Position numbers and translations under genes: made by a program | The notes under the pieces: generated by a model | Told to the model about the DNA's origin: nothing | The model's database searches: none | Seen by the model: the letters and a program-made list of their open reading frames with translations, nothing else | Shown: piece by piece, positions 1-64,000 of the stretch | Position numbering within the stretch: the stretch's first letter is position 1 | How the letters are laid out: each line of letters begins with the position of its first letter | Assembly (NCBI RefSeq): GCF_044324785.1 | Contig: NZ_CP172127.1 | Length of the DNA: 64,000 nucleotides | From: Escherichia coli | GTDB taxonomy: Bacteria > Pseudomonadota > Gammaproteobacteria > Enterobacterales > Enterobacteriaceae | Strand: one strand, 5' to 3'

Positions 1-1398
1 CTCAACATGTTTGGCGGTGTCGACCCGAAAACCATCAATCCCATAGTCGCGAACCCACTGACTTAACCAGTGGGTTAAGTAATCGCGAGGGGTAAAACCG
101 TCGATGACTTTAGCGTGGGTATCCGTTTTGTTTTTATAGAACACCGGCAGACCAGAAGCGCTAGTTGATTCGGTTTTGATATCCGGCAAAAAGGCCAGCG
201 ACATAGTGAGATCGTCGAATCCAGGATTGTCGTAATCGCCGATATCGGTTCTGATCCAGTTTTTTCCCCACCATTTATCCCAGCCTGTTTTGTCGCTGAA
301 ATTAATGTAATCGTTAAAGCTATGCCAGGTTTGCCCGGCGGCAGGTTTCCAGTCGCTCCAGCGTTCACCCAACGTTTTTTTCACTTCGTCACCAGAAAGA
401 TATAACGCGCCAAACTGATACTCCTGCATATCCGCCAGTGTGGCATAGCCGGTGTGGTTCATCACGACATCAAAGAGAATACGAATACCGCGCTGATGCG
501 CGCTATCAACCAGTGTCCGTAGATCGGCTTCACTGCCCATATTGGCATCAAGATTCGTCCAGTCCTGTGTGTAATAACCGTGGTAGGCATAATGCGGGAA
601 ATCGCCTTTTGTACCGCCGCCGACCCAGCCGTGAATTTGCTCAAATGGGGCACTTATCCATAAAGCATTGACGCCCAGCTGCTGGAGGTAATCCAGTTTG
701 TTGGTCAGGCCGCGTAAATCGCCGCCGTGAAAAGTGCCAATTTCTGCCATACCGTCTTTATGACGTCCGTAACTCTGGTCATTACTGGGATCGCCGTTTT
801 CGAAACGATCTGTCAGCACAAAGTAAACCGTGGCGTTATGCCAGTCGAAAGGGGCGGAGGCGTCAGTTTCTGCCCGTTCCAGCAGGAGTAAACCGTTGCT
901 GGTGGCAGCGGGTTGTAACGTTATTTGACCGTTCTTCACTATCGCAATTTGCTGGCTGTAATAATCCCGGACGGCGGCTCCCTCCGGAAAAGTGGCGCTG
1001 ACATCCAGTGTGAGCGGTAATCCATCCCATTTCGGGCATTCACGGACCAGGCTTGCTACCGGTTCGACGGCGTTCTGGATGGAAATCATCAATGTTGGTG
1101 TACCGGAGCGGGTGTCTAGTTGCAGCGTATATTCGCCGTCCCTGAACAATCGCCATTGAGGTGGCGTGTTGCTACAAGGTTGCAGGGAAAGCATCTGATT
1201 GAGTTTTATCGCATCCGCAGGCTGCCAGCACTGTTGGTCAAAATTTAGCGTTAGTGGACGCGTACCTTTGGGCAACTGCGCGTGGCTGACAAATGTTCCC
1301 GTCCCCTGTTCGCTAAAGGCGGGAAACCCCGGAGAAGTCCAGCTGGCAGCAACGGCGAAGCCAGGAAGGAGTGTCAGAAAACAGGCGGCGAGTTTCAT
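1..1398 (-). CDS. malS: periplasmic alpha-amylase MalS, N-terminal ~466 codons (gene continues beyond window start)
   Basis: Minus-strand translation from ATG (complement of 1396-1398) gives MKLAACFLTLLPGFAVA..., recognised as MalS signal peptide and N-terminus; no stop before window edge; position next to bax as in K-12. Confidence 0.85.
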   Translation of the reverse strand, partial: MKLAACFLTLLPGFAVAASWTSPGFPAFSEQGTGTFVSHAQLPKGTRPLTLNFDQQCWQPADAIKLNQMLSLQPCSNTPPQWRLFRDGEYTLQLDTRSGTPTLMISIQNAVEPVASLVRECPKWDGLPLTLDVSATFPEGAAVRDYYSQQIAIVKNGQITLQPAATSNGLLLLERAETDASAPFDWHNATVYFVLTDRFENGDPSNDQSYGRHKDGMAEIGTFHGGDLRGLTNKLDYLQQLGVNALWISAPFEQIHGWVGGGTKGDFPHYAYHGYYTQDWTNLDANMGSEADLRTLVDSAHQRGIRILFDVVMNHTGYATLADMQEYQFGALYLSGDEVKKTLGERWSDWKPAAGQTWHSFNDYINFSDKTGWDKWWGKNWIRTDIGDYDNPGFDDLTMSLAFLPDIKTESTSASGLPVFYKNKTDTHAKVIDGFTPRDYLTHWLSQWVRDYGIDGFRVDTAKHVE

Positions 1399-1717
1399 GG
1401 CGGATGAGTCCTTATTGCTGCGATTTCAGACAGTTTGCCAGCGATAAGCCAGACAAAACTCATCCCTGAGCGGTAAGTCCACAGGATGAGAAGCAAGGGT
1501 GAGCGATCGCGCGCAAAAAACGGCTGAATTTTGCGATAAACCCCACATTTTCTGCGATTTAGCGTCAATCTGAATCGTTAACTCGTGACATAGTTTCAGA
1601 TTTGGACTATTCCTTGGGGTGCTCTTGACAGCTATTTTTGATATGATTTGAGATTCAACTCTCAAATTTGTGAAAAATATAAGGTGTTGGAATGATTAAA
1701 TCCGACCAGGAGACCTG

Positions 1718-2542
1718 ATGATTTTGACTCCCATACGACGATATGGGGCGATGATTCTTATGTTACTCACTCTGGTGTTTTCGAGTGAGGTGTTAGCGAA
1801 GACGCACACAACAACAGCGAGTCAAAAGTCCCACTTAACTAAAGCTAGTAATAAACAGGTAAGCAGTAAACAAGAGTATTCTCGCAATAGTGCAAAGAGT
1901 AGTTCACTTCCTGATTTGCGAAAATACCCTTCCGGAACACCAAGGAAAAAGGCGTTTCTCCGGACTGTAATGCCTTACATTACCAGCCAAAATGCGGCCA
2001 TTACTGCGGAACGTAACTGGCTGATTTCAAAACAGTATCAGGGCCAATGGTCACCTGCTGAGCGTGCGCGTCTGAAAGACATCGCCAAACGCTACAAGGT
2101 GAAGTGGTCTGGTAATACGCGAAAAATCCCGTGGAATACCTTGCTTGAACGCGTAGACATTATCCCCACCAGTATGGTAGCGACGATGGCTGCAGCAGAA
2201 AGCGGTTGGGGAACGTCGAAGCTGGCGCGCAACAACAACAATCTGTTCGGCATGAAATGCATGAAAGGACGTTGTACTAATGCGCCGGGTAAAGTGAAGG
2301 GGTACTCACAGTTTAGTTCTGTCAAAGAATCGGTGAGCGCCTATGTCACTAACCTGAATACTCACCCGGCTTACTCTTCGTTCCGTAAATCGCGTGCACA
2401 GCTGCGTAAAGCGGATCAGGAAGTGACTGCCACAGCGATGATTCACAAGCTGAAGGGCTACTCGACCAAAGGGAAGAGTTATAACAACTACCTGTTCGCA
2501 ATGTACCAGGATAACCAACGGTTAATCGCGGCGCATATGTAA
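1718..2542 (+). CDS. bax: Bax protein (putative glucosaminidase family)
   Basis: 274-aa ORF, ATG at 1718 preceded by CAGGAG; sequence and position between malS and xylR match K-12 bax. Confidence 0.9.
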   Translation: MILTPIRRYGAMILMLLTLVFSSEVLAKTHTTTASQKSHLTKASNKQVSSKQEYSRNSAKSSSLPDLRKYPSGTPRKKAFLRTVMPYITSQNAAITAERNWLISKQYQGQWSPAERARLKDIAKRYKVKWSGNTRKIPWNTLLERVDIIPTSMVATMAAAESGWGTSKLARNNNNLFGMKCMKGRCTNAPGKVKGYSQFSSVKESVSAYVTNLNTHPAYSSFRKSRAQLRKADQEVTATAMIHKLKGYSTKGKSYNNYLFAMYQDNQRLIAAHM

Positions 2543-2556
2543 TTACATTTCCTCGA

Positions 2557-2590
2557 GCCTTATCCGACTTGTCGGTCGGATAAGGCTTTT
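2557..2590 (+). terminator. rho-independent terminator downstream of bax
   Basis: Perfect 12-bp inverted repeat gccttatccgac / gtcggataaggc with 6-nt loop followed by TTTT. Confidence 0.7.
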
Positions 2591-2649
2591 GCTCGCATCA
2601 GGTGGTTGTGCTGAGTTACCTGATGCGACGCCGACAATTCTCATCATCG

Positions 2650-3828
2650 CTACAACATGACCTCGCTATTTACATCGCGATACTCTTTTGGCGTCGTGTC
2701 ATATGCTTTTTTAAAAACAGAGTAGAAATATTGCAGCGATGGATAACCGCACATTTGCGATATCTCATTGATCGACAAGGTGGTTGAAATCAGCAGACTG
2801 CGCGCTTTCTCCAACTTCTCGGCATGAATCATGGCATGGATGGTTTCACCCACCTCTTCTTTAAAACGCTTCTCAAGATTGGAGCGCGAGATCCCGACCG
2901 CATCCAGTACCTGATCCACTTTAATCCCTTTACAGGCGTGATTACGAATGTAATGCATGGCCTGAATAACGGCGGGATCTGTCAGCGAGCGGTAATCTGT
3001 TGAGCGCCGTTCAATGACGCGAACTGGTGGGACCAAAATCCGCTGTAGCGGCATTTCTTCTTTATCTAATAATCGATGCAACAGTTTTGCCGCCTGATAG
3101 CCCATTTGCCGCGCGCCCTGAGCGACCGAAGAAAGGGCGACACGCGACAGATAGCGGGTCAGTTCTTCGTTATCGATGCCAATCACGCATAATTTTTCCG
3201 GTACGGGAATATGTAGATGTTCACATACTTGCAGAATATGCCGCGCCCGGGCGTCAGTAACGGCAATAATCCCGGTTTGCGGTGGCAGCGTTTGTAGCCA
3301 GTCTGCCAGCCGATTTTGCGCGTGTTGCCAGTTCTCTGGCGCGGTTTCTAATCCCTGATAAACCACTCCGCGATACTTTTCTTCGGCGACAAGCTGACGA
3401 AATGCATATTCGCGTTCAGTGGCCCAACGTTTACCGCTTGATTCCGGAAGACCATAAAAAGCAAAGCGGTTAACGCCTTTCTCTTTTAAATGCAAAAATG
3501 CGCTTTCAACCAGCGCATAGTTATCGGTGGCAATGTAATGAACGGGTGGGTAACTTTCTGCAAGGTGATACGAGCCGCCAACCCCAACAATGGGGACGTC
3601 GACATCAGCCAGCGCTTGCTCGATCTGTTTGTCGTCGAAGTCGGCAATGACGCCATCTCCTAACCAGTCCTTGATTTTATCAATGCGGGCGCGGAAATCT
3701 TCTTCAATGAAAATATCCCATTCCGATTGTGACGCCTGTAAATATTCTCCTACGCCTTCTACTACCTGCCGGTCATAGGCTTTATTGGCATTGAACAGTA
3801 ATGTGATGCGGTGACGTTTAGTAAACAT
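2650..3828 (-). CDS. xylR: xylose operon transcriptional activator XylR (AraC family)
   Basis: 392-aa ORF; C-terminal AraC-type HTH region, N-terminal sugar-binding domain; adjacent to xylH. Confidence 0.95.
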   Translation of the reverse strand: MFTKRHRITLLFNANKAYDRQVVEGVGEYLQASQSEWDIFIEEDFRARIDKIKDWLGDGVIADFDDKQIEQALADVDVPIVGVGGSYHLAESYPPVHYIATDNYALVESAFLHLKEKGVNRFAFYGLPESSGKRWATEREYAFRQLVAEEKYRGVVYQGLETAPENWQHAQNRLADWLQTLPPQTGIIAVTDARARHILQVCEHLHIPVPEKLCVIGIDNEELTRYLSRVALSSVAQGARQMGYQAAKLLHRLLDKEEMPLQRILVPPVRVIERRSTDYRSLTDPAVIQAMHYIRNHACKGIKVDQVLDAVGISRSNLEKRFKEEVGETIHAMIHAEKLEKARSLLISTTLSINEISQMCGYPSLQYFYSVFKKAYDTTPKEYRDVNSEVML

Positions 3829-3905
3829 GGTTCTTTTCCTGCTGAATCATGCAAAAACTCAACACCGGTAATACGTTACCGGCTTTGAGAAAATTTTTAT
3901 CAAAA

Positions 3906-5087
3906 TCAAGAACGGCGTTTGGTTGCGGAGTCCATCCATACTGCCAGCAACAGAATCGCACCTTTAACGATATACTGCCAGAAGGTCGGTACATCCATCA
4001 TACTCATGCCGTTATCCAGTGAAGCCATGATGAATGCCCCCATTACCGCTCCGGCCACGCTCCCGACGCCGCCTGCCAGACTGGTGCCGCCAATCACACA
4101 TGCGGCAATTGCGTCCAGTTCGGCGATATTTCCCGCAGAAGGTGAACCAGCGCCAAGTCGAGAACTGAGGATTAATCCGGCGATAGCGACCATTAATCCG
4201 TTAATAGCGAATACGGCAAGTTTGGTGCGTTCAACGTTAATCCCGGAGAGACGTGCTGCTTCCAGATTGCCGCCGATGGCATAAATGCGTCGTCCAAATG
4301 CCGTCCGCGTTGCCATAAACATTCCGCCGAGTAACAGCAACGTCAGCAGCAGAACGGGAGTGGGAACGCCACGGTAATCGTTCAACAGCCAGATTGCGCC
4401 TAAGACGATAATCGCCGTTAATGACTGGCGACCGACAACTGCGGTAGAGGCCGGAGACTGCAAACCCAAAGCCTGACGGCGCATTCTTCCGCGCCATTGC
4501 CAGCCAACAAAAGCCATTAAGCCAAGCGCGCCAATGATGAAGCCGGTGCTGGCGGGTAGATAGCTTTGCCCGATTTGTGACATCGCGGCGCTGGTGGGGG
4601 AAACAGTCGTGCCGTTGGTGATGCCAATGAGTATGCCGCGAAATGCCAACATGCCCGCGAGGGTGACAATAAATGAAGGGACTTTGCGGTAAGCGACCCA
4701 CCATCCGTTCCAGGCACCGAGAAGCAGTCCCAGAACCAAAGTCACAATGATGGTAAGTGGCAAAGGCCAGCCTAGCCAGACGTCACAAATCGCCGCGACG
4801 CCACCTAATAGCCCCATCATTGAGCCGACGGAAAGGTCGATTTCAGCAGAAATTATGACGAACACCATTCCTACTGCGAGGATGCCGGTAATCGCGGTCT
4901 GGCGTAACAGGTTGGAGACGTTACGGGCGCTTAAGTAGGCACCATCGGTGGTCCAGGTAAAGAACAGCATGATTGCGATGATAGCTGCAATCATCACGAA
5001 GACCTGCAAATTCAGTGACTTCAGCCCGGAAAAGCCACCGGATGTCGGTACGGCCAATTTCACTTCAGACGGATTGCTTTTCGACAT
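3906..5087 (-). CDS. xylH: xylose ABC transporter permease XylH
   Basis: 393-aa polytopic membrane protein ORF; gene order xylF-xylG-xylH. Confidence 0.95.
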
Positions 5088-6606
5088 GATGTTCGCTCCT
5101 CAATGCGGCTTCCATCACCTGCTCCTGAGTCAGGTTATGATTTATCAGGTTGGCTTTTAGTTTCCCTTCATGCATCACCAGTACACGATCGCTAAGGCCG
5201 AGCACTTCAGGTAATTCGGAAGAGATGACAATAACGGCAATACCCTGCTGGACGAGTTGGTTAATTAATTTGTAGATCTCGTATTTCGCGCCAATATCGA
5301 TACCCCTGGTAGGTTCATCAAGAATGAGAATGCGCGGGTTGAGTAACAGACAGCGAGCGAGGATCGCTTTTTGCTGATTGCCGCCGCTCAAACGTCCAAT
5401 AGCAAGGTTGGGGGACGACGTTTTAACTTTGAGTTGCTGGATTGATTCCAGAATACATTTTTGCTCTGCCGCGTCATCAAGCTGGCTAATACCGCCGGTA
5501 AATTTATTGAGTGCGGCGAGGGTAATATTTTTACCAACCGCCATTACCGGAACGATGCCGTCGCGCTTTCTGTCTTCGGGTACCATCGCAATCCCCTGGG
5601 CGATGGCTTGCTGACAGTTACGAATATCTACCTGTTTGCCATCAATATAAATTTTCCCTTCCCATTGTCCGGGCCACACGCCAAACAGGCACTGAATGGT
5701 CTCGGTACGTCCGGCACCAACGAGTCCGGCAATACCCAGTATTTCGCCACGTTTCAGGGAAAACGAGACATCATTAACTCGTTTAATATGACGATTAACC
5801 GGATGCCATGCCGTCAGATGTTCAATACGTAATATTTCATCTCCGGTGGTATGTGGTTCATTTGGGTAAAGTGCGGTTAACTCTCGCCCGACCATCATGG
5901 TGATAATATCGTCTTCACTCATTCCGGCAGCATCACGCGTACCAATGTGCTGACCGTCACGAATAACGCAAATCGTATCGGAAATCGCTTTGACTTCGTT
6001 GAGTTTATGCGAAATATAAATACAGGCGATACCGTGCTGTTGTAGATCGCGAATAATATCCAGTAAAACCGACGTTTCCTGCTCAGTTAATGAGGCTGTC
6101 GGCTCATCGAGAATTAACAAACGCACCTGTTTATTAAGTGCCTTGGCAATTTCAACCAGTTGTTGTTGCCCAAGCCCTAAATCGCCAACGCGGGTATCTG
6201 GTGAAATAGATAAACTGACCTGTGCGAGCAGCTTCTGACAGCGTAGCGTCATCAGATCATAATCCATAATGCCATTATGGGTTATTTCGTTACCCAGGAA
6301 GATATTTTCCAGCACGGTCAATTCTTTCACCAGCGCCAATTCCTGGTGAATGATAGCGATACCTTTGCGTTCGGTATCGCGGATGTGACTCGCCTGAATC
6401 TCTTCTCCCGCAAAAATAATTTCGCCTTCGTAGGAGCCATGGGGATAAATACCACACAGCACTTTCATCAGCGTTGATTTACCAGACCCATTTTCCCCAC
6501 AGAGTGAGACGATTTCGCCAGCATTCAACCGCAAGCTGACGTTATCAATCGCCTTCACACTGCCGAAGGTTTTGGTAATGTTCTTCATTTCAAGTAGATA
6601 AGGCAT
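5065..6606 (-). CDS. xylG: xylose ABC transporter ATP-binding protein XylG (two ABC domains)
   Basis: 513-aa ORF with two Walker A motifs ([18 protein letters not shown]); 23-nt overlap with xylH start. Confidence 0.95.
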
Positions 6607-6682
6607 AACGACTCCACCTAAGCCAATTCATTCACGCGGCATGGAGAGAAATCACGCCCCGCTCCTCGCCGGGGCGTAACGC

Positions 6683-7675
6683 TTACAGCTCGCTCTCTTT
6701 GTGGAATCCGTCTTTAACTACCGTATCTTTGATGTTGTTTTTATTCACATCGATCGGTGTCAGCAGGCGGGAGGGAACATCTTTCAGACCATTATTCAGT
6801 GTGGTATCTGCTTTTGGTTCCTGACCATTGCCCAACTCAACGGCAATTTCTGCGGCAGTATTTGCCAGCAATGTAATAGGTTTATACACCGTCATAGTTT
6901 GCGTACCGGCAGCAATACGTTTAATACCTGCGAGATCCGCATCCTGGCCGGAAATTGCTACTTTCCCTGATAAACCTTGCGCACTTAATGCCTGAATTGC
7001 CCCACCTGCGGTGGCATCGTTTGAGGCAACTACAGCATCAATTTTGTTGTTATTGGCGGTTAGCGCGTTTTCCATAATTTTTAATGCGTTTTCCGGTAAC
7101 CAGCCATCAACCCATTGGTCACCAACGACTTTAATTTTTCCGGAATCAACGTAAGGTTTTAACACTTTCATTTGCCCGGCGCGGAACAGCTTGGCGTTGT
7201 TATCTACCGGCGAGCCGCCCATCAGGAAGTAATTACCTTGCGGAACAATATCGACCAGGGCTTTTGCCTGCAGTTCACCGACTTTTTCGTTATCGAAAGA
7301 AATGTAAAAATCGATATCCGCATCGTTAATCATACGGTCGTAAGCTAATACTTTAATACCTTCTTGTTTGGCTTCTTTTACAACGTTACTTAATACCTGA
7401 CCGTTATACGGAATAATGACAAGAACATCGACACCCCGGTTAATCATGTTTTCAATCTGCGACATTTGTGTTTCTTCATTGCCATTTGCAGACTGTACAA
7501 ATACTTTCGCGCCGAGAGATTCTGCCTTTTTCACAAAAATATCTCGATCTTTTTGCCAGCGTTCAAGACGGAGATCATCAATCGCCATACCTATTTTGAC
7601 TTCTTTGGCGTGTGCAGCAACGTTGGTAAGCAGAAGTGAGGTGCAAAGGGTGAGTAGAATGTTCTTTATTTTCAT
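6683..7675 (-). CDS. xylF: D-xylose-binding periplasmic protein XylF
   Basis: Six-frame ORF is 356 aa; internal start MKIKNILLTLCTSLLLTNVAAHA (signal peptide) gives the expected 330 aa. Confidence 0.9.
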   Translation of the reverse strand: MKIKNILLTLCTSLLLTNVAAHAKEVKIGMAIDDLRLERWQKDRDIFVKKAESLGAKVFVQSANGNEETQMSQIENMINRGVDVLVIIPYNGQVLSNVVKEAKQEGIKVLAYDRMINDADIDFYISFDNEKVGELQAKALVDIVPQGNYFLMGGSPVDNNAKLFRAGQMKVLKPYVDSGKIKVVGDQWVDGWLPENALKIMENALTANNNKIDAVVASNDATAGGAIQALSAQGLSGKVAISGQDADLAGIKRIAAGTQTMTVYKPITLLANTAAEIAVELGNGQEPKADTTLNNGLKDVPSRLLTPIDVNKNNIKDTVVKDGFHKESEL

Positions 7676-8040
7676 GGTGTAGGGCCTTCTGTAGTTAGAG
7701 GACAGCTTTAATAAGTAACAATCACCGCGATAAACGTAACCAATTTTTAGCAACTAAACAGGGGAAAACAATTACAGATTTTTATCTTTCGATTACGATT
7801 TTTGGTTTATTTCTTGATTTATGACAGAGATCTTACTTTTGTTGCGCAATTGTACTTATTGCATTTTTCTCTTCGAGGAATTACCCAGTTTCATCATTCC
7901 ATTTTATTTTGCGAGCGAGCGCACACTTGTGAATTATCTCAATAGCAGTGTGAAATAACATAATTGAGCAACTGAAAGGGAGTGCCCAATATTACGACAT
8001 CATCCATCACCCGCGGCATTACCTGATTATGGAGTTCAAT
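7676..8040. promoter_or_regulatory. divergent xylF / xylA promoter region (XylR- and CRP-controlled); CRP-like half-site TGTGA at 7928-7932
   Basis: Intergenic AT-rich region between divergent xylF and xylA; individual operator positions not resolved, only the TGTGA motif was read. Confidence 0.5.
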
Positions 8041-9363
8041 ATGCAAGCCTATTTTGACCAGCTCGATCGCGTTCGTTATGAAGGCTCAAAATCCTCTAAC
8101 CCGTTAGCATTCCATCACTATAATCCCGACGAACTGGTGTTGGGCAAGCGTATGGAAGAGCACTTGCGTTTTGCCGCCTGCTACTGGCACACCTTCTGCT
8201 GGAACGGGGCGGACATGTTTGGTGTGGGGGCGTTTAATCGTCCGTGGCAGCAGCCTGGTGAGGCATTGGCGTTGGCGAAGCGTAAAGCAGATGTCGCATT
8301 TGAGTTTTTCCACAAGTTACATGTGCCATTTTATTGCTTCCACGATGTGGATGTTTCCCCTGAGGGCGCGTCGTTAAAAGAGTACATCAATAATTTTGCG
8401 CAAATGGTTGATGTCCTGGCAGGCAAGCAAGAAGAGAGCGGCGTGAAGCTGCTGTGGGGAACCGCTAACTGCTTTACAAACCCTCGCTACGGTGCGGGTG
8501 CTGCGACGAACCCAGATCCAGAAGTCTTTAGTTGGGCGGCAACTCAAGTTGTTACAGCGATGGAAGCAACCCATAAATTGGGCGGTGAAAACTATGTCCT
8601 GTGGGGCGGTCGTGAAGGTTACGAAACGTTGTTAAATACCGACTTGCGTCAGGAGCGTGAACAGCTGGGCCGCTTTATGCAAATGGTGGTTGAGCATAAA
8701 CATAAAATCGGCTTCCAGGGTACGTTGCTTATCGAACCGAAACCGCAAGAACCGACCAAACATCAATATGATTACGATGCTGCGACAGTCTATGGCTTCC
8801 TGAAACAGTTTGGTCTGGAAAAAGAGATTAAACTGAACATTGAAGCTAACCACGCGACGCTGGCAGGTCACTCTTTCCATCATGAAATAGCCACCGCCAT
8901 TGCGCTTGGCCTGTTCGGTTCTGTCGACGCTAACCGTGGCGATGCACAACTGGGCTGGGACACCGACCAGTTCCCGAACAGTGTGGAAGAGAATGCGCTG
9001 GTGATGTATGAAATTCTCAAAGCAGGCGGTTTCACCACCGGCGGTCTGAACTTCGATGCCAAAGTACGTCGTCAAAGTACTGATAAATATGATCTGTTTT
9101 ACGGTCATATCGGCGCGATGGATACGATGGCGTTGGCGCTGAAAATTGCAGCACGCATGATTGAAGATGGCGAGCTGGATAAACGCATCGCGCAGCGTTA
9201 TTCCGGCTGGAATAGCGAATTAGGCCAGCAAATCCTGAAAGGCCAAATGTCACTGGCAGATTTAGCCAAATATGCTCAGGAACACAATTTGTCTCCGGTG
9301 CATCAGAGTGGTCGCCAGGAGCAACTGGAAAATCTGGTAAACCATTATCTGTTCGACAAATAA
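8041..9363 (+). CDS. xylA: xylose isomerase
   Basis: ORF begins [12 protein letters not shown]...; start placed at second ATG (8041) to give the expected 440 aa [15 protein letters not shown]... Confidence 0.95.
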
Positions 9364-9434
9364 CGGCTAACTGTGCAGTCCGTTGGCCCGGTTATCGGTA
9401 GCGATACCGGGCATTTTTTTAAGGAACGATCGAT

Positions 9435-10889
9435 ATGTATATCGGGATAGATCTTGGCACCTCGGGCGTAAAAGTTATTTTGCTCAACGAGCAGGGCGAG
9501 GTGGTTGCTTCGCAAACGGAAAAGCTGACCGTTTCGCGCCCGCATCCACTCTGGTCGGAACAAGACCCGGAACAGTGGTGGCAGGCAACTGATCGCGCAA
9601 TGAAAGCCCTGGGCGATCAGCATTCTCTGCAGGACGTAAAAGCATTGGGTATTGCCGGCCAGATGCACGGTGCAACCTTACTGGATGCCCAGCAACGGTT
9701 ATTACGCCCTGCCATTTTGTGGAACGACGGGCGCTGTGCGCAAGAGTGCACTTTGCTGGAAGCGCGAGTTCCGCAATCACGGGTGATTACCGGTAACCTG
9801 ATGATGCCCGGATTTACTGCGCCTAAATTGCTATGGGTTCAGCGGCATGAGCCGGAGATATTCCGTCAAATCGACAAAGTATTATTACCGAAAGATTACT
9901 TGCGTCTGCGTATGACGGGGGAGTTTGCCAGCGATATGTCTGACGCAGCTGGCACCATGTGGCTGGATGTCGCAAAGCGTGACTGGAGTGACGACATGCT
10001 GCAGGCTTGCCACTTATCTCGTGACCAGATGCCTACATTATACGAAGGCAGCGAAATTACTGGTGCTTTGCTACCTGAAGTTGCGAAAGCGTGGGGTATG
10101 GCGGCGGTGCCAGTTGTCGCAGGCGGTGGTGATAATGCAGCTGGTGCGGTTGGTGTAGGAATGGTTGATGCTAATCAGGCAATGTTATCGCTGGGGACGT
10201 CGGGGGTCTATTTTGCTGTCAGCGAAGGGTTCTTAAGCAAGCCAGAAAGCGCCGTACACAGCTTTTGCCATGCGCTACCGCAGCGTTGGCATTTAATGTC
10301 TGTAATGCTGAGTGCAGCGTCGTGTCTGGATTGGGCTGCGAAATTAACGGGCCTGAACAATGTCCCAGCTTTAATCGCGGCTGCTCAACAGGCTGATGAA
10401 AGTGCCGAGCCAGTTTGGTTTCTGCCTTATCTTTCCGGCGAGCGTACACCACACAATAATCCCCAGGCGAAGGGGGTTTTCTTTGGTTTGACTCATCAAC
10501 ATGGCCCCAATGAACTGGCGCGAGCAGTGCTGGAAGGCGTGGGTTATGCGCTGGCAGATGGCATGGATGTCGTGCATGCCTGCGGCATTAAACCGCAAAG
10601 TGTTACGTTGATTGGTGGCGGGGCGCGTAGTGAGTACTGGCGTCAGATGCTGGCGGATATCAGCGGTCAGCAACTCGATTACCGCACGGGGGGGGATGTG
10701 GGGCCAGCACTGGGCGCAGCAAGGCTGGCGCAGATTGCGGCGAATCCAGAGAAATCGCTCATTGAGTTGTTGCCACAACTGCCGTTAGAACAGTCGCATC
10801 TACCAGATGCGCAGCGTTATGCCGCTTATCAGCCACGACGTGAAACGTTCCGTCGCCTCTATCAGCAACTTCTGCCATTAATGGCGTAA
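9435..10889 (+). CDS. xylB: xylulokinase
   Basis: 484-aa ORF MYIGIDLGTSGVKVILLNEQG..., FGGY sugar kinase N-terminus; follows xylA. Confidence 0.95.
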   Translation: MYIGIDLGTSGVKVILLNEQGEVVASQTEKLTVSRPHPLWSEQDPEQWWQATDRAMKALGDQHSLQDVKALGIAGQMHGATLLDAQQRLLRPAILWNDGRCAQECTLLEARVPQSRVITGNLMMPGFTAPKLLWVQRHEPEIFRQIDKVLLPKDYLRLRMTGEFASDMSDAAGTMWLDVAKRDWSDDMLQACHLSRDQMPTLYEGSEITGALLPEVAKAWGMAAVPVVAGGGDNAAGAVGVGMVDANQAMLSLGTSGVYFAVSEGFLSKPESAVHSFCHALPQRWHLMSVMLSAASCLDWAAKLTGLNNVPALIAAAQQADESAEPVWFLPYLSGERTPHNNPQAKGVFFGLTHQHGPNELARAVLEGVGYALADGMDVVHACGIKPQSVTLIGGGARSEYWRQMLADISGQQLDYRTGGDVGPALGAARLAQIAANPEKSLIELLPQLPLEQSHLPDAQRYAAYQPRRETFRRLYQQLLPLMA

Positions 10890-11058
10890 ACGTTATCCCC
10901 TGCCTGACCGGGTGGGGGGATAATTCACATCTATATATATCAGTAATTAATTAATATTTAGTATGAATTTATTCTGAAAATCATTTGTTAATGGCATTTT
11001 TCAGTTTTGTCTTTCGTTGGTTACTCGTAATGTATCGCTGGTAGATATGGAGATCGTT

Positions 11059-11400
11059 ATGAAAACCTCAAAGACTGTGGCAAAAATATTATTTGTTGTC
11101 GGGGCGCTGGTTTATCTGCTTGGGCTATGGATCTCATGCCCATTGTTAAGTGGAAAAGGCTATTTTCTTGGCGTGTTAATGACGGCAACTTTTGGCAACT
11201 ATGCATATCTTCGCGCAGAAAAACTCGGGCAACTGGATGATTTTTTTACCCACATCTGCCAGTTAGTTGCGTTAATCACTATCGGTCTCTTGTTTATCGG
11301 TGTTTTAAACGCACCTATCAATGCTTATGAAATGGTGATCTACCCTATCGCCTTTTTTGTCTGCTTGTTTGGTCAAATGCGTTTGTTTCGCCCGGCATGA
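11059..11400 (+). CDS. yiaB: inner membrane protein YiaB
   Basis: 113 aa from MKTSKTVAKILFVVGALVYLLGL...; hydrophobic; position next to xylB. Confidence 0.8.
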   Translation: MKTSKTVAKILFVVGALVYLLGLWISCPLLSGKGYFLGVLMTATFGNYAYLRAEKLGQLDDFFTHICQLVALITIGLLFIGVLNAPINAYEMVIYPIAFFVCLFGQMRLFRPA

Positions 11401-11445
11401 GCAACATAAAGCTCTTACACATTCAGGAATGAAAGGAATACTGTG

Positions 11446-11883
11446 ATGGACAACAAAATATCAACCTATTCTCCGGCATTCAGTATTGTGTCATGGATAG
11501 CTCTCGTTGGTGGTATCGTTACCTATCTGTTAGGGCTATGGAATGCAGAGATGCAGTTAAATGAAAAAGGATATTATTTTGCCGTACTGGTATTAGGACT
11601 GTTTTCTGCTGCGTCTTATCAAAAGACCGTTCGGGATAAGTATGAAGGCATACCGACCACTTCCATTTATTATATGACCTGCCTGACTGTCTTTATTATC
11701 TCTGTTGCATTACTGATGGTAGGTCTGTGGAATGCGACATTATTACTCAGCGAGAAAGGTTTTTATGGACTAGCTTTCTTCTTAAGCTTGTTTGGTGCAG
11801 TAGCGGTGCAGAAGAATATTCGTGATGCCGGAATAAACCCACCAAAAGAAACACAGGTTACCCAGGAAGAATACAGCGAATAA
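11446..11883 (+). CDS. yiaA: inner membrane protein YiaA
   Basis: 145 aa from [12 protein letters not shown]...; paralogous to YiaB (shared LLGLWNA motifs); position. Confidence 0.8.
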
Positions 11884-11892
11884 TTCACATAA

Positions 11893-11926
11893 GCCCGGTC
11901 AGTCCAATGTGACCGGGCTTTTATTT
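11893..11926. terminator. hairpin terminator between convergent yiaA and wecH
   Basis: gcccggtc / gaccgggc inverted repeat followed by TTTTATTT; overlaps wecH stop codon. Confidence 0.6.
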
Positions 11927-12920
11927 AACTCACTAGTCTGTTTCTGTCGATTCGTTGTACCAGCATAGAAAGTAACAAACTCGCTGCCAACGTCGCGCAA
12001 AAGATCCAAATAATATCGAGTATTGGCCAGTTTTTAAGCTCAATCCCCCGGGTGCGCAGTGCATGGATAATAAAGGCGTGGAATCCGTATATACCCAACG
12101 AATGGCGGGAGATTAAGCCAAGTCCGCGAACAGTACGCGTATCCAGCGTGTTTTTAACCAGAGTCAATAGCGTGATTGCGCAGATAAAAACCATCGGCCC
12201 ACAGTAAAGATACCAGGTATCGGCAAAATTTCCGCGCCACTGCAATTCATATAATGTCCCGCGAGAGATAATAAAAACCCCCGTCGCAAACAGTGCGGCG
12301 CACACCCACGACAGTGCTTTATGCTGTGTGTCCATCATCCCTATAGCGCGGCCCAACATGCCATACAGGATGTAGTAAAAAGTATCGCCATTGATATATA
12401 AGTTAATTGGCAGCCATTCAAAACCGTCAATTTTCTGCGGCAATGTGTTTGGGTTAGCGATAATACCAATCACCACCATTAGCACCAGCAACATTTTTCC
12501 GCCGACGTTCTTCACCTGAATCAGCGGTGAAACCAGATAAATCACCGCAATCGCGAAGAAAAACCACAAGTGGTAAAACACTGGCTTTTGCAGCAGGTTT
12601 TTCAGCGCTAACTCCATATTGATGGAGGTAAACAGCGCAATGTAGAGCAGTGCGATTGCGCTATAAAAAAGCAGACATAAGCCGATACGCAAGAAATGGC
12701 GCGGCTGGGCGCTGCGTTCGCCAAAAAAGAGATAGCCGGAAATCATGAAAAATAGCGGCACGCTGACACGAGAGGCAGAATTCAGAACATTGGCGATATC
12801 CCATGTGACGGGGCTAACACTATGAGCATTGGTCACATACCAGGTAGTGGTGTGAATCATCACCACCATTAAACACGCTATCCCTCGCAGGTTATCAATC
12901 CAGTAAATTTTGGGCTGCAT
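11925..12920 (-). CDS. wecH: O-acetyltransferase WecH (acyltransferase-3 family)
   Basis: 331-aa polytopic membrane [23 protein letters not shown]... Confidence 0.9.
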
Positions 12921-13094
12921 CTGTGTCTCTGTATCTGGTTAAAAAAAGTCTGACCGATAAATCATTCAGTTGGCGCACTGGAATAATCTGAGTTTTAACA
13001 CTACAGCTTATAGAGGCTTAAGGAAATTCGTAAGATATCAGCCACTATACCGATATAAATAATAAGACTCACCTGCAAACCAGACGGTAATTTA

Positions 13095-13403
13095 ATGATG
13101 ATGAACTCTTTCTTTCCGGCAATGGCGCTTATGGTGCTTATGGCGCTAGTGGGTTGTTCTACACCGCCACCCGTGCAGAAAGCACAACGGGTAAAGGTTG
13201 ATCCTCTGCGTTCGTTGAATATGGAAGCGTTATGCAAGGATCAGGCGGCAAAACGTTATAACACCGGCGAGCAAAAAATCGACGTCACTGCTTTTGAACA
13301 ATTTCAGGGAAGCTATGAAATGCGCGGTTATACCTTCCGTAAAGAGCAGTTTGTCTGTTCTTTTGACGCAGATGGCCATTTTTTGCATCTTTCCATGCGT
13401 TAA
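13095..13403 (+). CDS. ysaB: lipoprotein YsaB
   Basis: About 100-aa ORF with signal peptide and lipobox (LVGCS); exact start among three consecutive ATG codons uncertain. Confidence 0.8.
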   Translation: MMMNSFFPAMALMVLMALVGCSTPPPVQKAQRVKVDPLRSLNMEALCKDQAAKRYNTGEQKIDVTAFEQFQGSYEMRGYTFRKEQFVCSFDADGHFLHLSMR

Positions 13404-13497
13404 GCCCTGCTTTTTCCCGTTTCGTACTGTATATCTTCCATCCAGCGGGTATACTGATCCCTTCCTTTAAATCCACACGTATCCAGCACGAAATAAT

Positions 13498-14409
13498 ATG
13501 CAAAAGTTTGATACCAGGACCTTCCAGGGCTTGATCCTGACCTTACAGGATTACTGGGCTCGCCAGGGCTGCACCATTGTTCAACCATTGGACATGGAAG
13601 TCGGCGCGGGAACCTCTCACCCAATGACCTGTCTGCGCGCGCTGGGGCCAGAACCGATGGCGGCTGCTTATGTTCAGCCTTCTCGTCGCCCGACCGATGG
13701 TCGCTACGGCGAAAACCCCAACCGTTTACAGCACTACTATCAGTTCCAGGTGGTCATTAAGCCATCGCCGGACAATATTCAGGAGCTGTACCTCGGTTCT
13801 CTGAAAGAGCTGGGCATGGACCCGACCATCCACGACATCCGTTTCGTGGAAGATAACTGGGAAAACCCGACGCTGGGTGCCTGGGGGCTGGGCTGGGAAG
13901 TGTGGCTGAACGGCATGGAAGTGACGCAGTTCACTTACTTCCAGCAGGTCGGTGGTCTGGAGTGTAAACCGGTTACCGGCGAGATCACCTACGGTCTGGA
14001 ACGTCTGGCAATGTACATTCAGGGCGTAGACAGCGTTTACGACCTGGTCTGGAGCGACGGCCCGCTGGGTAAAACCACCTATGGCGACGTGTTCCATCAG
14101 AACGAAGTGGAGCAGTCCACTTACAACTTCGAATACGCGGATGTGGACTTCCTGTTCACCTGCTTCGAGCAGTACGAGAAAGAAGCGCAGCAGCTGCTGG
14201 CGCTGGAAAATCCGCTGCCGTTGCCAGCCTACGAGCGTATTCTGAAAGCCGCCCACAGCTTCAACCTGCTGGATGCGCGTAAAGCCATCTCCGTCACTGA
14301 GCGTCAGCGCTATATTCTGCGCATTCGCACCCTGACCAAAGCAGTGGCAGAAGCATACTACGCTTCCCGTGAAGCCCTCGGCTTCCCGATGTGCAACAAA
14401 GATAAGTAA
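13498..14409 (+). CDS. glyQ: glycine--tRNA ligase alpha subunit
   Basis: 303-aa [28 protein letters not shown]... Confidence 0.97.
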
Positions 14410-14418
14410 GAGGCGGCT

Positions 14419-16488
14419 ATGTCTGAGAAAACTTTTCTGGTGGAAATCGGCACTGAAGAGCTGCCACCAAAAGCACTGCGCAGCCTGGCTGAGTCCTTTG
14501 CTGCGAACTTTACTGCGGAGCTGGATAACGCTGGCCTCGCACACGGCACCGTTCAATGGTTTGCTGCTCCGCGTCGTCTGGCGCTGAAAGTAGCTAACCT
14601 GGCGGAAGCGCAACCGGATCGTGAAATCGAAAAACGCGGCCCGGCGATTGCTCAGGCGTTCGACGCTGAAGGTAAACCGAGCAAAGCGGCAGAAGGTTGG
14701 GCGCGTGGTTGCGGTATTACCGTTGACCAGGCTGAGCGTCTGACTACCGATAAAGGCGAATGGCTGCTGTATCGCGCCCACGTGAAGGGCGAAAGCACCG
14801 AAGCTCTGCTGCCGAATATGGTTGCGACTTCGCTGGCGAAACTGCCGATCCCGAAACTGATGCGTTGGGGTGCAAGCGACGTGCACTTCGTGCGTCCGGT
14901 GCACACCGTGACTCTGTTGCTGGGCGACAAAGTTATTCCGGCTACCATTCTGGGCATTCAGTCCGATCGCGTAATTCGCGGCCACCGCTTTATGGGCGAG
15001 CCGGAATTCACTATCGACAATGCCGATCAGTATCCGGAAATTCTGCGTGAGCGCGGGAAAGTCATCGCCGATTACGAAGAACGTAAGGCGAAGATTAAAG
15101 CCGATGCCGAAGAAGCGGCGCGTAAGATTGGCGGTAACGCTGACTTAAGCGAAAGCCTGCTGGAAGAAGTGGCTTCGCTGGTGGAGTGGCCGGTCGTTCT
15201 GACCGCGAAATTTGAAGAGAAATTCCTCGCTGTGCCGTCTGAAGCGCTGGTTTACACCATGAAAGGTGACCAGAAGTACTTCCCGGTGTACGCGAACGAC
15301 GGCAAACTGCTGCCGAACTTTATCTTCGTTGCCAACATCGAATCGAAAGATCCGCAGCAAATTATCTCTGGTAACGAGAAAGTCGTTCGTCCACGTCTGG
15401 CGGATGCCGAGTTCTTCTTCAACACTGACCGTAAAAAACGTCTGGAAGATAATCTGCCGCGTCTGCAAACCGTGCTGTTCCAGCAACAGCTTGGCACACT
15501 GCGTGACAAAACTGACCGCATCCAGGCACTGGCTGGCTGGATTGCTGAACAGATTGGCGCTGACGTTAACCACGCAACCCGTGCGGGCCTGCTGTCCAAG
15601 TGCGATCTGATGACCAACATGGTCTTCGAGTTCACCGACACCCAGGGCGTTATGGGGATGCACTACGCGCGTCACGATGGCGAAGCGGAAGATGTTGCCG
15701 TGGCGCTGAACGAGCAGTATCAGCCGCGCTTTGCCGGTGATGACCTGCCGTCTAATCCGGTAGCCTGTGCGCTGGCGATTGCTGACAAGATGGACACCCT
15801 GGCGGGTATCTTCGGTATCGGTCAGCATCCGAAAGGCGACAAAGACCCGTTTGCGTTGCGTCGTGCCGCACTTGGCGTGCTGCGTATTATCGTTGAGAAG
15901 AACCTCAACCTTGATCTGCAAACGCTGACCGAAGAAGCGGTGCGTCTGTATGGCGATAAGCTGACTAATGCCAACGTGGTTGATGATGTTATCGACTTTA
16001 TGCTCGGTCGCTTCCGCGCCTGGTATCAGGACGAAGGTTACACCGTTGACACCATCCAGGCGGTACTGGCGCGTCGTCCGACTCGTCCGGCTGATTTCGA
16101 TGCCCGAATGAAAGCGGTATCGCACTTCCGTACCCTGGATGCAGCTGCAGCACTGGCGGCGGCGAACAAGCGTGTATCTAACATTCTGGCGAAGTCTGAC
16201 GAAGTGCTGAGCGATCGCGTGAATGCTTCTACTCTGAAAGAGCCGGAAGAAATTAAACTGGCGATGCAGGTTGTGGTGCTGCGCGACAAGCTGGAGCCGT
16301 ACTTCGCTGAAGGTCGTTACCAGGATGCGCTGGTCGAACTGGCTGAATTGCGTGAACCGGTTGATGCCTTCTTCGATAAAGTGATGGTCATGGTTGATGA
16401 CAAAGAATTGCGAATCAACCGTCTTACCATGCTGGAGAAACTGCGCGAACTGTTCCTGCGCGTTGCGGATATTTCGCTGTTACAGTAA
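14419..16488 (+). CDS. glyS: glycine--tRNA ligase beta subunit
   Basis: 689-aa [23 protein letters not shown]...; 9 bp after glyQ stop. Confidence 0.97.
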
Positions 16489-16502
16489 TAACGCCGTTAT
16501 TA

Positions 16503-16531
16503 AAAAGCCTGCCATCTGGCAGGCTTTTTTA
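16503..16531 (+). terminator. rho-independent terminator of glyQS
   Basis: gcctgcc-atct-ggcaggc hairpin followed by TTTTTT. Confidence 0.8.
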
Positions 16532-16707
16532 TCGCTAAATAATAGAGCAACCTTTAATAATCTTCTGCTGAATAAAGATTATCTCATATATTAATTTTAT
16601 GAGATTTTTTTAGGATTATATCAAGGAGAAGAAACGAACTTATTAAGCTAGAATAGCTGCGGGTGCTTGAGACTGTTTGTCTCAGGTATTCACCGAAAGG
16701 CAGACAG

Positions 16708-16775
16708 AGAAAAGCCCCACCTGACTATAAATCAAAGTGAGGCTACCCTATGCCTGAACACCATAAGGTTAGCCT
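16708..16775 (-). ncRNA. sokA: putative Sok-type antisense RNA of the hokA locus (approximate bounds)
   Basis: Inference from hok/sok architecture; minus-strand hairpin with U-tract lies just upstream of the mokA start; exact ends not determinable. Confidence 0.35.
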
Positions 16776-16962
16776 CTTACTCGTTGGAAATCAACACAGG
16801 AGGCTGGGAATGCCGCAGAAATATAGATTGCTTTCTTTAATAGTGATTTGTTTCACGCTTTTATTTTTCACCTGGATGATAAGAGATTCACTGTGCGAAT
16901 TGCATATTAAACAGGGGAGTTATGAGCTGGCGGCATTTTTAGCCTGCAATTTGAAAGAGTAA
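16750..16962 (+). CDS. mokA: Mok-type overlapping reading frame (translational coupling frame for hokA)
   Basis: 70-aa ORF in the same frame as hokA starting 60 nt upstream, as in other hok/mok loci. Confidence 0.6.
   Translation: MPEHHKVSLLLVGNQHRRLGMPQKYRLLSLIVICFTLLFFTWMIRDSLCELHIKQGSYELAAFLACNLKE
16810..16962 (+). CDS. hokA: Hok-family type I toxin, small membrane peptide (50 aa)
   Basis: MPQKYRLLSLIVICFTLLFFTWMIRDSLCELHIKQGSYELAAFLACNLKE; AGGAGG 7 nt upstream of the ATG. Confidence 0.85.
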   Translation: MPQKYRLLSLIVICFTLLFFTWMIRDSLCELHIKQGSYELAAFLACNLKE

Positions 16963-17117
16963 GAGTGTTTGGCGGGAAGTTATTCCCGCCTTTCTTACGG
17001 CGTTGCGCATTCTCATTGCACCCAAATTTATTTCTTTAATGAATGTTTTTTTAGATACGAATGGATTTGGCTATTAAATAAGTTTTTAATCGGGAACAGG
17101 AATGGTTCGGAGCCTTC

Positions 17118-17489
17118 ATGAATAAACTGCTTTTACTGTTGATAATGCTCTATCAACGACATCTTTCTCCTCGCAAAGGATACCGCTGTGCTTACAGTGT
17201 GTTGTACCAAACGCAGGGATGTTCGGGAGCAGTCAAAGAGATTATTCAACAGAAAGGTGTTATTGCAGGCTGGGGCGAGATACGTCAGCGTTTTGCAGAT
17301 TGCCGACTTGCGGCACTGACAATCAGGCAGAAGCAACACCTGAACGAGGTAATACGTAAAAAGAAGAATAATAATTGTGATTGTTCCGGGTGCGATGGTG
17401 CGGTCTGTCGTGATTGCGACATTCCGGTGCCGGATCTGGATTGTTCCTGGGACTGTTCTTCTCTACATATAAAGCGGTTTTTCCAATAA
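17118..17489 (+). CDS. hypothetical Cys-rich protein; N-terminus loosely resembles the YidD/DUF37 signature, C-terminus has CxC/CxxC clusters
   Basis: 123-aa ORF; GGAG 6 nt upstream of ATG; motif LYQRHLSPRKGYRC resembles the YidD YQRxISP...CR pattern; identity not confirmed. Confidence 0.45.
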   Translation: MNKLLLLLIMLYQRHLSPRKGYRCAYSVLYQTQGCSGAVKEIIQQKGVIAGWGEIRQRFADCRLAALTIRQKQHLNEVIRKKKNNNCDCSGCDGAVCRDCDIPVPDLDCSWDCSSLHIKRFFQ

Positions 17490-17520
17490 AAAAATCCCCG
17501 CCAAATGGCAGGGATCTTAG
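17490..17520 (-). terminator. cspA rho-independent terminator
   Basis: Minus-strand hairpin ccctgcc / ggcgggg (one G-U pair) followed by U-tract immediately after cspA stop. Confidence 0.6.
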
Positions 17521-17542
17521 ATTCTGTGCTTTTAAGCAGAGA

Positions 17543-17755
17543 TTACAGGCTGGTTACGTTGCCAGCTGCCGGGCCTTTAGCGCCGCTTTCGATGGTGAAG
17601 GACACTTTCTGACCTTCGTCCAGAGATTTGTAACCATCGTTCTGGATAGCAGAGAAGTGTACGAACACGTCTTTAGAGCCATCGTCAGGAGTGATGAAGC
17701 CGAAGCCTTTGTCAGCGTTGAACCATTTTACGATACCAGTCATTTTACCGGACAT
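17543..17755 (-). CDS. cspA: major cold shock protein CspA
   Basis: 70 aa [38 protein letters not shown]..., canonical CspA. Confidence 0.98.
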
Positions 17756-17915
17756 AGTGTATTACCTTTAATAATTAATTGTGCCTTTCGGCGATATGGC
17801 GTGCTTTACAGATTTTTGAAGCGTTAAAGGAAATGCACTACGAGGGGTATCAACGATAACTCTTGAAGAGGACTTGCCTTACTACACTGCTTTAATGGTC
17901 TGTACGTCAAACCGT
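17756..17915 (-). promoter_or_regulatory. cspA long 5' untranslated leader including the cold-box element (UGACGUACAGA, complement of 17899-17909)
   Basis: Reverse complement of 17901-17915 reads ACGGTTTGACGTACA, matching the recalled 5' end of cspA mRNA; leader is about 160 nt. Confidence 0.7.
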
Positions 17916-18035
17916 TGAGTGCATTAAGCCACGCATTGGCGGGTGATGCAACAATTATTTTTCATATTTATGATTAATCGGTTGGAAAACGGTCCTGTCA
18001 TCAGGACCGTAAACAGCAATAAAGTGGATAAAAGT

Positions 18036-18326
18036 CTATTCCATCAACTGCTTACTTAATGCCGGGTTGGCTTGAATCAAACGCATCAATTTTAGTTCGG
18101 CACTTGAAGGCTTCACGCGTCTGGATTCCCATTCCTTTACCATGGCGACTGATACGCCCAAAACCCGGGCGAAATCATCGATTTTTAACCCTGTCCCTTT
18201 TCGTAACTGCTCAATTTCGGTACAGGACGTTGTTCTGTGCGTCAGGGTAATTTTCTGCGTTTCATCTTTAAAAACAATCTGTTCCAGGCTGCTCAACAGC
18301 TCATGCATTGGATCTTTATATTCCAT
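18036..18326 (-). CDS. yiaG: XRE-family HTH transcriptional regulator YiaG
   Basis: 96-aa ORF with helix-turn-helix segment (KIDDFARVLGVSVAMVKEWE). Confidence 0.85.
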   Translation of the reverse strand: MEYKDPMHELLSSLEQIVFKDETQKITLTHRTTSCTEIEQLRKGTGLKIDDFARVLGVSVAMVKEWESRRVKPSSAELKLMRLIQANPALSKQLME

Positions 18327-18759
18327 TGAAAACTCCTCAAATCACACTGCGGGATCGTGAATTGCATCGAAGCTCATTAAGAATAGTCGGGAAAAACAGA
18401 CACAGCGGGGTGTAGTCAGGGCATGCTCTGGCTATGATTCGATTCAGCCAGTCATTTAGCGTGACTTATAGCCACCTAACGATCTGATAAATGCCGATAT
18501 ATCTCTTACCACTCCCGGTTTGTAAAGATTTCGAAAATCTAACGTTCTGAGAAGGCGTAAATCTCAGGCTACAAAAAAAGCAACGGCACTATCATTTTTT
18601 AACAATGAAACAACAAATTAACCTTGTTTCATTTTCTCCATGATTTTACCAGGAAGATTACGTAGAAAGGGTATCCTGCAAGCCTGTCCTGGACTATCCT
18701 TGTCACGTCAGACACGCGTGTGTCGTTGTGCGCTTTTTTTGGGTGAAAGGAGTAAGAAA

Positions 18760-19470
18760 ATGGCGACAGGAAAGTCCTGCTCTCGCTGGTTTGCGCCTCT
18801 TGCGGCGTTATTAATGGTAGTTAGCCTGAGTGGGTGTTTTGATAAAGAAGGCGATCAGCGTAAAGCGTTTATCGACTTCCTGCAGAATACAGTGATGCGT
18901 AGCGGTGAACGTCTACCAACCCTGACTGCCGATCAGAAAAAACAGTTTGGTCCTTTTGTCTCTGATTACGCGATTCTGTATGGTTATTCTCAGCAAGTGA
19001 ATCAGGCGATGGATTCCGGTCTGCGCCCGGTTGTAGACAGCGTTAACGCAATTCGCGTACCGCAGGATTACGTTACGCAAAGCGGCCCACTGCGTGAAAT
19101 GAACGGTTCTCTGGGTGTACTGGCGCAACAGCTGCAAAATGCGAAGTTGCAGGCCGATGCTGCGCACTCTGCGCTAAAACAGAGCGATGACCTGAAACCG
19201 GTCTTCGATCAGGCATTCACCAAAGTGGTAACGACGCCAGCTGATGCGTTGCAACCGTTGATTCCGGCGGCACAAACTTTCACGCAACAACTGGTGATGG
19301 TTGGAGACTACATTGCTCAGCAAGGTACTCAGGTGAGCTTTGTAGCAAATGGCATCCAGTTCCCGACGTCACAGCAGGCAAGTGAATATAACAAACTGAT
19401 TGCGCCATTACCGGCACAGCATCAGGCGTTTAATCAGGCCTGGACTACAGCAGTTACTGCAACCCAATAA
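18760..19470 (+). CDS. yiaF: lipoprotein YiaF
   Basis: 236 aa from MATGKSCSRWFAPLAALLMVVSLSGC (lipobox); AAAGGAG upstream; six-frame ORF extends further 5' but has no RBS there. Confidence 0.85.
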   Translation: MATGKSCSRWFAPLAALLMVVSLSGCFDKEGDQRKAFIDFLQNTVMRSGERLPTLTADQKKQFGPFVSDYAILYGYSQQVNQAMDSGLRPVVDSVNAIRVPQDYVTQSGPLREMNGSLGVLAQQLQNAKLQADAAHSALKQSDDLKPVFDQAFTKVVTTPADALQPLIPAAQTFTQQLVMVGDYIAQQGTQVSFVANGIQFPTSQQASEYNKLIAPLPAQHQAFNQAWTTAVTATQ

Positions 19471-19519
19471 AGAGTAAAAGCCCGGGCGATTATCGGGCTT
19501 TACTCCACGCAGTCGCGGC

Positions 19520-20494
19520 TTAGTCCGCGACGTGCGGATTCACACAGTTCTTCTCAACCTTTCCTTGTAACGCATCAATCAAATTATCCACGGCACAGGC
19601 GGCCATGCCATAACGCGTCTCATGGGTGGCAGATCCAATATGCGGTACTGCGACGACGTTGGCCATTGAGAGCAACGGCGAATCTACGGAAAGTGGCTCT
19701 TGTTCGAAGACATCCAGCCCGGCGGCGTGAATTTCGCCTTTCTGCAATGCAGCAATCAGTGCATTTTCATCAACCACCGGGCCACGTCCGGCATTAATGA
19801 AAATGGCGGAGGATTTCATTTTGCCGAATTGTTCTGCGCCAAATAGATGATACGTCTCATCAGTTAACGGCAGGATCAGGCAAACGAAATCTGACTCTTG
19901 TAACAGTGTATCCAAATCGCAGTAGCGGGCGTTGAAGCGTTCTTCTGCTTCTTTATGGTGGCGGCGCGCGTTATAGAGGATGGGCATGTTGAAGCCGAAG
20001 TGCGCACGTTGTGCCAGCGCCATACCGATCCGCCCCATCCCGACAATGCCCAGTGTTTTATGGTGAACGTCAGTGCCGTACCAGTCCGGGCCTATGCTCG
20101 CGGTCCATTCGCCTGCTTTTACCCGTTCTGCTACCTCCACAACCCGACGAGCGGTAGACAACACCAGCGCCATCAGCGTATCGGCGACGGTTTCTGTTAG
20201 TACGGTTGGCGTGTGCATCAGCAGAATTTTTCGGGCGGTAAGCGCATCGACATCAAAATTGTCATAGCCGACGGAGATCGTTGATGTGGCACGCAGTTTC
20301 GGCATTTTTTCCAGCATTGCGGCATCAACATTCTCGTTTGAACCCAGTAAACCTTCAGCTTCGGCAAAAATTGCTGCATTTTGTTCGACGGTTTGTGGGC
20401 TGAGGTTTGCTACCTGGTGAACGGTGAAATGCTCTTGCAGGCGTTGCAGTAAATCATCAGGTAAGGCTTTGTAGAGGATAACGGACGGCTTCAT
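19520..20494 (-). CDS. ghrB: glyoxylate/hydroxypyruvate reductase B (2-ketoaldonate reductase)
   Basis: 324 aa from [19 protein letters not shown]...; D-isomer 2-hydroxyacid dehydrogenase fold with NAD-binding GxGxxG (GIVGMGRIG). Confidence 0.95.
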
Positions 20495-20597
20495 GCTTCT
20501 CTCCATTCACTGATAAGGCGATCACCTTAGCCTGAAATATGATGAAGGAAAACTGAAGAATGCCAGGTGATTTCTGCATCACCTGGCATGAAAGGGA

Positions 20598-21257
20598 TTA
20601 CAGCGGGCTTAAGGTAATTTCTACACGGCGGTTTTGCGCCTTACCTTCTGCGGTGCTGTTGCTGGCGATTGGGTTAGCCGGGCCAAGGCCCTGAGTACGG
20701 ATGCGGCTGGCGTCCACGCCCTGGGTGATCAACGCGCTGGCAACGGAATCCGCACGCTGCTGGGAGAGACGCATGTTCAGGTCGTGCCCACCCGTGCTAT
20801 CGGTATAACCAATCACGTTAACCGCCGTTTTCGGATACTCTTTCAGCACCATTGCCACGCCGGTCAGGGTGTTAGCGCCTGCCGGTTTCAGGGTCGCGCT
20901 GCTGCTGTCGAAGGTCACATTGTTCGGCATATTGAGGATAATGTTATCCCCGCTGCGGGTTACGCTAACACCAGTGCCGCGCATTTTGTCACGCAGCTTC
21001 GCTTCCTGCACATCCATGTAATAACCCACGCCGCCGCCCAAAGCTGCGCCTGCTGCTGCGCCAATCAGCGCGCCTTTACCGCGATCTTTCTTCGAAGAAG
21101 AGAGCGCACCAATACCCGCGCCAACGAGAGAGCCCAGACCTGCGCCGATAGCAGATTTACCTGCTTCGCGTTCGCCAGTGTAAGGGTTAGTTGTGCAGCC
21201 AGATACCGCCAGAGCGCCACTCACTACGGCGGCAATAAGATAAACACGTTTCTTCAT
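20598..21257 (-). CDS. yiaD: OmpA-family lipoprotein YiaD
   Basis: 219-aa ORF, lipobox LAVSGC, Gly-rich linker, C-terminal OmpA-like domain. Confidence 0.9.
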   Translation of the reverse strand: MKKRVYLIAAVVSGALAVSGCTTNPYTGEREAGKSAIGAGLGSLVGAGIGALSSSKKDRGKGALIGAAAGAALGGGVGYYMDVQEAKLRDKMRGTGVSVTRSGDNIILNMPNNVTFDSSSATLKPAGANTLTGVAMVLKEYPKTAVNVIGYTDSTGGHDLNMRLSQQRADSVASALITQGVDASRIRTQGLGPANPIASNSTAEGKAQNRRVEITLSPL

Positions 21258-21409
21258 TGTTAATCCTTAATAACCTTTTTATTCTTTGCCACGGGTTCCG
21301 TGGCGGGAGATTATGCCGCGTGAACATGAAGATTATTCCTGGGAATACTCGGAAATTTGTAAGTAATATTTAACTGCTCAATACATCTAACCTTTCAGGA
21401 GTCTTCGGT

Positions 21410-23743
21410 TTGGCCAACTCATCCTCACGATATTCCGTTCTGACTGCCGCCCACTGGGGGCCGATGCTGGTTGAAACCGACGGCGAAACCGTGTTTAGCT
21501 CGCGTGGCGCGTTAGTCACAGGAATGGAAAACTCCTTGCAGAGCGCGGTTCGCGACCAGGTTCACAGCAATACGCGGGTACGATTTCCAATGGTGCGCAA
21601 AGGCTTTCTCGCGTCACCGGAAAACCCGCAAGGCATTCGTGGGCAGGATGAATTTGTTCGCGTGAGTTGGGATGAGGCGCTGGATCTTATTCACCAACAA
21701 CATAAACGCATTCGTGAGGCTTATGGTCCGGCATCGATTTTTGCTGGTTCCTACGGCTGGCGTTCAAACGGCGTGCTGCATAAAGCCTCGACATTATTAC
21801 AACGCTATATGGCGCTGGCAGGCGGTTATACCGGGCATCTGGGGGATTATTCGACCGGTGCAGCACAGGCGATCATGCCGTATGTCGTGGGGGGCAGCGA
21901 AGTTTATCAACAGCAAACCAGTTGGCCGTTGGTATTGGAACATAGCGATGTCGTGGTGCTATGGAGTGCTAACCCACTCAATACGCTGAAAATTGCGTGG
22001 AATGCATCCGATGAGCAGGGGCTTTCTTACTTTTCCGCACTGCGTGACAGCGGGAAAAAGCTGATCTGCATTGATCCAATGCGATCGGAAACCGTCGATT
22101 TCTTTGGCGATAAAATGGAGTGGGTGGCACCGCACATGGGCACCGATGTTGCGCTGATGCTGGGGATCGCCCATACGCTGGTGGAAAATGGTTGGCACGA
22201 CGAAGCGTTTCTGGCGCGTTGCACCACAGGTTATGACGTCTTCGCCTCTTATTTGCTGGGCGAGAGCGACGGAATAGCGAAAACCGCCGAATGGGCGGCA
22301 GAGATTTGTGGTGTTGGCGCAGCGAAAATCCGCGAACTGGCGGCTCTTTTCCATCAAAATACTACCATGCTGATGGCTGGCTGGGGAATGCAGCGCCAAC
22401 AGTTTGGTGAGCAAAAACACTGGATGATCGTCACGCTGGCGGCAATGTTGGGGCAAATCGGCACACCCGGCGGCGGTTTTGGACTTTCTTACCATTTTGC
22501 CAATGGTGGTAACCCCACGCGCCGCGCTGCGGTGCTCTCTTCCATGCAGGGCAGCTTGCCTGGCGGCACCGATGCGGTGGATAAAATCCCTGTTGCCCGC
22601 ATTGTTGAAGCACTGGAAAACCCCGGTGGCGCATATCAACATAACGGTATGGACCGACATTTCCCGGATATTCGTTTTATCTGGTGGGCGGGCGGTGCCA
22701 ACTTTACTCATCATCAGGATACCAATCGCCTGATCCGTGCCTGGCAAAAACCGGAGCTGGTGGTGATCTCTGAATGCTTCTGGACGGCTGCGGCGAAACA
22801 CGCGGATATCGTTCTGCCTGCGACCACTTCGTTTGAGCGTAATGATCTCACCATGACCGGCGATTACAGTAATCAGCATCTGGTGCCGATGAAGCAAGTG
22901 GTGCCGCCACGTTATGAAGCGCGTAATGATTTTGATGTCTTTGCCGAGTTGAGTGAACGTTGGGAGAAGGGCGGCTATGCGCGGTTTACGGAAGGAAAAA
23001 GTGAGCTGCAATGGCTGGAAACGTTTTATAACGTTGCCCGGCAGCGCGGGGCAAGCCAGCAGGTTGAATTGCCGCCATTTGCTGAGTTCTGGCAAGCCAA
23101 CCAGTTAATTGAGATGCCGGAAAACCCGGACAGCGAGCAGTTTATTCGCTTCGCCGATTTTCGCCGCGATCCGCAGGCGCATCCATTAAAAACTGCCAGT
23201 GGTAAGATTGAAATCTTCTCGCAGAGTATTGCTGATTACGCTTATCCGGATTGCCCTGGGCATCCAATGTGGCTGGAGCCGGACGAATGGCAGGGCAATG
23301 CCGAACCGGAACAGTTGCAGGTACTTTCTGCTCATCCGGCACATCGTCTGCACAGCCAGCTGAATTACAGTTCTCTGCGCGAATTGTACGCGGTGGCAAA
23401 TCGTGAGCCTGTCACCATTCATCCTGACGATGCCCAGGCGCGCGGCATACAAGATGGCGATATTGTTCGGTTGTGGAACGCACGCGGGCAAATTCTTGCC
23501 GGAGCGGTCATTAGCGAGGGAATTAAACCTGGCGTGATTTGTATTCATGAAGGGGCATGGCCGGATCTGGATTTAACCGCTGACGGTATTTGTAAAAACG
23601 GCGCGGTGAACGTTCTGACCAAAGATCTCCCCAGCTCGCGGCTGGGGAATGGCTGTGCGGGTAATACGGCGCTGGCATGGCTGGAAAAATACAACGGTCC
23701 GGAACTGACACTTACAGCGTTTGAACCACCGGCCAGCTCATAA
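21410..23743 (+). CDS. bisC: biotin sulfoxide reductase (molybdopterin oxidoreductase)
   Basis: 777-aa ORF beginning with TTG ([26 protein letters not shown]...) preceded by CAGGAG. Confidence 0.93.
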
Positions 23744-24152
23744 TCCAGGTGGGTAGTTGGGTTTCATCCTGCCATGCGCAGTCGACAATGTGAAAACCCT
23801 GCGCATGGTAAAAATCTATCGCCGGTTGATTTTTTTGATAAACCTCCAGCATCAGATGGGGATGGCGCTGCTGCACATACTGCATTAGCGCCTTACCAAT
23901 ACCGCGTCTGACGGCCTTCGGTGCGACAAACATTGCAGCCAGAAATCGGCCTTCCATAATGCTGACAAAACCGAGAAGCTTACCGTCTTCTTCCCAGACC
24001 CAGTTTTGCGCGTTGGCAAGATAGGCATCCCGCACCAGCGGAATGCAATCACGCCAGTAATTCGCTTTTATAAAGGGATGCCCCCAGGTTGTACTTTCCA
24101 GCCACAGTTCGAGGATCGCGGGGAGTTCTGAACGTTGCGCTTCCCGAATCAT
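23712..24152 (-). CDS. yiaC: GNAT-family N-acetyltransferase YiaC
   Basis: 146-aa ORF; 3' end overlaps bisC 3' end by 32 nt (convergent). Confidence 0.88.
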
Positions 24153-24712
24153 GGTTTATTTCCCGGATAGCAACAGCAGCCAACCACATGATCATTCACC
24201 AGCCCACATGCCTGCATAAAGGAGTAACAGATTGTGGTACCAACAAACTTAAAACCACGCTTTTTCAGGGCTTTAGATAGAGCGTCGGAGGCGGGCGTAG
24301 ATGTAGGGATTTCGCTCAACGTTGTGGCTTGTGTCACCTGTGGTTGATGATTGACAAACGACCAGACAAAGTCGGCAAACGGTTCGCCGTTCTGTTCCAT
24401 TTGCAGGTACGCCCGCGCATTACCAATAATTGCCTGAATTTTCCCGCGATGGCGGATAATCCCGGCGTCCTGTACCAGTCTTTCGACATCCTCTTCCTGC
24501 ATTGCAGCCACCTTCACCGGATCGAACTGATGAAAGCTGGCGCGATAGTTTTCGCGTTTTTTGAGGACGGTGATCCACGATAATCCAGCCTGCTGCCCTT
24601 CAAGGCAGATCATTTCGAACAGTTTTTTACTGTCAGTTTCAGGCACGCCCCATTCATTATCATGGTAGGCAATATAAAGCGGGTCCTGACTCACCCAGCC
24701 GCAACGTTCCAT
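24149..24712 (-). CDS. tag: DNA-3-methyladenine glycosylase I
   Basis: 187 aa from MERCGWVSQDPLYIAYHDNEWGVPE...; six-frame ORF is N-terminally extended without support; 4-nt overlap with yiaC start. Confidence 0.93.
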   Translation of the reverse strand: MERCGWVSQDPLYIAYHDNEWGVPETDSKKLFEMICLEGQQAGLSWITVLKKRENYRASFHQFDPVKVAAMQEEDVERLVQDAGIIRHRGKIQAIIGNARAYLQMEQNGEPFADFVWSFVNHQPQVTQATTLSEIPTSTPASDALSKALKKRGFKFVGTTICYSFMQACGLVNDHVVGCCCYPGNKP

Positions 24713-24863
24713 ACTTTCCCTCGCTATGTACCCGATCGTAAAAATTTCAGCCGCTTTTCTTGACGCATCGGTGAAAAAGTCAATATTTAATACAGGGCTA
24801 CTATGCCCGATATCCTTCATACAATGACAATAATATTGCCGAATTCGGCTCTTCCCTGGAGTC

Positions 24864-25568
24864 GTGTTAATGATCATAAAAAAAAGCGGTGGTCGCTTGC
24901 AGCTAAGCCTGCTGGCGAGTGTGGTAATCAGTGCCTTTTTTCTCAACACAGCTTACGCCTGGCAACAAGAATATATCGTTGATACGCAACCCGGACATTC
25001 CACAGAGCGTTACACCTGGGATAGCGATCATCAACCTGATTACAACGATATTTTGTCGCAACGTATTCAAAGTAGCCAAAGGGCGCTGGGACTGGAAGTC
25101 AATCTGGCGGAAGAAACTCCTGTGGATGTGACCAGCAGTATGAGTATGGGCTGGAATTTTCCTTTATATGAGCAGGTTACAACCGGCCCGGTCGCGGCAT
25201 TACATTACGATGGCACAACCACCTCGATGTATAACGAGTTTGGCGACAGTACTACCACGCTGGCCGATCCGTTATGGCATGCCAGCGTGAGTACCTTAGG
25301 CTGGCGTGTTGACTCCCGGCTTGGCGATCTCCGACCCTGGGCGCAAATCAGCTATAACCAGCAATTTGGCGAGAATATCTGGAAGGCGCAATCAGGCCTG
25401 AGCCGGATGACGGCGACAAACCAGAACGGCAACTGGCTGGATGTCACCGTAGGCGCTGATATGTTGCTCAATCAAAATATTGCTGCCTATGCTGCGCTAT
25501 CTCAGGCAGAAAATACCACTAACAATAGCGACTATCTGTATACGATGGGGGTTAGTGCCAGATTTTAA
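24864..25568 (+). CDS. yhjY: uncharacterized exported protein YhjY
   Basis: About 232-aa ORF with signal peptide (SLLASVVISAFFLNTAYA); position between tag and yhjX; start may be the third ATG. Confidence 0.75.
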   Translation: MLMIIKKSGGRLQLSLLASVVISAFFLNTAYAWQQEYIVDTQPGHSTERYTWDSDHQPDYNDILSQRIQSSQRALGLEVNLAEETPVDVTSSMSMGWNFPLYEQVTTGPVAALHYDGTTTSMYNEFGDSTTTLADPLWHASVSTLGWRVDSRLGDLRPWAQISYNQQFGENIWKAQSGLSRMTATNQNGNWLDVTVGADMLLNQNIAAYAALSQAENTTNNSDYLYTMGVSARF

Positions 25569-25682
25569 CGTGGCAGCCACAATTAAAACCATTGAGTAAC
25601 AACAGTTGTGGCGATAGTGGGTGCTAACTTACCAAATAATAAATTTGGTGAATAATTGTCACGTCATTCATTCCTGAACTAA

Positions 25683-25713
25683 GGCATTTCATTCCGTTCT
25701 GATGGCATTTCAT
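25683..25713 (+). promoter_or_regulatory. YpdB (PyrR) response-regulator binding site: direct repeat GGCATTTCAT-N11-GGCATTTCAT in the yhjX promoter
   Basis: Exact 10-bp direct repeats at 25683-25692 and 25704-25713 separated by 11 nt, about 85 bp upstream of the yhjX ATG; matches the recalled YpdB motif. Confidence 0.7.
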
Positions 25714-25796
25714 GCCGTTTTTCCCCAGGCATAAAGTGCACTTCGTTATGGTTGTCGGCAGAGATTTTTCCTTTTTATTACTGCAGGAATACTGCC

Positions 25797-27005
25797 ATGA
25801 CACCTTCAAATTATCAGCGTACCCGCTGGCTGACACTCATCGGTACTATCATTACCCAGTTTGCGCTGGGGTCGGTTTATACCTGGAGCTTGTTTAATGG
25901 CGCGCTTTCCGCCAAGCTGGATGCGCCGGTAAGCCAGGTCGCTTTCTCTTTCGGCTTGTTAAGTCTGGGGCTGGCAATTTCATCTTCTGTTGCGGGCAAA
26001 TTGCAGGAACGTTTTGGCGTTAAACGCGTCACTATGGCTTCCGGCATTTTGCTGGGATTAGGCTTCTTCCTGACAGCGCATTCTGACAACCTGATGATGC
26101 TGTGGTTAAGCGCCGGTGTGCTGGTCGGTCTGGCGGATGGCGCGGGTTACCTGCTGACGCTCTCTAACTGCGTGAAGTGGTTCCCGGAGCGTAAAGGTCT
26201 GATCTCCGCGTTCGCTATCGGTTCTTATGGTCTGGGTAGCCTGGGGTTCAAATTTATCGACACGCAGCTGCTGGAAACGGTGGGTCTGGAAAAAACATTT
26301 GTGATTTGGGGAGCGATTGCGCTGGTGATGATTGTTTTCGGCGCAACGTTAATGAAAGACGCACCAAAACAGGAAGTGAAAACCAGCAATGGTGTGGTGG
26401 AGAAAGATTACACGCTGGCAGAGTCGATGCGTAAACCGCAGTACTGGATGTTAGCGGTAATGTTCCTGACTGCCTGCATGAGCGGCCTGTACGTGATTGG
26501 GGTAGCGAAAGATATCGCCCAAAGTCTGGCACACCTTGATGTGGTTTCCGCAGCTAATGCAGTCACTGTTATTTCCATCGCCAACCTTTCAGGTCGTCTG
26601 GTTCTGGGGATACTGTCTGACAAAATCGCCCGTATCCGTGTTATCACCATTGGTCAGGTGATTTCGCTGGTGGGTATGGCGGCCCTGCTGTTTGCACCAT
26701 TGAATGCAGTGACGTTCTTTGCAGCGATTGCCTGCGTGGCGTTTAACTTTGGCGGCACTATCACGGTGTTCCCGTCACTGGTCAGTGAGTTCTTCGGCCT
26801 CAATAACCTGGCGAAAAACTACGGTGTGATTTATCTCGGTTTCGGTATCGGCAGCATTTGTGGGTCGATTATCGCCTCACTGTTTGGCGGCTTCTATGTG
26901 ACCTTCTACGTGATTTTCGCCCTGCTGATTCTGTCACTGGCGCTTTCTACGACCATTCGCCAGCCAGAGCAGAAAATGTTGCGTGAGGCGCATGGCTCCC
27001 TTTAA
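25797..27005 (+). CDS. yhjX: pyruvate-inducible MFS transporter YhjX
   Basis: 402 aa from MTPSNYQRTRWLTLIGTIITQFALG...; 12-TM MFS-like. Confidence 0.92.
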   Translation: MTPSNYQRTRWLTLIGTIITQFALGSVYTWSLFNGALSAKLDAPVSQVAFSFGLLSLGLAISSSVAGKLQERFGVKRVTMASGILLGLGFFLTAHSDNLMMLWLSAGVLVGLADGAGYLLTLSNCVKWFPERKGLISAFAIGSYGLGSLGFKFIDTQLLETVGLEKTFVIWGAIALVMIVFGATLMKDAPKQEVKTSNGVVEKDYTLAESMRKPQYWMLAVMFLTACMSGLYVIGVAKDIAQSLAHLDVVSAANAVTVISIANLSGRLVLGILSDKIARIRVITIGQVISLVGMAALLFAPLNAVTFFAAIACVAFNFGGTITVFPSLVSEFFGLNNLAKNYGVIYLGFGIGSICGSIIASLFGGFYVTFYVIFALLILSLALSTTIRQPEQKMLREAHGSL

Positions 27006-27328
27006 TCATCTGCCGCGAGCTACTGGGCTTTAGCCTTAGTGTGAATCAAACGCTTCAACGCAATGTATAAACAATGACGCGTAAAATTTGGGCCAGCTAA
27101 CTGGCCCTTTTTACTGCTTTTTGTAACGCTAAAGTCTCTTTTCAAACTTGCATTTTTGTAAATTTGTGCTTCATGCACACTCTTTCCCCACACTTTTTCC
27201 CTTTGCTGTGGTCTACTTAATCGCGCGTGTAGATTTTACTTATCTGACTACCTCCGCACTTTTCCCCTGCCGGGCCTGAAAAGCCATTAAGCAGGGTGTT
27301 ATCACCTGTTTGTCCAGGGTTTGTTTGC

Positions 27329-29020
27329 ATGAGATACATCAAATCGATTACACAGCAGAAGCTGAGCTTTTTGCTTGCAATCTATATTGGCCTTTTTATG
27401 AATGGCGCGGTTTTTTACCGCCGCTTCGGCAACTATGCGCATGATTTTACCGTCTGGAAAGGCATTTCTGCTGTTGTTGAACTGGCCGCCACCGTACTGG
27501 TGACCTTCTTTTTACTACGTCTTCTTTCGCTGTTTGGCCGCCGCAGCTGGCGTATTCTGGCATCGCTGGTGGTGCTCTTTTCCGCAGGTGCCAGCTATTA
27601 CATGACCTTCCTTAATGTGGTCATTGGTTATGGCATCATCGCATCCGTCATGACCACCGATATCGACCTGTCAAAAGAAGTTGTTGGTCTGAACTTTATT
27701 CTCTGGTTAATCGCCGTAAGCGCATTGCCTCTTATCCTTATCTGGAATAACCGCTGTCGTTACACCTTGCTCCGACAGCTGCGAACCCCAGGGCAACGTC
27801 TTCGCAGCCTGGCGGTCGTCGTGCTGGCAGGTATTATGGTTTGGGCACCGATTCGTTTGCTGGATATCCAGCAGAAGAAAGTGGAGAGGGCGACCGGTGT
27901 TGATTTGCCCAGCTATGGCGGCGTCGTAGCGAACTCTTATCTACCATCAAACTGGCTTTCGGCATTGGGGCTGTATGCCTGGGCGCGGGTCGATGAATCT
28001 TCCGATAACAATTCATTGCTTAACCCGGCGAAGAAATTCACTTACCAGGCACCGCAAAATGTTGATGACACTTATGTCGTGTTTATCATTGGTGAAACCA
28101 CGCGTTGGGATCATATGGGCATTTTCGGCTATGAACGTAACACCACACCGAAGCTAGCCCAGGAGAAAAATCTGGCAGCGTTCCGTGGTTACTCCTGTGA
28201 TACCGCAACCAAACTCTCACTGCGTTGCATGTTTGTACGTCAGGGGGGCGCGGAAGATAATCCGCAGCGCACATTAAAAGAACAGAACATTTTCGCGGTA
28301 TTGAAGCAGTTAGGATTCAGTTCTGATCTCTACGCTATGCAAAGCGAAATGTGGTTCTACAGCAACACGATGGCAGACAACATTGCTTATCGTGAGCAGA
28401 TTGGTGCGGAGCCACGTAACCGTGGCAAGCCGGTAGATGATATGTTGCTGGTAGACGAAATGCAGCAATCGCTGGGGCGCAACCCGGATGGCAAGCATCT
28501 GATCATTTTGCATACCAAAGGTTCGCACTTTAACTACACCCAGCGTTACCCGCGCAGCTTCGCGCAGTGGAAGCCGGAATGTATTGGTGTTGATAGCGGC
28601 TGTACCAAAGCGCAGATGATCAACTCCTACGACAACTCGGTGACCTATGTGGATCACTTTATCTCCAGCGTGATTGATCAGGTTCGCGATAAGAAAGCGA
28701 TTGTGTTCTACGCAGCTGACCACGGTGAGTCAATTAATGAACGCGAGCACCTGCACGGCACGCCGCGTGAACTGGCACCGCCGGAGCAGTTCCGTGTACC
28801 GATGATGGTCTGGATGTCAGATAAATATCTGGAAAATCCGGTCAATGCGCAGGCATTTGCGCAGCTGAAAAAAGAAGCCGACATGAAAGTGCCACGCCGT
28901 CACGTAGAGCTGTACGACACCATCATGGGTTGTCTTGGCTATACTTCACCGGATGGTGGAATTAACGAAAACAACAACTGGTGTCACATCCCGCAGACAA
29001 AAGAGGCAGCGGCTAACTAA
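27329..29020 (+). CDS. eptB: Kdo2-lipid A phosphoethanolamine transferase EptB
   Basis: 563 aa from [23 protein letters not shown]...; N-terminal TM helices plus sulfatase-like domain. Confidence 0.93.
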
Positions 29021-29111
29021 GAGGCCTGCTGACTTTCTCGCCGATCAAAAGGCATTTTGCTATTAAGGGATTGACGAGGGCGTATCTGCGCAGTAAGATG
29101 CGCCCCGCATT

Positions 29112-29444
<333 letters not shown>

Positions 29445-29446
29445 AC

Positions 29447-29482
29447 GTAGGCCTGATAAGACGCGCCAGCGTCGCATCAGGC
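29447..29482. repeat. REP (repetitive extragenic palindromic) element
   Basis: gtaggcctgataagacgcgccagcgtcgcatcaggc matches the classical E. coli REP consensus. Confidence 0.8.
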
Positions 29483-30067
29483 AAATGTGCCGGCCCATTG
29501 TCGGATGCGGCGTGAACACCTTATTCGACCTACACACCACACATTTCCCTGCCAAATTTGCGCCCCATATCTCACTATCCATTAACGGATTTGTGACAGA
29601 AACCATTGTCTTTTTTTATATTTGCTTAAATCTTTTTTTGCGTTACTTATGGATGGCGCTGGCATTTTCCCCTGTGCGTTTTAGCGTTCATGGTATTAAT
29701 CGCTCAGATATCCACCTTTTCCTCAGATTTTTTTCACTAAATGCATAAAACTTAATCACCAATTGTTGCTAAATATTAAGCTGATTGTTCTGGTCATGTT
29801 GGAGTAGCACAAATTTCTCTGCTGCAAATAGCTGTTTGAAGTTTTTTTAATCTTTGTTTGTGGATTCTCACCGTTGGTGTAAATCCCGGTTGGCTGTATT
29901 GACGTTTTCACATTCTGTTGACAGATTGTAGGTCACGAGGGGCATTTTATGGAGGATCCGCACTGTTACACTGATGTTAATTAGTACGGCATCCCCACCT
30001 CATAACGTTGACCCGACCGGGCAAAAAACAAAAAAGGTCAGGCAGCGACAACCCACTGCAAAGGGTT

Positions 30068-30092
30068 AAAACAACAAACATCACAATTGGAG
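30068..30092 (+). promoter_or_regulatory. C/A-rich segment of the dppA leader; probable GcvB sRNA target site
   Basis: aaacaacaaacatcacaattggagc just upstream of the dppA start; assignment from recalled literature. Confidence 0.45.
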
Positions 30093-30099
30093 CAGAATA

Positions 30100-31707
30100 A
30101 TGCGTATTTCCTTGAAAAAGTCAGGGATGCTGAAGCTTGGTCTCAGCCTGGTGGCTATGACCGTCGCAGCAAGTGTTCAGGCTAAAACTCTGGTTTATTG
30201 CTCAGAAGGATCTCCGGAAGGGTTTAACCCGCAGCTGTTTACCTCCGGTACCACCTATGACGCCTCTTCCGTGCCGCTTTATAACCGCCTGGTTGAATTT
30301 AAAATCGGCACCACCGAAGTAATCCCGGGCCTCGCTGAAAAGTGGGAAGTCAGCGAAGACGGAAAAACCTATACCTTCCATCTGCGTAAAGGTGTGAAGT
30401 GGCACGACAACAAAGAATTCAAACCGACGCGCGAACTGAACGCCGATGACGTGGTGTTCTCGTTCGATCGTCAGAAAAACGCGCAAAACCCGTACCATAA
30501 AGTCTCTGGCGGCAGCTACGAATACTTCGAAGGCATGGGCTTGCCGGAGCTGATCAGCGAAGTGAAAAAGGTGGACGATAACACCGTTCAGTTCGTGCTG
30601 ACTCGCCCGGAAGCGCCGTTCCTCGCGGATCTGGCAATGGACTTCGCCTCTATTCTGTCAAAAGAATATGCTGACGCGATGATGAAAGCCGGTACGCCGG
30701 AAAAACTGGACCTCAACCCAATCGGCACCGGTCCGTTCCAGTTACAGCAGTACCAAAAAGATTCCCGTATCCGCTACAAAGCGTTTGATGGCTACTGGGG
30801 CACCAAACCGCAGATCGATACGCTGGTTTTCTCTATTACCCCTGATGCTTCCGTGCGTTACGCGAAATTGCAGAAGAATGAATGCCAGGTGATGCCGTAC
30901 CCGAACCCGGCAGATATCGCTCGCATGAAGCAGGATAAATCCATCAATCTGATGGAAATGCCGGGGCTTAACGTCGGCTATCTTTCATATAACGTGCAGA
31001 AAAAACCACTTGATGACGTGAAAGTTCGCCAGGCTCTGACCTACGCGGTGAACAAAGACGCTATCATCAAAGCGGTTTATCAGGGCGCGGGCGTGGCAGC
31101 GAAAAACCTGATCCCGCCAACCATGTGGGGCTATAACGACGACGTTCAGGACTACACCTACGATCCCGAAAAAGCGAAAGCCTTGCTGAAAGAAGCGGGC
31201 CTGGAAAAAGGCTTCTCCATCGACCTGTGGGCAATGCCGGTACAACGTCCGTATAACCCGAATGCTCGCCGCATGGCAGAGATGATTCAGGCAGACTGGG
31301 CGAAAGTGGGCGTGCAGGCCAAAATTGTCACCTACGAATGGGGTGAGTATCTCAAGCGTGCGAAAGATGGCGAGCATCAGACGGTAATGATGGGCTGGAC
31401 TGGCGACAACGGGGATCCGGATAACTTCTTCGCCACCCTGTTCAGCTGCGCCGCCTCTGAACAAGGCTCCAACTACTCAAAATGGTGCTACAAACCGTTT
31501 GAAGATCTGATTCAACCGGCGCGTGCTACCGACGACCATAACAAACGCGTTGAACTGTACAAGCAAGCGCAGGTGGTGATGCACGATCAGGCTCCGGCAC
31601 TGATCATCGCTCACTCCACCGTGTTTGAACCGGTACGCAAAGAAGTTAAAGGCTATGTGGTTGATCCATTAGGCAAACATCACTTCGAAAACGTCTCTAT
31701 CGAATAA
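30100..31707 (+). CDS. dppA: dipeptide ABC transporter periplasmic binding protein
   Basis: 535-aa ORF MRISLKKSGMLKLGLSLVAMTVAASVQA... (signal peptide). Confidence 0.97.
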   Translation: MRISLKKSGMLKLGLSLVAMTVAASVQAKTLVYCSEGSPEGFNPQLFTSGTTYDASSVPLYNRLVEFKIGTTEVIPGLAEKWEVSEDGKTYTFHLRKGVKWHDNKEFKPTRELNADDVVFSFDRQKNAQNPYHKVSGGSYEYFEGMGLPELISEVKKVDDNTVQFVLTRPEAPFLADLAMDFASILSKEYADAMMKAGTPEKLDLNPIGTGPFQLQQYQKDSRIRYKAFDGYWGTKPQIDTLVFSITPDASVRYAKLQKNECQVMPYPNPADIARMKQDKSINLMEMPGLNVGYLSYNVQKKPLDDVKVRQALTYAVNKDAIIKAVYQGAGVAAKNLIPPTMWGYNDDVQDYTYDPEKAKALLKEAGLEKGFSIDLWAMPVQRPYNPNARRMAEMIQADWAKVGVQAKIVTYEWGEYLKRAKDGEHQTVMMGWTGDNGDPDNFFATLFSCAASEQGSNYSKWCYKPFEDLIQPARATDDHNKRVELYKQAQVVMHDQAPALIIAHSTVFEPVRKEVKGYVVDPLGKHHFENVSIE

Positions 31708-31743
31708 TTAAAGCCATACAAGACTGATGGCAAAGGCAAAACT

Positions 31744-31842
31744 GCCTGATGCGCTCCGCTTATCAGGCCTACGAAAACTCTGCAATGTATTGAGTTTGCA
31801 CGATTTTGTAGGTCGGATAAGGCGTTTGCGCCGCATCCGGCA
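31744..31842. repeat. BIME: two REP elements in the dppA-dppB intergenic region
   Basis: gcctgatgcgctccgcttatcaggcctac (31744-31772) and gtaggtcggataaggcgtttgcgccgcatccggca (31808-31842). Confidence 0.8.
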
Positions 31843-32013
31843 TAAACAAAGCGCTCTTTGTCAACAATCTGCATACCCGGTGGCGCTGTGCCTCTGCGTG
31901 CAGCGCCATCCGGCAGCAATACTTCATTCCCTGCCCGACCTGGGCGGGAATTGATTTGTGAGCAATACAGACACGCAGTTCCAGGCTGCGGGTCACTACA
32001 GAGAATCCGGGTT

Positions 32014-33033
32014 ATGTTGCAGTTTATTCTCCGACGTTTGGGACTCGTCATCCCCACGTTTATCGGTATTACCCTTCTCACATTTGCCTTTGTCCACATG
32101 ATCCCGGGCGATCCGGTGATGATCATGGCGGGCGAACGTGGGATCTCCCCAGAGCGTCACGCGCAGCTGCTGGCTGAACTCGGCTTAGATAAACCGATGT
32201 GGCAGCAGTATCTCCATTACATTTGGGGCGTTATGCATGGCGATCTAGGCATTTCAATGAAAAGCCGCATCCCGGTTTGGGAAGAGTTTGTGCCGCGCTT
32301 TCAGGCCACGCTGGAGCTTGGTGTCTGCGCGATGATTTTTGCTACGGCAGTCGGTATTCCGGTTGGTGTGCTGGCTGCGGTTAAACGCGGTTCCATTTTC
32401 GATCACACGGCGGTTGGTCTGGCGCTGACCGGCTACTCGATGCCGATCTTCTGGTGGGGCATGATGCTGATCATGCTGGTTTCGGTGCACTGGAACCTGA
32501 CGCCCGTCTCCGGTCGCGTGAGCGATATGGTGTTCCTCGATGATTCCAATCCGTTAACCGGTTTTATGTTAATCGACACCGCCACCTGGGGTGAAGACGG
32601 TAACTTTATCGATGCCGTCGCGCATATGATCCTGCCCGCCATTGTGCTGGGTACGATACCGCTGGCGGTGATTGTGCGTATGACGCGCTCCTCGATGCTT
32701 GAAGTGCTGGGTGAAGATTACATCCGCACCGCGCGCGCCAAAGGGTTGACCCGCCTTAGGGTGATTATCGTCCACGCGCTGCGTAACGCGATGCTGCCGG
32801 TAGTGACCGTTATCGGCCTTCAGGTGGGAACATTGCTGGCGGGGGCGATTCTGACCGAAACCATCTTCTCGTGGCCCGGTCTGGGGCGCTGGTTGATTGA
32901 CGCACTGCAACGCCGCGATTATCCGGTAGTGCAGGGTGGCGTATTGCTGGTGGCGACGATGATTATCCTCGTCAACCTGCTGGTCGATCTGCTGTACGGC
33001 GTGGTGAACCCGCGTATTCGTCATAAGAAGTAA
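32014..33033 (+). CDS. dppB: dipeptide ABC transporter permease DppB
   Basis: 339 aa from MLQFILRRLGLVIPTFIGI...; upstream part of six-frame ORF covers the REP region and is not coding. Confidence 0.95.
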   Translation: MLQFILRRLGLVIPTFIGITLLTFAFVHMIPGDPVMIMAGERGISPERHAQLLAELGLDKPMWQQYLHYIWGVMHGDLGISMKSRIPVWEEFVPRFQATLELGVCAMIFATAVGIPVGVLAAVKRGSIFDHTAVGLALTGYSMPIFWWGMMLIMLVSVHWNLTPVSGRVSDMVFLDDSNPLTGFMLIDTATWGEDGNFIDAVAHMILPAIVLGTIPLAVIVRMTRSSMLEVLGEDYIRTARAKGLTRLRVIIVHALRNAMLPVVTVIGLQVGTLLAGAILTETIFSWPGLGRWLIDALQRRDYPVVQGGVLLVATMIILVNLLVDLLYGVVNPRIRHKK

Positions 33034-33042
33034 GGGGACATC

Positions 33043-33945
33043 ATGTCACAGGTTACTGAAAATAAACTGATTAGCGCACCGGTGCCGATGACCCCATTAC
33101 AGGAGTTCTGGCACTATTTTAAACGCAACAAAGGCGCGGTTGTCGGGCTGGTTTACGTCGTCATCGTGCTGTTTATCGCGATCTTTGCCAACTGGATTGC
33201 ACCCTATAACCCGGCGGAACAGTTCCGCGATGCACTGCTCGCCCCGCCAGCCTGGCAGGAAGGCGGCAGCATGGCGCACTTGCTGGGCACCGATGACGTA
33301 GGCCGTGATGTGCTGTCGCGGCTGATGTACGGTGCGCGCTTGTCACTGCTGGTTGGCTGTCTGGTAGTTGTGTTATCGCTGATTATGGGCGTTATTCTCG
33401 GCCTGATCGCCGGTTACTTCGGCGGCCTGGTCGATAACATCATCATGCGCGTGGTCGATATCATGCTGGCGCTGCCAAGTCTGCTGTTGGCACTGGTGCT
33501 GGTGGCGATTTTCGGCCCGTCGATTGGTAACGCCGCGCTGGCGCTGACCTTCGTTGCCTTGCCGCACTATGTGCGCTTAACACGCGCCGCCGTGCTGGTG
33601 GAGGTGAATCGCGATTACGTTACCGCGTCTCGCGTGGCGGGTGCCGGGGCGATGCGCCAGATGTTTATAAACATCTTCCCGAACTGCCTTGCGCCGCTGA
33701 TTGTTCAGGCGTCGCTCGGTTTCTCTAACGCCATTCTCGATATGGCTGCTCTTGGTTTCCTCGGCATGGGGGCGCAGCCGCCAACACCAGAGTGGGGCAC
33801 CATGCTCTCCGACGTGTTGCAGTTCGCGCAAAGCGCCTGGTGGGTCGTGACCTTCCCGGGTCTGGCGATCCTGCTGACGGTGCTGGCATTTAACCTGATG
33901 GGTGACGGTCTGCGTGACGCGCTCGATCCCAAACTGAAGCAGTAA
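33043..33945 (+). CDS. dppC: dipeptide ABC transporter permease DppC
   Basis: 300-aa ORF. Confidence 0.95.
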
Positions 33946-33955
33946 GAGGTTCGAG

Positions 33956-34939
33956 ATGGCGTTATTAAATGTAGATAAATTATCGGTGCATTTCGGCGAC
34001 GAAAGCGCACCGTTCCGCGCCGTAGACCGCATCAGCTACAGCGTAAAACAGGGCGAAGTGGTCGGGATTGTGGGTGAGTCTGGCTCCGGTAAGTCGGTCA
34101 GTTCACTGGCGATTATGGGGCTGATTGATTATCCGGGCCGCGTAATGGCGGAAAAGCTGGTGTTTAACGGTCAGGATTTGCAGCGTATATCAGAAAAAGA
34201 GCGCCGCAACCTGGTGGGTGCCGAAGTGGCGATGATCTTCCAGGACCCGATGACCAGCCTTAACCCGTGCTACACCGTGGGTTTCCAGATTATGGAAGCG
34301 ATTAAGGTGCATCAGGGCGGCAACAAAAGTACCCGCCGTCAGCGGGCGATTGACCTGCTGAATCAGGTCGGTATTCCCGATCCGGCATCGCGTCTGGATG
34401 TTTATCCGCATCAGCTTTCCGGCGGCATGAGCCAGCGTGTAATGATCGCTATGGCAATTGCCTGTCGGCCAAAACTGCTGATTGCCGATGAACCGACCAC
34501 TGCGCTGGACGTGACCATTCAGGCGCAAATTATCGAACTGCTGCTGGAGCTACAGCAGAAAGAGAACATGGCGCTGGTGTTGATCACTCATGACCTGGCA
34601 CTGGTGGCGGAAGCGGCACATAAAATCATCGTGATGTATGCAGGCCAGGTAGTAGAAACGGGCGATGCGCACGCTATCTTCCATGCGCCGCGTCACCCGT
34701 ATACTCAGGCATTGCTGCGTGCGCTGCCGGAATTTGCTCAGGACAAAGAACGTCTGGCGTCGTTGCCAGGTGTCGTTCCCGGCAAGTACGACCGCCCGAA
34801 CGGCTGCCTGCTTAACCCGCGCTGCCCCTACGCCACTGACAAATGCCGTGCTGAAGAACCGGCGCTGAATATGCTCGCTGACGGGCGTCAGTCCAAATGC
34901 CACTACCCACTTGATGATGCCGGGAGGCCGACACTATGA
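33956..34939 (+). CDS. dppD: dipeptide ABC transporter ATP-binding protein DppD
   Basis: 327-aa ORF, Walker A GESGSGKS. Confidence 0.95.
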
Positions 34940-35940
34940 GTACGCAAGAGGCCACCTCGCAACAACCGCTGTTGCAGGCTATCGACCTGAAAAAACATTA
35001 TCCGGTGAAGAAAGGTATGTTCGCGCCGGAACGTCTGGTGAAGGCGCTGGACGGCGTTTCGTTTAACCTTGAACGCGGCAAAACGCTGGCGGTAGTAGGG
35101 GAATCTGGCTGCGGTAAATCGACCCTCGGTCGGTTGCTGACGATGATCGAAACGCCCACCGGTGGTGAACTGTATTACCAGGGGCAGGATCTGCTCAAGC
35201 ACGATCCGCAGGCGCAGAAGCTGCGTCGGCAGAAAATCCAGATTGTCTTCCAGAACCCTTACGGTTCGCTGAATCCACGTAAAAAAGTCGGGCAAATTCT
35301 TGAGGAGCCGCTGCTGATTAATACCAGCTTAAGCAAAGAACAGCGTCGGGAAAAAGCCCTGTCGATGATGGCGAAAGTCGGCCTGAAAACCGAACATTAT
35401 GACCGCTATCCGCATATGTTCTCCGGCGGACAACGTCAGCGTATCGCCATCGCCCGTGGTCTGATGCTCGACCCGGACGTGGTGATTGCCGATGAGCCGG
35501 TCTCCGCGCTGGACGTCTCAGTGCGTGCGCAGGTGCTCAACCTGATGATGGATTTGCAGCAGGAGTTGGGGCTTTCTTATGTCTTTATTTCCCACGACCT
35601 GTCGGTTGTGGAGCACATTGCTGATGAAGTGATGGTGATGTACCTGGGCCGCTGCGTGGAGAAGGGAACGAAGGACCAAATCTTCAATAACCCGCGTCAT
35701 CCGTACACTCAGGCGCTACTCTCCGCGACGCCGCGCCTGAACCCGGACGATCGCCGCGAGCGCATTAAGCTCACCGGTGAACTGCCAAGCCCGCTCAATC
35801 CACCGCCGGGCTGTGCCTTCAACGCTCGCTGTCGTCGACGCTTCGGTCCCTGCACCCAGTTGCAGCCGCAGCTAAAAGACTACGGCGGTCAACTGGTAGC
35901 CTGCTTTGCTGTTGATCAGGATGAAAATCCGCAGCGTTAA
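34936..35940 (+). CDS. dppF: dipeptide ABC transporter ATP-binding protein DppF
   Basis: 334-aa ORF, Walker [10 protein letters not shown]; 4-nt overlap with dppD. Confidence 0.95.
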
Positions 35941-35969
35941 CTCATAAAACCGGGGCCGTGCGCTCCGGT

Positions 35970-37241
35970 TTACTCAATCAGCTTCAACAGTGGCGACAAG
36001 CATAGCAAAATGCCGTAAAGCAGAATCAGCCAGGCTTTAAATCCGCGAAGTTTTTCCAGTTGTGCGACTTTATAGATCAGGAAAAATGGAATGAGGCACG
36101 ACACAATGCCATATAACGGACTTCCCAACTGAAAGAACACCAGCACCGATACACGAAACGAAACCCAAATCGTCAACGTAATGACGATAAAAGCGCAGAT
36201 CGCCAGAGTCAGCACGTGTGAGTTAATTTTCTTGGTATCAATAATTCGGCTTAACAGATTGAGAATAATGCCTTTAATGGCCTCGTGGAAACCGAGATAA
36301 ATGCCAAAGAATGCGGTCAGTACGGCAAAGATATTCAGCACCGTAGAGGTGATATGAATGATATGCCCAGGGATCACCTGCGCGGCCAGTGCCAGTGCCG
36401 AGATATTTTGTTCAAAGGCAGAAACGGCTTCTTCGTGGCTAATTGAGAAGGTAAACGAAAAGGCAAAAAACAGTATCACCGCGATGAGCGTGATATAACT
36501 AATTCGGTGGGTACGCAGCGCGAGCCGGGTTGCCAGTACTTTATCCGCTTCCCGTTTACGATAGGCAATATTCATTGGGTTAAGTACCTGAATAAATACT
36601 GCAGAAAAGAAGCAAAATGGAATGGTAAGCAGGACATCGCGGAAAAAGACGGAGGCTTGCGGGAAGGCGGTTATATTGGCGAAATTCCAGTGCGGGATCA
36701 TCGCAAAACCGAACACGACAATAATCCCTACTTTGACCACCACCATTGGCCCGGAAATCTTAAACAGTAATCGTTCACCACCAGACGCAATCGCCACCAG
36801 TACGGCGAAAATAGCGACTTTATAAAGTAGAGATTGTGAAAGATCGGCATCGGTTAAACCGAAGGTTTTCAGGTACGAGGCGCTGTCGAAAACCACGGAG
36901 AGAGAGTAGATAAAAATCCCGTGGATAATCATCAAAAAGTAGATAACCCCGAGGAAAATTCCCCAGTTCTTCCCCAGGTAATGACTGATAATATCGGTGT
37001 AGTCATTACAGGAATCGCTTTCAGAAAGGGTTTTTAAATAAATATCCTGCACTACCCAGGTGGCAGGATAAGCAATGATCGCTGCGGTAATAAATACCCA
37101 AATTCCCTTCAAGCCAATTTGTACTGGCATCAGCACGGTTCCGGCACCAATCGCCATGCCTATACATAATAAAACCCAGCCGAAGTCGTAGCGTGTAAAC
37201 GGCAATTTCTGATCGTGTTTCGGTAGTGTGTTGTGCTGCAT
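35970..37241 (-). CDS. yhjV: putative amino-acid transporter YhjV
   Basis: 423 aa from [34 protein letters not shown]...; six-frame ORF is N-terminally extended. Confidence 0.88.
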
Positions 37242-37596
37242 AAAGTCCTGTCCAGAAAGAAGTCGGCCTCGCAAAAATGAATAAACCCAGTTTCTCTTGC
37301 GCAACAGGTGGAGAAGTCGATACGCAGTATGTAAAAAATGAGGCAATAGATTCACTGGGGAGGTCGCGAGGAGGCGCAATTCTACAAAATTGCGCATTTC
37401 ACTACCAGTCTGGAGTCAGCCCGGATATGAACTGCAACTATTGCAAATAAAGAAATTAAGCTGGAAGGCATCACGCAATGAGGAAGATAGCCGGGTGCTG
37501 ACGGTAAAAAGCAATCGTAAAATCAGCGGCAAGCCGGAAAGGTTCCGGTGAGGCGCAATGTTGCGGGGGCTTAATCCCTGGTGGCATTGGTTGCTG

Positions 37597-37665
37597 GAGA
37601 GAGAAAACCCCCGCACGTTGCAGGTATGCACCTGACAACATCACGGGGGCCATTCTTGAACCTGA
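37597..37665 (-). ncRNA. rdlD: putative Rdl antisense RNA, copy 1 (approximate bounds)
   Basis: Minus-strand hairpin (ggggg...ccccc) with U-tract inside the ldr leader; placement by analogy with K-12 ldrD/rdlD. Confidence 0.35.
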
Positions 37666-37715
37666 ACAACTCAAGAATAGCCGCGAAACGTTGTCATTAC
37701 AACTCAGGCGGCTAT

Positions 37716-37823
37716 ATGACGCTCGCAGAACTGGGCATGGCCTTCTGGCATGATTTAGCGGCTCCGGTCATTGCTGGCATTCTTGCCAGCATGATCGTGA
37801 ACTGGCTGAATAAGCGGAAGTAA
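37716..37823 (+). CDS. ldrD: Ldr-family type I toxin peptide (35 aa), copy 1
   Basis: MTLAELGMAFWHDLAAPVIAGILASMIVNWLNKRK. Confidence 0.85.
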   Translation: MTLAELGMAFWHDLAAPVIAGILASMIVNWLNKRK

Positions 37824-37876
37824 CGTGTCAGACGGGCGTCAGGCTGCCGTAATGGCAAGTTGCGCCCGGATCAGAC

Positions 37877-37908
37877 CGCAGGGATAAAACTCTGCGGCCT
37901 TTTTCGTA
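37877..37908 (+). terminator. terminator of ldr copy 1
   Basis: ccgcag...ctgcgg hairpin followed by CCTTTTTCGT. Confidence 0.65.
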
Positions 37909-38079
37909 AGAAAAATGCAACGGTTGCAAGCGGATAATATTCTGCGGAATGCGCAGCACAGAGTGAAGACGTGACGGATTCCGGAACAGAAAAACAGTCG
38001 TAGAATCAGCGGCAAGCCGGAAAGGTTCCGGTGAGGCGCAATGTTGCGGGGGCTTAATCCCTGGTGGCATTGGTTGCTG

Positions 38080-38148
38080 GAGAGAGAAAACCCCCGCACG
38101 TTGCAGGTATGCACCTGACAACACCACGGGGGCCATTCTTGCATCCAA
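38080..38148 (-). ncRNA. putative Rdl antisense RNA, copy 2 (approximate bounds)
   Basis: Same structure as copy 1, shifted by 483 nt. Confidence 0.35.
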
Positions 38149-38198
38149 ACAATACAAGAATAGCCGCGAAACGTTGTCATTACAACAGAGGCGGCTAT

Positions 38199-38306
38199 AT
38201 GACGCTCGCAGAACTGGGCATGGCCTTCTGGCATGATTTAGCGGCTCCGGTCATTGCTGGCATTCTTGCCAGTCTGATCGTGAACTGGCTGAACACGCGG
38301 AAGTAA
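38199..38306 (+). CDS. Ldr-family type I toxin peptide (35 aa), copy 2 (variant C-terminus)
   Basis: MTLAELGMAFWHDLAAPVIAGILASLIVNWLNTRK; differs from copy 1 at two residues. Confidence 0.85.
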   Translation: MTLAELGMAFWHDLAAPVIAGILASLIVNWLNTRK

Positions 38307-38392
38307 CGTGTCAGACGGGCGTCAGGCTGCCGTAATGGCAATTTGCGCCCGGACCAGGCCGCAGGGGGAAAACTCTGCGGCCTTTTTCGTTC

Positions 38393-40072
38393 TTATTGCG
38401 GGTAAGGTACCCAGTCGCCGCCATTCAGGCGAACGTACGGTTTATCCTGGTATTGAATAACTACTGCATTTGAGTTCTCGGAGACCGGTGCTGTTTGTGG
38501 CAACCCACTGGTGAGTTTTTTCCAGTCAACATTGTCGTCGGAGAAAATCTTGCCATCAAGAACGCGAACCACCAGATCGGAGATAGCCAGGAAGCTGCTC
38601 GGTTGGTCGATGACAATCGGTGCCCCCTGATGTGGTGCCTTCATGCCGAAGAATTTCACCCCAACGGGGACGTCTGTGATAGACGGGCTGGGGATATCAC
38701 GTAGGCCAGATACCTGCATTCTGTCGCCCTTCAGCGCGCCACCGTGTTCCGGCACCACTACCACCATCACTTTACGACCCGATTTCTCCAGTTCAGTAAA
38801 GAAGGCGTCCAGCTCATCAAAGAATTTCTGCGCTCGCGCTTTGTAATCCGCTGTTTTGCTGACGCCCGGATAATGGTTGCCGTCATGCAGTGGAAGCGTG
38901 TTGTAGAACGTGGCACTACGGCTGTTTTTATCTTTTTCGGTAACGTCCAGCCAGCGGTTAAGCACGGCGGTATCGTCATAAACCGGCGAACCATCAAAGC
39001 CCAGCAAAATAACCGGCAGATTTGTTTGATCCATCAATTCGGTCTGCATGCCGCCATTTTCGCGAACTTCTTTCAAAAAACCGCCGAACTGGCCGTTATG
39101 TCCCATCATCAGGTGCTGGGTAAAGCCCAGTTTCGACAGGTTATCAAACAGATAGCAGTCGTTATTTGCCGGTTGATACAGATTAGTGTGCGAAGTCTGC
39201 CCGCAGCTGGCGCGCAGTAAACGGATCGCCGCCGGGCCACTGTAGGAGGTGGCGGAGTTAAAGTTCTTGAACTCAATATCGAAATGCGACCACAGCGGAT
39301 GCGACATCAACCCGGCGGCTTCAATATCCGACCAGGAAAGCGAACAAATATTAATCATCAGTAGTTCAAATGGCTGAGCATCAGCGGGCAGCGAAGACGG
39401 GAAGGTCGATTTACGTTTCGCCTCTGCGTTATAGAAATTATTCAGCCAGGCGTTAAGGTTCGCCGTTGTTGGCGGTGCAGTTTGTGCGGGCATATCACCC
39501 ACTACCGGTGCGCCACCCGTCGCGGCAACGGTTGCCGCTGCGTTACCACCCGTCGTTGTTACAGTGGTCGTCGGTTGACCGGCAGGCCACAAGGAGAAAC
39601 TTGGTCCCGCCAGGGTAAGTACGTTCAGCCATAGCAGAATGGCAACCACAAAAACGGTAATGCGAATCCATTGTGACAGGAATAACCAGGCCACTAATAA
39701 AACAAAAATGGCCCCAATCATCTGCCAGTTAATAAAGCGTGTGACAAGGTCGATTAAATAATCGGTACTGAACCCCGCCACCTGCGAACCCTGGCTCATT
39801 ATGCTTTCCGGGCCAGGCAACCAGGTGTCATGCCAGAACAAAGCAAAGCCGATCGGCAGGGCAATCCAGTGGCGTAAGCGATGCAGGCTGTAGCGCGGAA
39901 TGGGCATCAGCAGAAACGCGGCAAACACCAGATTGAGGAGCGGATGGAAGTTAAGATATCCCGCCCACAACAGGCCGAACTTAACCAGAAAATAGAAGTT
40001 CCAGCCGGAAAGGCCGCGCCAGTATTGCCAGAGGGAAGAAGGCATGGCGGTATTTTGCGTAAATTGAGTCAT
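38393..40072 (-). CDS. bcsG: cellulose biosynthesis protein BcsG (phosphoethanolamine transferase)
   Basis: 559-aa [39 protein letters not shown]... Confidence 0.93.
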
Positions 40073-40260
40073 TTTTTGGTTGCCTTGGCTTTTTCCGTGC
40101 GGCGTAACGTCCCGGCCGGTTTAACATAACGAGGTTTAGCAAAGAACAAACGTAAGGTGTCGCGAATGCGTCGCAAAGAGTGCCGCGCCAGATAGCCCAG
40201 CGGGAAAAATATCAGTGCGCAAACGACAATAATTTCAATGATATCGCTGATGGTCATCAT
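40069..40260 (-). CDS. bcsF: cellulose biosynthesis protein BcsF
   Basis: 63-aa ORF with one TM helix; 4-nt overlaps with bcsE and bcsG. Confidence 0.88.
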
Positions 40261-41828
40261 GATGAGCGCTCCACAGCATCATCTAACAGTCGCATTGGTT
40301 CTGGTATTCGTCGCCAGTGGCGACCATCGTGCTCGGCATTAATGACCGGTTTAGAACTTTGCGTTAAAGGCAGCGGCATGCCCCATTGTTCTGGGGCAAG
40401 CAGGCGCATCTGCACCAGCTCGGCACTGATTTGATCATCTTCAAACCAGACCATACGGTTTGAGAAAATGTCGCCAGTCGGCAATGGGAAAATATGATTC
40501 AACGCGGTATCCAGATCGTTAATCCGACAGAATGAGAGAAACAGCACCAGCCGATTACCGCCAATGGTCATGATATCGCCGGTACGGTTAGGGCGACACA
40601 GCGTCAGGGCTTGTTCAACGCGGATACCCGGTACCGGACGTAGGGCAACCAGAACGCCTTTACCGTGGGCAGGTAATAGAGGGTTATTCATCATGTTGTT
40701 GACGGCATTACAGAACACATCCCACTTCTGGAAACCACGCAGTTTGAGCGGCTGGGTCATTGACAGCAAGGTAGTGATATCTTCCGGCACATAGCGACTA
40801 AATTTCTGCCCTTGCACGCTTTCGATCATCGTCAGACAACGGGAGAGTGGCGCATTCCACGGGATAACCATATTTGCACCGCAGGCCAATAACAAACGTT
40901 CATCGGTGGCGCGCAGGCTAGCGGTATTTTCCCGTACGAGGATTTTCATCGCACTACCGCGCTGGCGACGCAGGGTATGAATGCTGCGGGCCAGTGGCTC
41001 GATTTGCGCATTTTGCTGTAAAGAAAAGACCACCGTCGCCGCCTGAGCGGTACGGGCTTCATTGAACAGGACTTCGTTATTGTTGAACAGTTGCCAGTGT
41101 TCCGATAGCGGCGGCGCACCTTCCAGTACAGCAACATTACTCAGAATGCGTTTTTCGTCGCTGCGTGGTTGGATCTCCGCCTCTTCGCTTTGAACTAAGG
41201 TCCAGATACCCTTTTGTTGCTGAACGCTAAGCTGCTGACGGGCGCTGACCCCTTTTTCGTTGCACCAGAAGGCAATATCCAGCAAATGTTGGTCGCCCTG
41301 AAAACGCAAACTGGCAAGACCAAAAAGTGAACGGTATTCCTCAAGCAACAATGAAAATTGTTTATCGTTATTATTTCCGGGATTAATTACCAAAAGCGAA
41401 CAATGGTTTAACCTGCTCCATTTATTCATTTTATCCAACCATGAGCGAAGCCGCTCGGCAGGAATGTTTTGCCATGCGTTATTTGCGCAAACAAGAATAA
41501 AAAGGTAATTATGGGGATCAATAGAACACTGCAAATCACGGGCCAAATAGTATAGACCTTTTTCATGATTTAGCATTGAAAATAATTTTATTTTTTCCGG
41601 CCCTTGAGAATCATCTAATTGAAAGATTTTCGCCGGATCGCTGTCCATGCTAATGACCGCGACGTGTGCGGTTTCAGCCTGGGATGCAATTGTTTGATTC
41701 GCCAGACTGATAGCATCTTCATGGCGATCGACGTTAAACCACCAGACGCCGCCTGCTGGCATATGTCGCAGCTCATCCCATAATGATGAGATACCGATAG
41801 AGAATACAGGGTCCACAATGTCCCTCAT
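40257..41828 (-). CDS. bcsE: cellulose biosynthesis c-di-GMP-binding protein BcsE
   Basis: 523-aa [23 protein letters not shown]... Confidence 0.93.
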
Positions 41829-42099
41829 GTCATCATTTTGTCTGATTATCAGTTTACTAGCGAAAGCTAAGAAATAAACCTACCATTGAAATTAAAACTT
41901 ATCAGATTTAGCATGTGAATCAATTTAGCAGGTCACAAGACGTGTGATTTTAGTCTTTTCGTTTTTAACTTTTTTTGTTGCGTAACGGAAAGTCAAAAAG
42001 TGAGCAAATTCCCGTCTCGCCGTAAACAATAAACCGGCGAAATGCTCACGGTTAGAATTGTCTCATGAACGGTACGGTTATTTCATAGGGATCAAGCAA

Positions 42100-42288
42100 A
42101 TGAATAACAATGAACCAGATACTCTGCCTGATCCCGCGATAGGCTATATCTTCCAGAATGATATTTTGGCGTTAAAGCAGGCATTTTCACTGCCTGATAT
42201 TGATTATGCCGATATTTCCCAACGCGAACAGTTGGCCGCGGCATTAAAACGCTGGCCGTTGCTGGCAGAGTTTGCGCAACAAAAGTAG
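42100..42288 (+). CDS. bcsR: cellulose biosynthesis protein BcsR
   Basis: 62 aa MNNNEPDTLPDPAIGYIFQNDILALKQAF...; divergent from bcsE. Confidence 0.85.
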   Translation: MNNNEPDTLPDPAIGYIFQNDILALKQAFSLPDIDYADISQREQLAAALKRWPLLAEFAQQK

Positions 42289-42299
42289 GGGATTGGTGA

Positions 42300-43052
42300 A
42301 TGGCCGTACTGGGATTGCAGGGGGTGCGGGGAGGCGTGGGGACAACAACCATCACCGCCGCATTAGCCTGGTCATTACAAATGTTGGGAGAAAATGTCCT
42401 GGTGGTCGATGCCTGCCCGGACAACTTGTTGCGCCTGTCATTTAACGTTGATTTTACCCACCGTCAGGGCTGGGCCAGAGCTATGCTGGATGGCCAGGAC
42501 TGGCGTGACGCCGGGTTGCGCTACACCTCGCAGCTCGATTTGCTGCCTTTTGGTCAGTTATCCATTGAAGAACAAGAAAATCCACAGCACTGGCAAACCC
42601 GGTTGAGCGATATTTGCTCCGGCTTACAGCAACTAAAATCCAGCGGGCGTTACCAGTGGATTTTAATCGACTTACCGCGTGATGCCTCGCAGATAACCCA
42701 CCAGCTGCTGAGTTTGTGCGATCACTCGCTGTCAATCGTCAATGTGGATGCCAACTGCCATATCCGACTGCATCAGCAAGCGCTGCCGGATGGCGCACAT
42801 ATTTTGATTAATGACTTCCGTATCGGCAGTCAGGTTCAGGACGATATTTACCAGCTTTGGTTGCAAAGCCAGCGCCGATTACTGCCGATGCTCATTCATC
42901 GTGATGAAGCGATGGCTGAATGCCTGGCGGCTAAGCAACCAGTCGGTGAATACCGCAGTGATGCGCTGGCGGCTGAAGAGATACTGACGCTGGCGAACTG
43001 GTGCCTGTTGAACTATTCCGGGCTGAAAACGCCAGTCGGGAGTGCATCATGA
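42300..43052 (+). CDS. bcsQ: cellulose biosynthesis protein BcsQ (ParA/MinD-like ATPase), apparently full length
   Basis: 250-aa uninterrupted ORF MAVLGLQGVRGGVGTTTITAALAW...; codon 6 is TTG (Leu). Confidence 0.9.
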   Translation: MAVLGLQGVRGGVGTTTITAALAWSLQMLGENVLVVDACPDNLLRLSFNVDFTHRQGWARAMLDGQDWRDAGLRYTSQLDLLPFGQLSIEEQENPQHWQTRLSDICSGLQQLKSSGRYQWILIDLPRDASQITHQLLSLCDHSLSIVNVDANCHIRLHQQALPDGAHILINDFRIGSQVQDDIYQLWLQSQRRLLPMLIHRDEAMAECLAAKQPVGEYRSDALAAEEILTLANWCLLNYSGLKTPVGSAS

Positions 43053-45667
43053 GTATCCTGACCCGGTGGTTGCTTATCCCGCCGGTCAACGCGCGGCTTA
43101 TCGGGCGTTATCGCGATTATCGTCGTCACGGCGCGTCGGCTTTCAGCGCGACGCTAGGCTGTTTTTGGTTGATCCTGGCCTGGATTTTTATTCCGCTGGA
43201 GCACCCGCGCTGGCAGCGTATTCGCGCAGAACATAAAAACCTGTATCCGCATATCAACGCCTCGCGTCCGCGTCCGCTGGACCCGGTCCGTTATCTCATT
43301 CAAACATGCTGGTTACTGATCGGTACATCGCGCAAAGAAACGCCGAAACCGCGCAGGCGGACATTTTCAGGTCTGCAGAATATTCGTGGACGTTACCATC
43401 AATGGATGAACGAGCTGCCTGAGCGCGTTAGCCATAAAACACAGCATCTCGATGAGAAAAAAGAACTCGGCCATTTGAGCGCAGGGGCGCGGCGGTTGAT
43501 CCTCGGTATCATCGTCACCTTCTCGCTGATTCTGGCGTTAATCTGCGTTACCCAGCCGTTTAACCCGCTGGCGCAGTTTATCTTCCTGATGCTGCTGTGG
43601 GGTGTAGCGCTGATCGTACGGCGGATGCCGGGGCGCTTCTCGGCGCTAATGTTGATTGTGCTGTCGCTGACCGTTTCTTGCCGTTATATCTGGTGGCGCT
43701 ACACCTCTACGCTGAACTGGGACGATCCTGTCAGCCTGGTGTGCGGGCTTATTCTGCTGTTCGCCGAAACGTACGCGTGGATTGTGCTGGTGCTCGGTTA
43801 CTTCCAGGTAGTATGGCCGCTGAATCGTCAGCCGGTGCCATTGCCGAAAGATATGTCGCTGTGGCCGTCGGTGGATATCTTTGTCCCGACTTACAACGAA
43901 GATCTCAACGTGGTGAAAAATACCATTTACGCCTCGCTGGGTATCGACTGGCCGAAAGACAAACTGAACATCTGGATCCTCGATGACGGCGGCAGGGAAG
44001 AGTTTCGCCAGTTTGCGCAAAACGTGGGGGTGAAATATATCGCCCGCACCACTCATGAACATGCGAAAGCGGGCAACATCAACAATGCGCTGAAATATGC
44101 CAAAGGCGAGTTCGTGTCGATTTTCGACTGCGACCACGTACCAACGCGATCGTTCCTGCAAATGACCATGGGCTGGTTCCTGAAAGAGAAACAGCTGGCG
44201 ATGATGCAGACTCCACACCACTTCTTCTCACCGGACCCGTTTGAACGCAACCTGGGGCGTTTTCGTAAAACACCGAACGAAGGCACGCTGTTCTATGGTC
44301 TGGTGCAGGATGGCAACGATATGTGGGACGCCACTTTCTTCTGCGGTTCCTGTGCGGTGATTCGCCGTAAGCCGCTGGATGAAATTGGCGGCATTGCTGT
44401 CGAAACTGTGACTGAAGATGCGCATACTTCTCTGCGTTTGCACCGTCGTGGCTATACCTCCGCGTATATGCGTATTCCGCAGGCGGCGGGGCTGGCGACC
44501 GAAAGTCTGTCGGCGCATATCGGTCAGCGTATTCGCTGGGCGCGCGGGATGGTGCAAATCTTCCGTCTCGATAACCCGCTCACCGGTAAAGGGCTGAAGT
44601 TTGCTCAGCGGCTGTGCTACGTCAACGCCATGTTCCACTTCTTGTCGGGCATTCCACGGCTGATCTTCCTGACTGCGCCGCTGGCGTTCCTGCTGCTTCA
44701 TGCCTACATCATCTATGCGCCAGCGTTGATGATCGCCCTGTTCGTGCTGCCGCATATGATCCATGCCAGCCTGACCAACTCCAAGATCCAGGGCAAATAT
44801 CGCCACTCTTTCTGGAGTGAAATCTACGAAACGGTGCTGGCGTGGTATATCGCACCACCGACGCTGGTGGCGCTGATTAACCCTCACAAAGGCAAATTTA
44901 ACGTCACCGCCAAAGGTGGACTGGTGGAAGAAGAGTACGTCGACTGGGTGATCTCGCGGCCCTACATCTTCCTTGTTCTGCTCAACCTGGTGGGCGTTGC
45001 GGTAGGCATCTGGCGCTACTTCTATGGCCCGCCAACCGAGATGCTCACTGTGGTCGTCAGTATGGTGTGGGTATTCTACAACCTGATTGTTCTTGGCGGC
45101 GCAGTTGCGGTATCGGTAGAAAGCAAACAGGTGCGCCGATCGCACCGCGTGGAGATGACGATGCCCGCGGCAATTGCCCGCGAAGATGGTCACCTCTTCT
45201 CGTGTACCGTTCAGGATTTCTCCGACGGTGGTTTGGGGATCAAGATCAACGGTCAGGCGCAGATTCTGGAAGGGCAGAAAGTGAATCTGTTGCTTAAACG
45301 CGGTCAGCAGGAATACGTCTTCCCGACCCAGGTGGCGCGCGTGATGGGTAATGAAGTTGGGTTGAAATTAATGCCGCTCACCACCCAGCAACATATCGAT
45401 TTTGTGCAGTGTACGTTTGCCCGTGCGGATACATGGGCGCTCTGGCAGGACAGCTATCCGGAAGATAAGCCGCTGGAAAGTCTGCTGGATATTCTGAAGC
45501 TCGGCTTCCGTGGCTACCGCCATCTGGCGGAGTTTGCGCCTTCTTCGGTGAAGGGCATATTCCGTGTGCTGACTTCTCTGGTTTCCTGGGTTGTATCGTT
45601 TATTCCGCGCCGCCCGGAGCGGAGCGAAACGGCACAACCATCGGATCAGGCTTTGGCTCAACAATGA
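43049..45667 (+). CDS. bcsA: cellulose synthase catalytic subunit (UDP-forming) BcsA
   Basis: 872 aa from MSILTRWLLIPPVNARL...; GT2 motifs and C-terminal PilZ; 4-nt overlap with bcsQ. Confidence 0.95.
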   Translation: MSILTRWLLIPPVNARLIGRYRDYRRHGASAFSATLGCFWLILAWIFIPLEHPRWQRIRAEHKNLYPHINASRPRPLDPVRYLIQTCWLLIGTSRKETPKPRRRTFSGLQNIRGRYHQWMNELPERVSHKTQHLDEKKELGHLSAGARRLILGIIVTFSLILALICVTQPFNPLAQFIFLMLLWGVALIVRRMPGRFSALMLIVLSLTVSCRYIWWRYTSTLNWDDPVSLVCGLILLFAETYAWIVLVLGYFQVVWPLNRQPVPLPKDMSLWPSVDIFVPTYNEDLNVVKNTIYASLGIDWPKDKLNIWILDDGGREEFRQFAQNVGVKYIARTTHEHAKAGNINNALKYAKGEFVSIFDCDHVPTRSFLQMTMGWFLKEKQLAMMQTPHHFFSPDPFERNLGRFRKTPNEGTLFYGLVQDGNDMWDATFFCGSCAVIRRKPLDEIGGIAVETVTEDAHTSLRLHRRGYTSAYMRIPQAAGLATESLSAHIGQRIRWARGMVQIFRLDNPLTGKGLKFAQRLCYVNAMFHFLSGIPRLIFLTAPLAFLLLHAYIIYAPALMIALFVLPHMIHASLTNSKIQGKYRHSFWSEIYETVLAWYIAPPTLVALINPHKGKFNVTAKGGLVEEEYVDWVISRPYIFLVLLNLVGVAVGIWRYFYGPPTEMLTVVVSMVWVFYNLIVLGGAVAVSVESKQVRRSHRVEMTMPAAIAREDGHLFSCTVQDFSDGGLGIKINGQAQILEGQKVNLLLKRGQQEYVFPTQVARVMGNEVGLKLMPLTTQQHIDFVQCTFARADTWALWQDSYPEDKPLESLLDILKLGFRGYRHLAEFAPSSVKGIFRVLTSLVSWVVSFIPRRPERSETAQPSDQALAQQ

Positions 45668-45677
45668 TGATAACGCG

Positions 45678-48017
45678 ATGAAAAGAAAACTATTCTGGAT
45701 TTGTGCAGTGGCTATGGGGATGAGTGCGTTCCCCTCTTTCATGACGCAGGCGACGCCAGCAACGCAACCACTGATCAATGCTGAGCCAGCTGTAGCCGCC
45801 CAGACGGAACAAAATCCGCAGGTGGGGCAAGTGATGCCGGGCGTGCAGGGCGCTGATGCGCCAGTCGTGGCGCAGAACGGTCCTTCGCGTGATGTGAAGC
45901 TGACCTTTGCGCAAATTGCGCCGCCGCCGGGCAGCATGGTGCTACGTGGCATTAACCCGAACGGCAGCATTGAGTTTGGTATGCGCAGCGATGAAGTGGT
46001 GACGAAGGCGATGCTCAACCTCGAATACACGCCATCGCCATCGTTACTGCCTGTCCAGTCGCAGTTAAAGGTTTATCTCAATGATGAACTGATGGGCGTG
46101 CTGCCAGTGACCAAAGAACAGTTGGGTAAAAAAACACTGGCGCAAATGCCCATTAACCCACTGTTTATTACCGACTTCAACCGTGTGCGGCTGGAGTTTG
46201 TCGGCCATTATCAGGACGTGTGCGAAAACCCGGCCAGCACCACGCTTTGGCTGGATGTTGGGCGGAGCAGTGGACTGGATCTGACCTATCAGACCCTGAA
46301 TGTGAAGAATGACCTGTCACACTTCCCGGTGCCATTCTTTGACCCGCGTGATAACCGCACCAACACCTTGCCGATGGTCTTTGCGGGTGCGCCGGATGTT
46401 GGGCTGCAACAAGCATCTGCCATTGTCGCCTCGTGGTTTGGTTCGCGTTCTGGCTGGCGTGGGCAGAACTTCCCGGTGCTCTATAACCAACTGCCGGATC
46501 GCAATGCCATTGTCTTTGCAACCAACGACAAACGGCCGGACTTCCTGCGCGATCATCCGGCGGTAAAAGCCCCGGTGATTGAGATGATCAACCATCCGCA
46601 GAATCCTTACGTCAAACTGCTGGTGGTGTTTGGTCGTGACGACAAAGACCTGTTGCAGGCAGCGAAAGGTATCGCTCAGGGTAACATTCTGTTCCGTGGT
46701 GAAAGCGTGGTAGTGAATGAAGTGAAACCGCTGCTACCGCGTAAGCCGTACGATGCGCCGAACTGGGTGCGTACCGATCGTCCGGTCACCTTTGGTGAAC
46801 TGAAAACCTATGAAGAACAGTTACAATCCAGCGGTCTTGAGCCAGCAGCGATTAACGTTTCGCTAAACCTGCCGCCGGATCTCTACCTGATGCGCAGTAC
46901 CGGCATTGATATGGATATCAACTATCGCTACACCATGCCGCCGGTGAAAGACAGTTCGCGGATGGATATCAGCCTGAATAACCAGTTCCTGCAATCCTTC
47001 AACCTGAGCAGTAAACAGGAGGCGAACCGCCTGCTGCTGCGTATTCCGGTATTACAAGGTTTGCTGGATGGCAAAACGGATGTCTCTATTCCGGCGCTGA
47101 AACTGGGCGCGACCAACCAGTTGCGGTTCGACTTTGAGTATATGAACCCGATGCCGGGCGGTTCGGTGGATAACTGTATTACCTTCCAGCCGGTGCAGAA
47201 TCATGTGGTGATTGGTGACGACTCCACCATCGACTTCTCGAAGTATTACCACTTCATCCCGATGCCGGATCTACGCGCCTTTGCTAACGCGGGCTTCCCG
47301 TTCAGCCGGATGGCGGATCTGTCACAAACCATCACCGTGATGCCGAAAGCGCCTCACGAAGCACAGATGGAAACCTTGCTGAATACCGTTGGCTTTATCG
47401 GTGCGCAGACGGGCTTCCCGGCGATTAACCTGACGGTGACCGATGATGGCAGCACCATTCAGGGCAAAGATGCCGACATCATGATCGTCGGTGGTATCCC
47501 GGACAAACTGAAAGACGATAAGCAGATCGACCTGTTGGTGCAGGCGACCGAAAGCTGGGTGAAAACGCCGATGCGCCAGACCCTGTTCCCCGGCATTGTA
47601 CCGGATGAGAGCGATCGCGCGGCAGAAACTCAATCAACGCTGACCTCTTCCGGTGCGATGGCAGCGGTGATTGGCTTCCAGTCGCCGTATAACGACCAGC
47701 GTAGCGTGATTGCGCTGCTGGCAGATAGCCCGCGCGGTTATGAAATGCTTAACGATGCGGTGAACGATAGCGGCAAACGCGCCACCATGTTCGGTTCGGT
47801 CGCGGTGATCCGCGAGTCCGGTATCAATAGCCTGCGTGTTGGCGACGTCTATTACGTTGGCCATCTGCCGTGGTTCGAACGCTTATGGTATGCCCTGGCA
47901 AACCATCCGATTCTGCTGGCGGTGCTGGCGGCAATCAGCGTCGTGCTGCTGGCATGGGTACTGTGGCGTCTGCTGCGTATTATCAGCCGTCGTCGTCTTA
48001 ACCCGGATAACGAGTAA
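45678..48017 (+). CDS. bcsB: cellulose synthase regulatory subunit BcsB
   Basis: 779 aa from MKRKLFWICAVAMGMSAFPSFMTQA... Confidence 0.95.
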   Translation: MKRKLFWICAVAMGMSAFPSFMTQATPATQPLINAEPAVAAQTEQNPQVGQVMPGVQGADAPVVAQNGPSRDVKLTFAQIAPPPGSMVLRGINPNGSIEFGMRSDEVVTKAMLNLEYTPSPSLLPVQSQLKVYLNDELMGVLPVTKEQLGKKTLAQMPINPLFITDFNRVRLEFVGHYQDVCENPASTTLWLDVGRSSGLDLTYQTLNVKNDLSHFPVPFFDPRDNRTNTLPMVFAGAPDVGLQQASAIVASWFGSRSGWRGQNFPVLYNQLPDRNAIVFATNDKRPDFLRDHPAVKAPVIEMINHPQNPYVKLLVVFGRDDKDLLQAAKGIAQGNILFRGESVVVNEVKPLLPRKPYDAPNWVRTDRPVTFGELKTYEEQLQSSGLEPAAINVSLNLPPDLYLMRSTGIDMDINYRYTMPPVKDSSRMDISLNNQFLQSFNLSSKQEANRLLLRIPVLQGLLDGKTDVSIPALKLGATNQLRFDFEYMNPMPGGSVDNCITFQPVQNHVVIGDDSTIDFSKYYHFIPMPDLRAFANAGFPFSRMADLSQTITVMPKAPHEAQMETLLNTVGFIGAQTGFPAINLTVTDDGSTIQGKDADIMIVGGIPDKLKDDKQIDLLVQATESWVKTPMRQTLFPGIVPDESDRAAETQSTLTSSGAMAAVIGFQSPYNDQRSVIALLADSPRGYEMLNDAVNDSGKRATMFGSVAVIRESGINSLRVGDVYYVGHLPWFERLWYALANHPILLAVLAAISVVLLAWVLWRLLRIISRRRLNPDNE

Positions 48018-48023
48018 TTGAAG

Positions 48024-49130
48024 ATGAATGTGTTGCGTAGTGGACTCGTGACGATGCTGCTGCTGGCTGCCTTTAGTGTTCAGGCAGCCTGCAACTGGCC
48101 TGCCTGGGAGCAGTTCAAAAAGGATTACATCAGTCAGGAAGGGCGCGTCATTGACCCAAGTGACGCGCGTAAAATCACCACCTCTGAAGGGCAAAGTTAC
48201 GGCATGTTCTTTGCCCTGGCGGCTAACGACCGTGCAGCTTTCGATAATATTCTCGACTGGACGCAGAACAATCTCGCTCAGGGTTCTTTAAAAGAACGTT
48301 TGCCCGCCTGGCTGTGGGGCAAGAAAGAGAACAGTAAGTGGGAAGTGCTGGACAGCAATTCGGCCTCCGATGGTGATGTCTGGATGGCCTGGTCGTTGCT
48401 GGAGGCGGGGCGTTTGTGGAAAGAGCAGCGTTATACCGACATCGGCAGCGCGTTGTTAAAACGTATTGCGCGGGAGGAAGTGGTGACGGTGCCTGGGCTG
48501 GGTTCCATGTTGTTGCCGGGCAAAGTGGGATTTGCAGAGGATAACAGCTGGCGTTTTAACCCCAGCTACCTGCCGCCGACGCTGGCGCAGTATTTCACCC
48601 GCTTTGGCGCGCCGTGGACTACGCTGCGCGAAACCAATCAACGTTTATTGCTGGAAACCGCCCCGAAAGGCTTTTCGCCAGACTGGGTGCGCTATGAGAA
48701 AGACAAAGGCTGGCAGCTAAAAGCCGAAAAAACATTGATCAGCAGCTACGACGCGATCCGCGTTTACATGTGGGTAGGCATGATGCCTGACAGCGATCCG
48801 CAAAAAGCGCGGATGCTCAACCGGTTTAAACCGATGGCGACATTCACCGAGAAAAACGGCTATCCGCCAGAAAAAGTGGATGTGGCTACGGGGAAAGCGC
48901 AGGGTAAAGGACCGGTCGGTTTTTCTGCCGCCATGCTGCCCTTTTTACAAAACCGCGATGCGCAGGCCGTTCAGCGCCAGCGCGTGGCCGATAACTTTCC
49001 CGGCAGCGATGCCTATTACAACTATGTGCTGACCCTGTTTGGACAAGGCTGGGATCAACACCGTTTCCGCTTCTCGACAAAAGGTGAGTTATTACCTGAC
49101 TGGGGCCAGGAATGCGCAAATTCACACTAA
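48024..49130 (+). CDS. bcsZ: endo-1,4-beta-glucanase BcsZ (GH8)
   Basis: 368 aa from [22 protein letters not shown]... Confidence 0.95.
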
Positions 49131-52100
49131 ACATATTCACGCTTTCCCTCGGGCTGGCCGTCATGCCGATGGTCGAGGCAGCACCAACCGCTCAGCAACA
49201 GTTGCTGGAGCAAGTTCGGTTAGGCGAAGCGACCCATCGTGAAGACCTGGTGCAACAGTCGTTGTATCGGCTGGAACTTATTGATCCGAATAACCCGGAC
49301 GTCGTTGCCGCCCGTTTCCGTTCTCTGTTACGTCAGGGCGATATTGATGGCGCGCAAAAACAGCTCGATCGGCTGTCGCAGTTAGCGCCGAGTTCAAATG
49401 CGTATAAATCGTCGCGGACTACGATGCTGCTTTCCACGCCGGATGGTCGTCAGGCACTGCAACAGGCAAGATTGCAGGCGACGACTGGTCATGCAGAAGA
49501 AGCTGTGGCGAGTTACAACAAACTGTTCAACGGTGCGCCGCCGGAAGGTGACATTGCTGTCGAGTACTGGAGTACGGTGGCGAAAATTCCGGCTCGCCGT
49601 GGCGAAGCGATTAATCAGCTAAAACGCATTAATGCGGATACGCCGGGCAATACGGGCCTGCAAAACAATCTGGCGCTATTGCTGTTTAGTAGCGATCGCC
49701 GTGACGAAGGTTTTGCCGTCCTGGAACAGATGGCGAAATCGAACGCCGGGCGCGAAGGGGCCTCTAAAATCTGGTACGGGCAGATTAAAGACATGCCCGT
49801 CAGCGATGCCAGTGTGTCGGCGCTGAAAAAATATCTCTCGATATTTAGCGATGGCGATAGCGTGGCGGCTGCACAATCGCAACTGGCAGAACAGCAAAAA
49901 CAGCTGGCCGACCCTGCTTTCCGCGCTCGTGCGCAAGGTTTAGCGGCGGTGGACTCTGGTATGGCGGGTAAAGCCATTCCCGAACTACAACAGGCGGTGC
50001 GGGCGAACCCGAAAGACAGTGAGGCTCTGGGGGCGCTGGGCCAGGCGTATTCTCAGAAAGGCGATCGCGCCAATGCGGTGGCGAATCTGGAAAAAGCCCT
50101 CGCCCTGGATCCGCACAGCAGCAACAACGACAAATGGAACAGTCTCCTGAAAGTAAACCGCTACTGGCTGGCGATCCAGCAGGGCGATGCTGCGCTGAAA
50201 GCCAATAATCCTGACCGGGCAGAACGCCTGTTCCAGCAGGCGCGTAATGTCGATAACACCGACAGCTATGCAGTGCTGGGGCTGGGCGATGTGGCGATGG
50301 CGCGCAAAGATTATCCCGCCGCTGAACGCTATTACCAGCAGACGCTGCGTATGGACAGTAGCAACACTAACGCCGTGCGCGGGCTGGCGAAGATTTACCG
50401 CCAGCAGTCGCCAGAAAAAGCCGAAGCGTTTATCGCCTCGCTCTCTACCAGTCAGCGGCGCAGCATTGATGATATCGCACGCAGCCTGCAAAACGACCGT
50501 CTGGCACAGCAGGCAGAGGCACTGGAAAAGCAGGGCAAATGGGTGCAGGCGGCAGCACTTCAGCGGCAACGACTGGCGCTGGACCCCGGCAGTGTATGGA
50601 TTACTTACCGACTTTCACAGGATCTCTGGCAGGCCGGACAACGCAGCCAGGCTGATACATTAATGCGCAATCTGGCACAGCAGAAGCCGAACGACCCGGA
50701 GCAGGTTTACGCTTACGGGCTGTATCTCTCTGGCCATGACCAGGACAGAGCGGCGCTGGCGCATATCAACAGCCTGCCGCGCGCGCAGTGGAACAGCAAT
50801 ATTCAGGAACTGGTTAATCGCCTGCAAAGCGATCAGGTGCTGGAAACCGCTAATCGCCTGCGAGAAAGCGGCAAAGAGGCAGAAGCGGAAGCGATGCTGC
50901 GCCAGCAACCGCCTTCCTCGCGTATTGACCTCACGCTGGCTGACTGGGCGCAGCAGCGACGTGATTACACCGCCGCCCGCGCTGCTTATCAGAACGTTTT
51001 GACGCGGGAGCCAACTAACGCCGATGCCATTCTTGGTCTGACGGAAGTGGATATTGCTGCCGGTGACAAAGCGGCGGCACGTAGCCAGCTGGCGAAGCTG
51101 CCTGCCACCAATAACGCCTCGCTGAACACTCAGCGGCGCGTGGCGCTGGCACAGGCGCAGCTTGGCGATACCGCAGCGGCGCAGCAGACATTTAATCAGT
51201 TGATCCCGCAGGCAAAATCTCAGCCACCGTCGATGGAAAGCGCGATGGTGCTGCGCGACGGTGCGAAGTTTGAAGCACAGGCGGGCGATCCAAAGCAGGC
51301 GCTGGAAACCTACAAAGACGCCATGGTCGCATCCGGTGTGACCACGACGCGTCCGCAGGATAACGACACCTTTACCCGGCTGACCCGTAACGACGAGAAA
51401 GATGACTGGCTGAAACGCGGCGTGCGCAGCGATGCAGCGGACCTCTATCGCCAGCAGGATCTTAACGTCACCCTCGAGCACGATTACTGGGGTTCGAGCG
51501 GCACCGGTGGTTACTCCGATCTGAAAGCGCACACCACTATGTTGCAGGTGGACGCGCCGTATTCTGACGGGCGGATGTTCTTTCGCAGTGATTTCGTCAA
51601 TATGAACGTCGGCAGTTTCTCCACTAATGCCGATGGTAAATGGGATGACAACTGGGGCACCTGTACATTACAGGATTGTAGCGGCAACCGCAGCCAGTCG
51701 GATTCCGGTGCCAGCGTGGCGGTCGGTTGGCGAAATGACGTCTGGAGCTGGGATATCGGCACCACGCCGATGGGCTTCAACGTGGTGGATGTGGTCGGCG
51801 GCATCAGTTACAGCGATGATATCGGGCCGCTGGGTTACACCGTTAACGCCCACCGTCGGCCCATCTCCAGTTCTTTGCTGGCCTTTGGCGGGCAAAAAGA
51901 CTCCCCGAGCAATACCGGGAAAAAATGGGGCGGCGTGCGTGCCGACGGCGTGGGGCTAAGCCTGAGCTACGATAAAGGTGAAGCAAACGGCGTCTGGGCA
52001 TCGCTTAGCGGTGATCAGTTAACCGGTAAAAATGTCGAAGATAACTGGCGCGTGCGCTGGATGACGGGCTATTACTATAAGGTCATCAACCAGAACAATC

Positions 52101-52585
52101 GCCGCGTCACCATCGGCCTGAACAACATGATCTGGCATTACGACAAAGACCTGAGTGGTTACTCACTCGGTCAGGGCGGTTACTACAGCCCGCAGGAATA
52201 CCTGTCGTTTGCCATACCGGTGATGTGGCGGGAGCGCACGGAAAACTGGTCGTGGGAGCTGGGGGCGTCTGGCTCGTGGTCGCATTCACGCACCAAAACC
52301 ATGCCGCGTTATCCGCTGATGAATCTGATCCCGACCGACTGGCAGGAAGAAGCTGCGCGGCAATCGAACGATGGCGGCAGCAGTCAGGGCTTTGGCTACA
52401 CGGCGCGGGCATTACTTGAGCGACGTGTTACTTCCAACTGGTTTGTCGGCACGGCAATTGATATCCAGCAGGCGAAAGATTACGCACCCAGCCATTTCCT
52501 GCTCTACGTACGTTATTCCGCCGCCGGATGGCAGGGTGACATGGATTTACCGCCGCAGCCGCTGATACCTTACGCCGACTGGTAA
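49112..52585 (+). CDS. bcsC: cellulose synthase outer-membrane subunit BcsC (TPR repeats plus beta-barrel)
   Basis: 1157-aa ORF; 19-nt overlap with bcsZ. Confidence 0.95.
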
Positions 52586-52666
52586 GTTTTCAGATAGCGC
52601 CTCTCTTAATGCCGCTGCGATCGGGTATACTCGGGCGGCAATCTGGGATTTCCGGGGGGAGACAAT

Positions 52667-54655
52667 TTGCGCGTAAGTCGCTCGTTAACAATCAAGCAGA
52701 TGGCAATGGTGGCAGCCGTTGTCCTGGTGTTCGTTTTTATTTTTTGCACCGTTTTGCTGTTCCATCTGGTCCAGCAGAATCGCTATAACACGGCTACGCA
52801 ACTGGAAAGCATTGCTCGCTCTGTCCGCGAACCCTTATCTTCAGCTATTTTGAAAGGCGATATTCCCGAAGCGGAAGCTATTCTTGCCAGCATTAAACCG
52901 GCAGGCGTGGTCAGCCGTGCCGATGTGGTGCTGCCCAACCAGTTCCAGGCGCTGCGTAAAAGTTTTATTCCAGAGCGTCCGGTGCCGGTAATGGTTACTC
53001 GCCTGTTTGAGCTACCGGTGCAAATCTCGCTGGGCGTTTACTCGCTCGAACGTCCGGCAAATCCGCAGCCAATTGCCTATCTGGTGCTACAGGCGGATTC
53101 CTTCCGTATGTATAAGTTCGTGATGAGCACCCTCTCAACGTTAGTGACCATTTACTTACTTTTGTCGCTAATATTGACTGTGGCGATTAGCTGGTGCATT
53201 AACCGACTGATTTTGCATCCGTTACGCAATATTGCTCGTGAACTTAACGCCATCCCAGCCCAGGAGCTTGTTGGTCACCAACTGGCATTACCACGTCTGC
53301 ATCAGGACGATGAAATCGGTATGTTGGTGCGTAGTTACAACCTCAACCAGCAATTGCTGCAGCGCCATTATGAAGAACAGAACGAAAACGCGATGCGCTT
53401 CCCGGTGTCGGATTTGCCGAACAAAGCCTTGCTGATGGAGATGCTGGAGCAGGTGGTGGCGCGTAAACAAACTACCGCGCTGATGATCATCACCTGTGAA
53501 ACCCTGCGTGATACTGCGGGTGTGCTGAAAGAGGCGCAAAGAGAAATTCTGCTGCTGACGCTGGTGGAAAAACTCAAATCGGTACTGTCGCCACGTATGA
53601 TCCTCGCGCAGATTAGTGGTTATGACTTTGCTGTCATTGCCAATGGTGTACAGGAACCGTGGCACGCAATCACTTTAGGTCAGCAAGTGCTCACTATCAT
53701 GAGCGAGCGCCTGCCGATTGAACGTATTCAACTCCGTCCGCACTGTAGCATTGGCGTGGCGATGTTCTACGGCGATCTCACCGCCGAACAGCTTTACAGT
53801 CGCGCTATTTCTGCGGCATTTACCGCTCGCCATAAAGGCAAGAATCAGATTCAGTTCTTTGATCCGCAGCAGATGGAAGCCGCCCAACAGCGGTTGACGG
53901 AAGAGAGCGATATCCTTAATGCACTGGAAAATCATCAGTTTGCGATTTGGTTACAGCCACAGGTCGAGATGACCAGCGGTAAACTGGTCAGTGCGGAAGT
54001 GTTACTGCGTATCCAGCAACCGGATGGCAGTTGGGATCTGCCGGATGGCTTAATCGATCGCATTGAGTGCTGTGGGCTGATGGTTACCGTCGGTCACTGG
54101 GTGCTGGAAGAGTCCTGTCGACTGCTGGCTGCCTGGCAAGAGCGCGGCATTATGCTGCCCTTGTCGGTAAACCTCTCAGCGCTGCAACTGATGCACCCGA
54201 ATATGGTAGCGGATATGCTGGAACTGTTAACCCGCTATCGCATTCAGCCGGGAACACTGATTCTGGAAGTGACAGAAAGCCGACGTATTGACGACCCTCA
54301 TGCTGCGGTGGCAATCCTCCGTCCGTTGCGTAATGCCGGAGTTCGGGTGGCGCTGGATGATTTCGGCATGGGCTATGCGGGGCTGCGTCAGCTGCAGCAT
54401 ATGAAATCGTTGCCAATCGACGTACTGAAAATCGACAAAATGTTTGTTGAAGGCTTGCCGGAAGATAGCAGCATGATTGCTGCAATTATCATGTTGGCGC
54501 AAAGCCTGAACTTACAAATGATTGCCGAAGGCGTGGAGACTGAAGCACAACGCGACTGGCTGGCAAAAGCGGGCGTTGGTATTGCCCAGGGCTTCCTTTT
54601 TGCTCGCCCACTCCCTATTGAAATCTTCGAAGAGAGTTACCTGGAAGAAAAGTAG
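52667..54655 (+). CDS. pdeK: c-di-GMP phosphodiesterase PdeK (degenerate GGDEF plus EAL)
   Basis: 662-aa ORF from TTG ([21 protein letters not shown]...) preceded by a GGGGGGAG Shine-Dalgarno; start not certain. Confidence 0.88.
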
Positions 54656-54801
54656 CTACCCCAAACTGATTACAAAACTTTAAAAAGTGCTGGTTTGTGC
54701 GAGCCAGCTCAAACTTTTTAACCTTTTTGTTTCAATTATGATCCAGGTACATTTCTGTGATGTTGTCTGGGTGTTATTTTAAGGCCGCAGGTACCCCATA
54801 A

Positions 54802-56124
<1,323 letters not shown>

Positions 56125-56138
56125 TCTCACCACTTATG

Positions 56139-56171
56139 CCCGCACTCCCTTCCCCGAGTGCGGGTGTTTGC
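56139..56171 (+). terminator. dctA terminator hairpin
   Basis: cccgcactc / gagtgcggg inverted repeat followed by TGTTTG. Confidence 0.6.
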
Positions 56172-56343
56172 GCATAATTGACCCCTGTGCCTGAACTTAC
56201 CACCTGGGTGAGTTCAGGTTTATTTCACTTCTTCCGTGACATTTTCATGTTCTTGCGGTCTAACACGAAGTGTTTTTAACGTCATTTAGACTGACCGACA
56301 ACGGGCAGTTTTTTATTACCAGGATAGTTGATCAGGGGTTCAC

Positions 56344-57840
56344 ATGCAGGGCACAAAAATTCGACTTTTAGCGGGCGGTTTGCTGATGATGGCCACTGCT
56401 GGCTATGTGCAGGCAGATGCGCTCCAGCCTGATCCAGCATGGCAACAGGGGACGCTTTCCAACGGTTTACAGTGGCAAGTGCTGACCACGCCCCAGCGTC
56501 CCAGCGATCGTGTTGAAATTCGCCTGCTGGTTAATACCGGTTCGCTCGCCGAAAGTACACAACAGAGCGGTTACAGCCACGCCATCCCTCGTATTGCGTT
56601 AACGCAAAGCGGTGGCCTTGAAGCAGCACAGGCGCGTTCATTGTGGCAGCAGGGGATCGACCCTAAACGCCCGATGCCGCCGGTAATTGTCTCTTATGAC
56701 ACCACGCTGTTTAATCTGAGTTTGCCCAATAACCGTAACGACTTGCTGAAAGAAGCGCTCTCTTATCTGGCAAATGCCACTGGCAAACTGACTATCACGC
56801 CAGAAACCATCAACCACGCGCTGCAAAGTCAGGACATGGTGGCAACCTGGCCTGCCGATACTAAAGAGGGCTGGTGGCGCTATCGTCTGAAAGGATCAAC
56901 CTTGTTAGGTCACGATCCTGCCGATCCGCTGAAACAACCCGTTGAAGCGGAAAAGATTAAAGATTTCTATCAGAAATGGTACACCCCGGATGCAATGACG
57001 CTGCTGGTGGTGGGAAACGTGGATGCGCGCTCGGTCGTCGACCAAATCAACAAAACGTTTGGCGAACTGAAAGGCAAACGTGAAACACCGGCTCCGGTGC
57101 CGACGCTTTCTCCGCTGCGTGCGGAAGCGGTGAGTATTATGACTGACGCGGTGCGTCAGGACCGGTTATCAATCATGTGGGATACGCCGTGGCAGCCGAT
57201 TCGTGAATCAGCCGCACTGCTGCGCTACTGGCGTGCGGACCTGGCCCGTGAGGCGCTGTTCTGGCATGTTCAGCAAGCGTTAAGCGCCAGTAACAGCAAA
57301 GATATCGGTCTTGGATTTGACTGTCGTGTGCTGTATCTGCGTGCGCAGTGTGCCATTAACATCGAATCACCAAACGACAAGCTGAACAGCAACCTTAATC
57401 TGGTGGCGCGTGAACTGGCGAAGGTTCGCGATAAAGGTCTGCCGGAAGAAGAGTTCAATGCGTTAGTGGCGCAAAAGAAACTGGAGCTGCAGAAACTGTT
57501 TGCCGCCTATGCGCGAGCTGATACCGATATTCTGATGGGTCAGCGGATGCGTTCGTTGCAAAATCAGGTCGTTGATATCGCGCCGGAGCAATATCAGAAA
57601 CTGCGCCAGGACTTCCTTAACAGCCTGACGGTGGAGATGTTAAATCAGGATCTGCGTCAGCAGTTGTCGAACGATATGGCGTTAATACTGCTGCAGCCGA
57701 AAGGCGAGCCGGAATTTAACATGAAAGCGTTGCAGGCGGCCTGGGATCAAATCATGACCCCATCTACTGCCGCTGCGACCACCTCTGTCGCCACGGATGA
57801 CGTTCATCCTGAAGTGACGGATATTCCACCCGCACAGTAA
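56344..57840 (+). CDS. yhjJ: M16-family peptidase-like protein YhjJ
   Basis: 498-aa ORF with signal peptide MQGTKIRLLAGGLLMMATAGYVQA. Confidence 0.9.
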   Translation: MQGTKIRLLAGGLLMMATAGYVQADALQPDPAWQQGTLSNGLQWQVLTTPQRPSDRVEIRLLVNTGSLAESTQQSGYSHAIPRIALTQSGGLEAAQARSLWQQGIDPKRPMPPVIVSYDTTLFNLSLPNNRNDLLKEALSYLANATGKLTITPETINHALQSQDMVATWPADTKEGWWRYRLKGSTLLGHDPADPLKQPVEAEKIKDFYQKWYTPDAMTLLVVGNVDARSVVDQINKTFGELKGKRETPAPVPTLSPLRAEAVSIMTDAVRQDRLSIMWDTPWQPIRESAALLRYWRADLAREALFWHVQQALSASNSKDIGLGFDCRVLYLRAQCAINIESPNDKLNSNLNLVARELAKVRDKGLPEEEFNALVAQKKLELQKLFAAYARADTDILMGQRMRSLQNQVVDIAPEQYQKLRQDFLNSLTVEMLNQDLRQQLSNDMALILLQPKGEPEFNMKALQAAWDQIMTPSTAAATTSVATDDVHPEVTDIPPAQ

Positions 57841-58043
57841 TAAATAACCCGGTAGCGTTTCTTCTGCGCTGCCGGGATTAACGGTAATAAATTAGTTACC
57901 GTGATATAACCGCAGATATTTTTCCGGGCACGGCGGTAGCGCGCAGATAACCATTCATTATTAAAATAAACTTACCGTAGAGTGGGTTTAATTATTTATT
58001 AGCTGAATAAATTATACCGGTGCCTCCTGGAAGGAGTGAGTTT

Positions 58044-58469
58044 ATGCTTGTGTTAAAATCACAATCGATTGGATTCAGGATTTCCACAACTTATTTATCT
58101 TTAACATATACAGAGTCTGATGGCGTCAACATTAAAGTAGATGCTCTGGAGTTAATATCAAAAGAGAAAGATTATGTTCAAATTGAACTGGTCTTCACTA
58201 CAGTTGCTGAAGTTAAGTGTGCTACCGTCAATTTTTATGAAGCCAACTATAACAATATTGTTATTAAGAAGGTTGATGGTGAAAATCTGGACTCCGGTAT
58301 ATATCAAGTAATGAATTCTGTACCGCTTGAAGAAAAAGAGAAATTATATGACCCTAAAAAACGGTTGAAGTTAAAACATTATATTATAGCAGGTTATGAT
58401 AGTTATGTTGAGATTTTAGCTACTGGTTTTAGCTGTATACGATGCCAGGCAATAGATGGTGTTAAATAA
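58044..58469 (+). CDS. hypothetical protein (island ORF A, 141 aa)
   Basis: ATG at 58044 with GGAAGGAG 6 nt upstream; six-frame ORF starts 24 nt earlier at GTG inside the RBS; no recognised family. Confidence 0.6.
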   Translation: MLVLKSQSIGFRISTTYLSLTYTESDGVNIKVDALELISKEKDYVQIELVFTTVAEVKCATVNFYEANYNNIVIKKVDGENLDSGIYQVMNSVPLEEKEKLYDPKKRLKLKHYIIAGYDSYVEILATGFSCIRCQAIDGVK

Positions 58470-58723
58470 TGGCCTATCATATAGAAATATTGAAAATTGA
58501 AGAAACTGATAAAGTAGTAAAATATGAATTTGGACCTACATCTTCTGACTATTGTAGATCTGATTACGGCGAGTTCGTGATAGATAAAAGAACGGGTGAG
58601 ATGACATTAGTCAGAATGGTTAAAAACGATTCGGCTAATAAATTTTATTTGCGAGCGAGTTTTAAGATTCTGACCTGTTGGCGAAAGGGCTATTTGCCAA
58701 AAAATGGGGAATGGGCTTCTTAA
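58469..58723 (+). CDS. hypothetical protein (island ORF B, 84 aa)
   Basis: ATG overlaps the ORF A stop (TAATG), indicating translational coupling; no recognised family. Confidence 0.55.
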   Translation: MAYHIEILKIEETDKVVKYEFGPTSSDYCRSDYGEFVIDKRTGEMTLVRMVKNDSANKFYLRASFKILTCWRKGYLPKNGEWAS

Positions 58724-58772
58724 TAAGTAACTTTGCAGAATAAGTGAATTTTCCCATTTTTGGGGGCAGTCG

Positions 58773-59039
58773 TTGATTCTTACACAGTTTATGTTATGGG
58801 TGCAGAAAAATACTGGGCATAATATTAGATGCAATACCAATACATTATCAACTAGCATAGTTATTGATTTTGATAATGATATCTATATTGCCAGGTTTAC
58901 AGTTTGGGATGATTTAAGTTGTATGTCAGAAGTTATATGCGTTGAAACGGGGGATTATAAATTAAATCAGCGAAATGAATTCCATACTTATGATTCGCTA
59001 AGGAAGATTTTTGATAATTTCATGGGAATTATACAATAA
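58773..59039 (+). CDS. hypothetical protein (island ORF C, 82-88 aa)
   Basis: ORF opens at TTG 58773; first ATG at 58791; no clear RBS; may be degraded. Confidence 0.4.
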   Translation: MILTQFMLWVQKNTGHNIRCNTNTLSTSIVIDFDNDIYIARFTVWDDLSCMSEVICVETGDYKLNQRNEFHTYDSLRKIFDNFMGIIQ

Positions 59040-59064
59040 ATTGCGCTAATAAAATAAAAACATT

Positions 59065-59556
59065 ATGTTTAAATTGATAGCAATCAAAGAAACTCCTTTG
59101 GGAGTAAAAGATGACGAAGATCTCTCGGTATCAGAAGCCATATACTCAACCTATACTGATTATACAAACGATATCCTTATGGTGTTTGATAAAGTCGTTT
59201 TATGTTTAGATAGAAAAGGAGATATTAGCGATATCTATAATGATATCGTCAATATATTTGAGCAGATAGAACTGGGTACTAAACAGTTTTTTATGTGTTT
59301 TTTATCCAGTACATTCACTACACGTTGGGAATTTGAGCATAAAAGCCCAGATACTATCAATATAACCGCTTATTGGTTTGACGTAAGATATCTTTATGGT
59401 ATCAACTCGATTATTAAAACTTCCACAATTGAAATCCCAGTATCTGAATTTAAAATGCAATGGGGAAATATTATAAAACCAATAAAAAAAGATATTCTTT
59501 CGTTAGGTTATGATGAAACGTTAGTAAATTTTTCTTTTTTTAACAATTTTAATTGA
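59065..59556 (+). CDS. hypothetical protein (island ORF D, 163 aa)
   Basis: ATG at 59065, weak or absent RBS; acidic, no recognised motifs. Confidence 0.45.
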   Translation: MFKLIAIKETPLGVKDDEDLSVSEAIYSTYTDYTNDILMVFDKVVLCLDRKGDISDIYNDIVNIFEQIELGTKQFFMCFLSSTFTTRWEFEHKSPDTINITAYWFDVRYLYGINSIIKTSTIEIPVSEFKMQWGNIIKPIKKDILSLGYDETLVNFSFFNNFN

Positions 59557-59629
59557 TGAGTTATTAGTCTGGTTTATCTAAAAATGTAGGTGGTTTTTTT
59601 GCGACATCAACGGATTTAAAGGAGTATAA

Positions 59630-60214
59630 ATGCGTAACAAAAAACGCATACTATTCTTGCTAACAGTCATTCTTTGCTTAACCGGTCTTTATTCCTGCAA
59701 CAAAATTTTTCTCTTACTCTGGGATGCCAATAATATTTATGTCAGTACAAAAAATAATATCGATAAAGACAAGGTAAAAATAGAATTCGGTATCAGCGTC
59801 AACACGATCAACCGAGAAACGGATGCCGAATTATTTGCTGACAGAGATAAGTATGCAGTGCTCTTCGATGGTAGCCTGAAAAATAAGATGATAAACGAAT
59901 ACGGAGAAAATGATTTTTTAATTACCTACGATAACCGCTGCTATTTATCATTTCGTCAATTTAAAACCAATCGTCGTCATCAACATGACTATTATTTTGA
60001 CTTCTTTAACAACAATGGGAATGTCTTCGTCACGGTCGAAATTAAAGGTGAGAACCCGCTTAAATTTACGCGTAGTTTGAATGATATGCGTCAGCAGTTT
60101 ATTTCAAATCATCAGCACCGCTCGGTTCGTCCCTGCAAGATGATTAACGGAGAACGAATATCTACCCGTTCTCCGTCAAAAACCATTATTCCGGCATCGC
60201 CTCACGCGGGATAA
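59630..60214 (+). CDS. hypothetical exported or lipoprotein-like protein (island ORF E, 194 aa), C-terminus possibly truncated or chimeric
   Basis: AAGGAG 7 nt upstream; N-terminus MRNKKRILFLLTVILCLTGLYSC resembles a signal/lipoprotein peptide; 3' end runs into GC-normal DNA and overlaps the kdgK 3' end by 29 nt. Confidence 0.55.
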   Translation: MRNKKRILFLLTVILCLTGLYSCNKIFLLLWDANNIYVSTKNNIDKDKVKIEFGISVNTINRETDAELFADRDKYAVLFDGSLKNKMINEYGENDFLITYDNRCYLSFRQFKTNRRHQHDYYFDFFNNNGNVFVTVEIKGENPLKFTRSLNDMRQQFISNHQHRSVRPCKMINGERISTRSPSKTIIPASPHAG

Positions 60215-61115
60215 TCGCGCCGCGATACTGAATAACGGTACTTGCGGTCAGGTGCCCGCGTTTCGCCGCGTTTTCCGCACTGCCGCCCGTCAAACGTACC
60301 GCCAGATAACCGGCACTGAAAGAGTCGCCAGCTGCGGTGGTATCGATCACTTTTTCTTTCGGCAGTTTCACCGCCGGAACATCCACTAACCCTTCGCCAG
60401 CAATGGACACCAGGCAAGAATCCGCCCCGCGTTTCACCACCACTTCTTTCACGCCCGCGTTATGGGTGCGCGCAATGACGTCTTCCACCGGCTGTTGACC
60501 CCACAGCGCGTCTTCGTCGTCCAGCGTCAGGAAGGCGATATCCGTGCATTCCAGCATTTGCTGGTACACCTGCTGTGTCTCTTCTTTGCTGGCCCACAGG
60601 CGCGGACGATAGTTATTGTCGAAAATCACTTTTCCGCCGTTGGCGCGGCATTCGCGCAGCAGAGAAAGCAGCTTTTCGCGGCTGGTCGGGCTTAAGATCG
60701 CCAGGCTAATCCCGCTCAGGTAGAGATAATCGAAATTCGCCAGCTCTTCGCAAATCGCCGCAGATTGCTCGCTCTCCAGCCAGAATTTGGCGGCGGCTTC
60801 GTTACGCCAGTAGTAGAACGTACGTTCGCCGGTGCTGTCGGTTTCAATGTAGTAAAGGCCCGGCAGACGGTTTTCCATCCGTTGGGTCAGGGAAGTATCA
60901 ACGTTCTCGCCGTGCCAGGCGTCCAGCATTTGCTGGCTAAAACTGTCCGTTCCCAGCGCCGTTACGTAATGAACGGTTAATGCCGCAGGATCGACCTGAC
61001 GGGCGATATAGACGGAAGTGTTCAGGGTATCGCCGCCGAAACCGCGCTTAACGTCCGCGCCTTTCTCGGAAAGCTCAATCATGCATTCGCCAATCACGGC
61101 AATCTTTTTGGACAT
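60186..61115 (-). CDS. kdgK: 2-dehydro-3-deoxygluconokinase
   Basis: 309 aa from MSKKIAVIGECMIELSEKG...; pfkB-family kinase; six-frame ORF is N-terminally extended without support. Confidence 0.93.
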   Translation of the reverse strand: MSKKIAVIGECMIELSEKGADVKRGFGGDTLNTSVYIARQVDPAALTVHYVTALGTDSFSQQMLDAWHGENVDTSLTQRMENRLPGLYYIETDSTGERTFYYWRNEAAAKFWLESEQSAAICEELANFDYLYLSGISLAILSPTSREKLLSLLRECRANGGKVIFDNNYRPRLWASKEETQQVYQQMLECTDIAFLTLDDEDALWGQQPVEDVIARTHNAGVKEVVVKRGADSCLVSIAGEGLVDVPAVKLPKEKVIDTTAAGDSFSAGYLAVRLTGGSAENAAKRGHLTASTVIQYRGAIIPREAMPE

Positions 61116-61346
61116 AGTCGTGAACCTGATCTGTAAAAAATTAGCGTTAGTTTGCGCTGTGGTGGTTTGCTGGTCAACCATATTAAAACAGTGTTCCATT
61201 ATTTTTTTGAGCCAGCACGTATTCCTGAAAGATTCCGTTGTGGAGTGGGGAAATTTACTCCGGTCAGGCGGTAAAGTTCTGCCCTTGCGCGCCGATAATC
61301 TTTGTCGAGTCCGGGCAGCATCACTTTTAAACACAGGACATCTTTG

Positions 61347-62114
61347 ATGATAAGGCAGGTTATCCAGCGAATAAGCAACCCTGAAGCAAGCATTGAGAGC
61401 TTGCAGGAACGGCGTTTTTGGTTGCAGTGTGAGCGTGCTTACACCTGGCAGCCGATCTATCAAACATGCGGGCGGTTAATGGCCGTGGAGCTATTAACGG
61501 TGGTCACGCATCCCTTGAACCCTTCGCAACGCCTGTCGCCGGATCGCTATTTTACTGAAATCACCGTCAGCCATCGGATGGAGGTTGTGAAAGAGCAGAT
61601 TGATTTGCTGGCGCAAAAAGCCGACTTCTTTATAGAGCACGGCCTGCTGGCATCGGTCAATATTGACGGCCCTACGCTCATCGCCCTGCGTCAGCAACCA
61701 AAAATCCTGCGCCAGATTGAGCGTCTTCCCTGGCTGCGTTTCGAACTGGTGGAGCATATCCGTCTGCCGAAAGATTCAACCTTTGCCTCGATGTGTGAAT
61801 TTGGCCCGCTGTGGCTGGATGATTTTGGCACCGGGATGGCAAATTTCTCTGCGCTAAGTGAAGTGCGTTATGACTACATCAAAATCGCGCGAGAGCTGTT
61901 TGTGATGCTGCGTCAGTCGCCGGAAGGACGCACGCTCTTTTCTCAGCTTTTACATCTCATGAATCGCTATTGTCGCGGGGTGATTGTCGAGGGCGTAGAA
62001 ACGCCGGAAGAGTGGCGTGATGTTCAGAACTCGCCCGCATTCGCCGCACAAGGCTGGTTTCTTTCACGCCCGGCACCGATAGAAACGCTGAATACGGCGG
62101 TTTTGGCGCTATAA
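61347..62114 (+). CDS. pdeH: c-di-GMP phosphodiesterase PdeH (EAL domain)
   Basis: 255 aa from MIRQVIQRISNPEASIESLQERRFWLQ... Confidence 0.93.
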   Translation: MIRQVIQRISNPEASIESLQERRFWLQCERAYTWQPIYQTCGRLMAVELLTVVTHPLNPSQRLSPDRYFTEITVSHRMEVVKEQIDLLAQKADFFIEHGLLASVNIDGPTLIALRQQPKILRQIERLPWLRFELVEHIRLPKDSTFASMCEFGPLWLDDFGTGMANFSALSEVRYDYIKIARELFVMLRQSPEGRTLFSQLLHLMNRYCRGVIVEGVETPEEWRDVQNSPAFAAQGWFLSRPAPIETLNTAVLAL

Positions 62115-62168
62115 GCTGCCTCATTTTCCGCCTGGCTGGACTATCTTTAGGACTGGCACAGGAAGAAT

Positions 62169-64000
62169 ATGAGGAAGCGAACGATGAGCAAGGCAGGCAA
62201 AATAACCGCTGCGATTTCAGGGGCTTTCTTGTTGTTGATTGTCGTGGCGATCATTTTGATTGCAACTTTTGACTGGAATCGACTCAAACCGACCATCAAC
62301 CAGAAAGTCTCTGCGGAGTTGAATCGTCCGTTCGCTATCCGTGGCGATCTGGGCGTGGTGTGGGAGCGACAAAAACAAGAAACTGGCTGGCGCAGCTGGG
62401 TGCCGTGGCCCCATATACACGCGGAAGACATCATTCTCGGCAACCCACCAGATATTCCCGAAGTCACAATGGTGCATTTGCCACGCGTAGAGGCAACGCT
62501 GGCACCGTTGGCGCTGCTGACCAAAACGGTCTGGCTACCGTGGATCGAACTGGAGAAGCCCGACGCACGCCTGATTCGCCTCTCTGAAAAGAACAATAAC
62601 TGGACCTTTAATCTCGCCAACGATGACAACAAAGACACGAATGCAAAGCCGTCGGCATGGTCGTTTCGGCTGGATAATATTCTGTTCGATCAAGGGCGGA
62701 TCGCCATTGATGACAAAGTAAGCAAAGCGGATCTGGAAATTTTTGTTGATCCGTTAGGCAAGCCGCTGCCGTTCAGCGAAGTTACTGGATCGAAAGGTAA
62801 AGCGGATAAAGAAAAGGTGGGCGATTACGTTTTTGGCCTGAAGGCGCAGGGACGTTATAACGGTGAACCGCTCACGGGTACGGGAAAAATAGGCGGTATG
62901 CTGGCGCTGCGTGGCGAAGGGACGCCGTTTCCGGTACAGGCTGATTTTCGCTCTGGTAACACCCGTGTTGCTTTTGATGGCGTTGTGAATGACCCAATGA
63001 AGATGGGTGGTGTCGATTTACGGCTTAAATTTTCTGGCGATTCGCTGGGTGATCTCTATGAACTGACGGGCGTTCTGCTGCCCGATACCCCGCCGTTTGA
63101 AACGGATGGTCGGCTGGTAGCGAAAATCGACACTGAAAAATCGTCGGTCTTTGATTATCGCGGTTTTAATGGGCGCATTGGCGATAGCGATATCCACGGT
63201 TCTCTGGTCTACACCACCGGCAAGCCACGACCAAAACTGGAAGGTGATGTTGAGTCGCGGCAATTGCGGCTGGCAGATTTAGGGCCGTTAATTGGCGTTG
63301 ATTCCGGGAAAGGAGCTGAAAAGTCGAAACGGTCTGAACAGAAGAAGGGTGAAAAAAGCGTTCAGCCTGCGGGCAAAGTGCTGCCTTATGACCGCTTCGA
63401 AACCGATAAATGGGACGTCATGGATGCCGATGTTCGCTTCAAAGGGCGGCGCATTGAGCATGGTAGTAGCCTGCCGATTAGCGATCTTTCAACTCATATC
63501 ATCCTCAAAAATGCTGACCTGCGCCTGCAACCGCTGAAATTTGGCATGGCGGGCGGCAGCATTGCGGCGAATATTCATCTGGAAGGTGATAAAAAACCGA
63601 TGCAAGGGCGGGCAGATATTCAGGCTCGTCGGCTGAAACTGAAAGAACTGATGCCCGATGTAGAACTGATGCAGAAGACGCTGGGGGAAATGAACGGTGA
63701 CGCGGAACTACGCGGTAGCGGTAACTCGGTGGCGGCGCTTTTAGGCAACAGTAACGGCAACCTGAAACTGTTGATGAATGACGGGCTGGTGAGCCGCAAC
63801 CTGATGGAGATTGTCGGGCTGAATGTCGGCAACTACATTGTCGGTGCGATATTTGGTGACGATGAGGTGCGGGTGAACTGCGCGGCGGCGAATCTGGATA
63901 TTGCCAACGGTGTGGCGCGTCCGCAGATTTTTGCTTTTGATACTGAGAATGCGTTGATCAATGTTACCGGCACGGCAAGTTTTGCTTCGGAGCAACTGGA
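62169..64000 (+). CDS. yhjG: AsmA-family protein YhjG, N-terminal ~610 codons (continues beyond window end)
   Basis: Open frame from ATG 62169 (MRKRTMSKAGKITAAISGAFLLLIVVAIILIA...) with no stop to the window end; not in the ORF track because it is unterminated. Confidence 0.85.
   Translation, partial: MRKRTMSKAGKITAAISGAFLLLIVVAIILIATFDWNRLKPTINQKVSAELNRPFAIRGDLGVVWERQKQETGWRSWVPWPHIHAEDIILGNPPDIPEVTMVHLPRVEATLAPLALLTKTVWLPWIELEKPDARLIRLSEKNNNWTFNLANDDNKDTNAKPSAWSFRLDNILFDQGRIAIDDKVSKADLEIFVDPLGKPLPFSEVTGSKGKADKEKVGDYVFGLKAQGRYNGEPLTGTGKIGGMLALRGEGTPFPVQADFRSGNTRVAFDGVVNDPMKMGGVDLRLKFSGDSLGDLYELTGVLLPDTPPFETDGRLVAKIDTEKSSVFDYRGFNGRIGDSDIHGSLVYTTGKPRPKLEGDVESRQLRLADLGPLIGVDSGKGAEKSKRSEQKKGEKSVQPAGKVLPYDRFETDKWDVMDADVRFKGRRIEHGSSLPISDLSTHIILKNADLRLQPLKFGMAGGSIAANIHLEGDKKPMQGRADIQARRLKLKELMPDVELMQKTLGEMNGDAELRGSGNSVAALLGNSNGNLKLLMNDGLVSRNLMEIVGLNVGNYIVGAIFGDDEVRVNCAAANLDIANGVARPQIFAFDTENALINVTGTASFASEQL

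What the first reader, a model, noticed from the sequence alone, without database searches (positions are those of the whole stretch)
17118..17489. Unrecognised 123-aa Cys-rich ORF between hokA and cspA
A plausible gene (GGAG 6 nt before the ATG) encodes a protein whose N-terminus (LYQRHLSPRKGYRC...CSGA) loosely resembles the YidD/DUF37 signature and whose C-terminus carries a dense cysteine cluster (CDCSGCDGAVCRDCD...DCSWDC) suggestive of metal binding. I cannot match it to a named K-12 gene; in K-12 this neighbourhood is the one disrupted by IS150, so the gene may be split or missing there. It may be co-regulated with the adjacent toxin locus or be an unrelated small metalloprotein.
Basis: partly seen in the sequence, partly recalled or inferred. 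Interest (0 to 1): 0.4.

Follow-up and report, generated by a model that had tools for sequence, protein, structure and literature searches.

The report
Accessory YidD-like gene, cysteine-rich tail
This is a real but optional E. coli gene, absent from K-12 and about 98% of sequenced strains, that encodes a second, divergent copy of the small membrane-protein-insertion helper YidD with an added cysteine-rich tail whose function (possibly metal binding) has never been studied.

Summary
The ORF at 17118-17489 (+) is real, and it is a gene. It encodes 123 aa with GGAG 5 nt upstream of the ATG. Its N-terminal 65 residues match the YidD family: NCBIfam TIGR00278 at 74 bits against a cut-off of 40, Pfam PF01809 at 26.1 against 27, and hhalign 97% against E. 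coli YidD. A basic helix follows, then a disordered Cys/Asp-rich tail.

RefSeq already names it "yidD". The true yidD, in the rnpA-yidC operon, is present in 5424 of 5426 complete E. coli genomes. This gene is present in only 112.

Orthologues sit in the same place, tail-to-tail with cspA, in E. fergusonii, other Escherichia, Klebsiella and Superficieibacter. dN/dS is 0.05-0.17 for the N-domain. K-12 lacks the gene because about 453 bp are replaced by about 60 bp, an allele shared by most strains. IS150 is not the cause: it lies on the other side of hokA and coexists with the gene in other strains.

The protein belongs to an uncharacterised subfamily of roughly 1,800-2,400 clusters at 50% identity. 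The hallmarks are YQRxLSPRKGYxCA, C-x10-C spacing, and tails of about 10% Cys and 10% Asp. No gene partner is conserved across lineages.

Function is inferred only: a membrane-peripheral YidD-like module carrying a thiolate-rich, probably metal-binding tail. Interest is modest.

The parts
17118..17489 (+). Complete CDS of the accessory YidD-family paralogue (123 aa plus stop)
   Evidence: ORF list and sequence. TIGR00278 scores 74.4 bits against a cut-off of 40. PGAP annotates it as yidD in E. coli N3 at the equivalent position. The exact protein is on 302 public contigs.
17109..17112 (+). Shine-Dalgarno-like GGAG, 5 nt before the ATG
   Evidence: Read directly from the sequence. It is conserved in all Escherichia orthologue loci aligned.
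17124..17312 (+). YidD-like N-terminal domain (residues 3-65). It comprises a short hydrophobic N-terminal helix, the YQRHLSPRKGYRCAY motif, and three invariant Cys (C24, C35, C62) with C-x10-C spacing.
   Evidence: HMM matches cover residues 3-63 and 3-67. Invariant columns come from the family alignments. hhalign gives 97% probability against canonical YidD. AF2 pLDDT is 61-90. dN/dS is 0.05-0.17.
17313..17375 (+). Basic linker (residues 66-86, net charge +5), predicted to continue the last helix
   Evidence: Charge count. AF2 predicts a helix through residue 85. Family-wide, the first 25 residues after the third Cys are rich in K/R, averaging 5.8 K+R.
17376..17456 (+). Cys/Asp-rich cluster (residues 87-113; 7 Cys, net charge -6; CDCSGCDGAVCRDCDIPVPDLDCSWDC), predicted disordered
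   Evidence: Composition. AF2 pLDDT is below 50. Family tails are 10% Cys and 10% Asp, with CD and DC the commonest dipeptides. C87, C97 and C113 are nearly invariant.
17457..17486 (+). Short basic C-terminal end (SSLHIKRFFQ). It is specific to the enterobacterial members.
   Evidence: Alignment of enterobacterial orthologues. About half of the other family members end within 3 residues of the last Cys.
17032..17484 (.). Segment present in this window but replaced by about 60 bp of unrelated AT-rich sequence in about 98% of E. coli, including K-12. It holds the gene and about 85 bp upstream of it.
   Evidence: Alignments with strains 2012C-4221 and the K-12-like 7A. The segment is found in 112 of 5426 genomes.
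16971..16990 (+). Terminator-like hairpin after hokA, separating hokA from the gene
   Evidence: Terminator scan. The hairpin is conserved in both alleles.
17491..17518 (-). cspA intrinsic terminator hairpin. Its A/T run starts directly at the gene's stop codon, so the two genes converge and share it.
   Evidence: Terminator scan. The Rfam cspA model RF01766 spans 17488-17916 on the - strand at 482 bits, overlapping the stop codon. The same stop-to-terminator junction is seen in Klebsiella and Superficieibacter.
16810..16962 (+). hokA (neighbour, not part of the unit)
   Evidence: PGAP annotation transferred from N3. The Rfam sok model matches at 16661-16812.
17543..17755 (-). cspA (convergent neighbour, conserved synteny partner within Enterobacteriaceae)
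   Evidence: ORF list and annotations.

Best explanation
SHOWN:
- The ORF is a genuine accessory protein-coding gene.
- It is a divergent paralogue of yidD and sits alongside the core yidD of the rnpA-yidD-yidC operon.
- Its position, converging on cspA and sharing the cspA terminator, is old within Enterobacteriaceae.
- About 98% of E. coli, including K-12, lack it because a short segment has been replaced.
- In E. coli the tail looks less constrained and has lost a cysteine.
- The protein has three parts: (1) a YidD-like helical domain with the family's YQ..SP..G..C...CS...R..C core; (2) a basic helix; (3) a disordered acidic tail with 7 Cys.

INFERRED (mechanism):
- By homology to YidD, the N-domain and basic helix hold the protein at the cytoplasmic face of the inner membrane. 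It has no transmembrane helix, signal peptide or lipobox.
- The flexible Cys/Asp tail chelates soft or borderline metal ions such as Zn, Cd, Cu or Fe, acting as a membrane-tethered buffer or donor.
- In E. coli the gene is dispensable.
For: Family:
- TIGR00278 scores 74.4 bits against a cut-off of 40. hhalign gives 97% probability against canonical YidD, whose sequence was verified.
- The invariant residues Y12, Q13, S17, P18, G21, C24, C35, S36, G47, R58 and C62 are shared with canonical YidD.

Paralogue, not the core gene:
- Canonical yidD is in 5424 of 5426 genomes. This gene is in 112 of 5426.

Real gene under selection:
- Whole-gene dN/dS is 0.2-0.35 within Escherichia and 0.11-0.2 against Klebsiella.
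- The N-domain has dN/dS 0.05-0.17. The tail has 0.03-0.13 in non-coli Escherichia, Klebsiella and Superficieibacter pairs.
- In two of three comparisons with divergent Escherichia loci its dS matches that of the flanking glyS and yiaF; against L017 it is lower, 0.16 against 0.25-0.29.

Ancient position:
- The glyS-(hokA)-(ABC-F)-gene-><-cspA-yiaG order is the same in E. fergusonii, divergent Escherichia, K. aerogenes, K. spallanzanii and Superficieibacter.
- The stop codon abuts the cspA terminator in three genera.

Architecture:
- AF2 with 122 sequences predicts helices to residue 85 at pLDDT 61-90 and a tail below 50.
- The highest 19-residue hydropathy is only 0.43, so there is no transmembrane segment.

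Tail as a conserved feature:
- The subfamily comprises 1,833-2,399 clusters at 50% identity.
- Tails have a median of 8 Cys and are 10% Cys and 10% Asp. CD and DC dipeptides dominate, and Cys spacings of 1-4 residues are typical.
- Cys counts show no preference for even numbers, which argues against obligate disulfides.
Against: - There is no experimental evidence of any kind for expression, localisation or metal binding.
- No metallothionein or other metal-binding family matches the tail. The best hit is PF12669 at E=0.027, below its cut-off.
- AF2 gives no structure for the tail, and the PDB holds no structural neighbour.
- No metal-homeostasis gene is a conserved neighbour. Synteny holds only within lineages.
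- The consensus scan found no convincing sigma-70 promoter upstream.
- Comparisons involving the E. coli allele give a tail dN/dS of 0.47-0.67. A conserved Cys is replaced (C111W), and C109Y is added in E. fergusonii-type alleles.
- Frameshifted copies exist (P0002, P0010, P0018), so the E. coli copy may be losing function.
- Even the membrane association of canonical YidD is known to me only from Yu et al. 2011 (J Bacteriol 193:5242), as cited in PMC8082313. I could not read that paper.
Confidence: 0.55

Rival explanations
1. The database name is right. The gene is simply a second, functionally redundant YidD that assists YidC/Sec-dependent membrane-protein insertion, and the tail is an irrelevant or merely modulatory appendage.
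For: It scores above the TIGR00278 equivalog cut-off, at 74.4 against 40 bits. All core YidD residues are kept. hhalign gives 97%. PGAP names it YidD.
Against: Several YidD features are not met:
- It lies outside the rpmH-rnpA-yidD-yidC operon.
- The Cys spacing is C-x10-C rather than C-x5-C.
- It lacks the C-terminal HP...GG.DPVP end of canonical YidD.
- It falls 0.9 bits below Pfam's gathering score.

The tail itself is under purifying selection in Klebsiella, Superficieibacter and non-coli Escherichia, with dN/dS 0.03-0.13. Cys-rich tails are a family-wide trait over about 2,000 clusters. The whole subfamily scores about 72-74 bits against 91 for true YidD.
Confidence: 0.2
2. In E. coli the gene is an evolutionary leftover. 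It is intact by chance, no longer contributes to fitness, and is on its way to being lost as in 98% of strains.
For: It is present in only 112 of 5426 genomes, most of them one near-identical allele. Pairs involving the E. coli allele give a tail dN/dS of 0.47-0.67, against 0.03-0.13 elsewhere. The E. coli and E. fergusonii alleles carry the C111W and C109Y replacements. Frameshifted variants are present in public data. No good promoter was found.
Against: The ORF is annotated as an intact yidD CDS in every one of the roughly 75-100 of the 112 complete genomes that were listed and in all four annotation tables opened. The N-domain still shows dN/dS of about 0.11-0.13 in E. coli comparisons. 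The substitution counts behind the relaxed tail signal are very small, with Nd 6.5-7.5 and Sd 2.5-3.5. This rival concerns present fitness value, not what the protein does.
Confidence: 0.2
3. The protein is a precursor of a ribosomally made, post-translationally modified Cys-rich peptide (RiPP or bacteriocin-like). The conserved N-domain would be the leader and the variable tail the core peptide.
For: The architecture, a conserved roughly 65-aa N-terminal part followed by a hypervariable Cys-rich C-terminus, superficially resembles NHLP/Nif11-type or SCIFF-type precursors (my own knowledge). The tails are highly variable.
Against: No modification enzyme, protease or exporter is a neighbour here: the flanking genes are hokA and cspA. 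None recurs across 80 loci from many phyla. The gene often sits among housekeeping genes. The N-domain is a bona fide YidD fold with its own conserved Cys.
Confidence: 0.03
4. It is a component or regulator of the adjacent hokA/sokA toxin locus.
For: The only evidence is adjacency: the gene starts 155 nt downstream of hokA on the same strand.
Against: A terminator-like hairpin lies between the two genes. Orthologues in K. aerogenes and Superficieibacter have no hokA next to them, and in K. spallanzanii an ABC-F gene intervenes. Most E. coli keep hokA without this gene. Strains CP52E and CUPF09 keep the gene while hokA is frameshifted.
Confidence: 0.02

Closest known systems
[quoted passage not shown]
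   Same: The N-terminal 65 residues are homologous: hhalign 97% and 31% identity. The YQR.[LI]SP..G..C...CS....G....R..C core and three invariant Cys are shared. Both have a short hydrophobic or amphipathic N-terminal helix, are small and basic, and lack a transmembrane segment.
   Different: - It is not in the rnpA-yidD-yidC operon.
- It is accessory (112 of 5426 genomes) rather than core (5424 of 5426).
- It has a 5-residue insertion between the first two Cys, giving C-x10-C against C-x5-C.
- It carries the signature SPRKGYxCA instead of SPLLGxxCRF.
- It lacks the HP..GG.DPVP end.
- It adds a basic helix and a roughly 40-residue Cys/Asp tail.
FeoB-associated Cys-rich membrane protein (Pfam PF12669)
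   Same: The layout is similar: a small protein with a membrane-binding N-terminus, a basic stretch and a short Cys-rich C-terminus. It is the only tail-region Pfam hit (residues 78-100, E=0.027).
   Different: The hit scores 15.2 bits against a cut-off of 27, so this protein is not a member. PF12669 proteins have a true transmembrane helix and no YidD domain. No feoB lies nearby.
Bacterial metallothioneins (SmtA/BmtA, MymT) - comparison from my own knowledge
   Same: Both have a high Cys density with C-x-C, C-C and C-x-x-C spacings in a short, otherwise unstructured polypeptide. Cys counts show no even-number preference.
   Different: There is no sequence match to any metallothionein family. 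The tail is unusually rich in Asp (CD/DC dipeptides) and lacks the His residues typical of SmtA. It is also fused to a membrane-associated domain.
[quoted passage not shown]
   Same: [quoted passage not shown]
   Different: There is no homology. PacL1 has a transmembrane helix, a Gln/Ala repeat spacer and an adjacent P-ATPase partner gene. Here no transporter partner is conserved.

Membership tests
YidD family (PF01809 / TIGR00278), broad sense | Significant match to the family HMMs | tested here: met
   TIGR00278 scores 74.4 bits against a cut-off of 40, E=4.8e-21. Pfam PF01809 scores 26.1 bits against a gathering score of 27, E=7e-6, so it falls just below. hhalign against verified E. coli YidD gives probability 97%.
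YidD family (PF01809 / TIGR00278), broad sense | Conserved YQ..[LI]SP motif and three conserved cysteines | tested here: met
   Y12, Q13, S17, P18, G21, C24, C35, S36, G47, R58 and C62 are invariant in an alignment that includes canonical YidD.
Canonical YidD (orthologue of E. coli yidD, 'equivalog') | Located in the rpmH-rnpA-yidD-yidC-mnmE cluster | tested here: not met
   The gene lies between hokA and cspA. The canonical gene sits in the rnpA-yidC cluster and is present separately in 5424 of 5426 genomes.
Canonical YidD (orthologue of E. coli yidD, 'equivalog') | Single-domain protein of about 70-100 aa with the C-x5-C (CRFxPTCS) motif and an HP...GG.DPVP C-terminus | tested here: not met
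   The protein is 123 aa with C-x10-C spacing (129 of 133 subfamily members). There is no HP..GG.DPVP end, which is replaced by a basic linker and a Cys/Asp tail.
Canonical YidD (orthologue of E. coli yidD, 'equivalog') | Improves YidC/Sec-dependent membrane-protein insertion and contacts nascent substrates (Yu et al. 2011, cited in PMC8082313) | not testable with these tools
   This needs in vitro insertion or cross-linking assays. The primary paper is not held.
SPRKG-type, Cys-tailed YidD-like subfamily (defined here; not a curated family) | YQRx[LI]SPRKG[YFW]xCA motif, C-x10-C spacing, and a Cys-rich C-terminal extension | tested here: met
   The window protein has all three features. The subfamily comprises 1,833 clusters at E<=1e-10. 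It has 130 relatives among 100,044 species-representative genomes.
Metallothionein / metal-binding Cys-rich domains | Match to a curated metal-binding family or demonstrated metal binding | tested here: not met
   No metallothionein family appears at E<=10. The PDB sequence search gives only insignificant zinc-finger-like hits at E=0.8. Metal binding itself cannot be tested here.
RiPP precursor | Co-located modifying enzyme, protease or exporter genes | tested here: not met
   No such neighbours are present here. No neighbour family recurs across lineages in 80 loci.

The most novel reading that the evidence does not exclude
The SPRKG-type YidD-like proteins form a widespread, unstudied subfamily. 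It comprises about 2,000 clusters at 50% identity across Proteobacteria, Actinobacteria, Deinococcus, Abditibacteriota and cyanobacteria. They may be membrane-insertion-site metallochaperones or thiol buffers. In that reading a YidD module docks at the YidC/Sec insertion site and a flexible Cys/Asp tail hands metal ions, or reducing equivalents, to membrane proteins as they are inserted. The E. coli copy would be a decaying remnant of that system.
Probability: 0.1. Interest if true: 0.6.

Novelty: new variant of a known kind. Interest (0 to 1): 0.3.

Why it matters
For E. coli annotation, the finding clarifies three things. The hokA-cspA interval is polymorphic. K-12 carries the gene-less allele. 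Two different genes are both labelled 'yidD' in RefSeq, and the accessory one is an over-specific equivalog call.

More generally, it flags a sizeable, phylogenetically broad YidD-like subfamily with a Cys/Asp-rich tail that appears never to have been examined. YidD itself has no solved structure and only a loosely defined role. A paralogue with a chemically distinctive appendage could therefore help show what the YidD fold does at the membrane. For E. coli physiology the stakes are low, because the gene is dispensable in about 98% of strains.

Tried and rejected
- **Chance ORF:** rejected on conservation, synteny and dN/dS.
- **IS150 disruption in K-12:** rejected. IS150 lies upstream of hokA and coexists with the gene in ST405-type strains and CP52E.
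- **Pseudogene remnants in the majority allele:** none found. A global alignment shows only patchy AT-rich similarity.
- **Structural neighbours:**
  - Foldseek against the PDB gave nothing below E=2.5.
  - The afdb50 library was unavailable.
  - The PDB sequence search gave nothing significant.
- **Promoter:** the consensus scan found none upstream of the gene. By eye, only a weak candidate -10 (TTTAAT, 17085-17090) with a poor -35.
- **Conserved gene partners:** all-against-all BLAST of ORFs in 80 loci found only lineage-restricted synteny, for example acyl-CoA dehydrogenase-GST-gene-thiolase in Rhodobacterales.
- **Literature:** four searches found nothing on a Cys-tailed YidD paralogue or on YidD cysteines or metal. 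Yu et al. 2011 is not held.
- **Lipoprotein, signal peptide or transmembrane segment:** there is no lipobox before C24, the maximum 19-residue hydropathy is 0.43, and homologues have Arg inside the N-terminal helix.
- **Disulfide-rich secreted peptide:** tail Cys counts show no even-number preference and there is no export signal.

Full report
**1. The observation**

The window contains an ATG-initiated ORF at 17118-17489 (+) encoding 123 aa.
- GGAG lies at 17109-17112, 5 nt before the start.
- Upstream is hokA (16810-16962, +), followed by a terminator-like hairpin at 16971-16990.
- Downstream, converging on the ORF, is cspA (17543-17755, -). The cspA terminator hairpin (17518-17491, -) begins right at the ORF's stop codon.
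- The Rfam cspA mRNA model covers 17488-17916 (-) at 482 bits, so the two transcripts must overlap at their 3' ends.
- The protein has 10 Cys, 7 of them in residues 87-113.

**2. What the protein is**

NCBIfam TIGR00278 (YidD) matches residues 3-67 at 74.4 bits against a cut-off of 40. Pfam PF01809 matches residues 3-63 at 26.1 bits, just under its cut-off of 27.

I took the true E. coli YidD from the rnpA-yidD-yidC cluster of a K-12-like genome. A profile of the ORF's relatives aligns to it with 97% hhalign probability. Y12, Q13, S17, P18, G21, C24, C35, S36, G47, R58 and C62 are invariant across both groups.

The differences from canonical YidD are systematic:
- The signature is SPRKGYxCA instead of SPLLGxxCRF.
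- A 5-residue insertion gives C-x10-C spacing instead of C-x5-C, seen in 129 of 133 relatives.
- The canonical HP..GG.DPVP end is lost.
- Two elements are added: a basic linker (residues 66-86, net charge +5) and an acidic Cys cluster (residues 87-113, net charge -6).

AlphaFold2 with a 122-sequence alignment predicts helices through residue 85 at pLDDT 61-90 and an unstructured tail below 50 (a 22-sequence run agreed). There is no transmembrane segment: the maximum 19-residue hydropathy is 0.43. No solved structure resembles the protein.

**3. It is a second, accessory yidD-like gene**

- Canonical yidD is found at 99% identity or better in 5424 of 5426 complete E. coli genomes.
- This ORF is found in 112 of 5426, always on the chromosome and in a single copy. 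It is labelled yidD in every hit row listed; the four annotation tables opened show an intact CDS. (6, 21-23)
- Most of the 112 carry one near-identical allele. Several of those strains are named 405 or O102:H6, which from my own knowledge suggests the ST405 lineage.
- The exact window protein occurs on 302 public contigs under the same automatic name.

The gene is therefore 'unrecognised' only from a K-12 viewpoint. The equivalog name is probably too specific.

**4. Why K-12 lacks it**

- Aligning the window with an IS150-free strain (2012C-4221) and a K-12-like strain (7A) shows window ~17032-17484 replaced by about 60 bp of AT-rich sequence. That sequence has no convincing homology to the ORF allele.
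- Both flanks, the hokA terminator and the cspA terminator, are intact.
- IS150 in K-12-type strains sits between glyS and hokA, with similarity to the window resuming at about 16778.
- ST405-type strains and CP52E have IS150 there and still keep the intact ORF.

The prediction that K-12 lacks the gene is right.

**5. Conservation and selection**

Orthologues occupy the same slot, after glyS (with or without hokA and an ABC-F gene) and tail-to-tail with cspA-yiaG. This holds in:
- E. fergusonii;
- two divergent Escherichia lineages;
- K. aerogenes and K. spallanzanii;
- Superficieibacter.

In Escherichia, Klebsiella and Superficieibacter the stop codon abuts the A-run of the cspA terminator.

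| Comparison | dN/dS |
|---|---|
| Whole gene, within Escherichia (dS 0.1-0.34) | 0.2-0.35 |
| Whole gene, against Klebsiella | 0.11-0.2 |
| N-domain | 0.05-0.17 |
| Tail, L004-L017, K. aerogenes-K. spallanzanii, and the two Superficieibacter | 0.03-0.13 |
| Tail, three of the four Escherichia pairs involving the window allele (0.13 against L004) | 0.47-0.67 |

- The dS of the ORF (0.32) matches that of flanking glyS and yiaF (0.27-0.33) against locus L004. Against L017 it is lower, 0.16 against 0.25-0.29.
- The window-type E. coli allele has replaced a conserved Cys (DCSCDC to DCSWDC). E. fergusonii-type alleles have lost another (DYSWDC).
- The substitution counts are small, so relaxed constraint on the E. 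coli tail is a hint, not a result.
- Frameshifted versions exist in public data: P0002, P0010, P0018, and in Klebsiella P0012 and P0013.
- The window allele is 97.0% identical in nucleotides to the E. fergusonii allele and 93-95% to the other Escherichia alleles. In the same comparison the neighbouring yiaG is only 78% identical. The region is therefore mosaic, and exchange between species is possible.

**6. The wider family**

- A profile search of 1.84 billion cluster representatives found 2,399 proteins at E<=1e-3 and 1,833 at E<=1e-10.
- A motif scan (YQRx[LI]SPRKG) of one genome per species found 130 relatives in 100,044 genomes.
- The relatives come from:
  - Enterobacteriaceae;
  - many Rhodobacterales;
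  - Burkholderiales, Neisseriales and Rhodocyclales;
  - Abditibacteriota and Deinococcus;
  - Actinobacteria such as Kocuria and Cellulomonas;
  - cyanobacteria.

Two tail types are visible:
- The proteobacterial type has a basic linker and a long tail with 6-19 Cys.
- The actinobacterial, Deinococcus and cyanobacterial type is short and ends ...GVCCCGPIPIPFRF.

Across 137 representatives:
- Tails are 10% Cys and 10% Asp.
- CD and DC are the commonest Cys-containing dipeptides.
- Cys-Cys spacings of 1-4 residues dominate.
- The median is 8 Cys, with no even-number preference.

About half of the members end within 3 residues of the last Cys.

An all-against-all comparison of neighbouring ORFs in 80 loci found only lineage-restricted synteny. 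No partner is shared across phyla.

**7. Mechanism**

Shown: homology of the N-domain to YidD; the three-part architecture; purifying selection on both the N-domain and, outside E. coli, the tail; and the absence of export or lipidation signals.

Inferred:
- The N-domain and basic helix place the protein at the cytoplasmic face of the inner membrane. Canonical YidD is described this way (Yu et al. 2011, cited in PMC8082313). I could not read that paper.
- The reduced, flexible, thiolate- and carboxylate-rich tail binds metal ions.

I put the identity statement at about 0.9 and the metal-binding mechanism at about 0.3.

Rivals:
- A redundant YidD.
- A decaying relic in E. coli, which is compatible with either of the mechanisms above.
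- A RiPP precursor, for which there are no enzymes nearby.
- A hokA accessory, refuted by comparative data.

**8. Novelty and score**

The gene is already in databases under an automatic YidD name. The fold family is known. The held literature does not describe the Cys-tailed SPRKG subfamily. I class it as a new variant of a known kind.

It is a tidy annotation clarification and a modest lead into YidD biology. It is not a surprise for specialists. Interest is 0.3.

Noticed in passing
window ~16778 (insertion point in K-12-type strains); L003:1584-2953; L014:1-269; L015:1-267: IS150 is inserted upstream of hokA, in the mokA/sokA region, in K-12-like strains. It is also there in ST405-type strains and CP52E, which still carry the YidD-like gene. 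The IS150 insertion and the gene's presence or absence are therefore independent polymorphisms.
   Followed up: yes
window 17448-17450 (codon 111, TGG); P0175, P0176, P0178, P0179; L021: The window allele has Trp where other Escherichia, Klebsiella and Superficieibacter have a conserved Cys (DCSCDC to DCSWDC). E. fergusonii-type alleles and some E. coli alleles have additionally lost C109 (DYSWDC). This suggests erosion of the last Cys cluster in this lineage.
   Followed up: partly
L102/L103 (E. fergusonii) against window 14419-18326: The region is mosaic. The ORF is 97.0% identical between the window and E. fergusonii-labelled loci (dS 0.08). In the same comparison glyS has dS 0.21 and yiaG is only 78% identical (dS about 1.0). 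This points to recombination or allele exchange around cspA among Escherichia species.
   Followed up: partly
L001:820-2889 (E. coli N3 glyS) against window 14419-16488: N3 is the closest complete genome for the hokA-cspA interval (99.6%) and for yiaF (dS 0.012). Its glyS nevertheless differs from the window's by dS 0.217 and dN 0.017. N3 therefore carries an imported or unusual glyS allele.
   Followed up: no
L008:2295-3914, L011/L013:2280-3899 (Klebsiella): In Klebsiella a 539-aa ABC-F ATPase lies 87-101 bp upstream of the orthologue on the same strand. Its best NCBIfam match is 'ribosomal protection-like ABC-F family protein' at 332 bits, below the 380 cut-off. The two genes may form an operon. 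Escherichia has no such gene at this position.
   Followed up: partly
P0002, P0010, P0018 (Escherichia); P0012, P0013 (Klebsiella): Frameshifted or truncated versions of the gene circulate in public assemblies. P0002 has 25 member sequences with the frame lost inside the Cys tail. This is consistent with recurrent pseudogenisation, or in some cases with sequencing errors.
   Followed up: no
window 17418-17429 (IPVP); L022-L024; L038; L051-L099: A motif [ILVM]P[ILVFM]P next to the tail cysteines is shared by enterobacterial tails and by the short actinobacterial/Deinococcus tails (CCCGPIPIPFRF). It is nearly absent from other proteobacterial members. It occurs in 27 of 68 loci against 0.6 expected from shuffling, but the occurrences cluster by lineage.
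   Followed up: partly
L015:370-523; L016:370-523: hokA is annotated as frameshifted in strains CP52E and CUPF09, which retain the intact YidD-like gene.
   Followed up: no
L025-L050, L073 (Rhodobacterales): In 14-15 Rhodobacterales genomes the family member sits in a conserved fatty-acid-oxidation neighbourhood: acyl-CoA dehydrogenase, glutathione S-transferase, the gene, thiolase, then a FadB-like enzyme. In L020 two MerR-type regulators lie upstream. This is synteny within one order only.
   Followed up: partly
window 16496-16562 (-): There is a sub-threshold Rfam match to the enterobacterial sRNA STnc370 (46.3 bits against a gathering score of 54). It overlaps the glyS terminator region.
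   Followed up: no

Follow-up and report, generated by a model that had tools for sequence, protein, structure and literature searches.

The cspA mRNA of Escherichia coli has been described as an RNA thermosensor (PMC9947658, PMC6386945), and its structures at 37 and 10 °C are given in the part of PMC9411577 that summarizes Zhang et al. 2018. The cold box, an element of its leader, was defined by conservation among the leaders of cold-inducible csp genes (PMC6719143), and the published length of the cspA 5'-UTR is 159 or 160 nt (PMC6719143, PMC6386945). According to the literature on K-12, a 6-bp 5' hairpin would hold the cold box at 37 °C while the region of the Shine-Dalgarno sequence (SD) and AUG would be paired with nt 74-92, and the mRNA would be short-lived and poorly translated. 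Upon a cold shift, the cold box would pair with a distant downstream segment and the mRNA would be stabilized; the start region would loosen, so that CspA is made. The cold box may also act in autoregulation in K-12, and work by Jiang, Fang, Bae and Inouye reportedly implicated it in a CspA-dependent form of this control.

The locus analyzed here lies in a 64-kb window, the whole stretch of DNA under analysis, which was collinear with K-12 at 97.4-97.9% identity. The cspA coding sequence occupied 17543..17755 on the minus strand as a 70-aa ORF, and its cold-shock domain (Pfam PF00313) scored 113.5 bits. Since the alignment with the K-12 coding region showed only two differences, both synonymous, the encoded protein is identical to K-12 CspA. 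The first 86 nt of the coding sequence were those of K-12 and covered the position of the downstream box just after the AUG, a concept described for cold-shock mRNAs (PMC6386945, PMC6719143). The upstream neighbor was yiaG (18036..18326, minus strand), the gene order yiaG-cspA-hokA-glyS was the same as in K-12, and a hok/sok locus and glyS flanked cspA on its other side. A terminator scan located the intrinsic terminator of cspA at 17491..17518 (minus strand), with a 12-bp stem followed by a T-run. Its stem-loop and T-run were unchanged from K-12, and the final helix of the Rfam RF01766 model represents it.

The naming of this gene varied among annotated genomes. Each of the eight non-K-12 E. 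coli genomes whose annotation was read has the RefSeq protein WP_000014594.1 at the cspA locus, and this accession is carried under either label, cspE or cspA. The gene is the cspA orthologue, yet its PGAP label in most complete E. coli genomes is 'cspE: transcription antiterminator/RNA stability regulator CspE'; the cspA label appears in some genomes only, which amounts to an inconsistency of gene naming.

The Rfam model of the cspA thermoregulator (RF01766) matched the minus strand at 17488..17916 with 481.8 bits (gathering score 78, E = 3.9e-137), and the match covered model positions 1-428 of 428, the full length. This match was far beyond chance. The K-12 cspA locus, used as a control, scored 500.8 bits, so the allele in the window scored 19 bits lower. 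Based on the full-length match, the yiaG-cspA synteny and the boxes common to the cspB and cspG leaders, we consider it very probable that 17756..17960 (minus strand) is the known cspA element, a promoter followed by a 5'-UTR thermosensor with its cold box. No evidence contradicted the identification of the cspA promoter and leader.

The initial annotation had described a long cspA 5' leader on the minus strand as a known regulatory RNA structure, and both statements were borne out, the first by the RF01766 match together with the adjoining coding sequence and the second by the identity of the structure with the Rfam family. It had taken all of 17756-17960 as leader, which holds for 17756..17915; the remaining part, 17916..17960, contains the core promoter and the margin of the UP element. 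It had also put the non-coding gap at 290 bp, and the actual distance from the yiaG stop to the cspA ATG (17756..18035) was 280 bp.

The leader at 17756..17915 (minus strand) was 160 nt long, and mRNA nucleotide n corresponds to position 17916-n. Its 5' end reads ACGGTTTGACGTACAGA / ACGGTTTGACGTACAGACC / AACGGTTTGACGTACAGACCATTAAAG, in which 17915 is the A of ACGG. Counted from a start position carried over from K-12 by homology, the UTR measures 160 nt, against 159 nt for K-12 itself. From the identity of the promoter to that of K-12 and the published UTR length, we infer that transcription starts at 17915, and a 1-nt deletion between the -10 hexamer and +1 could move this start by one base.

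Several overlapping ORFs were present in this region: a 137-aa frame antisense to cspA (17414..17827, plus strand), a 31-aa frame (17924..18019, minus strand) and a 38-aa frame (17943..18059, plus strand). They would fit the idea that 17756..17960 also encodes a small protein or a small RNA, either antisense or independent. This is extremely unlikely: cspA was the sole Rfam family that reached its gathering score here, the long plus-strand frame simply lies on the opposite strand of a gene that is highly conserved, the short frames span the promoter and the yiaG terminator, and no leader feature was annotated in the eight non-K-12 RefSeq genomes read or in K-12.

The core promoter was read from the sequence at 17923..17951 (minus strand) and was the same as in K-12. 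It consisted of the -35 hexamer TTGCAT (17946..17951), a 17-nt spacer, the TG of an extended -10 (17930..17931) and the -10 hexamer CTTAAT (17923..17928), the last also as in K-12. These hexamers follow established knowledge of the cspA promoter (Tanabe et al. 1992, as cited in PMC9800685). Upstream of the -35 hexamer, an AT-rich UP element (17952..17978, minus strand) had the same sequence as in K-12; its role at the cspA promoter is attributed to Mitta et al. 1997, as cited in PMC6386945. Across the stretch that runs from the yiaG stop codon to the -10 hexamer, the alignment with K-12 contained zero differences. A scan for consensus promoters reported no sigma-70-like site here, the scan rule demanding an A at the second position of the -10 hexamer, where CTTAAT has a T. 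The promoter assignment was therefore based on identity to K-12 and not on the promoter scan.

Directly after the yiaG stop, a GC-rich hairpin with a 9-bp stem (ACGGTCCTG-ATGA-CAGGACCGT) followed by TTTT was observed at 17987..18010 (minus strand). This hairpin is likely the yiaG terminator, which would insulate the cspA promoter. It was missed by the terminator scan, probably because the rule needs at least five T residues and the stem is followed by four.

The cold box UGACGUACAGA was located at 17899..17909 (minus strand), which is mRNA nt 7-17, and was the same as in K-12. The initial annotation was thus right that the motif is present, as the exact 11-mer. This 11-mer, TGACGTACAGA, had one exact copy in the whole window. 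A predicted 6-bp 5' hairpin of nt 3-19 (17897..17913), with -6.4 kcal/mol at 37 °C, enclosed the cold box, and the same hairpin was present in the Rfam consensus structure. A match to 10 of the 11 cold-box positions, TGACGCACAGA, was seen inside yiaG at 18234..18244 (minus strand), with the real cold box approximately 320 nt downstream of it. A second cold box in yiaG was considered and rejected as probably a chance occurrence: three matches with at most one mismatch were found against 0.65 expected, a number that was reached in 3 of 100 shuffles.

The second box of the leader, the upstream box GCCGAAAGGCACA, was found at 17780..17792 (minus strand), nt 124-136, together with a GCC-GAAA-GGC hairpin, and was also unchanged from K-12. 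The hairpin was likewise part of the Rfam consensus structure. We take the name 'upstream box' and its K-12 position, 123-135, to be those of Yamanaka et al. 1999.

The promoter and leader differed from those of K-12 at five positions, none of them inside a defined element. The first was the 1-nt deletion between -10 and +1 (17918..17919, minus strand), where K-12 has GCACATCAACGG and the window GCAC-TCAACGG, which shortens the spacing from 8 to 7 nt. The other four were in the leader, all on the minus strand. An inserted U at nt 47 (17869) changes GUCC-CUUC of K-12 to GUCCUCUUC and falls at a bulge in the long-range consensus helix. At nt 83 (17833), CA is replaced by U, so that CACAUU becomes CAUUU (nt 82-85) in the internal loop of the helix that opposes the SD and AUG. 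A run of five A residues instead of the four of K-12 (17813..17817, nt 99-103) is located in a hairpin loop, and a C-to-A change at nt 137 (17779) is located in the single-stranded linker from the upstream box to the SD. Thus, none of the four leader variants affected a helical position of the consensus; they occupied a bulge, an internal loop, a hairpin loop and a linker. The description of the leader as intact in the initial annotation is correct for the named elements, which were all the same as in K-12, and needs amendment for the leader as a whole, which carried four differences, three of them changes in length. In the same way, alignment with the K-12 cspA sequence matched at the defined elements and not base for base, given the five promoter and leader differences.

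This promoter and leader are among the most conserved non-coding stretches of E. coli, although the flanking DNA in the window was approximately 2.1-2.6% different from K-12. The 205-nt promoter and leader of K-12 had a match of 99% identity or more in 5,403 of 5,422 complete E. coli genomes, and 19 of the 5,422 had at least three differences from it; in an evenly spaced sample of the 5,422 genomes, approximately 78% were 100% identical to K-12 over the 205 nt. The allele of the window was matched at 99% identity or higher in five records, namely N3 (100%) and GF4-3 with three ST2747 records (99.5%). Judged by this genome comparison, the allele in the window is a rare natural variant of an almost invariant leader.

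An allele of this kind could in principle reflect errors of sequencing or assembly, such as the indels of long reads, with the common allele as the true sequence. As this explanation would predict, the differences are found in few genomes, and three or four of them alter the length by 1 nt, in one case within an A-run. However, the same combination, one difference apart, recurred in the independently sequenced N3, GF4-3 and three ST2747 records, which come from different countries and hosts, and subsets of it occurred in 18KM2445, EC42405 and RMDEC465. Moreover, three of the states (the short spacing, the A5 run and CAUUU) are native in other species, and the rest of the window had very few gaps relative to K-12, with intact ORFs. 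We consider an error origin highly improbable, and on the recurrence of its states the window allele is real and not assembly noise.

The DNA beyond the cspA terminator differed from K-12 in several respects. A 123-aa ORF at 17118..17489 (plus strand) was convergent with cspA and ended right at the cspA terminator. It scored 26.1 bits for Pfam YidD, just under the threshold of 27, and had a Cys-rich C-terminal tail; its counterpart in N3, GF4-3 and ST2747 is annotated as YidD by RefSeq. K-12 lacks the yidD-like segment of approximately 445 bp, which occurred in 112 of 5,426 complete E. coli genomes. For this segment (17040..17484), the top-listed match was strain MEW from an ivory gull (99.6%), and the cspA region was 100% identical to N3, so that the DNA in the window may come from a near relative of N3 and not from N3 itself. 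A linkage of the rare cspA allele to the yidD-like insertion was considered and found to be loose: both occur together in N3, GF4-3 and ST2747, but 112 genomes contain the insertion and 18KM2445 has part of the allele without it.

Further along, a hokA/sokA type I toxin-antitoxin locus at 16661..16962 (plus strand) appeared uninterrupted, with an Rfam sok match of 124 bits at 16661..16812 and the Hok frame within the ORF 16750..16962. In K-12, an IS150 element interrupts the hokA/sokA locus, and the annotation lists mokA and sokA as pseudogenes. A sub-threshold match to the enterobacterial sRNA family STnc370 (46.3 bits against a threshold of 54) was seen at 16496..16562 (minus strand), just downstream of glyS and overlapping a terminator-like hairpin.

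The origin of the variant states was examined in a species comparison, for which one genome per species was scanned and 12 Escherichia and Citrobacter loci were aligned. The short 7-nt spacing between -10 and +1 was found in E. whittamii and in all seven Citrobacter loci. The A5 run at +99-103 occurred in E. albertii, E. whittamii and Citrobacter, and the A4 run of K-12 is probably the derived state. The loop at +82 varied in length across the genus: E. albertii has CACAUUU, K-12 CACAUU, the window CAUUU and Citrobacter CGCAUUU; CAUUU was also found in SCPM-O-B-8794 (a GTDB representative labeled E. coli), EC42405 and RMDEC465. The A at +137 was shared by JJ1887, MS1494 and AVS0967 and is a common E. 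coli polymorphism. The inserted U at +47 was confined to the rare E. coli group of N3, GF4-3, ST2747 and 18KM2445, and was absent from all 12 other-species loci aligned.

Three of the five sites were multi-allelic among the sampled E. coli strains, and four of the five varied among the sampled strains or related species. Some strains had partial sets of the alleles: 18KM2445 combined the deletion between -10 and +1 with the U at +47, and EC42405 and RMDEC465 carried the CA-to-U change. All four combinations of the deletion and the CA-to-U change occurred among strains, which indicates recombination or recurrent mutation. The window allele seems to consist of states found elsewhere in the genus plus a few lineage-specific changes, at positions that appear to tolerate change. 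Import of the whole allele from another species was rejected, since no species representative has the full combination and the U at +47 was in none of the 12 loci. By its composition, the allele looks like one reshuffled within E. coli from states of the genus and lineage-specific changes.

One of the strains with the A at +137 showed a different kind of change. In the wastewater isolate AVS0967 (NZ_CP124398.1), at approximately 255-318 of the locus, an IS1 element had inserted into the cspA leader where the Shine-Dalgarno region lies. The leader alignment stopped after ...UUAUUAAA, and the IS1 transposase gene came next. From this alignment, the IS1 insertion is a natural disruption of the cspA translation signals.

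The structure that sequesters the SD and AUG was examined with the Rfam consensus and with ViennaRNA minimum free energy (MFE) folds. The strand opposing the AUG and SD, nt 74-92, was located at 17824..17842 (minus strand), and the strand from SD to AUG at 17753..17771 (minus strand), with the SD AAGG at 17765..17768 and the AUG at 17753..17755; the latter strand was the same as in K-12. In the Rfam consensus and in the MFE folds of both alleles, nt 74-80 (CGUAGUG) paired with CACUAUG across the AUG (nt 157-163), and nt 86-92 (CCUUUAA) paired with UUAAAGG of the SD region (nt 145-151). The predicted probability that the SD is unpaired was at most 0.004. The predicted best alternative partner of the cold box, nt 103-119, and the cold-box hairpin were unchanged between the alleles.

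The only appreciable predicted effect of the variants came from the CA-to-U change, which replaces an asymmetric internal loop by an almost continuous helix. The duplex of nt 74-92 with the SD-AUG strand was predicted at -16.2 kcal/mol in the window versus -14.2 kcal/mol in K-12 at 37 °C, and at -24.7 versus -21.6 kcal/mol at 15 °C, so that the sequestering duplex would be approximately 2 and 3 kcal/mol more stable, respectively. The CA-to-U change alone explained the shift of 2 kcal/mol in the leader MFE at 37 °C. These values could suggest that the rare allele is functionally re-tuned, with the CA-to-U helix, and maybe also the U47 bulge and the shorter spacing, shifting the temperature set-point or the basal level of CspA synthesis in this lineage. 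The prominence of a five-change allele against the very strong conservation of the leader in E. coli would fit such a shift, as would the clustering of length differences: of seven gapped positions in the 20.3-kb aligned block with cspA, four fell within this region of approximately 170 nt.

However, the folds of the whole mRNA were nearly the same for both alleles at all temperatures. Between 10 and 42 °C, their MFEs were within about 2 kcal/mol of each other, with the same architecture, and the predicted accessibility of the SD and AUG was nearly equal; equilibrium folding cannot model the cold-specific conformer, and these values show only that the two alleles behave alike. Furthermore, four of the five sites vary in sampled strains or in related species, where cspA presumably functions, and CAUUU is also present in other E. 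coli strains and in one GTDB species representative. On balance, a functional re-tuning seems unlikely. It is similarly doubtful that a small lineage comprising N3, GF4-3, ST2747 and the source of the window has a thermosensor that accumulated, or acquired by recombination, loop and bulge changes, making the helix that sequesters the SD and AUG more regular and the -10-to-start spacing shorter, and was thereby naturally re-tuned. If this were true, CspA would be expressed at a different basal level or with a different temperature threshold, and the strains would offer a natural allele series for dissecting the thermosensor.

The window allele is most likely functionally equivalent to that of K-12, with at most a slightly more stable predicted helix sequestering the SD. 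This reading was adopted because the elements are the same as in K-12, the leader changes are unpaired and four of the five sites vary elsewhere. In this reading, the segment carries the sigma-70 promoter of cspA (UP element, TTGCAT and TG-extended CTTAAT) and its 160-nt 5'-UTR, and the UTR and coding region together form the mRNA thermosensor. The element itself is textbook knowledge and explains no more than the 280 bp of non-coding DNA upstream of cspA; nothing in the leader of the window challenges the current understanding of cspA regulation. The few variants that occur in nature are concentrated at a small number of unpaired positions, and the rare alleles, the one in the window among them, could serve as test cases for models of the thermosensor.

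Comparison with the other cold-shock genes of K-12 placed this leader among related systems. The cspB, cspG and cspI leaders are long 5'-UTRs, as in cspA. In the alignment, the cold-box core CGGTTTGA..ACAGAC was common to the window leader and the K-12 cspB and cspG leaders, whereas cspI aligned at the cold box over GGTTTG only. The upstream-box hairpin was kept as GCCGAAAGGC in cspB and cspG and as GCCCAAGGGC in cspI. Outside the boxes, the three leaders were strongly diverged, with a mean column identity of 69% in the alignment with the window leader. By sequence, the window leader clearly belongs to a cspA orthologue and not to a paralogue.

The cspA leaders of related species were much closer. 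Those of E. albertii, E. whittamii, the other Escherichia representatives and Citrobacter were nearly identical, with few variable positions. The other-species loci had diverged upstream of the -35 hexamer, where the window is the same as K-12, and the Citrobacter leaders carried further changes near +42-46 and in the linker proximal to the SD.

Follow-up and report, generated by a model that had tools for sequence, protein, structure and literature searches.

Within the window, as we call the whole 64,000-nt stretch of Escherichia coli DNA analysed here, the convergent genes bisC and yiaC share the ends of their coding sequences, and bisC and a second gene, pdeK, appear to begin at TTG rather than ATG. 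We asked whether these boundaries are real, whether they are old or peculiar to this strain, and whether they serve regulation or simply belong to the ordinary structure of enterobacterial genes.

By annotation, BisC is a biotin sulfoxide/methionine-S-sulfoxide reductase, a molybdoenzyme of the DMSO reductase family with the Pfam domains Molybdopterin_N (residues 12–52), Molybdopterin (56–517), and Molydop_binding (636–741). Set against the DorA and TorA/TorZ enzymes of that family, it can be aligned over its full length with mature DorA, but it has no Tat signal peptide such as its periplasmic relatives carry. YiaC is a GNAT N-acetyltransferase (Pfam Acetyltransf_1, residues 12–120), listed in K-12 as peptidyl-lysine N-acetyltransferase YiaC. 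PdeK, a membrane c-di-GMP phosphodiesterase with a GAPES3-HAMP-GGDEF-EAL architecture according to Pfam and annotation, is called HmsP, the name of the Yersinia protein, by PGAP. The features of the convergent pair and its neighbor are as follows.

21410–23743, plus strand: bisC coding sequence, 777 aa, first start TTG (six-frame ORF list, RefSeq and K-12 annotation)
23712–24152, minus strand: yiaC coding sequence, 146 aa, ATG start (six-frame ORF list, K-12 annotation)
23712–23743, both strands: convergent overlap of the bisC and yiaC coding sequences, 32 nt, phase (123:132) (ORF list and sequence)
24149–24712, minus strand: tag coding sequence, 3-methyladenine DNA glycosylase I (ORF list, RefSeq, K-12)

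The bisC stop codon, TAA at 23741–23743, lies inside yiaC, and the yiaC stop codon, a minus-strand TAA at 23714–23712, lies inside bisC. Read on the plus strand, the shared segment gives the end of BisC, (L)TAFEPPASS, and read on the minus strand the end of YiaC, (I)MSWPVVQTL, each followed by its stop, with codon position 1 of bisC opposite position 1 of yiaC and position 2 opposite position 3. Both partners are genuine protein genes, with Pfam domains, homologues in the PDB, and orthologues in 69 loci. The 32-nt overlap reported in the preliminary description is exact in the ORF list and in the curated K-12 annotation: in MG1655 (NC_000913.3), yiaC occupies 3713652–3714092 and bisC 3714061–3716394, giving the identical overlap. 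Comparison with the curated K-12 annotation, proposed there as a check, thus returned the same overlap and both TTG starts. The RefSeq/PGAP boundaries and starts of bisC, yiaC, and pdeK in strain N3 likewise agree with the window.

The window is identical to strain N3 (100%) over the bisC/yiaC and pdeK segments and about 97% identical to K-12. Overall identity to N3 is 99.1–99.4%, and indels occur near 29.3 and 31.7 kb; N3 and window coordinates agree at bisC but differ by 323 nt at pdeK.

Taken by itself, such an overlap is commonplace, by the counts for E. coli and for the region. About 75 convergent pairs overlap in E. coli (PMC4161906), two of the seven convergent pairs in the region do so, and the phase (123:132) is the commonest one, accounting for 49% of 1,218 convergent overlaps of at least 5 nt (PMC2174442). 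The bisC/yiaC pair falls into the same class as other convergent overlapping prokaryotic pairs of this phase, with short shared 3' ends of tens of nucleotides, and does not differ from them qualitatively. Two TTG starts among the 52 coding sequences of the region are equally unremarkable. What chance leaves unexplained is the conservation across genera of the overlap phase and of both TTG codons.

We followed the overlap through related genomes by scanning for BisC in one genome per species, which yielded 80 loci, 70 of them with yiaC convergent to bisC; the ten loci without yiaC carry a BisC paralogue that is 66–67% identical. One locus with a disrupted bisC (L085) was left out of the counts, leaving 69 loci with an intact orthologous bisC. 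The overlap was present in all 69, which come from Enterobacteriaceae and span about 25 genera, so it is not a strain-specific stop mutation. Its length was 32 nt in 31 loci, 38 nt in 32, and 23 nt in six, equal to 2 modulo 3 in every locus and therefore in the same phase throughout. Across these loci the position of the bisC stop is constant and that of the yiaC stop shifts, and YiaC database entries of 143, 146, and 148 aa accord with overlaps of 23, 32, and 38 nt. We found no earlier description, for bisC/yiaC, of such phase-locked conservation with a stop that slides on one side only.

The codon alignment carries a further trace of the shared sequence. Third-position entropy in the last ten codons of bisC is 0.66, against 1.12 for the whole gene; 18 of 739 windows along the gene have values as low, and a permutation gave p of about 0.04 on four codons. 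This reduced synonymous variation is a modest signature of dual-coding constraint.

The two tails differ in how far they can be traced. BisC aligns to DorA up to residue 778 of 780 and to the structure 7l5i up to residue 809 of 813, and its tail matches the extreme C-termini of DMSO reductases from Rhodobacter sphaeroides and R. capsulatus and the end of a TorZ-like enzyme. On this alignment evidence, the C-terminal tail of BisC is ancestral. YiaC resembles its GNAT paralogue YjaB (2kcw) over residues 2–134, and beyond residue 134 its tail is different and cannot be aligned; a protein search for distant YiaC homologues returned only Enterobacteriaceae orthologues of 143–148 aa. This one paralogue, together with the drifting stop, suggests that the last ~12 residues of YiaC are the accommodating partner, and these residues would be read from the antisense of the BisC tail. 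With the second codon position of one gene opposite the third position of the other, the YiaC stop would be able to slide (143, 146, or 148 aa) and the bisC stop would stay put.

An overlap of this kind also has consequences for transcription. The tag stop and the yiaC ATG share 4 nt (ATGA), and on account of this overlap we assign the two genes to one operon. Most likely, tag-yiaC forms a single transcription unit that drives transcription antisense into bisC, a reading that comes from gene order and spacing. There is no room for an intergenic terminator, so RNA polymerase leaving yiaC would run antisense into bisC. Published data point to where it stops: a region of Rho termination in MG1655 at 3,714,344 (plus strand) lies antisense in bisC, 252 nt beyond the yiaC stop (PMC7815308), with a score of 7.30 and p of 5.5 × 10^-14 (PMC7815308, Supplementary file 2). 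Reads upstream and downstream of it numbered 90 and 23 without bicyclomycin and 60 and 112 with it (PMC7815308). Among the cases of Rho-dependent antisense termination in that study (Adams et al. 2021, PMC7815308), the bisC region is a typical, bicyclomycin-sensitive entry. Its equivalent in the window can be placed approximately, by collinearity of the equal-length genes and bearing in mind that the published windows are 800 nt wide:

23440–23480 (about 23460), minus strand: approximate equivalent of the MG1655 Rho termination region

Read-through from tag-yiaC would accordingly be halted by Rho about 250 nt into antisense bisC. On the other strand, a sequence scan found no site resembling an intrinsic terminator downstream of bisC, and bisC transcripts would likewise have to end within antisense yiaC or tag. 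Neither yiaC nor bisC has an entry in the TERMITe supplements. The expectation that transcripts reading through either gene would be antisense to its partner is thus borne out by published overlapping transcripts (PMC12288877) and by the antisense Rho region (PMC7815308). Because few reads were counted in the Rho data, we think it most likely that the overlapping transcripts are a by-product of genome compaction that is tolerated where genes are weakly expressed, rather than a dedicated switch.

The chief alternative is that the overlap is a regulatory device in which collision of RNA polymerases, or cleavage of the RNA duplex by RNase III, makes expression of tag-yiaC and of bisC mutually exclusive. 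This is the excludon, a concept that reportedly goes back to Sesto et al. 2013. The pair shares with excludons its overlapping convergent transcripts, and yiaC-bisC is indeed among the 165 convergent excludons catalogued in MG1655 (PMC12288877). Listing in that catalogue required that coverage overlap in 50% or more of 58 transcriptomes (PMC12288877), however, and such overlap of coverage, the sole basis of the catalogue, is unavoidable where coding sequences themselves overlap. The hallmarks of an excludon are mutually exclusive expression and processing by RNase III, whereas the transcript overlap of bisC/yiaC is forced by the overlap of its coding sequences, and the literature yielded no data showing reciprocal expression of bisC and tag-yiaC. 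Transcription antisense to bisC can be detected and is limited by Rho (PMC7815308), as a regulatory role would have it, but the few reads (90 and 23) indicate weak transcription, from which only small interference is expected. Nor is there an obvious functional opposition between sulfoxide repair on one side and a DNA glycosylase and an acetyltransferase on the other. An arrangement and phase kept in 69 of 69 loci would fit regulation too; dual-coding constraint explains this conservation equally well, and accounts for the conserved arrangement because neither stop can shift freely. We therefore regard a functional excludon as unlikely and retain the by-product reading.

A structural alternative is that a terminator is embedded in bisC itself.

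23627–23649, minus strand: GC-rich hairpin CCCCAGC-CGCGA-GCTGGGG, inside bisC, 63 nt past the yiaC stop

If this hairpin were an intrinsic, possibly bidirectional, terminator of tag-yiaC, it would explain the conservation of the region. It is a terminator-like match on the minus strand, 63 nt after the yiaC stop, 44 of the 69 loci retain a stable predicted fold (−16 to −17 kcal/mol), and one locus (L066) has a compensatory change from C:G to T:A. Against this, its U tract (ATCTTTGG) is poor, Klebsiella and Raoultella have lost the stem, and the conserved peptide LPSSRLG largely sets the stem bases. The region contains six matches of this type where shuffled sequence leads one to expect 5.7, and the curated Term-seq lists hold no 3' end for yiaC, whose termination is Rho-dependent and farther downstream. 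Given the weak U tract, the patchy conservation, and the lack of a published 3' end, we rejected an intrinsic terminator in the overlap or its flanks, and consider the embedded terminator very improbable.

We turn to the start codons, for which the relevant features are these.

21286–21314, plus strand: candidate promoter-like site for bisC, TTGCCA-17-GATTAT (consensus scan)
21397–21401, plus strand: bisC Shine-Dalgarno sequence AGGAG, 8-nt spacer to the TTG
21410–21412, plus strand: bisC TTG start (sequence; same codon in K-12)
52658–52661, plus strand: pdeK Shine-Dalgarno sequence GGAG, 5-nt spacer to the TTG
52667–52669, plus strand: pdeK TTG start (sequence; TTG also in K-12)
52667–54655, plus strand: pdeK (yhjK/hmsP) coding sequence, 662 aa (ORF list, K-12 and N3 annotation)

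The TTG starts with good Shine-Dalgarno sequences that had been noted for both genes match the curated K-12 annotation, where pdeK of MG1655 (3683630–3685618) also starts at TTG. Upstream of the bisC TTG there is an in-frame TAA at 21371–21373, and the next in-frame ATG, GTG, or TTG after it is the ATG at 21464, codon 19 (Met19). In pdeK, the next in-frame ATGs are at 52700 (Met12) and 52706 (Met14). The promoter-like site ahead of bisC overlaps the palindrome GCCACGG-N4-CCGTGGC, and its columns are conserved across genera. An Rfam search of the window and of 13 orthologous loci gave no match near bisC, yiaC, or pdeK; the idea of a Moco riboswitch ahead of bisC was rejected, as no covariance model matched at its gathering score.

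Start codons of bisC could be read in 66 loci by anchoring on the invariant HWG motif. They were TTG in 62, GTG in four, and ATG in none, although, the sampled species being phylogenetically related, a figure such as 62 of 66 exaggerates how many observations are independent. The starts lie 11–14 codons before HWG and 5–9 nt after a conserved CAGGAGC, of which (C)AGGAG(C) shows little or no variation, both in an alignment of 14 genera and over the 66 loci. The first base of the start codon has an entropy of 0.33, and only one of 143 fourfold-degenerate sites, taken from invariant codons of the same bisC alignment, is as conserved. For pdeK/hmsP, the start was TTG in all nine Enterobacterales sampled (the window and eight orthologues), with GGAG 5–7 nt before it in 8 of 8 orthologues. 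The PdeK N-terminal sequence MR[VIL]xRSLTIKQM is conserved in Klebsiella, Pantoea, Sodalis, Pectobacterium, and Brenneria-like genomes, and codons 2–11 differ among the eight orthologues mainly at third positions. The supposition that these features are probably ancestral is therefore upheld by the overlap in 69 of 69 loci, a TTG or GTG start of bisC in 66 of 66, and a TTG start of pdeK in 9 of 9 Enterobacterales.

That these starts are easily mis-annotated is also true: the PdeK database entries P0001 and P0003 begin at Met14 (MVAAVV...) and lack the conserved first 13 residues. We find it scarcely credible, however, that the TTGs go unused and that translation begins at Met19 in BisC and, in PdeK, at Met12 or at Met14, where an older model of 649 aa placed the start. 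In-frame ATGs do exist at 21464, 52700, and 52706, some PdeK entries begin at Met14, and the TRAINSPOTTER and INRI-seq supplements list no N-terminus or other entry for bisC, pdeK, or yhjK. Yet a conserved Shine-Dalgarno sequence stands at the proper distance from each TTG, and the residues that such starts would remove are conserved. In BisC, Molybdopterin_N (from residue 12) and the AAHWG motif begin upstream of Met19, residues 7–18, AAHWG among them, correspond in alignment to structured residues at the N-termini of DorA/TorZ-like enzymes (residue 9 to residue 7 of mature DorA), and Met19 is missing from the Citrobacter orthologues. In PdeK, residues 2–11 are conserved as protein across the order. 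The curated K-12 records have themselves been revised to the TTG starts (NP_418007.3, NP_417986.4).

We conclude that translation of bisC and pdeK probably begins at UUG codons, 8 and 5 nt, respectively, downstream of strong Shine-Dalgarno sequences. Strong Shine-Dalgarno sequences at canonical spacing are what the two genes share with UUG-initiated bacterial genes. They differ from usual UUG starts, which in general drift readily to AUG or GUG (PMC5622118), in that their UUG has been kept over genus- to order-level divergence. From this retention one can argue that the weak start itself is maintained, and a maintained UUG would most simply keep the levels of BisC and PdeK low. A bolder version holds that the UUGs of bisC and pdeK/hmsP are actively kept attenuators and that, in parallel, bisC/yiaC is a true excludon; we see this as possible but doubtful. 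It is compatible with a retention of TTG well in excess of what neutrality predicts and with the overlap of the transcripts. If it were true, the amounts of BisC and PdeK made would be fixed at a low level and would respond to start-codon discrimination (IF3, initiator-tRNA status), and the phase-locked overlap might couple sulfoxide repair to the expression of tag-yiaC.

We consider it highly likely that the overlap and the two UUG starts are ordinary, ancestral enterobacterial gene structure that the curated K-12 annotation represents correctly. Curated annotation and published catalogues already record these features, and since the K-12 annotation has both the overlap and the TTG starts, neither is new in itself. 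What we add is minor: the phase of the overlap is locked in all 69 loci while the stop slides on one side only, and both UUG starts have been kept to an unusual evolutionary depth. Their significance lies mostly in annotation hygiene: curated boundaries are confirmed, and pipelines that prefer ATG cut PdeK by 13 residues and would cut BisC by 18. Beyond this, the bisC/yiaC overlap and the UUG starts make neat textbook examples, of dual-coding constraint in the one case and of selection for weak initiation in the other, and, if the UUGs are maintained attenuators, bisC and pdeK would offer convenient natural test cases of start-codon-dependent expression control, an incremental gain.

A second BisC-like gene, with 66-67% identity, is carried by Citrobacter, Trabulsiella and Entomohabitans at ten of the loci from our one-genome-per-species BisC scan (L073-L078, L080-L082 and L084). 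The N-terminal start candidates of this gene are ATG-rich, and it is not accompanied by a convergent yiaC, which shows that only the orthologous bisC locus has the overlap. In Citrobacter amalonaticus AUH_CA_2023_1 (L085), the bisC frame stops 189 nt short of yiaC; this copy appears to be disrupted by a premature stop or frameshift, and could be either a pseudogene or an assembly error.

Upstream of the two TTG-initiated genes, bisC and pdeK (yhjK), we located the following elements:
21279-21314, plus strand: palindrome GCCACGG-N4-CCGTGGC and an overlapping promoter-like TTGCCA-17-GATTAT, in the divergent yiaD-bisC intergenic region
52447-52461, plus strand: CGGCACGGCAATTGA, a putative sigma-54 site within the 3' end of bcsC

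The palindrome is kept across genera from Escherichia to Klebsiella and Kluyvera, and in non-Escherichia genera only, an additional motif, CACCTGCA, precedes the bisC Shine-Dalgarno sequence by 15-25 nt. A sigma-54 binding site inside bcsC, 204 nt ahead of yhjK/pdeK, has been described (PMC4591121), and CGGCACGGCAATTGA differs from that published site by one mismatch, the T of TGGCAC being C in this strain.

The window contains a second convergent coding overlap, of 29 nt (59630-60214, plus strand, and 60186-61115, minus strand), whose partners are kdgK and a 194-aa ORF that has no annotated function and no Pfam match. Its phase is 2-mod-3, as for bisC/yiaC, and the arrangement is annotated identically in N3, the closest genome. 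Between yhjJ and kdgK lies a strain-specific block; K-12 has these two genes adjacent:
~58020-60214: block of five small genes

One of them encodes an immunity protein of the TriTu family (PF24689 in Pfam, E 8e-20) and the remainder gave no Pfam match; the block is possibly an orphan toxin-immunity islet.

Rfam matches elsewhere in the window, each of which is expected in this region of E. coli, were as follows:
16661-16812: sok antitoxin, adjoining hokA
17488-17916: cspA thermoregulator
29112-29530: tRNA-Pro, then RtT and naRNA4
31765-31807: ES036
37602-38150: two rdlD antitoxins, alongside two ldr toxin genes

Identity to N3 (NZ_CP031609.1), whose annotation lists wecH and yhjG as frameshifted, was 100% across bisC-yiaC and pdeK and 99.1-99.4% over the whole window, with indels of about 60-170 nt at around 29.3 and 31.7 kb. 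The comparison suggests that the window derives from a strain related to but distinct from N3, or that it is a mosaic.

Follow-up and report, generated by a model that had tools for sequence, protein, structure and literature searches.

The pair of GGCATTTCAT repeats that lies upstream of yhjX in this Escherichia coli DNA is, with high confidence, the known YpdB (PyrR) operator of that gene, through which its expression responds to pyruvate. No observation made here speaks against this identification. The operator is already in the literature, which makes the finding correct but ordinary. Fried et al. 2013 is reportedly the primary paper on the YpdB sites in the yhjX promoter of E. coli K-12. 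The sole step past the published account is the reading of a further upstream repeat, labeled R0, as a candidate element of the operator, and this may perhaps already be contained in Fried et al. 2013 as a 'flanking region'.

The repeat pair and its match to the published operator

A motif search of the window, meaning the whole 64-kb stretch of DNA that was analysed, finds GGCATTTCAT exactly twice, at positions 25683-25692 (site A) and 25704-25713 (site B), with both copies on the + strand and embedded in the sequence ...CACGTCATTCATTCCTGAACTAAGGCATTTCATTCCGTTCTGATGGCATTTCATGCCGTTTTTCC... The 11-nt spacer at 25693-25703 sets a period of 21 bp, and the copies are phased direct repeats rather than a head-to-tail arrangement. 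Site A starts 114 nt and site B ends 83 nt upstream of the yhjX ATG (25797). The preliminary description, which reported two identical 10-bp direct repeats spaced by 11 nt about 85 bp upstream of yhjX, is therefore exact in its coordinates and accurate in the distance it gave. The repeat unit is in fact longer than 10 nt, as GGCATTTCAT-T/G-CCGTT is identical at 15 of 16 positions between the A and B copies. The features of the region, all on the + strand, are listed below.

25660-25717, +: equivalent of the K-12 DNase I-protected stretch (native part of the SPR oligo); 57 of 58 bases match the oligo in Table 1 of PMC4847170
25662-25674, +: R0, upstream phased repeat CGTCATTCATTCC, 21 bp before site A; a candidate element, marked by its conservation
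25683-25692, +: site A, GGCATTTCAT, high-affinity YpdB site (PMC4847170); the conserved unit reaches 25695 (TCC)
25693-25703, +: A-B spacer, 11 nt; first five bases TCCGT conserved, remainder variable
25704-25713, +: site B, GGCATTTCAT, low-affinity YpdB site, filled only after A (PMC4847170); the conserved unit reaches 25716 (GCC)
25717-25721, +: conserved T-tract GTTTT directly 3' of site B; mean information 1.72 bits
25747-25752, +: candidate -10 hexamer TATGGT, from the conserved TAnnnT
25785-25788, +: Shine-Dalgarno AGGA, inside the conserved tGCAGGAnnACTGCC
25797-27005, +: yhjX CDS, 402 aa, the regulated gene, identified by TIGR00890 and by identity to K-12

A profile search places the product of the downstream reading frame in the oxalate/formate antiporter family of MFS transporters (TIGR00890, E = 1.1e-143). 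It is identical to K-12 YhjX at 401 of 402 residues, which upholds the earlier naming of the gene as yhjX, and it sits in yhjY-yhjX-eptB synteny, an arrangement shared by 5,403 complete E. coli genomes, in which the gene is annotated as yhjX. The product of 25797-27005 is named differently by NCBI PGAP, as 'L-lactate MFS transporter' (NF049980; score 343 bits, cut-off 320).

YpdB is known to bind a direct repeat of GGCATTTCAT in PyhjX, and the two copies were named sites A and B (Behr et al. 2016, PMC4847170). The SPR oligo used in that work is stated to span every DNase I-protected nucleotide, and its native part, CGCGTCATTCATTCCTGAACTAAGGCATTTCATTCCGTTCTGATGGCATTTCATGCCG (PMC4847170 Table 1), contains the same 31-mer as the window; the YpdB motif given in the preliminary description is thus the published one. 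Of the 58 bases in this native part, the window shares 57. The sole difference is an A for G at 25661, at the 5' limit of the protected stretch and in an alignment column that varies among species, and from 25662 to the yhjX ATG the window is identical to K-12 at every base. The window therefore contains what distinguishes the YpdB operator: two GGCATTTCAT copies, the 11-nt spacer, the location in the yhjX promoter and the match to the protected sequence. Compared with the PyhjX sites of K-12, the window has the same motif, spacer length (11 nt), flanks, distance to yhjX and yhjY-yhjX-eptB context; the differences are the single base at 25661 and the host strain, which here is not K-12. The RefSeq record of MG1655 now names ypdA and ypdB as pyrS and pyrR.

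The site also has the general layout of LytTR-type sites, defined as two direct or inverted repeats of 9-11 nt, 11-13 nt apart, upstream of a core promoter (PMC4847170). The same layout of two direct repeats of 9-11 nt, 11-13 nt apart, is found at the AgrA sites of Staphylococcus aureus P2/P3, the structural paradigm for the LytTR domain, where two regulator molecules are bound and the DNA is bent (as summarised in PMC4847170). The AgrA sites differ from the yhjX operator in their unrelated consensus and in their signal, a quorum-sensing peptide rather than pyruvate. The site of BtsR (YehT) in the yjiY/btsT promoter shares the architecture of the yhjX operator: its direct repeats are phased at 21 bp and precede the gene of a pyruvate transporter. 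BtsR belongs to a paralogous LytS/LytTR system of pyruvate sensing that differs in gene, regulator and pyruvate threshold (PMC5552118). It is extremely unlikely that a regulator other than YpdB, such as BtsR, is the main protein bound to the repeats. The BtsR site of PyjiY has a different motif and a 13-nt spacer, with the oligo copies ACCGCTTA and ACCACTCA starting 21 nt apart, and the PyjiY oligo served as control DNA in the same study (PMC4847170). The reported cross-talk between the BtsR and YpdB systems runs from kinase to regulator and not at the DNA.

A bare pair of exact 10-mers within 30 nt is unremarkable in itself, with five such pairs in the window against a mean of 1.5 in shuffles. 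The weight of the A/B pair accordingly comes from its identity to the published motif and from its conservation, not from the repeat alone. That this pair is a functionless chance occurrence has a probability close to nil: the count of five against 1.5 is compatible with it, but all 20 specified bases agree with the published site, only the repeats are conserved across the 80 species, and a composite two-motif pattern with up to three mismatches allowed matches only this site in the window and nothing in 100 shuffles. Conservation and the published binding data together refute this reading.

Four other exact direct repeats of 10-11 nt with short gaps occur in the window, at 63644-63672, 50815-50861, 39513-39555 and 3938-3981 (for example two copies of AGAACTGATGC with an 18-nt period). 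As the shuffles give 1.5 such pairs, these four are probably due to chance.

Conservation and promoter architecture

A protein-anchored search retrieved 80 yhjX loci, giving 78 distinct sequences from 80 species, with Escherichia, Citrobacter, Enterobacter, Buttiauxella, Kluyvera, Lelliottia, Kosakonia, Klebsiella oxytoca and other genera represented. The two motifs and the 11-nt spacer are present in all 80 of these Enterobacteriaceae loci, 67-92 nt before the ATG. Together with the identity to K-12 from 25662 onwards, this bears out the earlier statement that the site is conserved and intact. Conservation of the motif has also been published, along with a yhjX-lux reporter from E. coli that was inducible by pyruvate in three of five tested species (PMC5552118). 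An alignment anchored on A and B displays three phased conserved blocks rather than two, with the following mean information per segment.

25638-25657: far upstream, 0.17 bits
25662-25674: R0, nGtCATTCATtCC, 1.70 bits (measured over 25663-25674)
25675-25682: spacer R0-A, 0.45 bits
25683-25695: A, gGCATTTCATTCC, 1.87 bits
25696-25703: spacer A-B, 0.65 bits
25704-25716: B, nGCAnTTCATGCC, 1.70 bits
25717-25721: T-tract, 1.72 bits

Positions 2-13 of site A are nearly invariant in the 78 sequences, and position 1 is G in 50 of them and T in 28. At site B, positions 1 and 5 vary among species.

Downstream of the repeats, 79 of the 80 loci have a TAnnnT at a distance of 42 or 43 nt from the first base of B; in the window it is TATGGT (25747-25752). 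This hexamer is likely to be the -10 element, in which case B, A and R0 would be centered near -50, -71 and -92. A simple scan for the sigma-70 consensus did not call TATGGT and found no good -35, which is as expected for an activator-dependent promoter. Two other candidates were rejected. A sigma-70 site at 25629-25656, a single weak match no better than those in shuffles, lies upstream of the activator sites, and CATAAA/TAAAGT at 25729-25736, considered as the -10, is not conserved among species. Around the Shine-Dalgarno, tGCAGGAnnACTGCC (25782-25796) is conserved in most species and allows a short GCAG/CUGC stem. An RNA hairpin at this point was considered as a possible CsrA site and set aside, as the fold of the 5' UTR is no more stable than that of shuffled sequences (z = -0.40).

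The two-site mechanism and the third phased repeat

In K-12, external pyruvate is the signal for the kinase YpdA/PyrS, which then phosphorylates YpdB, and for the K-12 sequence both the binding of phospho-YpdB and the pyruvate-dependent induction of yhjX have been shown (PMC4847170, PMC5552118, PMC9765748). In uropathogenic E. coli (UPEC), the kinase BtsS likewise signals to YpdB (PMC9765748). The phosphomimetic variant YpdB-D53E binds as monomers, with an affinity of 1.2 nM and slow on and off rates at site A and an affinity of 21 nM and fast on and off rates at site B; mutation of A abolishes all YpdB-D53E binding, and mutation of B leaves a single binding event (PMC4847170).

Because the operator DNA is identical to that of K-12, the same YpdB mechanism is taken to operate in this strain. 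By this sequence identity, one activated YpdB monomer would bind site A (25683-25692) at about 1 nM, and once A is occupied a second monomer could bind site B (25704-25713) at about 20 nM with fast association and dissociation, both binding steps having been shown in K-12. Under the model proposed by the authors of PMC4847170, the sites would fill in sequence, A before B, occupied B would recruit RNA polymerase, and rapid release from B and then from A (the 'AB-BA' mechanism) would produce pulsed yhjX expression.

The two-site model leaves the conservation of R0, which equals that of A and B, unexplained. R0 keeps the 21-bp phase, has TTCATTCC in common with site A, falls within the published DNase I-protected stretch and is as conserved as site B (1.70 bits for both over the 78 sequences). 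Eight of its 13 positions are conserved in at least 75 of the 78 sequences (25663, 25667-25671 and 25673 in 77 of 78; 25665 in 75 of 78). At three core positions it departs consistently from A and B, reading GTCA in place of GCAT. Its role may be that of a weak YpdB site acting cooperatively, of an element that bends the DNA or of a binding site for a different factor.

It is tentatively suggested, as a possibility that falls short of being probable, that the yhjX operator is tripartite and that R0 acts as its third element, binding either YpdB cooperatively or a partner protein, and is left out of the 'AB-BA' model. A related and more specific version, in which full induction needs R0, either as a weak third YpdB site that fills cooperatively once A is occupied or as a bending site, is a serious possibility but less than probable. 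This version would extend the best explanation without replacing it. It draws on the phase of R0, the TTCATTCC shared with site A, the conservation equal to that of B, the location inside the protected stretch and the report that flanking nucleotides influence expression in vivo (PMC4847170). Against it, the A-mutant SPR oligo keeps both R0 and B yet displays no binding of YpdB-D53E, from which it follows that R0 does not bind this protein alone, and only two binding modes, rather than three, emerged from the interaction-map analysis (PMC4847170). The GTCA core of R0, as opposed to GCAT in A and B, would also permit recognition by a different protein.

Inspection by eye of the PyjiY footprint oligo (PMC4847170 Table 1) reveals three phased copies as well, GCCGCTCA, ACCGCTTA and ACCACTCA, whose starts are separated by 20 and 21 nt. 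A three-repeat layout may thus be shared by the paralogous BtsR system.

Variation within E. coli and the state of the circuit

The 228-bp intergenic region was found in 5,420 of 5,426 complete E. coli genomes at 92-98% identity, and the 31-mer site, either whole or minus the first one or two end bases, in 5,386 of the 5,426. Among 60 evenly spaced genomes from those 5,386, the full 31-mer is present in 40 and a match from base 2 only in 19. Site A varies at its first base: roughly a third of the complete E. coli genomes, UTI89 among them, carry TGCATTTCAT; aligned examples are clone D i2, CE10 (in which site B is GGCATATCAT) and WP7-S17. In UTI89, induction of the native yhjX transcript persists and depends on btsS and ypdB (PMC9765748). 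This comparison uses the RT-qPCR of the native UTI89 gene, and the UTI89 lux reporter, which was made by a K-12-based group, is set aside. As yhjX remains inducible in UTI89 with the T variant, the first motif base of site A is dispensable. The exact identity of the A and B copies is a feature of the K-12 type and is no requirement.

A disrupted operator is found in E. coli DX6, in which an IS1 lies inside site B with a 9-bp duplication of TGGCATTTC (DX6 locus 3139-3906, corresponding to window positions 25703-25711) and pushes site A about 770 bp away from site B and the promoter. Given the dependence of B on A, YpdB-dependent induction should be lost in this strain.

In the window, the operator, the candidate -10, the Shine-Dalgarno and the yhjX reading frame are all intact. 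The genes ypdA and ypdB are absent from these 64 kb (best tblastn E = 4). As they lie outside the window, the state of the circuit is judged by proxy from strain N3, the closest complete E. coli genome in RefSeq, which is 100% identical in the yhjX region and 99.0-99.8% identical in flanking regions. Over large flanking queries, most complete E. coli genomes are at most about 98% identical to the window. In N3 both ypdA (565 aa) and ypdB (244 aa) are intact and encode proteins 100% identical to those of K-12. By this route, the YpdA/YpdB-yhjX circuit is likely to be functional in this strain, as the preliminary description had expected. That the site is intact and the circuit nonetheless broken, through loss or mutation of ypdA or ypdB elsewhere in the genome, is very unlikely. 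Such a break is conceivable in that the two genes lie beyond the window and N3 is not an exact match, but both are full length and K-12-identical in N3, and neither the operator, the -10 candidate nor the yhjX frame has decayed.

The comparative data show which motif positions tolerate change, and they yield a sharper consensus for annotation, consisting of three phased units of nG[C/T][A/C]nTTCAT[T/G]CC followed at a fixed distance by TAnnnT. The main value of the finding is correct annotation, in that the site marks yhjX as being under pyruvate control by YpdA/YpdB (PyrS/PyrR). The literature ties this circuit to nutrient scavenging, to acid tolerance of UPEC via serine deamination and to adaptive gentamicin resistance.

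What the first reader, a model, noticed from the sequence alone, without database searches (positions are those of the whole stretch)
37515..38390. Tandem duplication of the ldr/rdl type I toxin-antitoxin unit between yhjV and bcsG
Two near-identical ~390-nt units with a ~483-bp period each encode a 35-aa Ldr-type peptide (copy 1 ...ASMIVNWLNKRK, copy 2 ...ASLIVNWLNTRK), an upstream leader with a probable antisense Rdl RNA on the opposite strand, and a terminator. As I recall, K-12 carries a single ldrD/rdlD unit at this locus and tandem copies only at the ldrABC locus, so this strain appears to have amplified the unit here. The two peptides have already diverged at two residues.
Basis: partly seen in the sequence, partly recalled or inferred. 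Interest (0 to 1): 0.5.

Follow-up and report, generated by a model that had tools for sequence, protein, structure and literature searches.

The report
Two-copy ldrD/rdlD toxin-antitoxin array
The window carries two tandem copies of the known ldrD/rdlD small-toxin/antisense-RNA module between yhjV and bcsG; this is one common, inherited allele of a copy-number polymorphism (1 to about 5 copies) already described for E. coli, so it is ordinary.

Summary
Two 393-nt units (37515-37907 and 37998-38390, period 483, 95% identical) each carry a 35-aa Ldr ORF, an Rfam rdlD antisense RNA and terminators.

K-12 does have one unit here. But the inter-unit spacer occurs in 3304 of 5426 complete E. coli genomes (61%), at 1-4 places each. 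A 56-genome sample gave about 41% with one unit, 9% with two, 39% with three and 11% with four.

BL21(DE3) was published in 2017 as having three pairs at this locus. RefSeq already annotates both N3 toxins.

The two N3 units are not a fresh duplication:
- They differ at 19 of 393 sites.
- Each is closer to units in other strains than to its neighbour.
- Unit 2's variable segment is identical to one in a divergent Escherichia lineage that also has a two-unit array.
- The same array, 99.6-100% identical, recurs in independent assemblies.

K-12's single unit equals BL21's third unit, so K-12 looks like the reduced state.

One side observation may be new. Variation among units clusters in the 5' tail of Rdl, with diversity 0.17 against 0.027 elsewhere in the unit. 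This could make neighbouring modules partly orthogonal.

Verdict: real, well understood, low interest.

The parts
37515..37907 (+). LDR-D-type unit 1 (the complete ldr/rdl module next to yhjV)
   Evidence: It is 393 nt and homologous over its whole length to unit 2. Its closest relative is unit 1 of strain C4, at 4 differences.
37518..37523 (+). Putative -10 box (TAAAAT) of the ldr-1 promoter. Inter-unit homology starts about here, so the -35 region lies in unit-specific upstream DNA.
   Evidence: Read from the sequence. Unit 2 has TAGAAT at 38001-38006. This is inferred and was not detected by the consensus scan.
37602..37667 (-). rdl-1 antisense antitoxin RNA (66 nt), opposite the ldr-1 5' UTR
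   Evidence: Rfam RF01813 scores 83.7 bits against a gathering score of 50. It folds into a single-stranded 5' tail plus a long terminator hairpin at -32.3 kcal/mol, z -4.2.
37674..37702 (-). Putative rdl-1 promoter: -35 TTGTAA (37702-37697), 17-nt spacer, -10 TATTCT (37679-37674)
   Evidence: Read from the sequence. This stretch is invariant in 38 units from 16 strains. It is inferred; its 8/12 match is below the scan's threshold.
37641..37671 (.). Hypervariable segment of unit 1 (type 2): the Rdl 5' tail and inner loop, plus 4 nt upstream of the Rdl start
   Evidence: Nucleotide diversity here is 0.169 against 0.027 in the rest of the unit. Only 2 of 20000 column shuffles reach the observed clustering.
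37716..37823 (+). ldr-1 ORF, 35 aa plus stop, preceded by the AGGCGG Shine-Dalgarno at 37706-37711
   Evidence: ORF list. RefSeq annotates it as WP_001295224.1, Ldr family toxin. It is the commonest LdrD-type peptide, counted on at least 1000 contigs, where the tool stops counting.
37876..37905 (+). ldr-1 intrinsic terminator
   Evidence: Hairpin with 8 pairs followed by a T run.
37908..37997 (+). 90-nt inter-unit spacer, which carries the -35 region of the ldr-2 promoter
   Evidence: It is exactly 90 nt in all 22 spacers sampled. It is present in 3304 of 5426 complete genomes, at 1-4 places per genome.
37998..38390 (+). LDR-D-type unit 2 (next to bcsG)
   Evidence: It is 95.2% identical to unit 1. 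Its closest relative is unit 1 of strain PRO_A, at 10 differences.
38085..38150 (-). rdl-2 antisense antitoxin RNA
   Evidence: Rfam RF01813 scores 81.7 bits. It folds at -30.1 kcal/mol. It differs from rdl-1 at nt 4, 5, 7, 9 and 27.
38124..38154 (.). Hypervariable segment of unit 2 (type 6)
   Evidence: The same type occurs in EC21Z, BL21, cq9 and PRO_A units. The variable stretch is also identical in unit 2 of the divergent Escherichia locus L040.
38199..38306 (+). ldr-2 ORF, 35 aa, M26L and K33T relative to ldr-1
   Evidence: Pfam Ldr_toxin PF13940, E 5e-25, matched over the full length. RefSeq annotates it as WP_116836215.1. The exact peptide has been seen on 296 contigs.
38356..38390 (+). 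ldr-2 intrinsic terminator, ending 2 nt before the bcsG stop codon on the opposite strand
   Evidence: Hairpin with 11 pairs followed by a T run.

Best explanation
The region is a two-unit allele of the LDR-D array, a tandem array of ldrD/rdlD-type type I toxin-antitoxin modules that sits between yhjV and bcsG in Escherichia.

How each unit works, by homology with K-12 ldrD/rdlD:
- Each 393-nt unit is a self-contained module.
- A roughly 375-nt ldr mRNA with a long 5' UTR encodes a 35-aa membrane-active toxic peptide.
- A 66-nt Rdl RNA, made from the opposite strand of that 5' UTR, pairs with the mRNA. This blocks toxin translation and gives an RNase III substrate.

How the array varies:
- The array is old and predates E. 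coli.
- Its size varies among strains from 1 to about 5 units. Units share long identical stretches and recombine unequally.
- N3 and its relatives inherited a two-unit version made of two anciently diverged unit types.
- K-12's single unit is a reduced version of such an array.

What is shown here: the anatomy, family membership, population distribution, age of the units and inheritance of this array.

What is inferred from K-12 literature: transcription, toxicity and repression in this strain.
For: Module identity:
- Rfam rdlD matches lie above the gathering score in both units.
- Pfam Ldr_toxin matches at E 5e-25.
- Terminators follow both ORFs and both Rdl genes, and both Rdl RNAs fold as expected.
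- RefSeq annotates both toxins.

Mechanism from literature:
- LdrD overproduction is toxic and RdlD counteracts it. Rdl overlaps the 5' UTR, not the ribosome-binding site (PMC4147584).
- An ldrD-rdlD double-stranded RNA is cut by RNase III (PMC7373196).

Polymorphism:
- Arrays of 1, 2, 3 and 4 units, all with a period of about 483 nt (482-484), occur in complete genomes.
- The spacer is in 61% of 5426 genomes.
- The sample gave 23, 5, 22 and 6 genomes with 1, 2, 3 and 4 units.
- BL21(DE3) is published with three pairs at this locus, against one in K-12 (PMC5435950).

Age:
- Salmonella arizonae has one unit at yhjV-bcsG, and Citrobacter has a unit next to bcsG.
- A divergent Escherichia has two units plus the same spacer.
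- Unit types are shared between strains and with that lineage.

Inheritance: four independent assemblies carry the same array at 99.6-100% identity.

Unequal crossover:
- K-12's unit equals BL21's unit 3.
- L140 has one unit built from unit 1's upstream region and unit 2's body.
Against: - No expression or toxicity data exist for this strain. Promoters are only weak consensus matches, and the scan found none at its threshold.
- Whether the K33T peptide is still toxic is unknown.
- Whether N3's two units derive from a longer array or retain an ancestral two-unit state is not resolved.
- The copy-number percentages rest on a 56-genome sample of a database rich in laboratory and outbreak strains.
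- The spacer count assumes the spacer is specific to this locus. The 39% of genomes without a spacer match agrees with the sample's single-unit share, which fits that assumption.
- L140 is a MEGAHIT metagenome contig and could be a collapsed repeat rather than a real deletion.
Confidence: 0.9

Rival explanations
1. Recent, strain-specific tandem amplification of a single ancestral ldrD/rdlD unit in this strain, followed by divergence at two residues.
For: K-12 and O157:H7 have one unit. The two units are adjacent and 95% identical.
Against: - The 19 differences in 393 nt give 4.8% divergence. This exceeds the third-codon-position diversity of neighbouring bcsG across the species, which is 0.032.
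- Each unit has closer relatives in other strains than in its own array.
- Unit 2's variable segment is identical in a lineage whose bcsG is 12% diverged.
- 61% of genomes have at least two units.
- The same array recurs in other assemblies.
Confidence: 0.03
2. Assembly artefact: false expansion of a single unit in the N3 assembly.
For: Tandem repeats are prone to mis-assembly. One related metagenome contig (L140) shows a single unit.
Against: - The two units differ at 19 sites, so they are not a duplicated read pile.
- Four independent assemblies (L139, L141-L143) have the same two-unit structure at 99.6-100% identity.
- Thousands of complete genomes show 2-5 units with the same period.
Confidence: 0.01
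3. One or both units are decaying relics, with no toxic peptide or no functional antitoxin, carried neutrally. The array would then have no present function.
For: - No deletion phenotype is known for any Fst/Ldr system (PMC7472228).
- Copy number varies freely, from 1 to about 5.
- The K33T change removes a C-terminal positive charge.
- Promoters match the consensus weakly.
Against: - Both ORFs are intact.
- The Rdl stems, the rdl promoter region and about 85 nt of the ldr leader are invariant in 38 units and nearly so in Salmonella and Citrobacter.
- The unit has been kept at this locus since before the Escherichia-Salmonella split.
- The BL21(DE3) transcriptome paper uses the RdlD antisense RNAs at this three-pair locus as its example of sRNA annotation (PMC5435950).
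Confidence: 0.08

Closest known systems
ldrD/rdlD (LDR-D) of E. coli K-12, a type I toxin-antitoxin module (Kawano et al. 2002, as summarised in PMC4147584)
   Same: Same locus (yhjV-bcsG). Same 393-nt unit, 94% identical. The 35-aa peptide differs by one residue in unit 1 (F3L) and three in unit 2. The Rdl RNA matches the Rfam model built on it. The layout is the same, with Rdl opposite the 5' UTR.
   Different: There are two units instead of one. The units carry different sequences in the Rdl 5' tail from K-12's: N3 has types 2 and 6, K-12 has type 1. Unit 2's peptide has K33T.
The three ldrD/rdlD pairs between bcsG and yhjV in E. coli BL21(DE3) (Kim et al. 2017, PMC5435950)
   Same: Same locus, same 483-nt period and same 90-nt spacer. 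BL21 unit 2 has the same variable-segment type as N3 unit 2.
   Different: BL21 has three units in the type order 8-6-1. N3 has two in the order 2-6.
The ldrA/B/C-rdlA/B/C tandem array between chaA and kdsA in K-12
   Same: The same kind of tandem type I toxin-antitoxin array from the same family. Fozo et al. 2010 describe LdrD and LdrB groups that duplicated in the enterobacterial ancestor and then underwent lineage-specific duplications and losses.
   Different: It lies at a different locus and belongs to a different paralogue group. The LdrA peptide is about 60% identical. The N3 inter-unit spacer finds no match in about 39% of genomes, which agrees with the single-unit share of the genome sample that includes K-12 strains. 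The ldrABC spacers therefore appear to be unrelated.
hok/sok and ibs/sib type I toxin-antitoxin systems
   Same: Rdl is thought to act like Sok, by pairing with a long 5' UTR that may carry a leader ORF. The ldr leaders give sub-threshold matches to the Rfam sok model. Sib RNAs discriminate between cognate and non-cognate ibs mRNAs (PMC2943612 abstract). That is the precedent for the specificity reading of the variable segment.
   Different: The toxin families are unrelated. The leader-ORF mechanism is unproven for ldr. Rdl discrimination between units has not been tested.

Membership tests
Ldr/Rdl type I toxin-antitoxin family | A peptide of about 35 aa with a hydrophobic helix, a conserved Trp and a charged C-terminus, matching Pfam Ldr_toxin (PF13940) | tested here: met
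   The unit 2 peptide matches PF13940 at E 5.1e-25 over positions 1-35 of 35. The unit 1 peptide is WP_001295224.1, annotated as an Ldr family toxin. NCBIfam HMMs gave no hit.
Ldr/Rdl type I toxin-antitoxin family | A cis-encoded antisense RNA of about 66 nt matching Rfam rdlD (RF01813) | tested here: met
   Scores of 83.7 and 81.7 bits against a gathering score of 50, covering model positions 1-66 in full, on the strand opposite each ldr.
Ldr/Rdl type I toxin-antitoxin family | [quoted passage not shown] | tested here: met
   rdl-1 spans 37602-37667. The Shine-Dalgarno is at 37706-37711 and the ATG at 37716. Unit 2 has the same offsets.
Ldr/Rdl type I toxin-antitoxin family | A regulatory leader ORF (ldrX) in the 5' UTR, proposed by analogy with mok | tested here: inconclusive
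   An in-frame ATG at 37626 gives an open 65-aa frame in 34 of 38 units. That ATG is lost or followed by a stop in 4 units, and is absent in L040, Salmonella and Citrobacter. The ATG at 37558, which opens a 25-aa ORF, is conserved, but one outgroup unit has a frameshift there. The published ldrX coordinates could not be consulted.
Ldr/Rdl type I toxin-antitoxin family | The peptide is toxic on overexpression and the cognate Rdl relieves toxicity | not testable with these tools
   Shown for K-12 LdrD/RdlD in the literature (PMC4147584). Not tested for the N3 variants.
LDR-D tandem array at yhjV-bcsG | Units repeated head to tail with a period of about 483 nt and a 90-nt spacer between yhjV and bcsG | tested here: met
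   The period is 483 in the window. Ldr ORF starts are 482-484 nt apart in eleven other multi-unit arrays. The spacer is 90 nt in 22 of 22 cases.
LDR-D tandem array at yhjV-bcsG | Both units are transcribed | not testable with these tools
   The BL21(DE3) transcriptome paper annotates RdlD antisense RNAs at its three-pair locus (PMC5435950). There are no data for N3.

The most novel reading that the evidence does not exclude
The sequence differences between units are not random drift.
- They cluster in the single-stranded 5' tail and inner loop of Rdl, and equally in the matching stretch of the ldr 5' UTR.
- They form at least 13 discrete types. The types are shuffled between array positions and strains and are shared with a divergent Escherichia lineage.
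- No sampled array contains two units of the same type.

This would fit selection for partly orthogonal toxin-antitoxin pairs, in which each Rdl preferentially recognises its own ldr mRNA. On that reading the array would be a set of insulated modules rather than redundant copies.

The predicted tail duplex is about -24 kcal/mol for cognate pairs and -8.5 to -10 kcal/mol for the N3 non-cognate pairs.
Probability: 0.3. Interest if true: 0.45.

Novelty: already known. Interest (0 to 1): 0.15.

Why it matters
The finding matters little as it stands. It is a correctly spotted instance of a known, annotated toxin-antitoxin family at a known locus, and its copy-number variation between K-12 and B strains is already published.

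It has two practical uses:
- Anyone using K-12 as the reference for ldrD should know that one copy is the minority, probably reduced, state. About 61% of complete genomes have 2-5 units.
- The concentration of variation in the Rdl recognition tail offers a cheap, testable system for asking how tandem antisense-regulated modules avoid or exploit cross-talk.

Tried and rejected
- **Degenerate pattern scan.** TGGCAYGAYYTNGCNGCNCC over genome contigs was too loose. Only about 16 enterobacterial loci were useful, and E. fergusonii and the E. coli type strain were not retrieved.
- **NCBIfam HMM search.** Neither peptide gave a hit. Pfam was used instead.
- **Short repeat D2.** The 20-nt repeat family (37361-37380 against 37540-37559) was considered as a relic of a third, degenerate unit upstream of unit 1. 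A local alignment of the yhjV-unit 1 intergenic region against the unit scored 20, against a shuffle mean of 18.6 and a maximum of 25. It is chance.
- **In-frame upstream ATG.** The ATG at 37626 was considered as the ldrX leader start. It was rejected as a conserved feature because 4 of 38 units and all outgroups lack it.
- **Kawano papers.** The 2002 papers (PubMed 12123448 and 11939563) are not held in the library. Statements about them come from reviews.
- **Consensus promoter scan.** It found no sigma-70 site at its threshold. The promoters given in the parts list are hand-read and inferred.
- **An error of mine.** An early notebook entry gave the ORF starts as 37718 and 38201. The correct values are 37716 and 38199.

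Full report
**1. What is in the sequence**

The repeat finder returns one two-copy direct-repeat family with spacing 483. Gapped alignment and blastn put the homology at 37515-37907 and 37998-38390. Each unit is 393 nt, the two differ at 19 positions, and a 90-nt non-homologous spacer lies between them at 37908-37997.

Each unit contains the following parts:
- A 35-aa ORF at 37716-37823 and 38199-38306. The two peptides differ by M26L and K33T.
- An Rfam rdlD (RF01813) match on the opposite strand at 37602-37667 and 38085-38150. These score 83.7 and 81.7 bits against a gathering score of 50.
- A terminator-like hairpin after the ORF, plus the Rdl terminator hairpin.

Both Rdl sequences fold into a single-stranded 5' tail followed by a long hairpin, at -32.3 and -30.1 kcal/mol. 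The unit 2 peptide matches Pfam Ldr_toxin over its full length at E 5e-25.

The flanking genes are yhjV and bcsG. The window is 100% identical to E. coli strain N3 (NZ_CP031609.1), where RefSeq already annotates both ORFs as Ldr family toxins.

**2. How common the arrangement is**

I built a query from the two 2.5-kb flanks without the units and searched 5426 complete E. coli genomes. The length of the interval between the flanks then gives the unit number. In a 60-row sample spread over the ranking, 56 rows were interpretable:

| Units | Genomes | Examples |
|---|---|---|
| 1 | 23 | K-12 derivatives, O157:H7, NRG857c |
| 2 | 5 | N3 and four others |
| 3 | 22 | BL21, ATCC 11303 |
| 4 | 6 | |

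As an independent count, I searched the 90-nt inter-unit spacer alone. It matches 3304 of 5426 genomes (61%), at 1 to 4 places each with a median of 2, for 6981 places in total. This implies up to about five units in some genomes. The 39% without a match agrees with the single-unit fraction from the sample.

Annotated examples show Ldr ORFs spaced 482-484 nt apart in arrays of 2, 3 and 4 units.

The literature already records this variation:
- Fozo et al. 2010 describe lineage-specific duplications and losses of Ldr genes. They count between 2 and 10 Ldr/Fst genes in the Shigella genomes of their Table 1 and 4 in E. coli O157:H7 (PMC2887945).

**3. How old the duplication is**

I aligned 38 units from the window and 15 other strains.
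- Within every multi-unit array the units differ at 8-25 of 393 positions. No array has identical or near-identical neighbours.
- Units in different strains can be almost the same. N3 unit 1 is 4 differences from unit 1 of strain C4. K-12's unit is identical, at every variable column, to the third unit of BL21.
- The N3 units differ by 4.8%. Diversity among the same 16 strains is 0.012 in the yhjV-side intergenic region and 0.032 at bcsG third codon positions.

Outgroups give the same picture:
- Salmonella enterica subsp. arizonae has one unit between yhjV and bcsG.
- Citrobacter sp. R56 has one unit next to bcsG.
- An E. albertii contig ends inside a unit next to bcsG.
- A divergent Escherichia genome labelled E. 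coli (L040; bcsG 88% and yhjV 92.5% nucleotide identity to N3) has two tandem units with period 482 and a homologous spacer.

The variable stretch of L040's unit next to bcsG is identical to that of N3 unit 2. Its other unit carries a type also found in E. coli strains C4, PRO_A and M25631H.

The module is therefore ancestral at this locus. The tandem array predates E. coli, and the unit types are long-lived paralogues.

**4. Inheritance and turnover**

The exact unit 2 peptide (M26L, K33T) has been seen on 296 contigs. Of the contigs read, four independent assemblies carry the same two-unit array, 99.6-100% identical to the window over 5.1 kb. This excludes an assembly artefact in N3 and shows that the array is inherited in a lineage.

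One metagenome contig of the same lineage (L140) has a single unit. That unit is made of unit 1's upstream region joined to unit 2's body, with the junction inside the stretch of about 117 nt that is identical between the units. This is what unequal crossing-over would produce. It is also what a collapsed assembly would produce, so I count it only as consistent.

K-12 compared with BL21 is the cleaner case. The two strains have identical yhjV and bcsG proteins. K-12's unit equals BL21's unit 3, and BL21's units 1 and 2 are types shared with other phylogroups, so they cannot be recent copies of unit 3. K-12 is most simply a 966-bp deletion derivative.

Whether N3's two units come from a longer array or retain an older two-unit state is not resolved.

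**5. Mechanism**

Nothing in the window departs from the K-12 ldrD/rdlD model. These points come from the literature:
- LdrD overproduction kills cells and condenses the nucleoid, and RdlD counteracts it.
- Rdl overlaps the long 5' UTR, not the ribosome-binding site.
- A Sok-like mechanism through a leader ORF (ldrX) has been proposed but not proven (PMC4147584; PMC7472228).
- An ldrD-rdlD duplex cut by RNase III has been detected (PMC7373196).

I read a plausible rdl promoter in a stretch that is invariant in all 38 units: -35 TTGTAA, 17-nt spacer, -10 TATTCT (37702-37674). I also read a -10 box at the very start of each unit, TAAAAT in unit 1 and TAGAAT in unit 2. These promoters are inferred, and the consensus scan found none at its threshold.

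Transcription, toxicity and repression in N3 are inferred, not shown.

**6. A side observation that may be new**

Variation among units is strongly clustered. A 31-nt segment (37641-37671 in unit 1) has nucleotide diversity 0.169, against 0.027 in the rest of the unit and 0.068 in the spacer. Only 2 of 20000 column shuffles reach that clustering.

- The segment covers Rdl nucleotides 1-27 plus 4 nt upstream of the Rdl start.
- The variable positions are Rdl nt 1-8, 14, 16 and 25-26. These fall in the tail or an inner loop, while the stems are invariant.
- There are 13 types among the 38 units. They are shuffled between positions and strains, and all types within any one array differ.
- For the two N3 units the predicted 16-nt tail duplex is -23.7 and -23.6 kcal/mol for the cognate pairs. 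It is -8.5 and -10.2 kcal/mol for the non-cognate pairs.
- Full-length non-cognate duplexes remain very stable, so cross-repression is not excluded.

By analogy with Sok's 5' tail (from my own knowledge) and with Sib/Ibs discrimination (PMC2943612 abstract), this could mean the units are partly orthogonal. The plain alternative is that the tail is simply the least constrained part of ancient paralogues.

I did not find this point in the papers I could read, but I could not read Kawano's two 2002 papers or his 2012 review.

**7. Verdict**

The feature is real and correctly described. It is a member of a known family at a known locus, it is annotated in RefSeq, and multi-copy arrays at this locus are published. 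The claim of strain-specific amplification is not supported. Multi-unit arrays are the majority state, the units are old, and K-12 is the reduced form. I rate the novelty as already known and the interest as low.

Noticed in passing
window 37641-37671 and 38124-38154: Variation among LDR-D units is concentrated in the Rdl 5' tail, with diversity 0.169 against 0.027 in the rest of the unit. There are 13 discrete types in 38 units, and no type occurs twice in one array. Types are shared with a divergent Escherichia lineage, and similar ones occur in Salmonella and Citrobacter.
   Followed up: partly
window 37565-37718 and 38048-38201 (+): Both ldr 5' leaders give sub-threshold matches to the Rfam sok model RF01794 (31 and 30 bits, E about 2e-4, gathering score 59). 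This hints at a hok-like leader fold. T1TAdb reports the same confusion between the Ldr/Rdl and Hok/Sok families.
   Followed up: no
window 37540-37625 (and +483 in unit 2): The ldr leader upstream of the Rdl tail is invariant over about 40 nt in 38 units. Across Salmonella and Citrobacter it is more conserved than the peptide ORF. It holds a conserved ATG at 37558 that opens a 25-aa ORF (MLRGLNPWWHWLLERENPRTLQVCT). The in-frame ATG at 37626 is not conserved.
   Followed up: partly
L140 (ERZ27279538 k141_67581), 2028-2720: This contig is from the same lineage as N3 but has one unit, formed from unit 1's upstream region and unit 2's body. It is either an unequal-crossover deletion or a collapsed metagenome assembly.
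   Followed up: partly
window 37967-37996 (3' third of the 90-nt spacer): Spacer variation sits mostly in the last 30 nt, just upstream of the next unit's -10 box. It falls into two main haplotypes, which might give internal units different promoter strengths.
   Followed up: no
window 35015-40890: Among 5426 complete genomes only N3 itself reaches 99% identity over the 5-kb flanks. The next best reaches 98.3%. The BcsF, BcsG and YhjV proteins carry rare accessions, so N3 belongs to a lineage poorly represented among complete genomes.
   Followed up: no
window 16661-16812 (+) and 17488-17916 (-): A second type I toxin-antitoxin locus lies in the window. The Rfam sok model matches at 124 bits, presumably a chromosomal hok/sok copy. 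It sits next to the cspA 5' UTR thermoregulator, which matches at 482 bits.
   Followed up: no
window 29112-29530 and 31765-31807: A tRNA is followed by an RtT element. A naRNA4 match and an ES036 sRNA match lie on the minus strand.
   Followed up: no
H63, H67, H97 and H40 (other genomes): Some strains have IS1 inserted in bcsE or bcsG next to the array. One strain has an insertion of about 2.8 kb near the array that includes a HipA-family toxin gene. An Ldr-family gene with 81% nucleotide identity occurs on a 195-kb plasmid record.
   Followed up: no

Follow-up and report, generated by a model that had tools for sequence, protein, structure and literature searches.

An uninterrupted bcsQ reading frame in the cellulose locus of an Escherichia coli chromosome

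bcsQ in K-12 and in cellulose-producing strains

In the E. coli K-12 strain W3110, codon 6 of bcsQ is TAG, and changing this codon to TTG gave the cellulose-proficient strain AR3110, as described in the available text of several reports (PMC7397504, PMC5014196, PMC4287979, PMC5944007). Because the repair of codon 6 alone made W3110 cellulose-proficient, the other eight Bcs proteins are functional in their K-12 form. Polarity on bcsA is given in the available text of PMC5944007 as just one of two possible explanations for the effect of the K-12 lesion. The wild-type gene is known from strain 1094 and from AR3110 (PDB 6YAR/6YBU; PMC5944007, PMC7397504). It encodes a protein of 250 aa with TTG/Leu6 and a Walker-A-like N-terminus, and it occupies the slot between bcsR and bcsA, with an ATGA overlap with the latter.

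We compared these systems with the bcsQ gene found in a 64,000-nucleotide stretch of the E. coli contig NZ_CP172127.1 (assembly GCF_044324785.1), referred to here as the window. The protein length, codon 6, the N-terminal motif, the slot and the overlap are all the same as in strain 1094 and AR3110, and the product differs from this wild-type system by A114S and A145S. The original prediction had described an uninterrupted 250-codon frame with TTG at codon 6, and both the description and the coordinates proved exact. From position 42300 (+) the window reads ATG GCC GTA CTG GGA TTG CAG GGG GTG CGG, and the frame runs from the ATG start to a TGA stop. Its translation, MAVLGLQGVRGG...GSAS*, contains zero internal stops, and the full translated stretch, MAVLGLQGVRGGVGTTT...GSAS*, is unbroken. 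The two features are:

42300..43052, + strand: bcsQ, intact, 250 codons; predicted SIMIBI/MinD-ParA-like ATPase of the cellulose secretion system
42315..42317, + strand: codon 6 of bcsQ, TTG (Leu) here and TAG in K-12, from the MG1655 alignment

The K-12 reference for all comparisons was the region 3680000-3706000 of MG1655 (NC_000913), in which bcsQ (b3534, 3695233-3695985) is annotated as a pseudogene. The premature stop at codon 6, which the original prediction had stated for K-12, is present as TAG in the MG1655 alignment and is also documented in the literature (PMC7397504, PMC5014196). An alignment of the early codons had been proposed as a check; over the first 80 bases of bcsQ, TTG versus TAG is the sole change, and the 61 bases around codon 6 are otherwise identical between MG1655 and the window. 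Over the whole protein, the differences from K-12 to the window are *6L, A114S and A145S. The gene, its length and its genomic context are thus the same as for b3534, with three codon differences including the stop. TAG versus TTG is the only disruption across the nine bcs genes in this comparison, the other eight Bcs proteins being 98.4-99.7% identical between the window and K-12. The mark of the K-12-type pseudogene, TAG at codon 6, is therefore absent from the window. The K-12 gene represents the derived, cellulose-negative state, whereas the window carries the sense codon. In the laboratory lineage of K-12, the exception here, a T-to-A change has turned codon 6 into TAG, with loss of cellulose.

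The bcsQ TGA overlaps the bcsA ATG by 4 bases (ATGA, 43049-43052). Because of this overlap, polarity on bcsA in K-12, through lost translational coupling or through Rho-dependent polarity, is plausible from the gene arrangement.

The BcsQ protein and the nine-gene bcs locus

The window BcsQ matches the NCBIfam equivalog NF007460 over residues 1-250 of 250 (540.6 bits, cut-off 399), as well as TIGR03371 (296.3 bits, cut-off 157.85). The crystallised E. coli BcsQ (PDB 6ybu/6yar) was retrieved with E = 2e-167 and differs at 4 of 250 residues. The deviant Walker A motif, or P-loop, GVRGGVGTT corresponds to residues 8-16. In a set of 114 BcsQ homologues from Escherichia, Salmonella and Citrobacter, the residues L6, G8, R10, G11, G12 and G14 are invariant (114/114), and 113 of the 114 retain T15 and T16; the window protein has all of them. 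As this BcsQ is roughly 98% identical to the crystallised one, we infer that it would bind ATP, form the BcsR-BcsQ complex and take part in cellulose secretion. The substitutions A114S and A145S are conservative changes and, among the genomes compared, are common to strain N3 only.

The gene lies between bcsR (42100-42288) and bcsA (43049-45667), all on the + strand. The remaining features of the locus, with the roles predicted for their products in this strain, are:

38393..40072, - strand: bcsG, 559 aa, cellulose phosphoethanolamine transferase (named so in MG1655); TIGR03368, 816.4 bits
40069..40260, - strand: bcsF, 63 aa; TIGR03493, 116.8 bits
40257..41828, - strand: bcsE, 523 aa, c-di-GMP-binding, heads the divergent bcsEFG operon; NF011619 equivalog, 1189 bits, residues 1-523 of 523
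41829..42099, no strand: divergent bcsE-bcsR intergenic region, 271 bp, one A shorter than in K-12
42100..42288, + strand: bcsR (yhjR), 62 aa, opens bcsRQABZC; V23L is the only difference from K-12; NF040717, 75.8 bits, cut-off 46
43049..45667, + strand: bcsA, 872 aa, catalytic cellulose synthase with a PilZ domain; NF008558 equivalog, 1792.8 bits
45678..48017, + strand: bcsB, 779 aa, periplasmic co-synthase subunit, near-identical to PDB 6yg8/7l2z
48024..49130, + strand: bcsZ, 368 aa, periplasmic endoglucanase, from the K-12 comparison and NCBIfam
49112..52585, + strand: bcsC, 1157 aa, TPR and outer-membrane channel protein, from the K-12 comparison and NCBIfam
52667..54655, + strand: pdeK (hmsP), 662 aa, c-di-GMP phosphodiesterase adjoining the operon, intact

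None of the nine bcs genes (bcsRQABZC and the divergent bcsEFG) differs in length from its K-12 counterpart or is broken by an internal stop, and the nine stand in the canonical divergent order in a region collinear with K-12. All nine proteins exceed their NCBIfam family cut-offs, and the original prediction was right that the other bcs genes are also full length. Eight of them cover essentially the whole model, and in the bcsR product residues 20-61 match the whole of a 42-position model. Across eight other E. coli genomes, the orthologues share 98-100% identity with the nine proteins, BcsA and BcsZ being identical to the proteins of ST648 and N3. BcsA differs from that of K-12 by three N-terminal substitutions (M41L, A93T and A105T); its catalytic motifs (DCD360, FFCGS430, TED455 and QRIRW493) are present, as are the PilZ c-di-GMP motifs (RRSHR696 and DFSDGG723). 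The phosphodiesterase PdeK is functionally linked to the cellulose synthase (PMC7397504), and pdeH is also intact in the window, at 61347-62114.

A one-base length difference from most E. coli in the bcsR-bcsQ region was considered as a frameshift and rejected, as it is an A-run polymorphism upstream of the bcsR ATG. The run, at 42097-42099 directly upstream of the ATG, reads AAA here versus AAAA in K-12, which brings an AGGGA Shine-Dalgarno-like sequence one base closer to the bcsR start. The 61-mer carrying the short run occurs in 635 complete genomes, including ST648, and on this distribution we regard the short form as a natural polymorphism.

Selection on the locus was estimated from Nei-Gojobori counts against four genomes. 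Over the nine bcs genes, pN/pS was 0.027 versus N3, 0.051 versus K-12, 0.062 versus JJ1886 and 0.072 versus ST648; the comparison with N3 gave 78 synonymous and 7 non-synonymous differences. These low ratios indicate that the bcs locus is under strong purifying selection.

In the best reading, the window holds an ordinary wild-type locus, with bcsRQABZC, the divergent bcsEFG and pdeK alongside, and with bcsQ in its ancestral form with Leu6. BcsQ, as a MinD/ParA-like ATPase, would together with BcsR assemble with the BcsA-BcsB synthase, and BcsEFG would add the phosphoethanolamine modification to cellulose. We give a probability of about 93% to the reading that this is an ordinary wild-type E. 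coli cellulose locus in which bcsQ is ancestral and uninterrupted. The state of the sequence, the integrity of the genes, their family membership, the frequency of the allele in the population and purifying selection follow directly from the comparisons, and how the proteins work in this strain and which phenotype results are inferred from them.

Missense alleles and the cellulose phenotype

The original prediction went on from the intact operon to a strain that is cellulose-proficient and capable of making phosphoethanolamine-cellulose. The genotypic part of this statement stands, all bcs genes being intact, but the phenotypic part goes too far, because the regulators lie elsewhere, strains with comparable loci are calcofluor-negative, and the essential BcsB carries private missense changes. 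An intact bcs locus is necessary but not sufficient for cellulose. For synthesis, the cellulose synthase has to be activated by c-di-GMP, which DgcC produces under the RpoS/CsgD cascade (PMC7397504, PMC5014196), and csgD, dgcC, rpoS and mlrA are all outside the window, whose K-12 equivalent extends from malS to yhjG. When six phylogroup A strains were grown on calcofluor plates, 1094 alone was positive (PMC5944007). BL21 and H10407 gave no calcofluor signal although they have no bcs nonsense mutation, and the authors put forward missense changes in BcsB, BcsC and BcsQ as a tentative cause (PMC5944007).

A similar situation could be envisaged here, in which the reading frames are intact but BcsB N560H/P636L, BcsC N427K/K696Q or BcsQ A114S/A145S reduce assembly or secretion and leave the strain cellulose-poor. 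The precedent of BL21 and H10407 speaks for it, and the available text of PMC10881479 describes repeated, adaptive loss of cellulose in E. coli. Several of the alleles are also rare. Neither BcsB N560H (47355-47357) nor P636L (47583-47585) has an exact 61-mer in 5426 complete genomes, the best match having one mismatch in each case. At BcsB position 560, 89 of 91 close homologues have Asn, and at BcsQ position 145, Ser in the window, each of the 114 homologues has either A or V. BcsC N427K and K696Q are absent from the eight comparison genomes. On the other side, BcsB position 636 (P/T/A/D) and BcsQ position 114 (A/E/K) vary among close homologues, Asn-to-His and Ala-to-Ser are mild changes, and the catalytic and nucleotide-binding motifs are all untouched. 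The ratio of synonymous to non-synonymous differences against N3 points to continued purifying selection and not to decay.

BcsB P636L was considered separately as a damaging change; since position 636 varies among close homologues, it is probably neutral. N560H, at a conserved residue, may have an effect. Since the changes are chemically mild and pN/pS is low, a functional defect from the private alleles is unlikely, and we regard an attenuated locus as improbable. The more specific version, a silent lesion in which BcsB N560H, possibly with P636L or with BcsC N427K/K696Q, attenuates cellulose secretion, is slightly less probable still. If true, it would represent a missense route to the convergent attenuation of cellulose described for invasive E. 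coli clones.

We see no block to the synthesis of phosphoethanolamine-cellulose within the window, and output would be set by the regulators elsewhere and by the few missense alleles.

Frequency of the intact allele and origin of the strain

Population frequencies were obtained as exact 61-mer counts in 5426 complete E. coli genomes, and the integrity of the whole locus was taken from the available text of a published Enterobase survey (PMC10881479). The 61-mer with TTG at codon 6 was found in 3551 of the 5426 genomes, and the K-12 form with TAG in 349. Among the 60 listed of these 349, most have laboratory or K-12 names (MG1655, DH5alpha, C600, J53, NCM3722, HMS174 and others), and all 60 have K-12-sized chromosomes of 4.46-4.79 Mb. 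By these counts the intact bcsQ is what E. coli commonly carries, as the ancestral wild-type state, and K-12 departs from it. As the TTG form is in the majority and the TAG form in the minority, the intact gene marks nothing distinctive in this strain.

Integrity of the whole bcs locus is not universal, with more than 80% of strains affected in 14 of the types concerned, according to the available text of PMC10881479. Natural loss alleles include, for bcsQ, a nonsense codon 66 in O157:H7 and Q178* in ST95; for bcsA, a frameshift at residue 186 in ST95; and for bcsE, a nonsense mutation in ATCC 8739 and a frameshift in O104:H4 (PMC10881479, PMC5944007, PMC4287979). By sequence comparison, none of these O157:H7, ST95, ATCC 8739 and O104:H4 lesions is found in the nine-gene locus of the window. 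In the O157:H7 strain 146N4, bcsQ (11252-12004 of the fetched segment) is annotated as a pseudogene with a stop at codon 66, where the window has Gln. This codon-66 nonsense mutation arose independently of the K-12 lesion.

The closest complete genome is that of the human rectal isolate N3 (NZ_CP031609), with 99.5% identity over 20 kb, all others being at or below 98.6%. When 32000-56000 of the window was compared with N3, SNPs clustered in dppBC (32-34 kb), bcsA (43.4-44.9 kb), bcsB (46-48 kb) and bcsC (50-52 kb), and a 9.4-kb stretch (34000-43374) was identical apart from one SNP. This pattern has the appearance of the usual recombination mosaic, running through the bcs operon. On its sequence, a laboratory K-12 strain is clearly excluded as the source.

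A sequencing error at codon 6 had been named as a way in which the intact frame could turn out to be wrong. It is unlikely, because 3551 complete genomes share the identical TTG 61-mer and all 114 BcsQ homologues have Leu6. An erroneous TTG in what is really a K-12-like bcsQ mutant can be dismissed as highly improbable, since TTG is the majority allele, the region is about 2% divergent from K-12 with a clinical isolate as its closest genome, and the window has islands absent from K-12 and no IS150 at hokA, where K-12 carries one.

Several neighbouring features were also recorded. An AT-rich island of 2.35 kb (57841-60193), not in K-12, lies between yhjJ and kdgK and holds five small ORFs on the same strand (149, 84, 88, 163 and 194 aa). 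Only the 88-aa ORF (58773-59039) has a Pfam match, to the TriTu immunity-protein family (E = 7.7e-20); the island looks like a putative orphan immunity-gene cluster. Its full version was found in N3 only, and about 65% of it in some 170 genomes, including E. coli 042. Between yhjV and bcsG, we found two tandem copies of an ldr/rdl type I toxin-antitoxin system (37506-38390), with Rfam rdlD matches at 37602-37667 and 38085-38150 on the - strand. The copy number beside the bcs locus varies, with two in the window, one in K-12 (ldrD/rdlD) and three in JJ1886 and MP1. An intact hok/sok locus was located at 16661-17036 (Rfam sok at 16661-16812, hok-like ORF at 16750-16962); at this site hokA/sokA of K-12 is broken by IS150, and the insertion sequence is absent from the window. 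Finally, about 450 bp between hok and cspA (17037-17484) are missing in K-12. A 123-aa ORF in this area (17118-17489, +) has a sub-threshold Pfam match to YidD (26.1 bits, cut-off 27) and a Cys-rich C-terminal tail.

The intact bcsQ is thus confirmed but ordinary, and represents a state already known. The codon-6 lesion of K-12, its repair and the wild-type state have all been published, and surveys have already shown that bcs integrity varies by lineage. The observation has little value beyond annotation, and it marks the source as no K-12 derivative. With a cellulose locus free of the known nonsense and frameshift lesions, the strain could serve for work on the biofilm matrix without prior repair.
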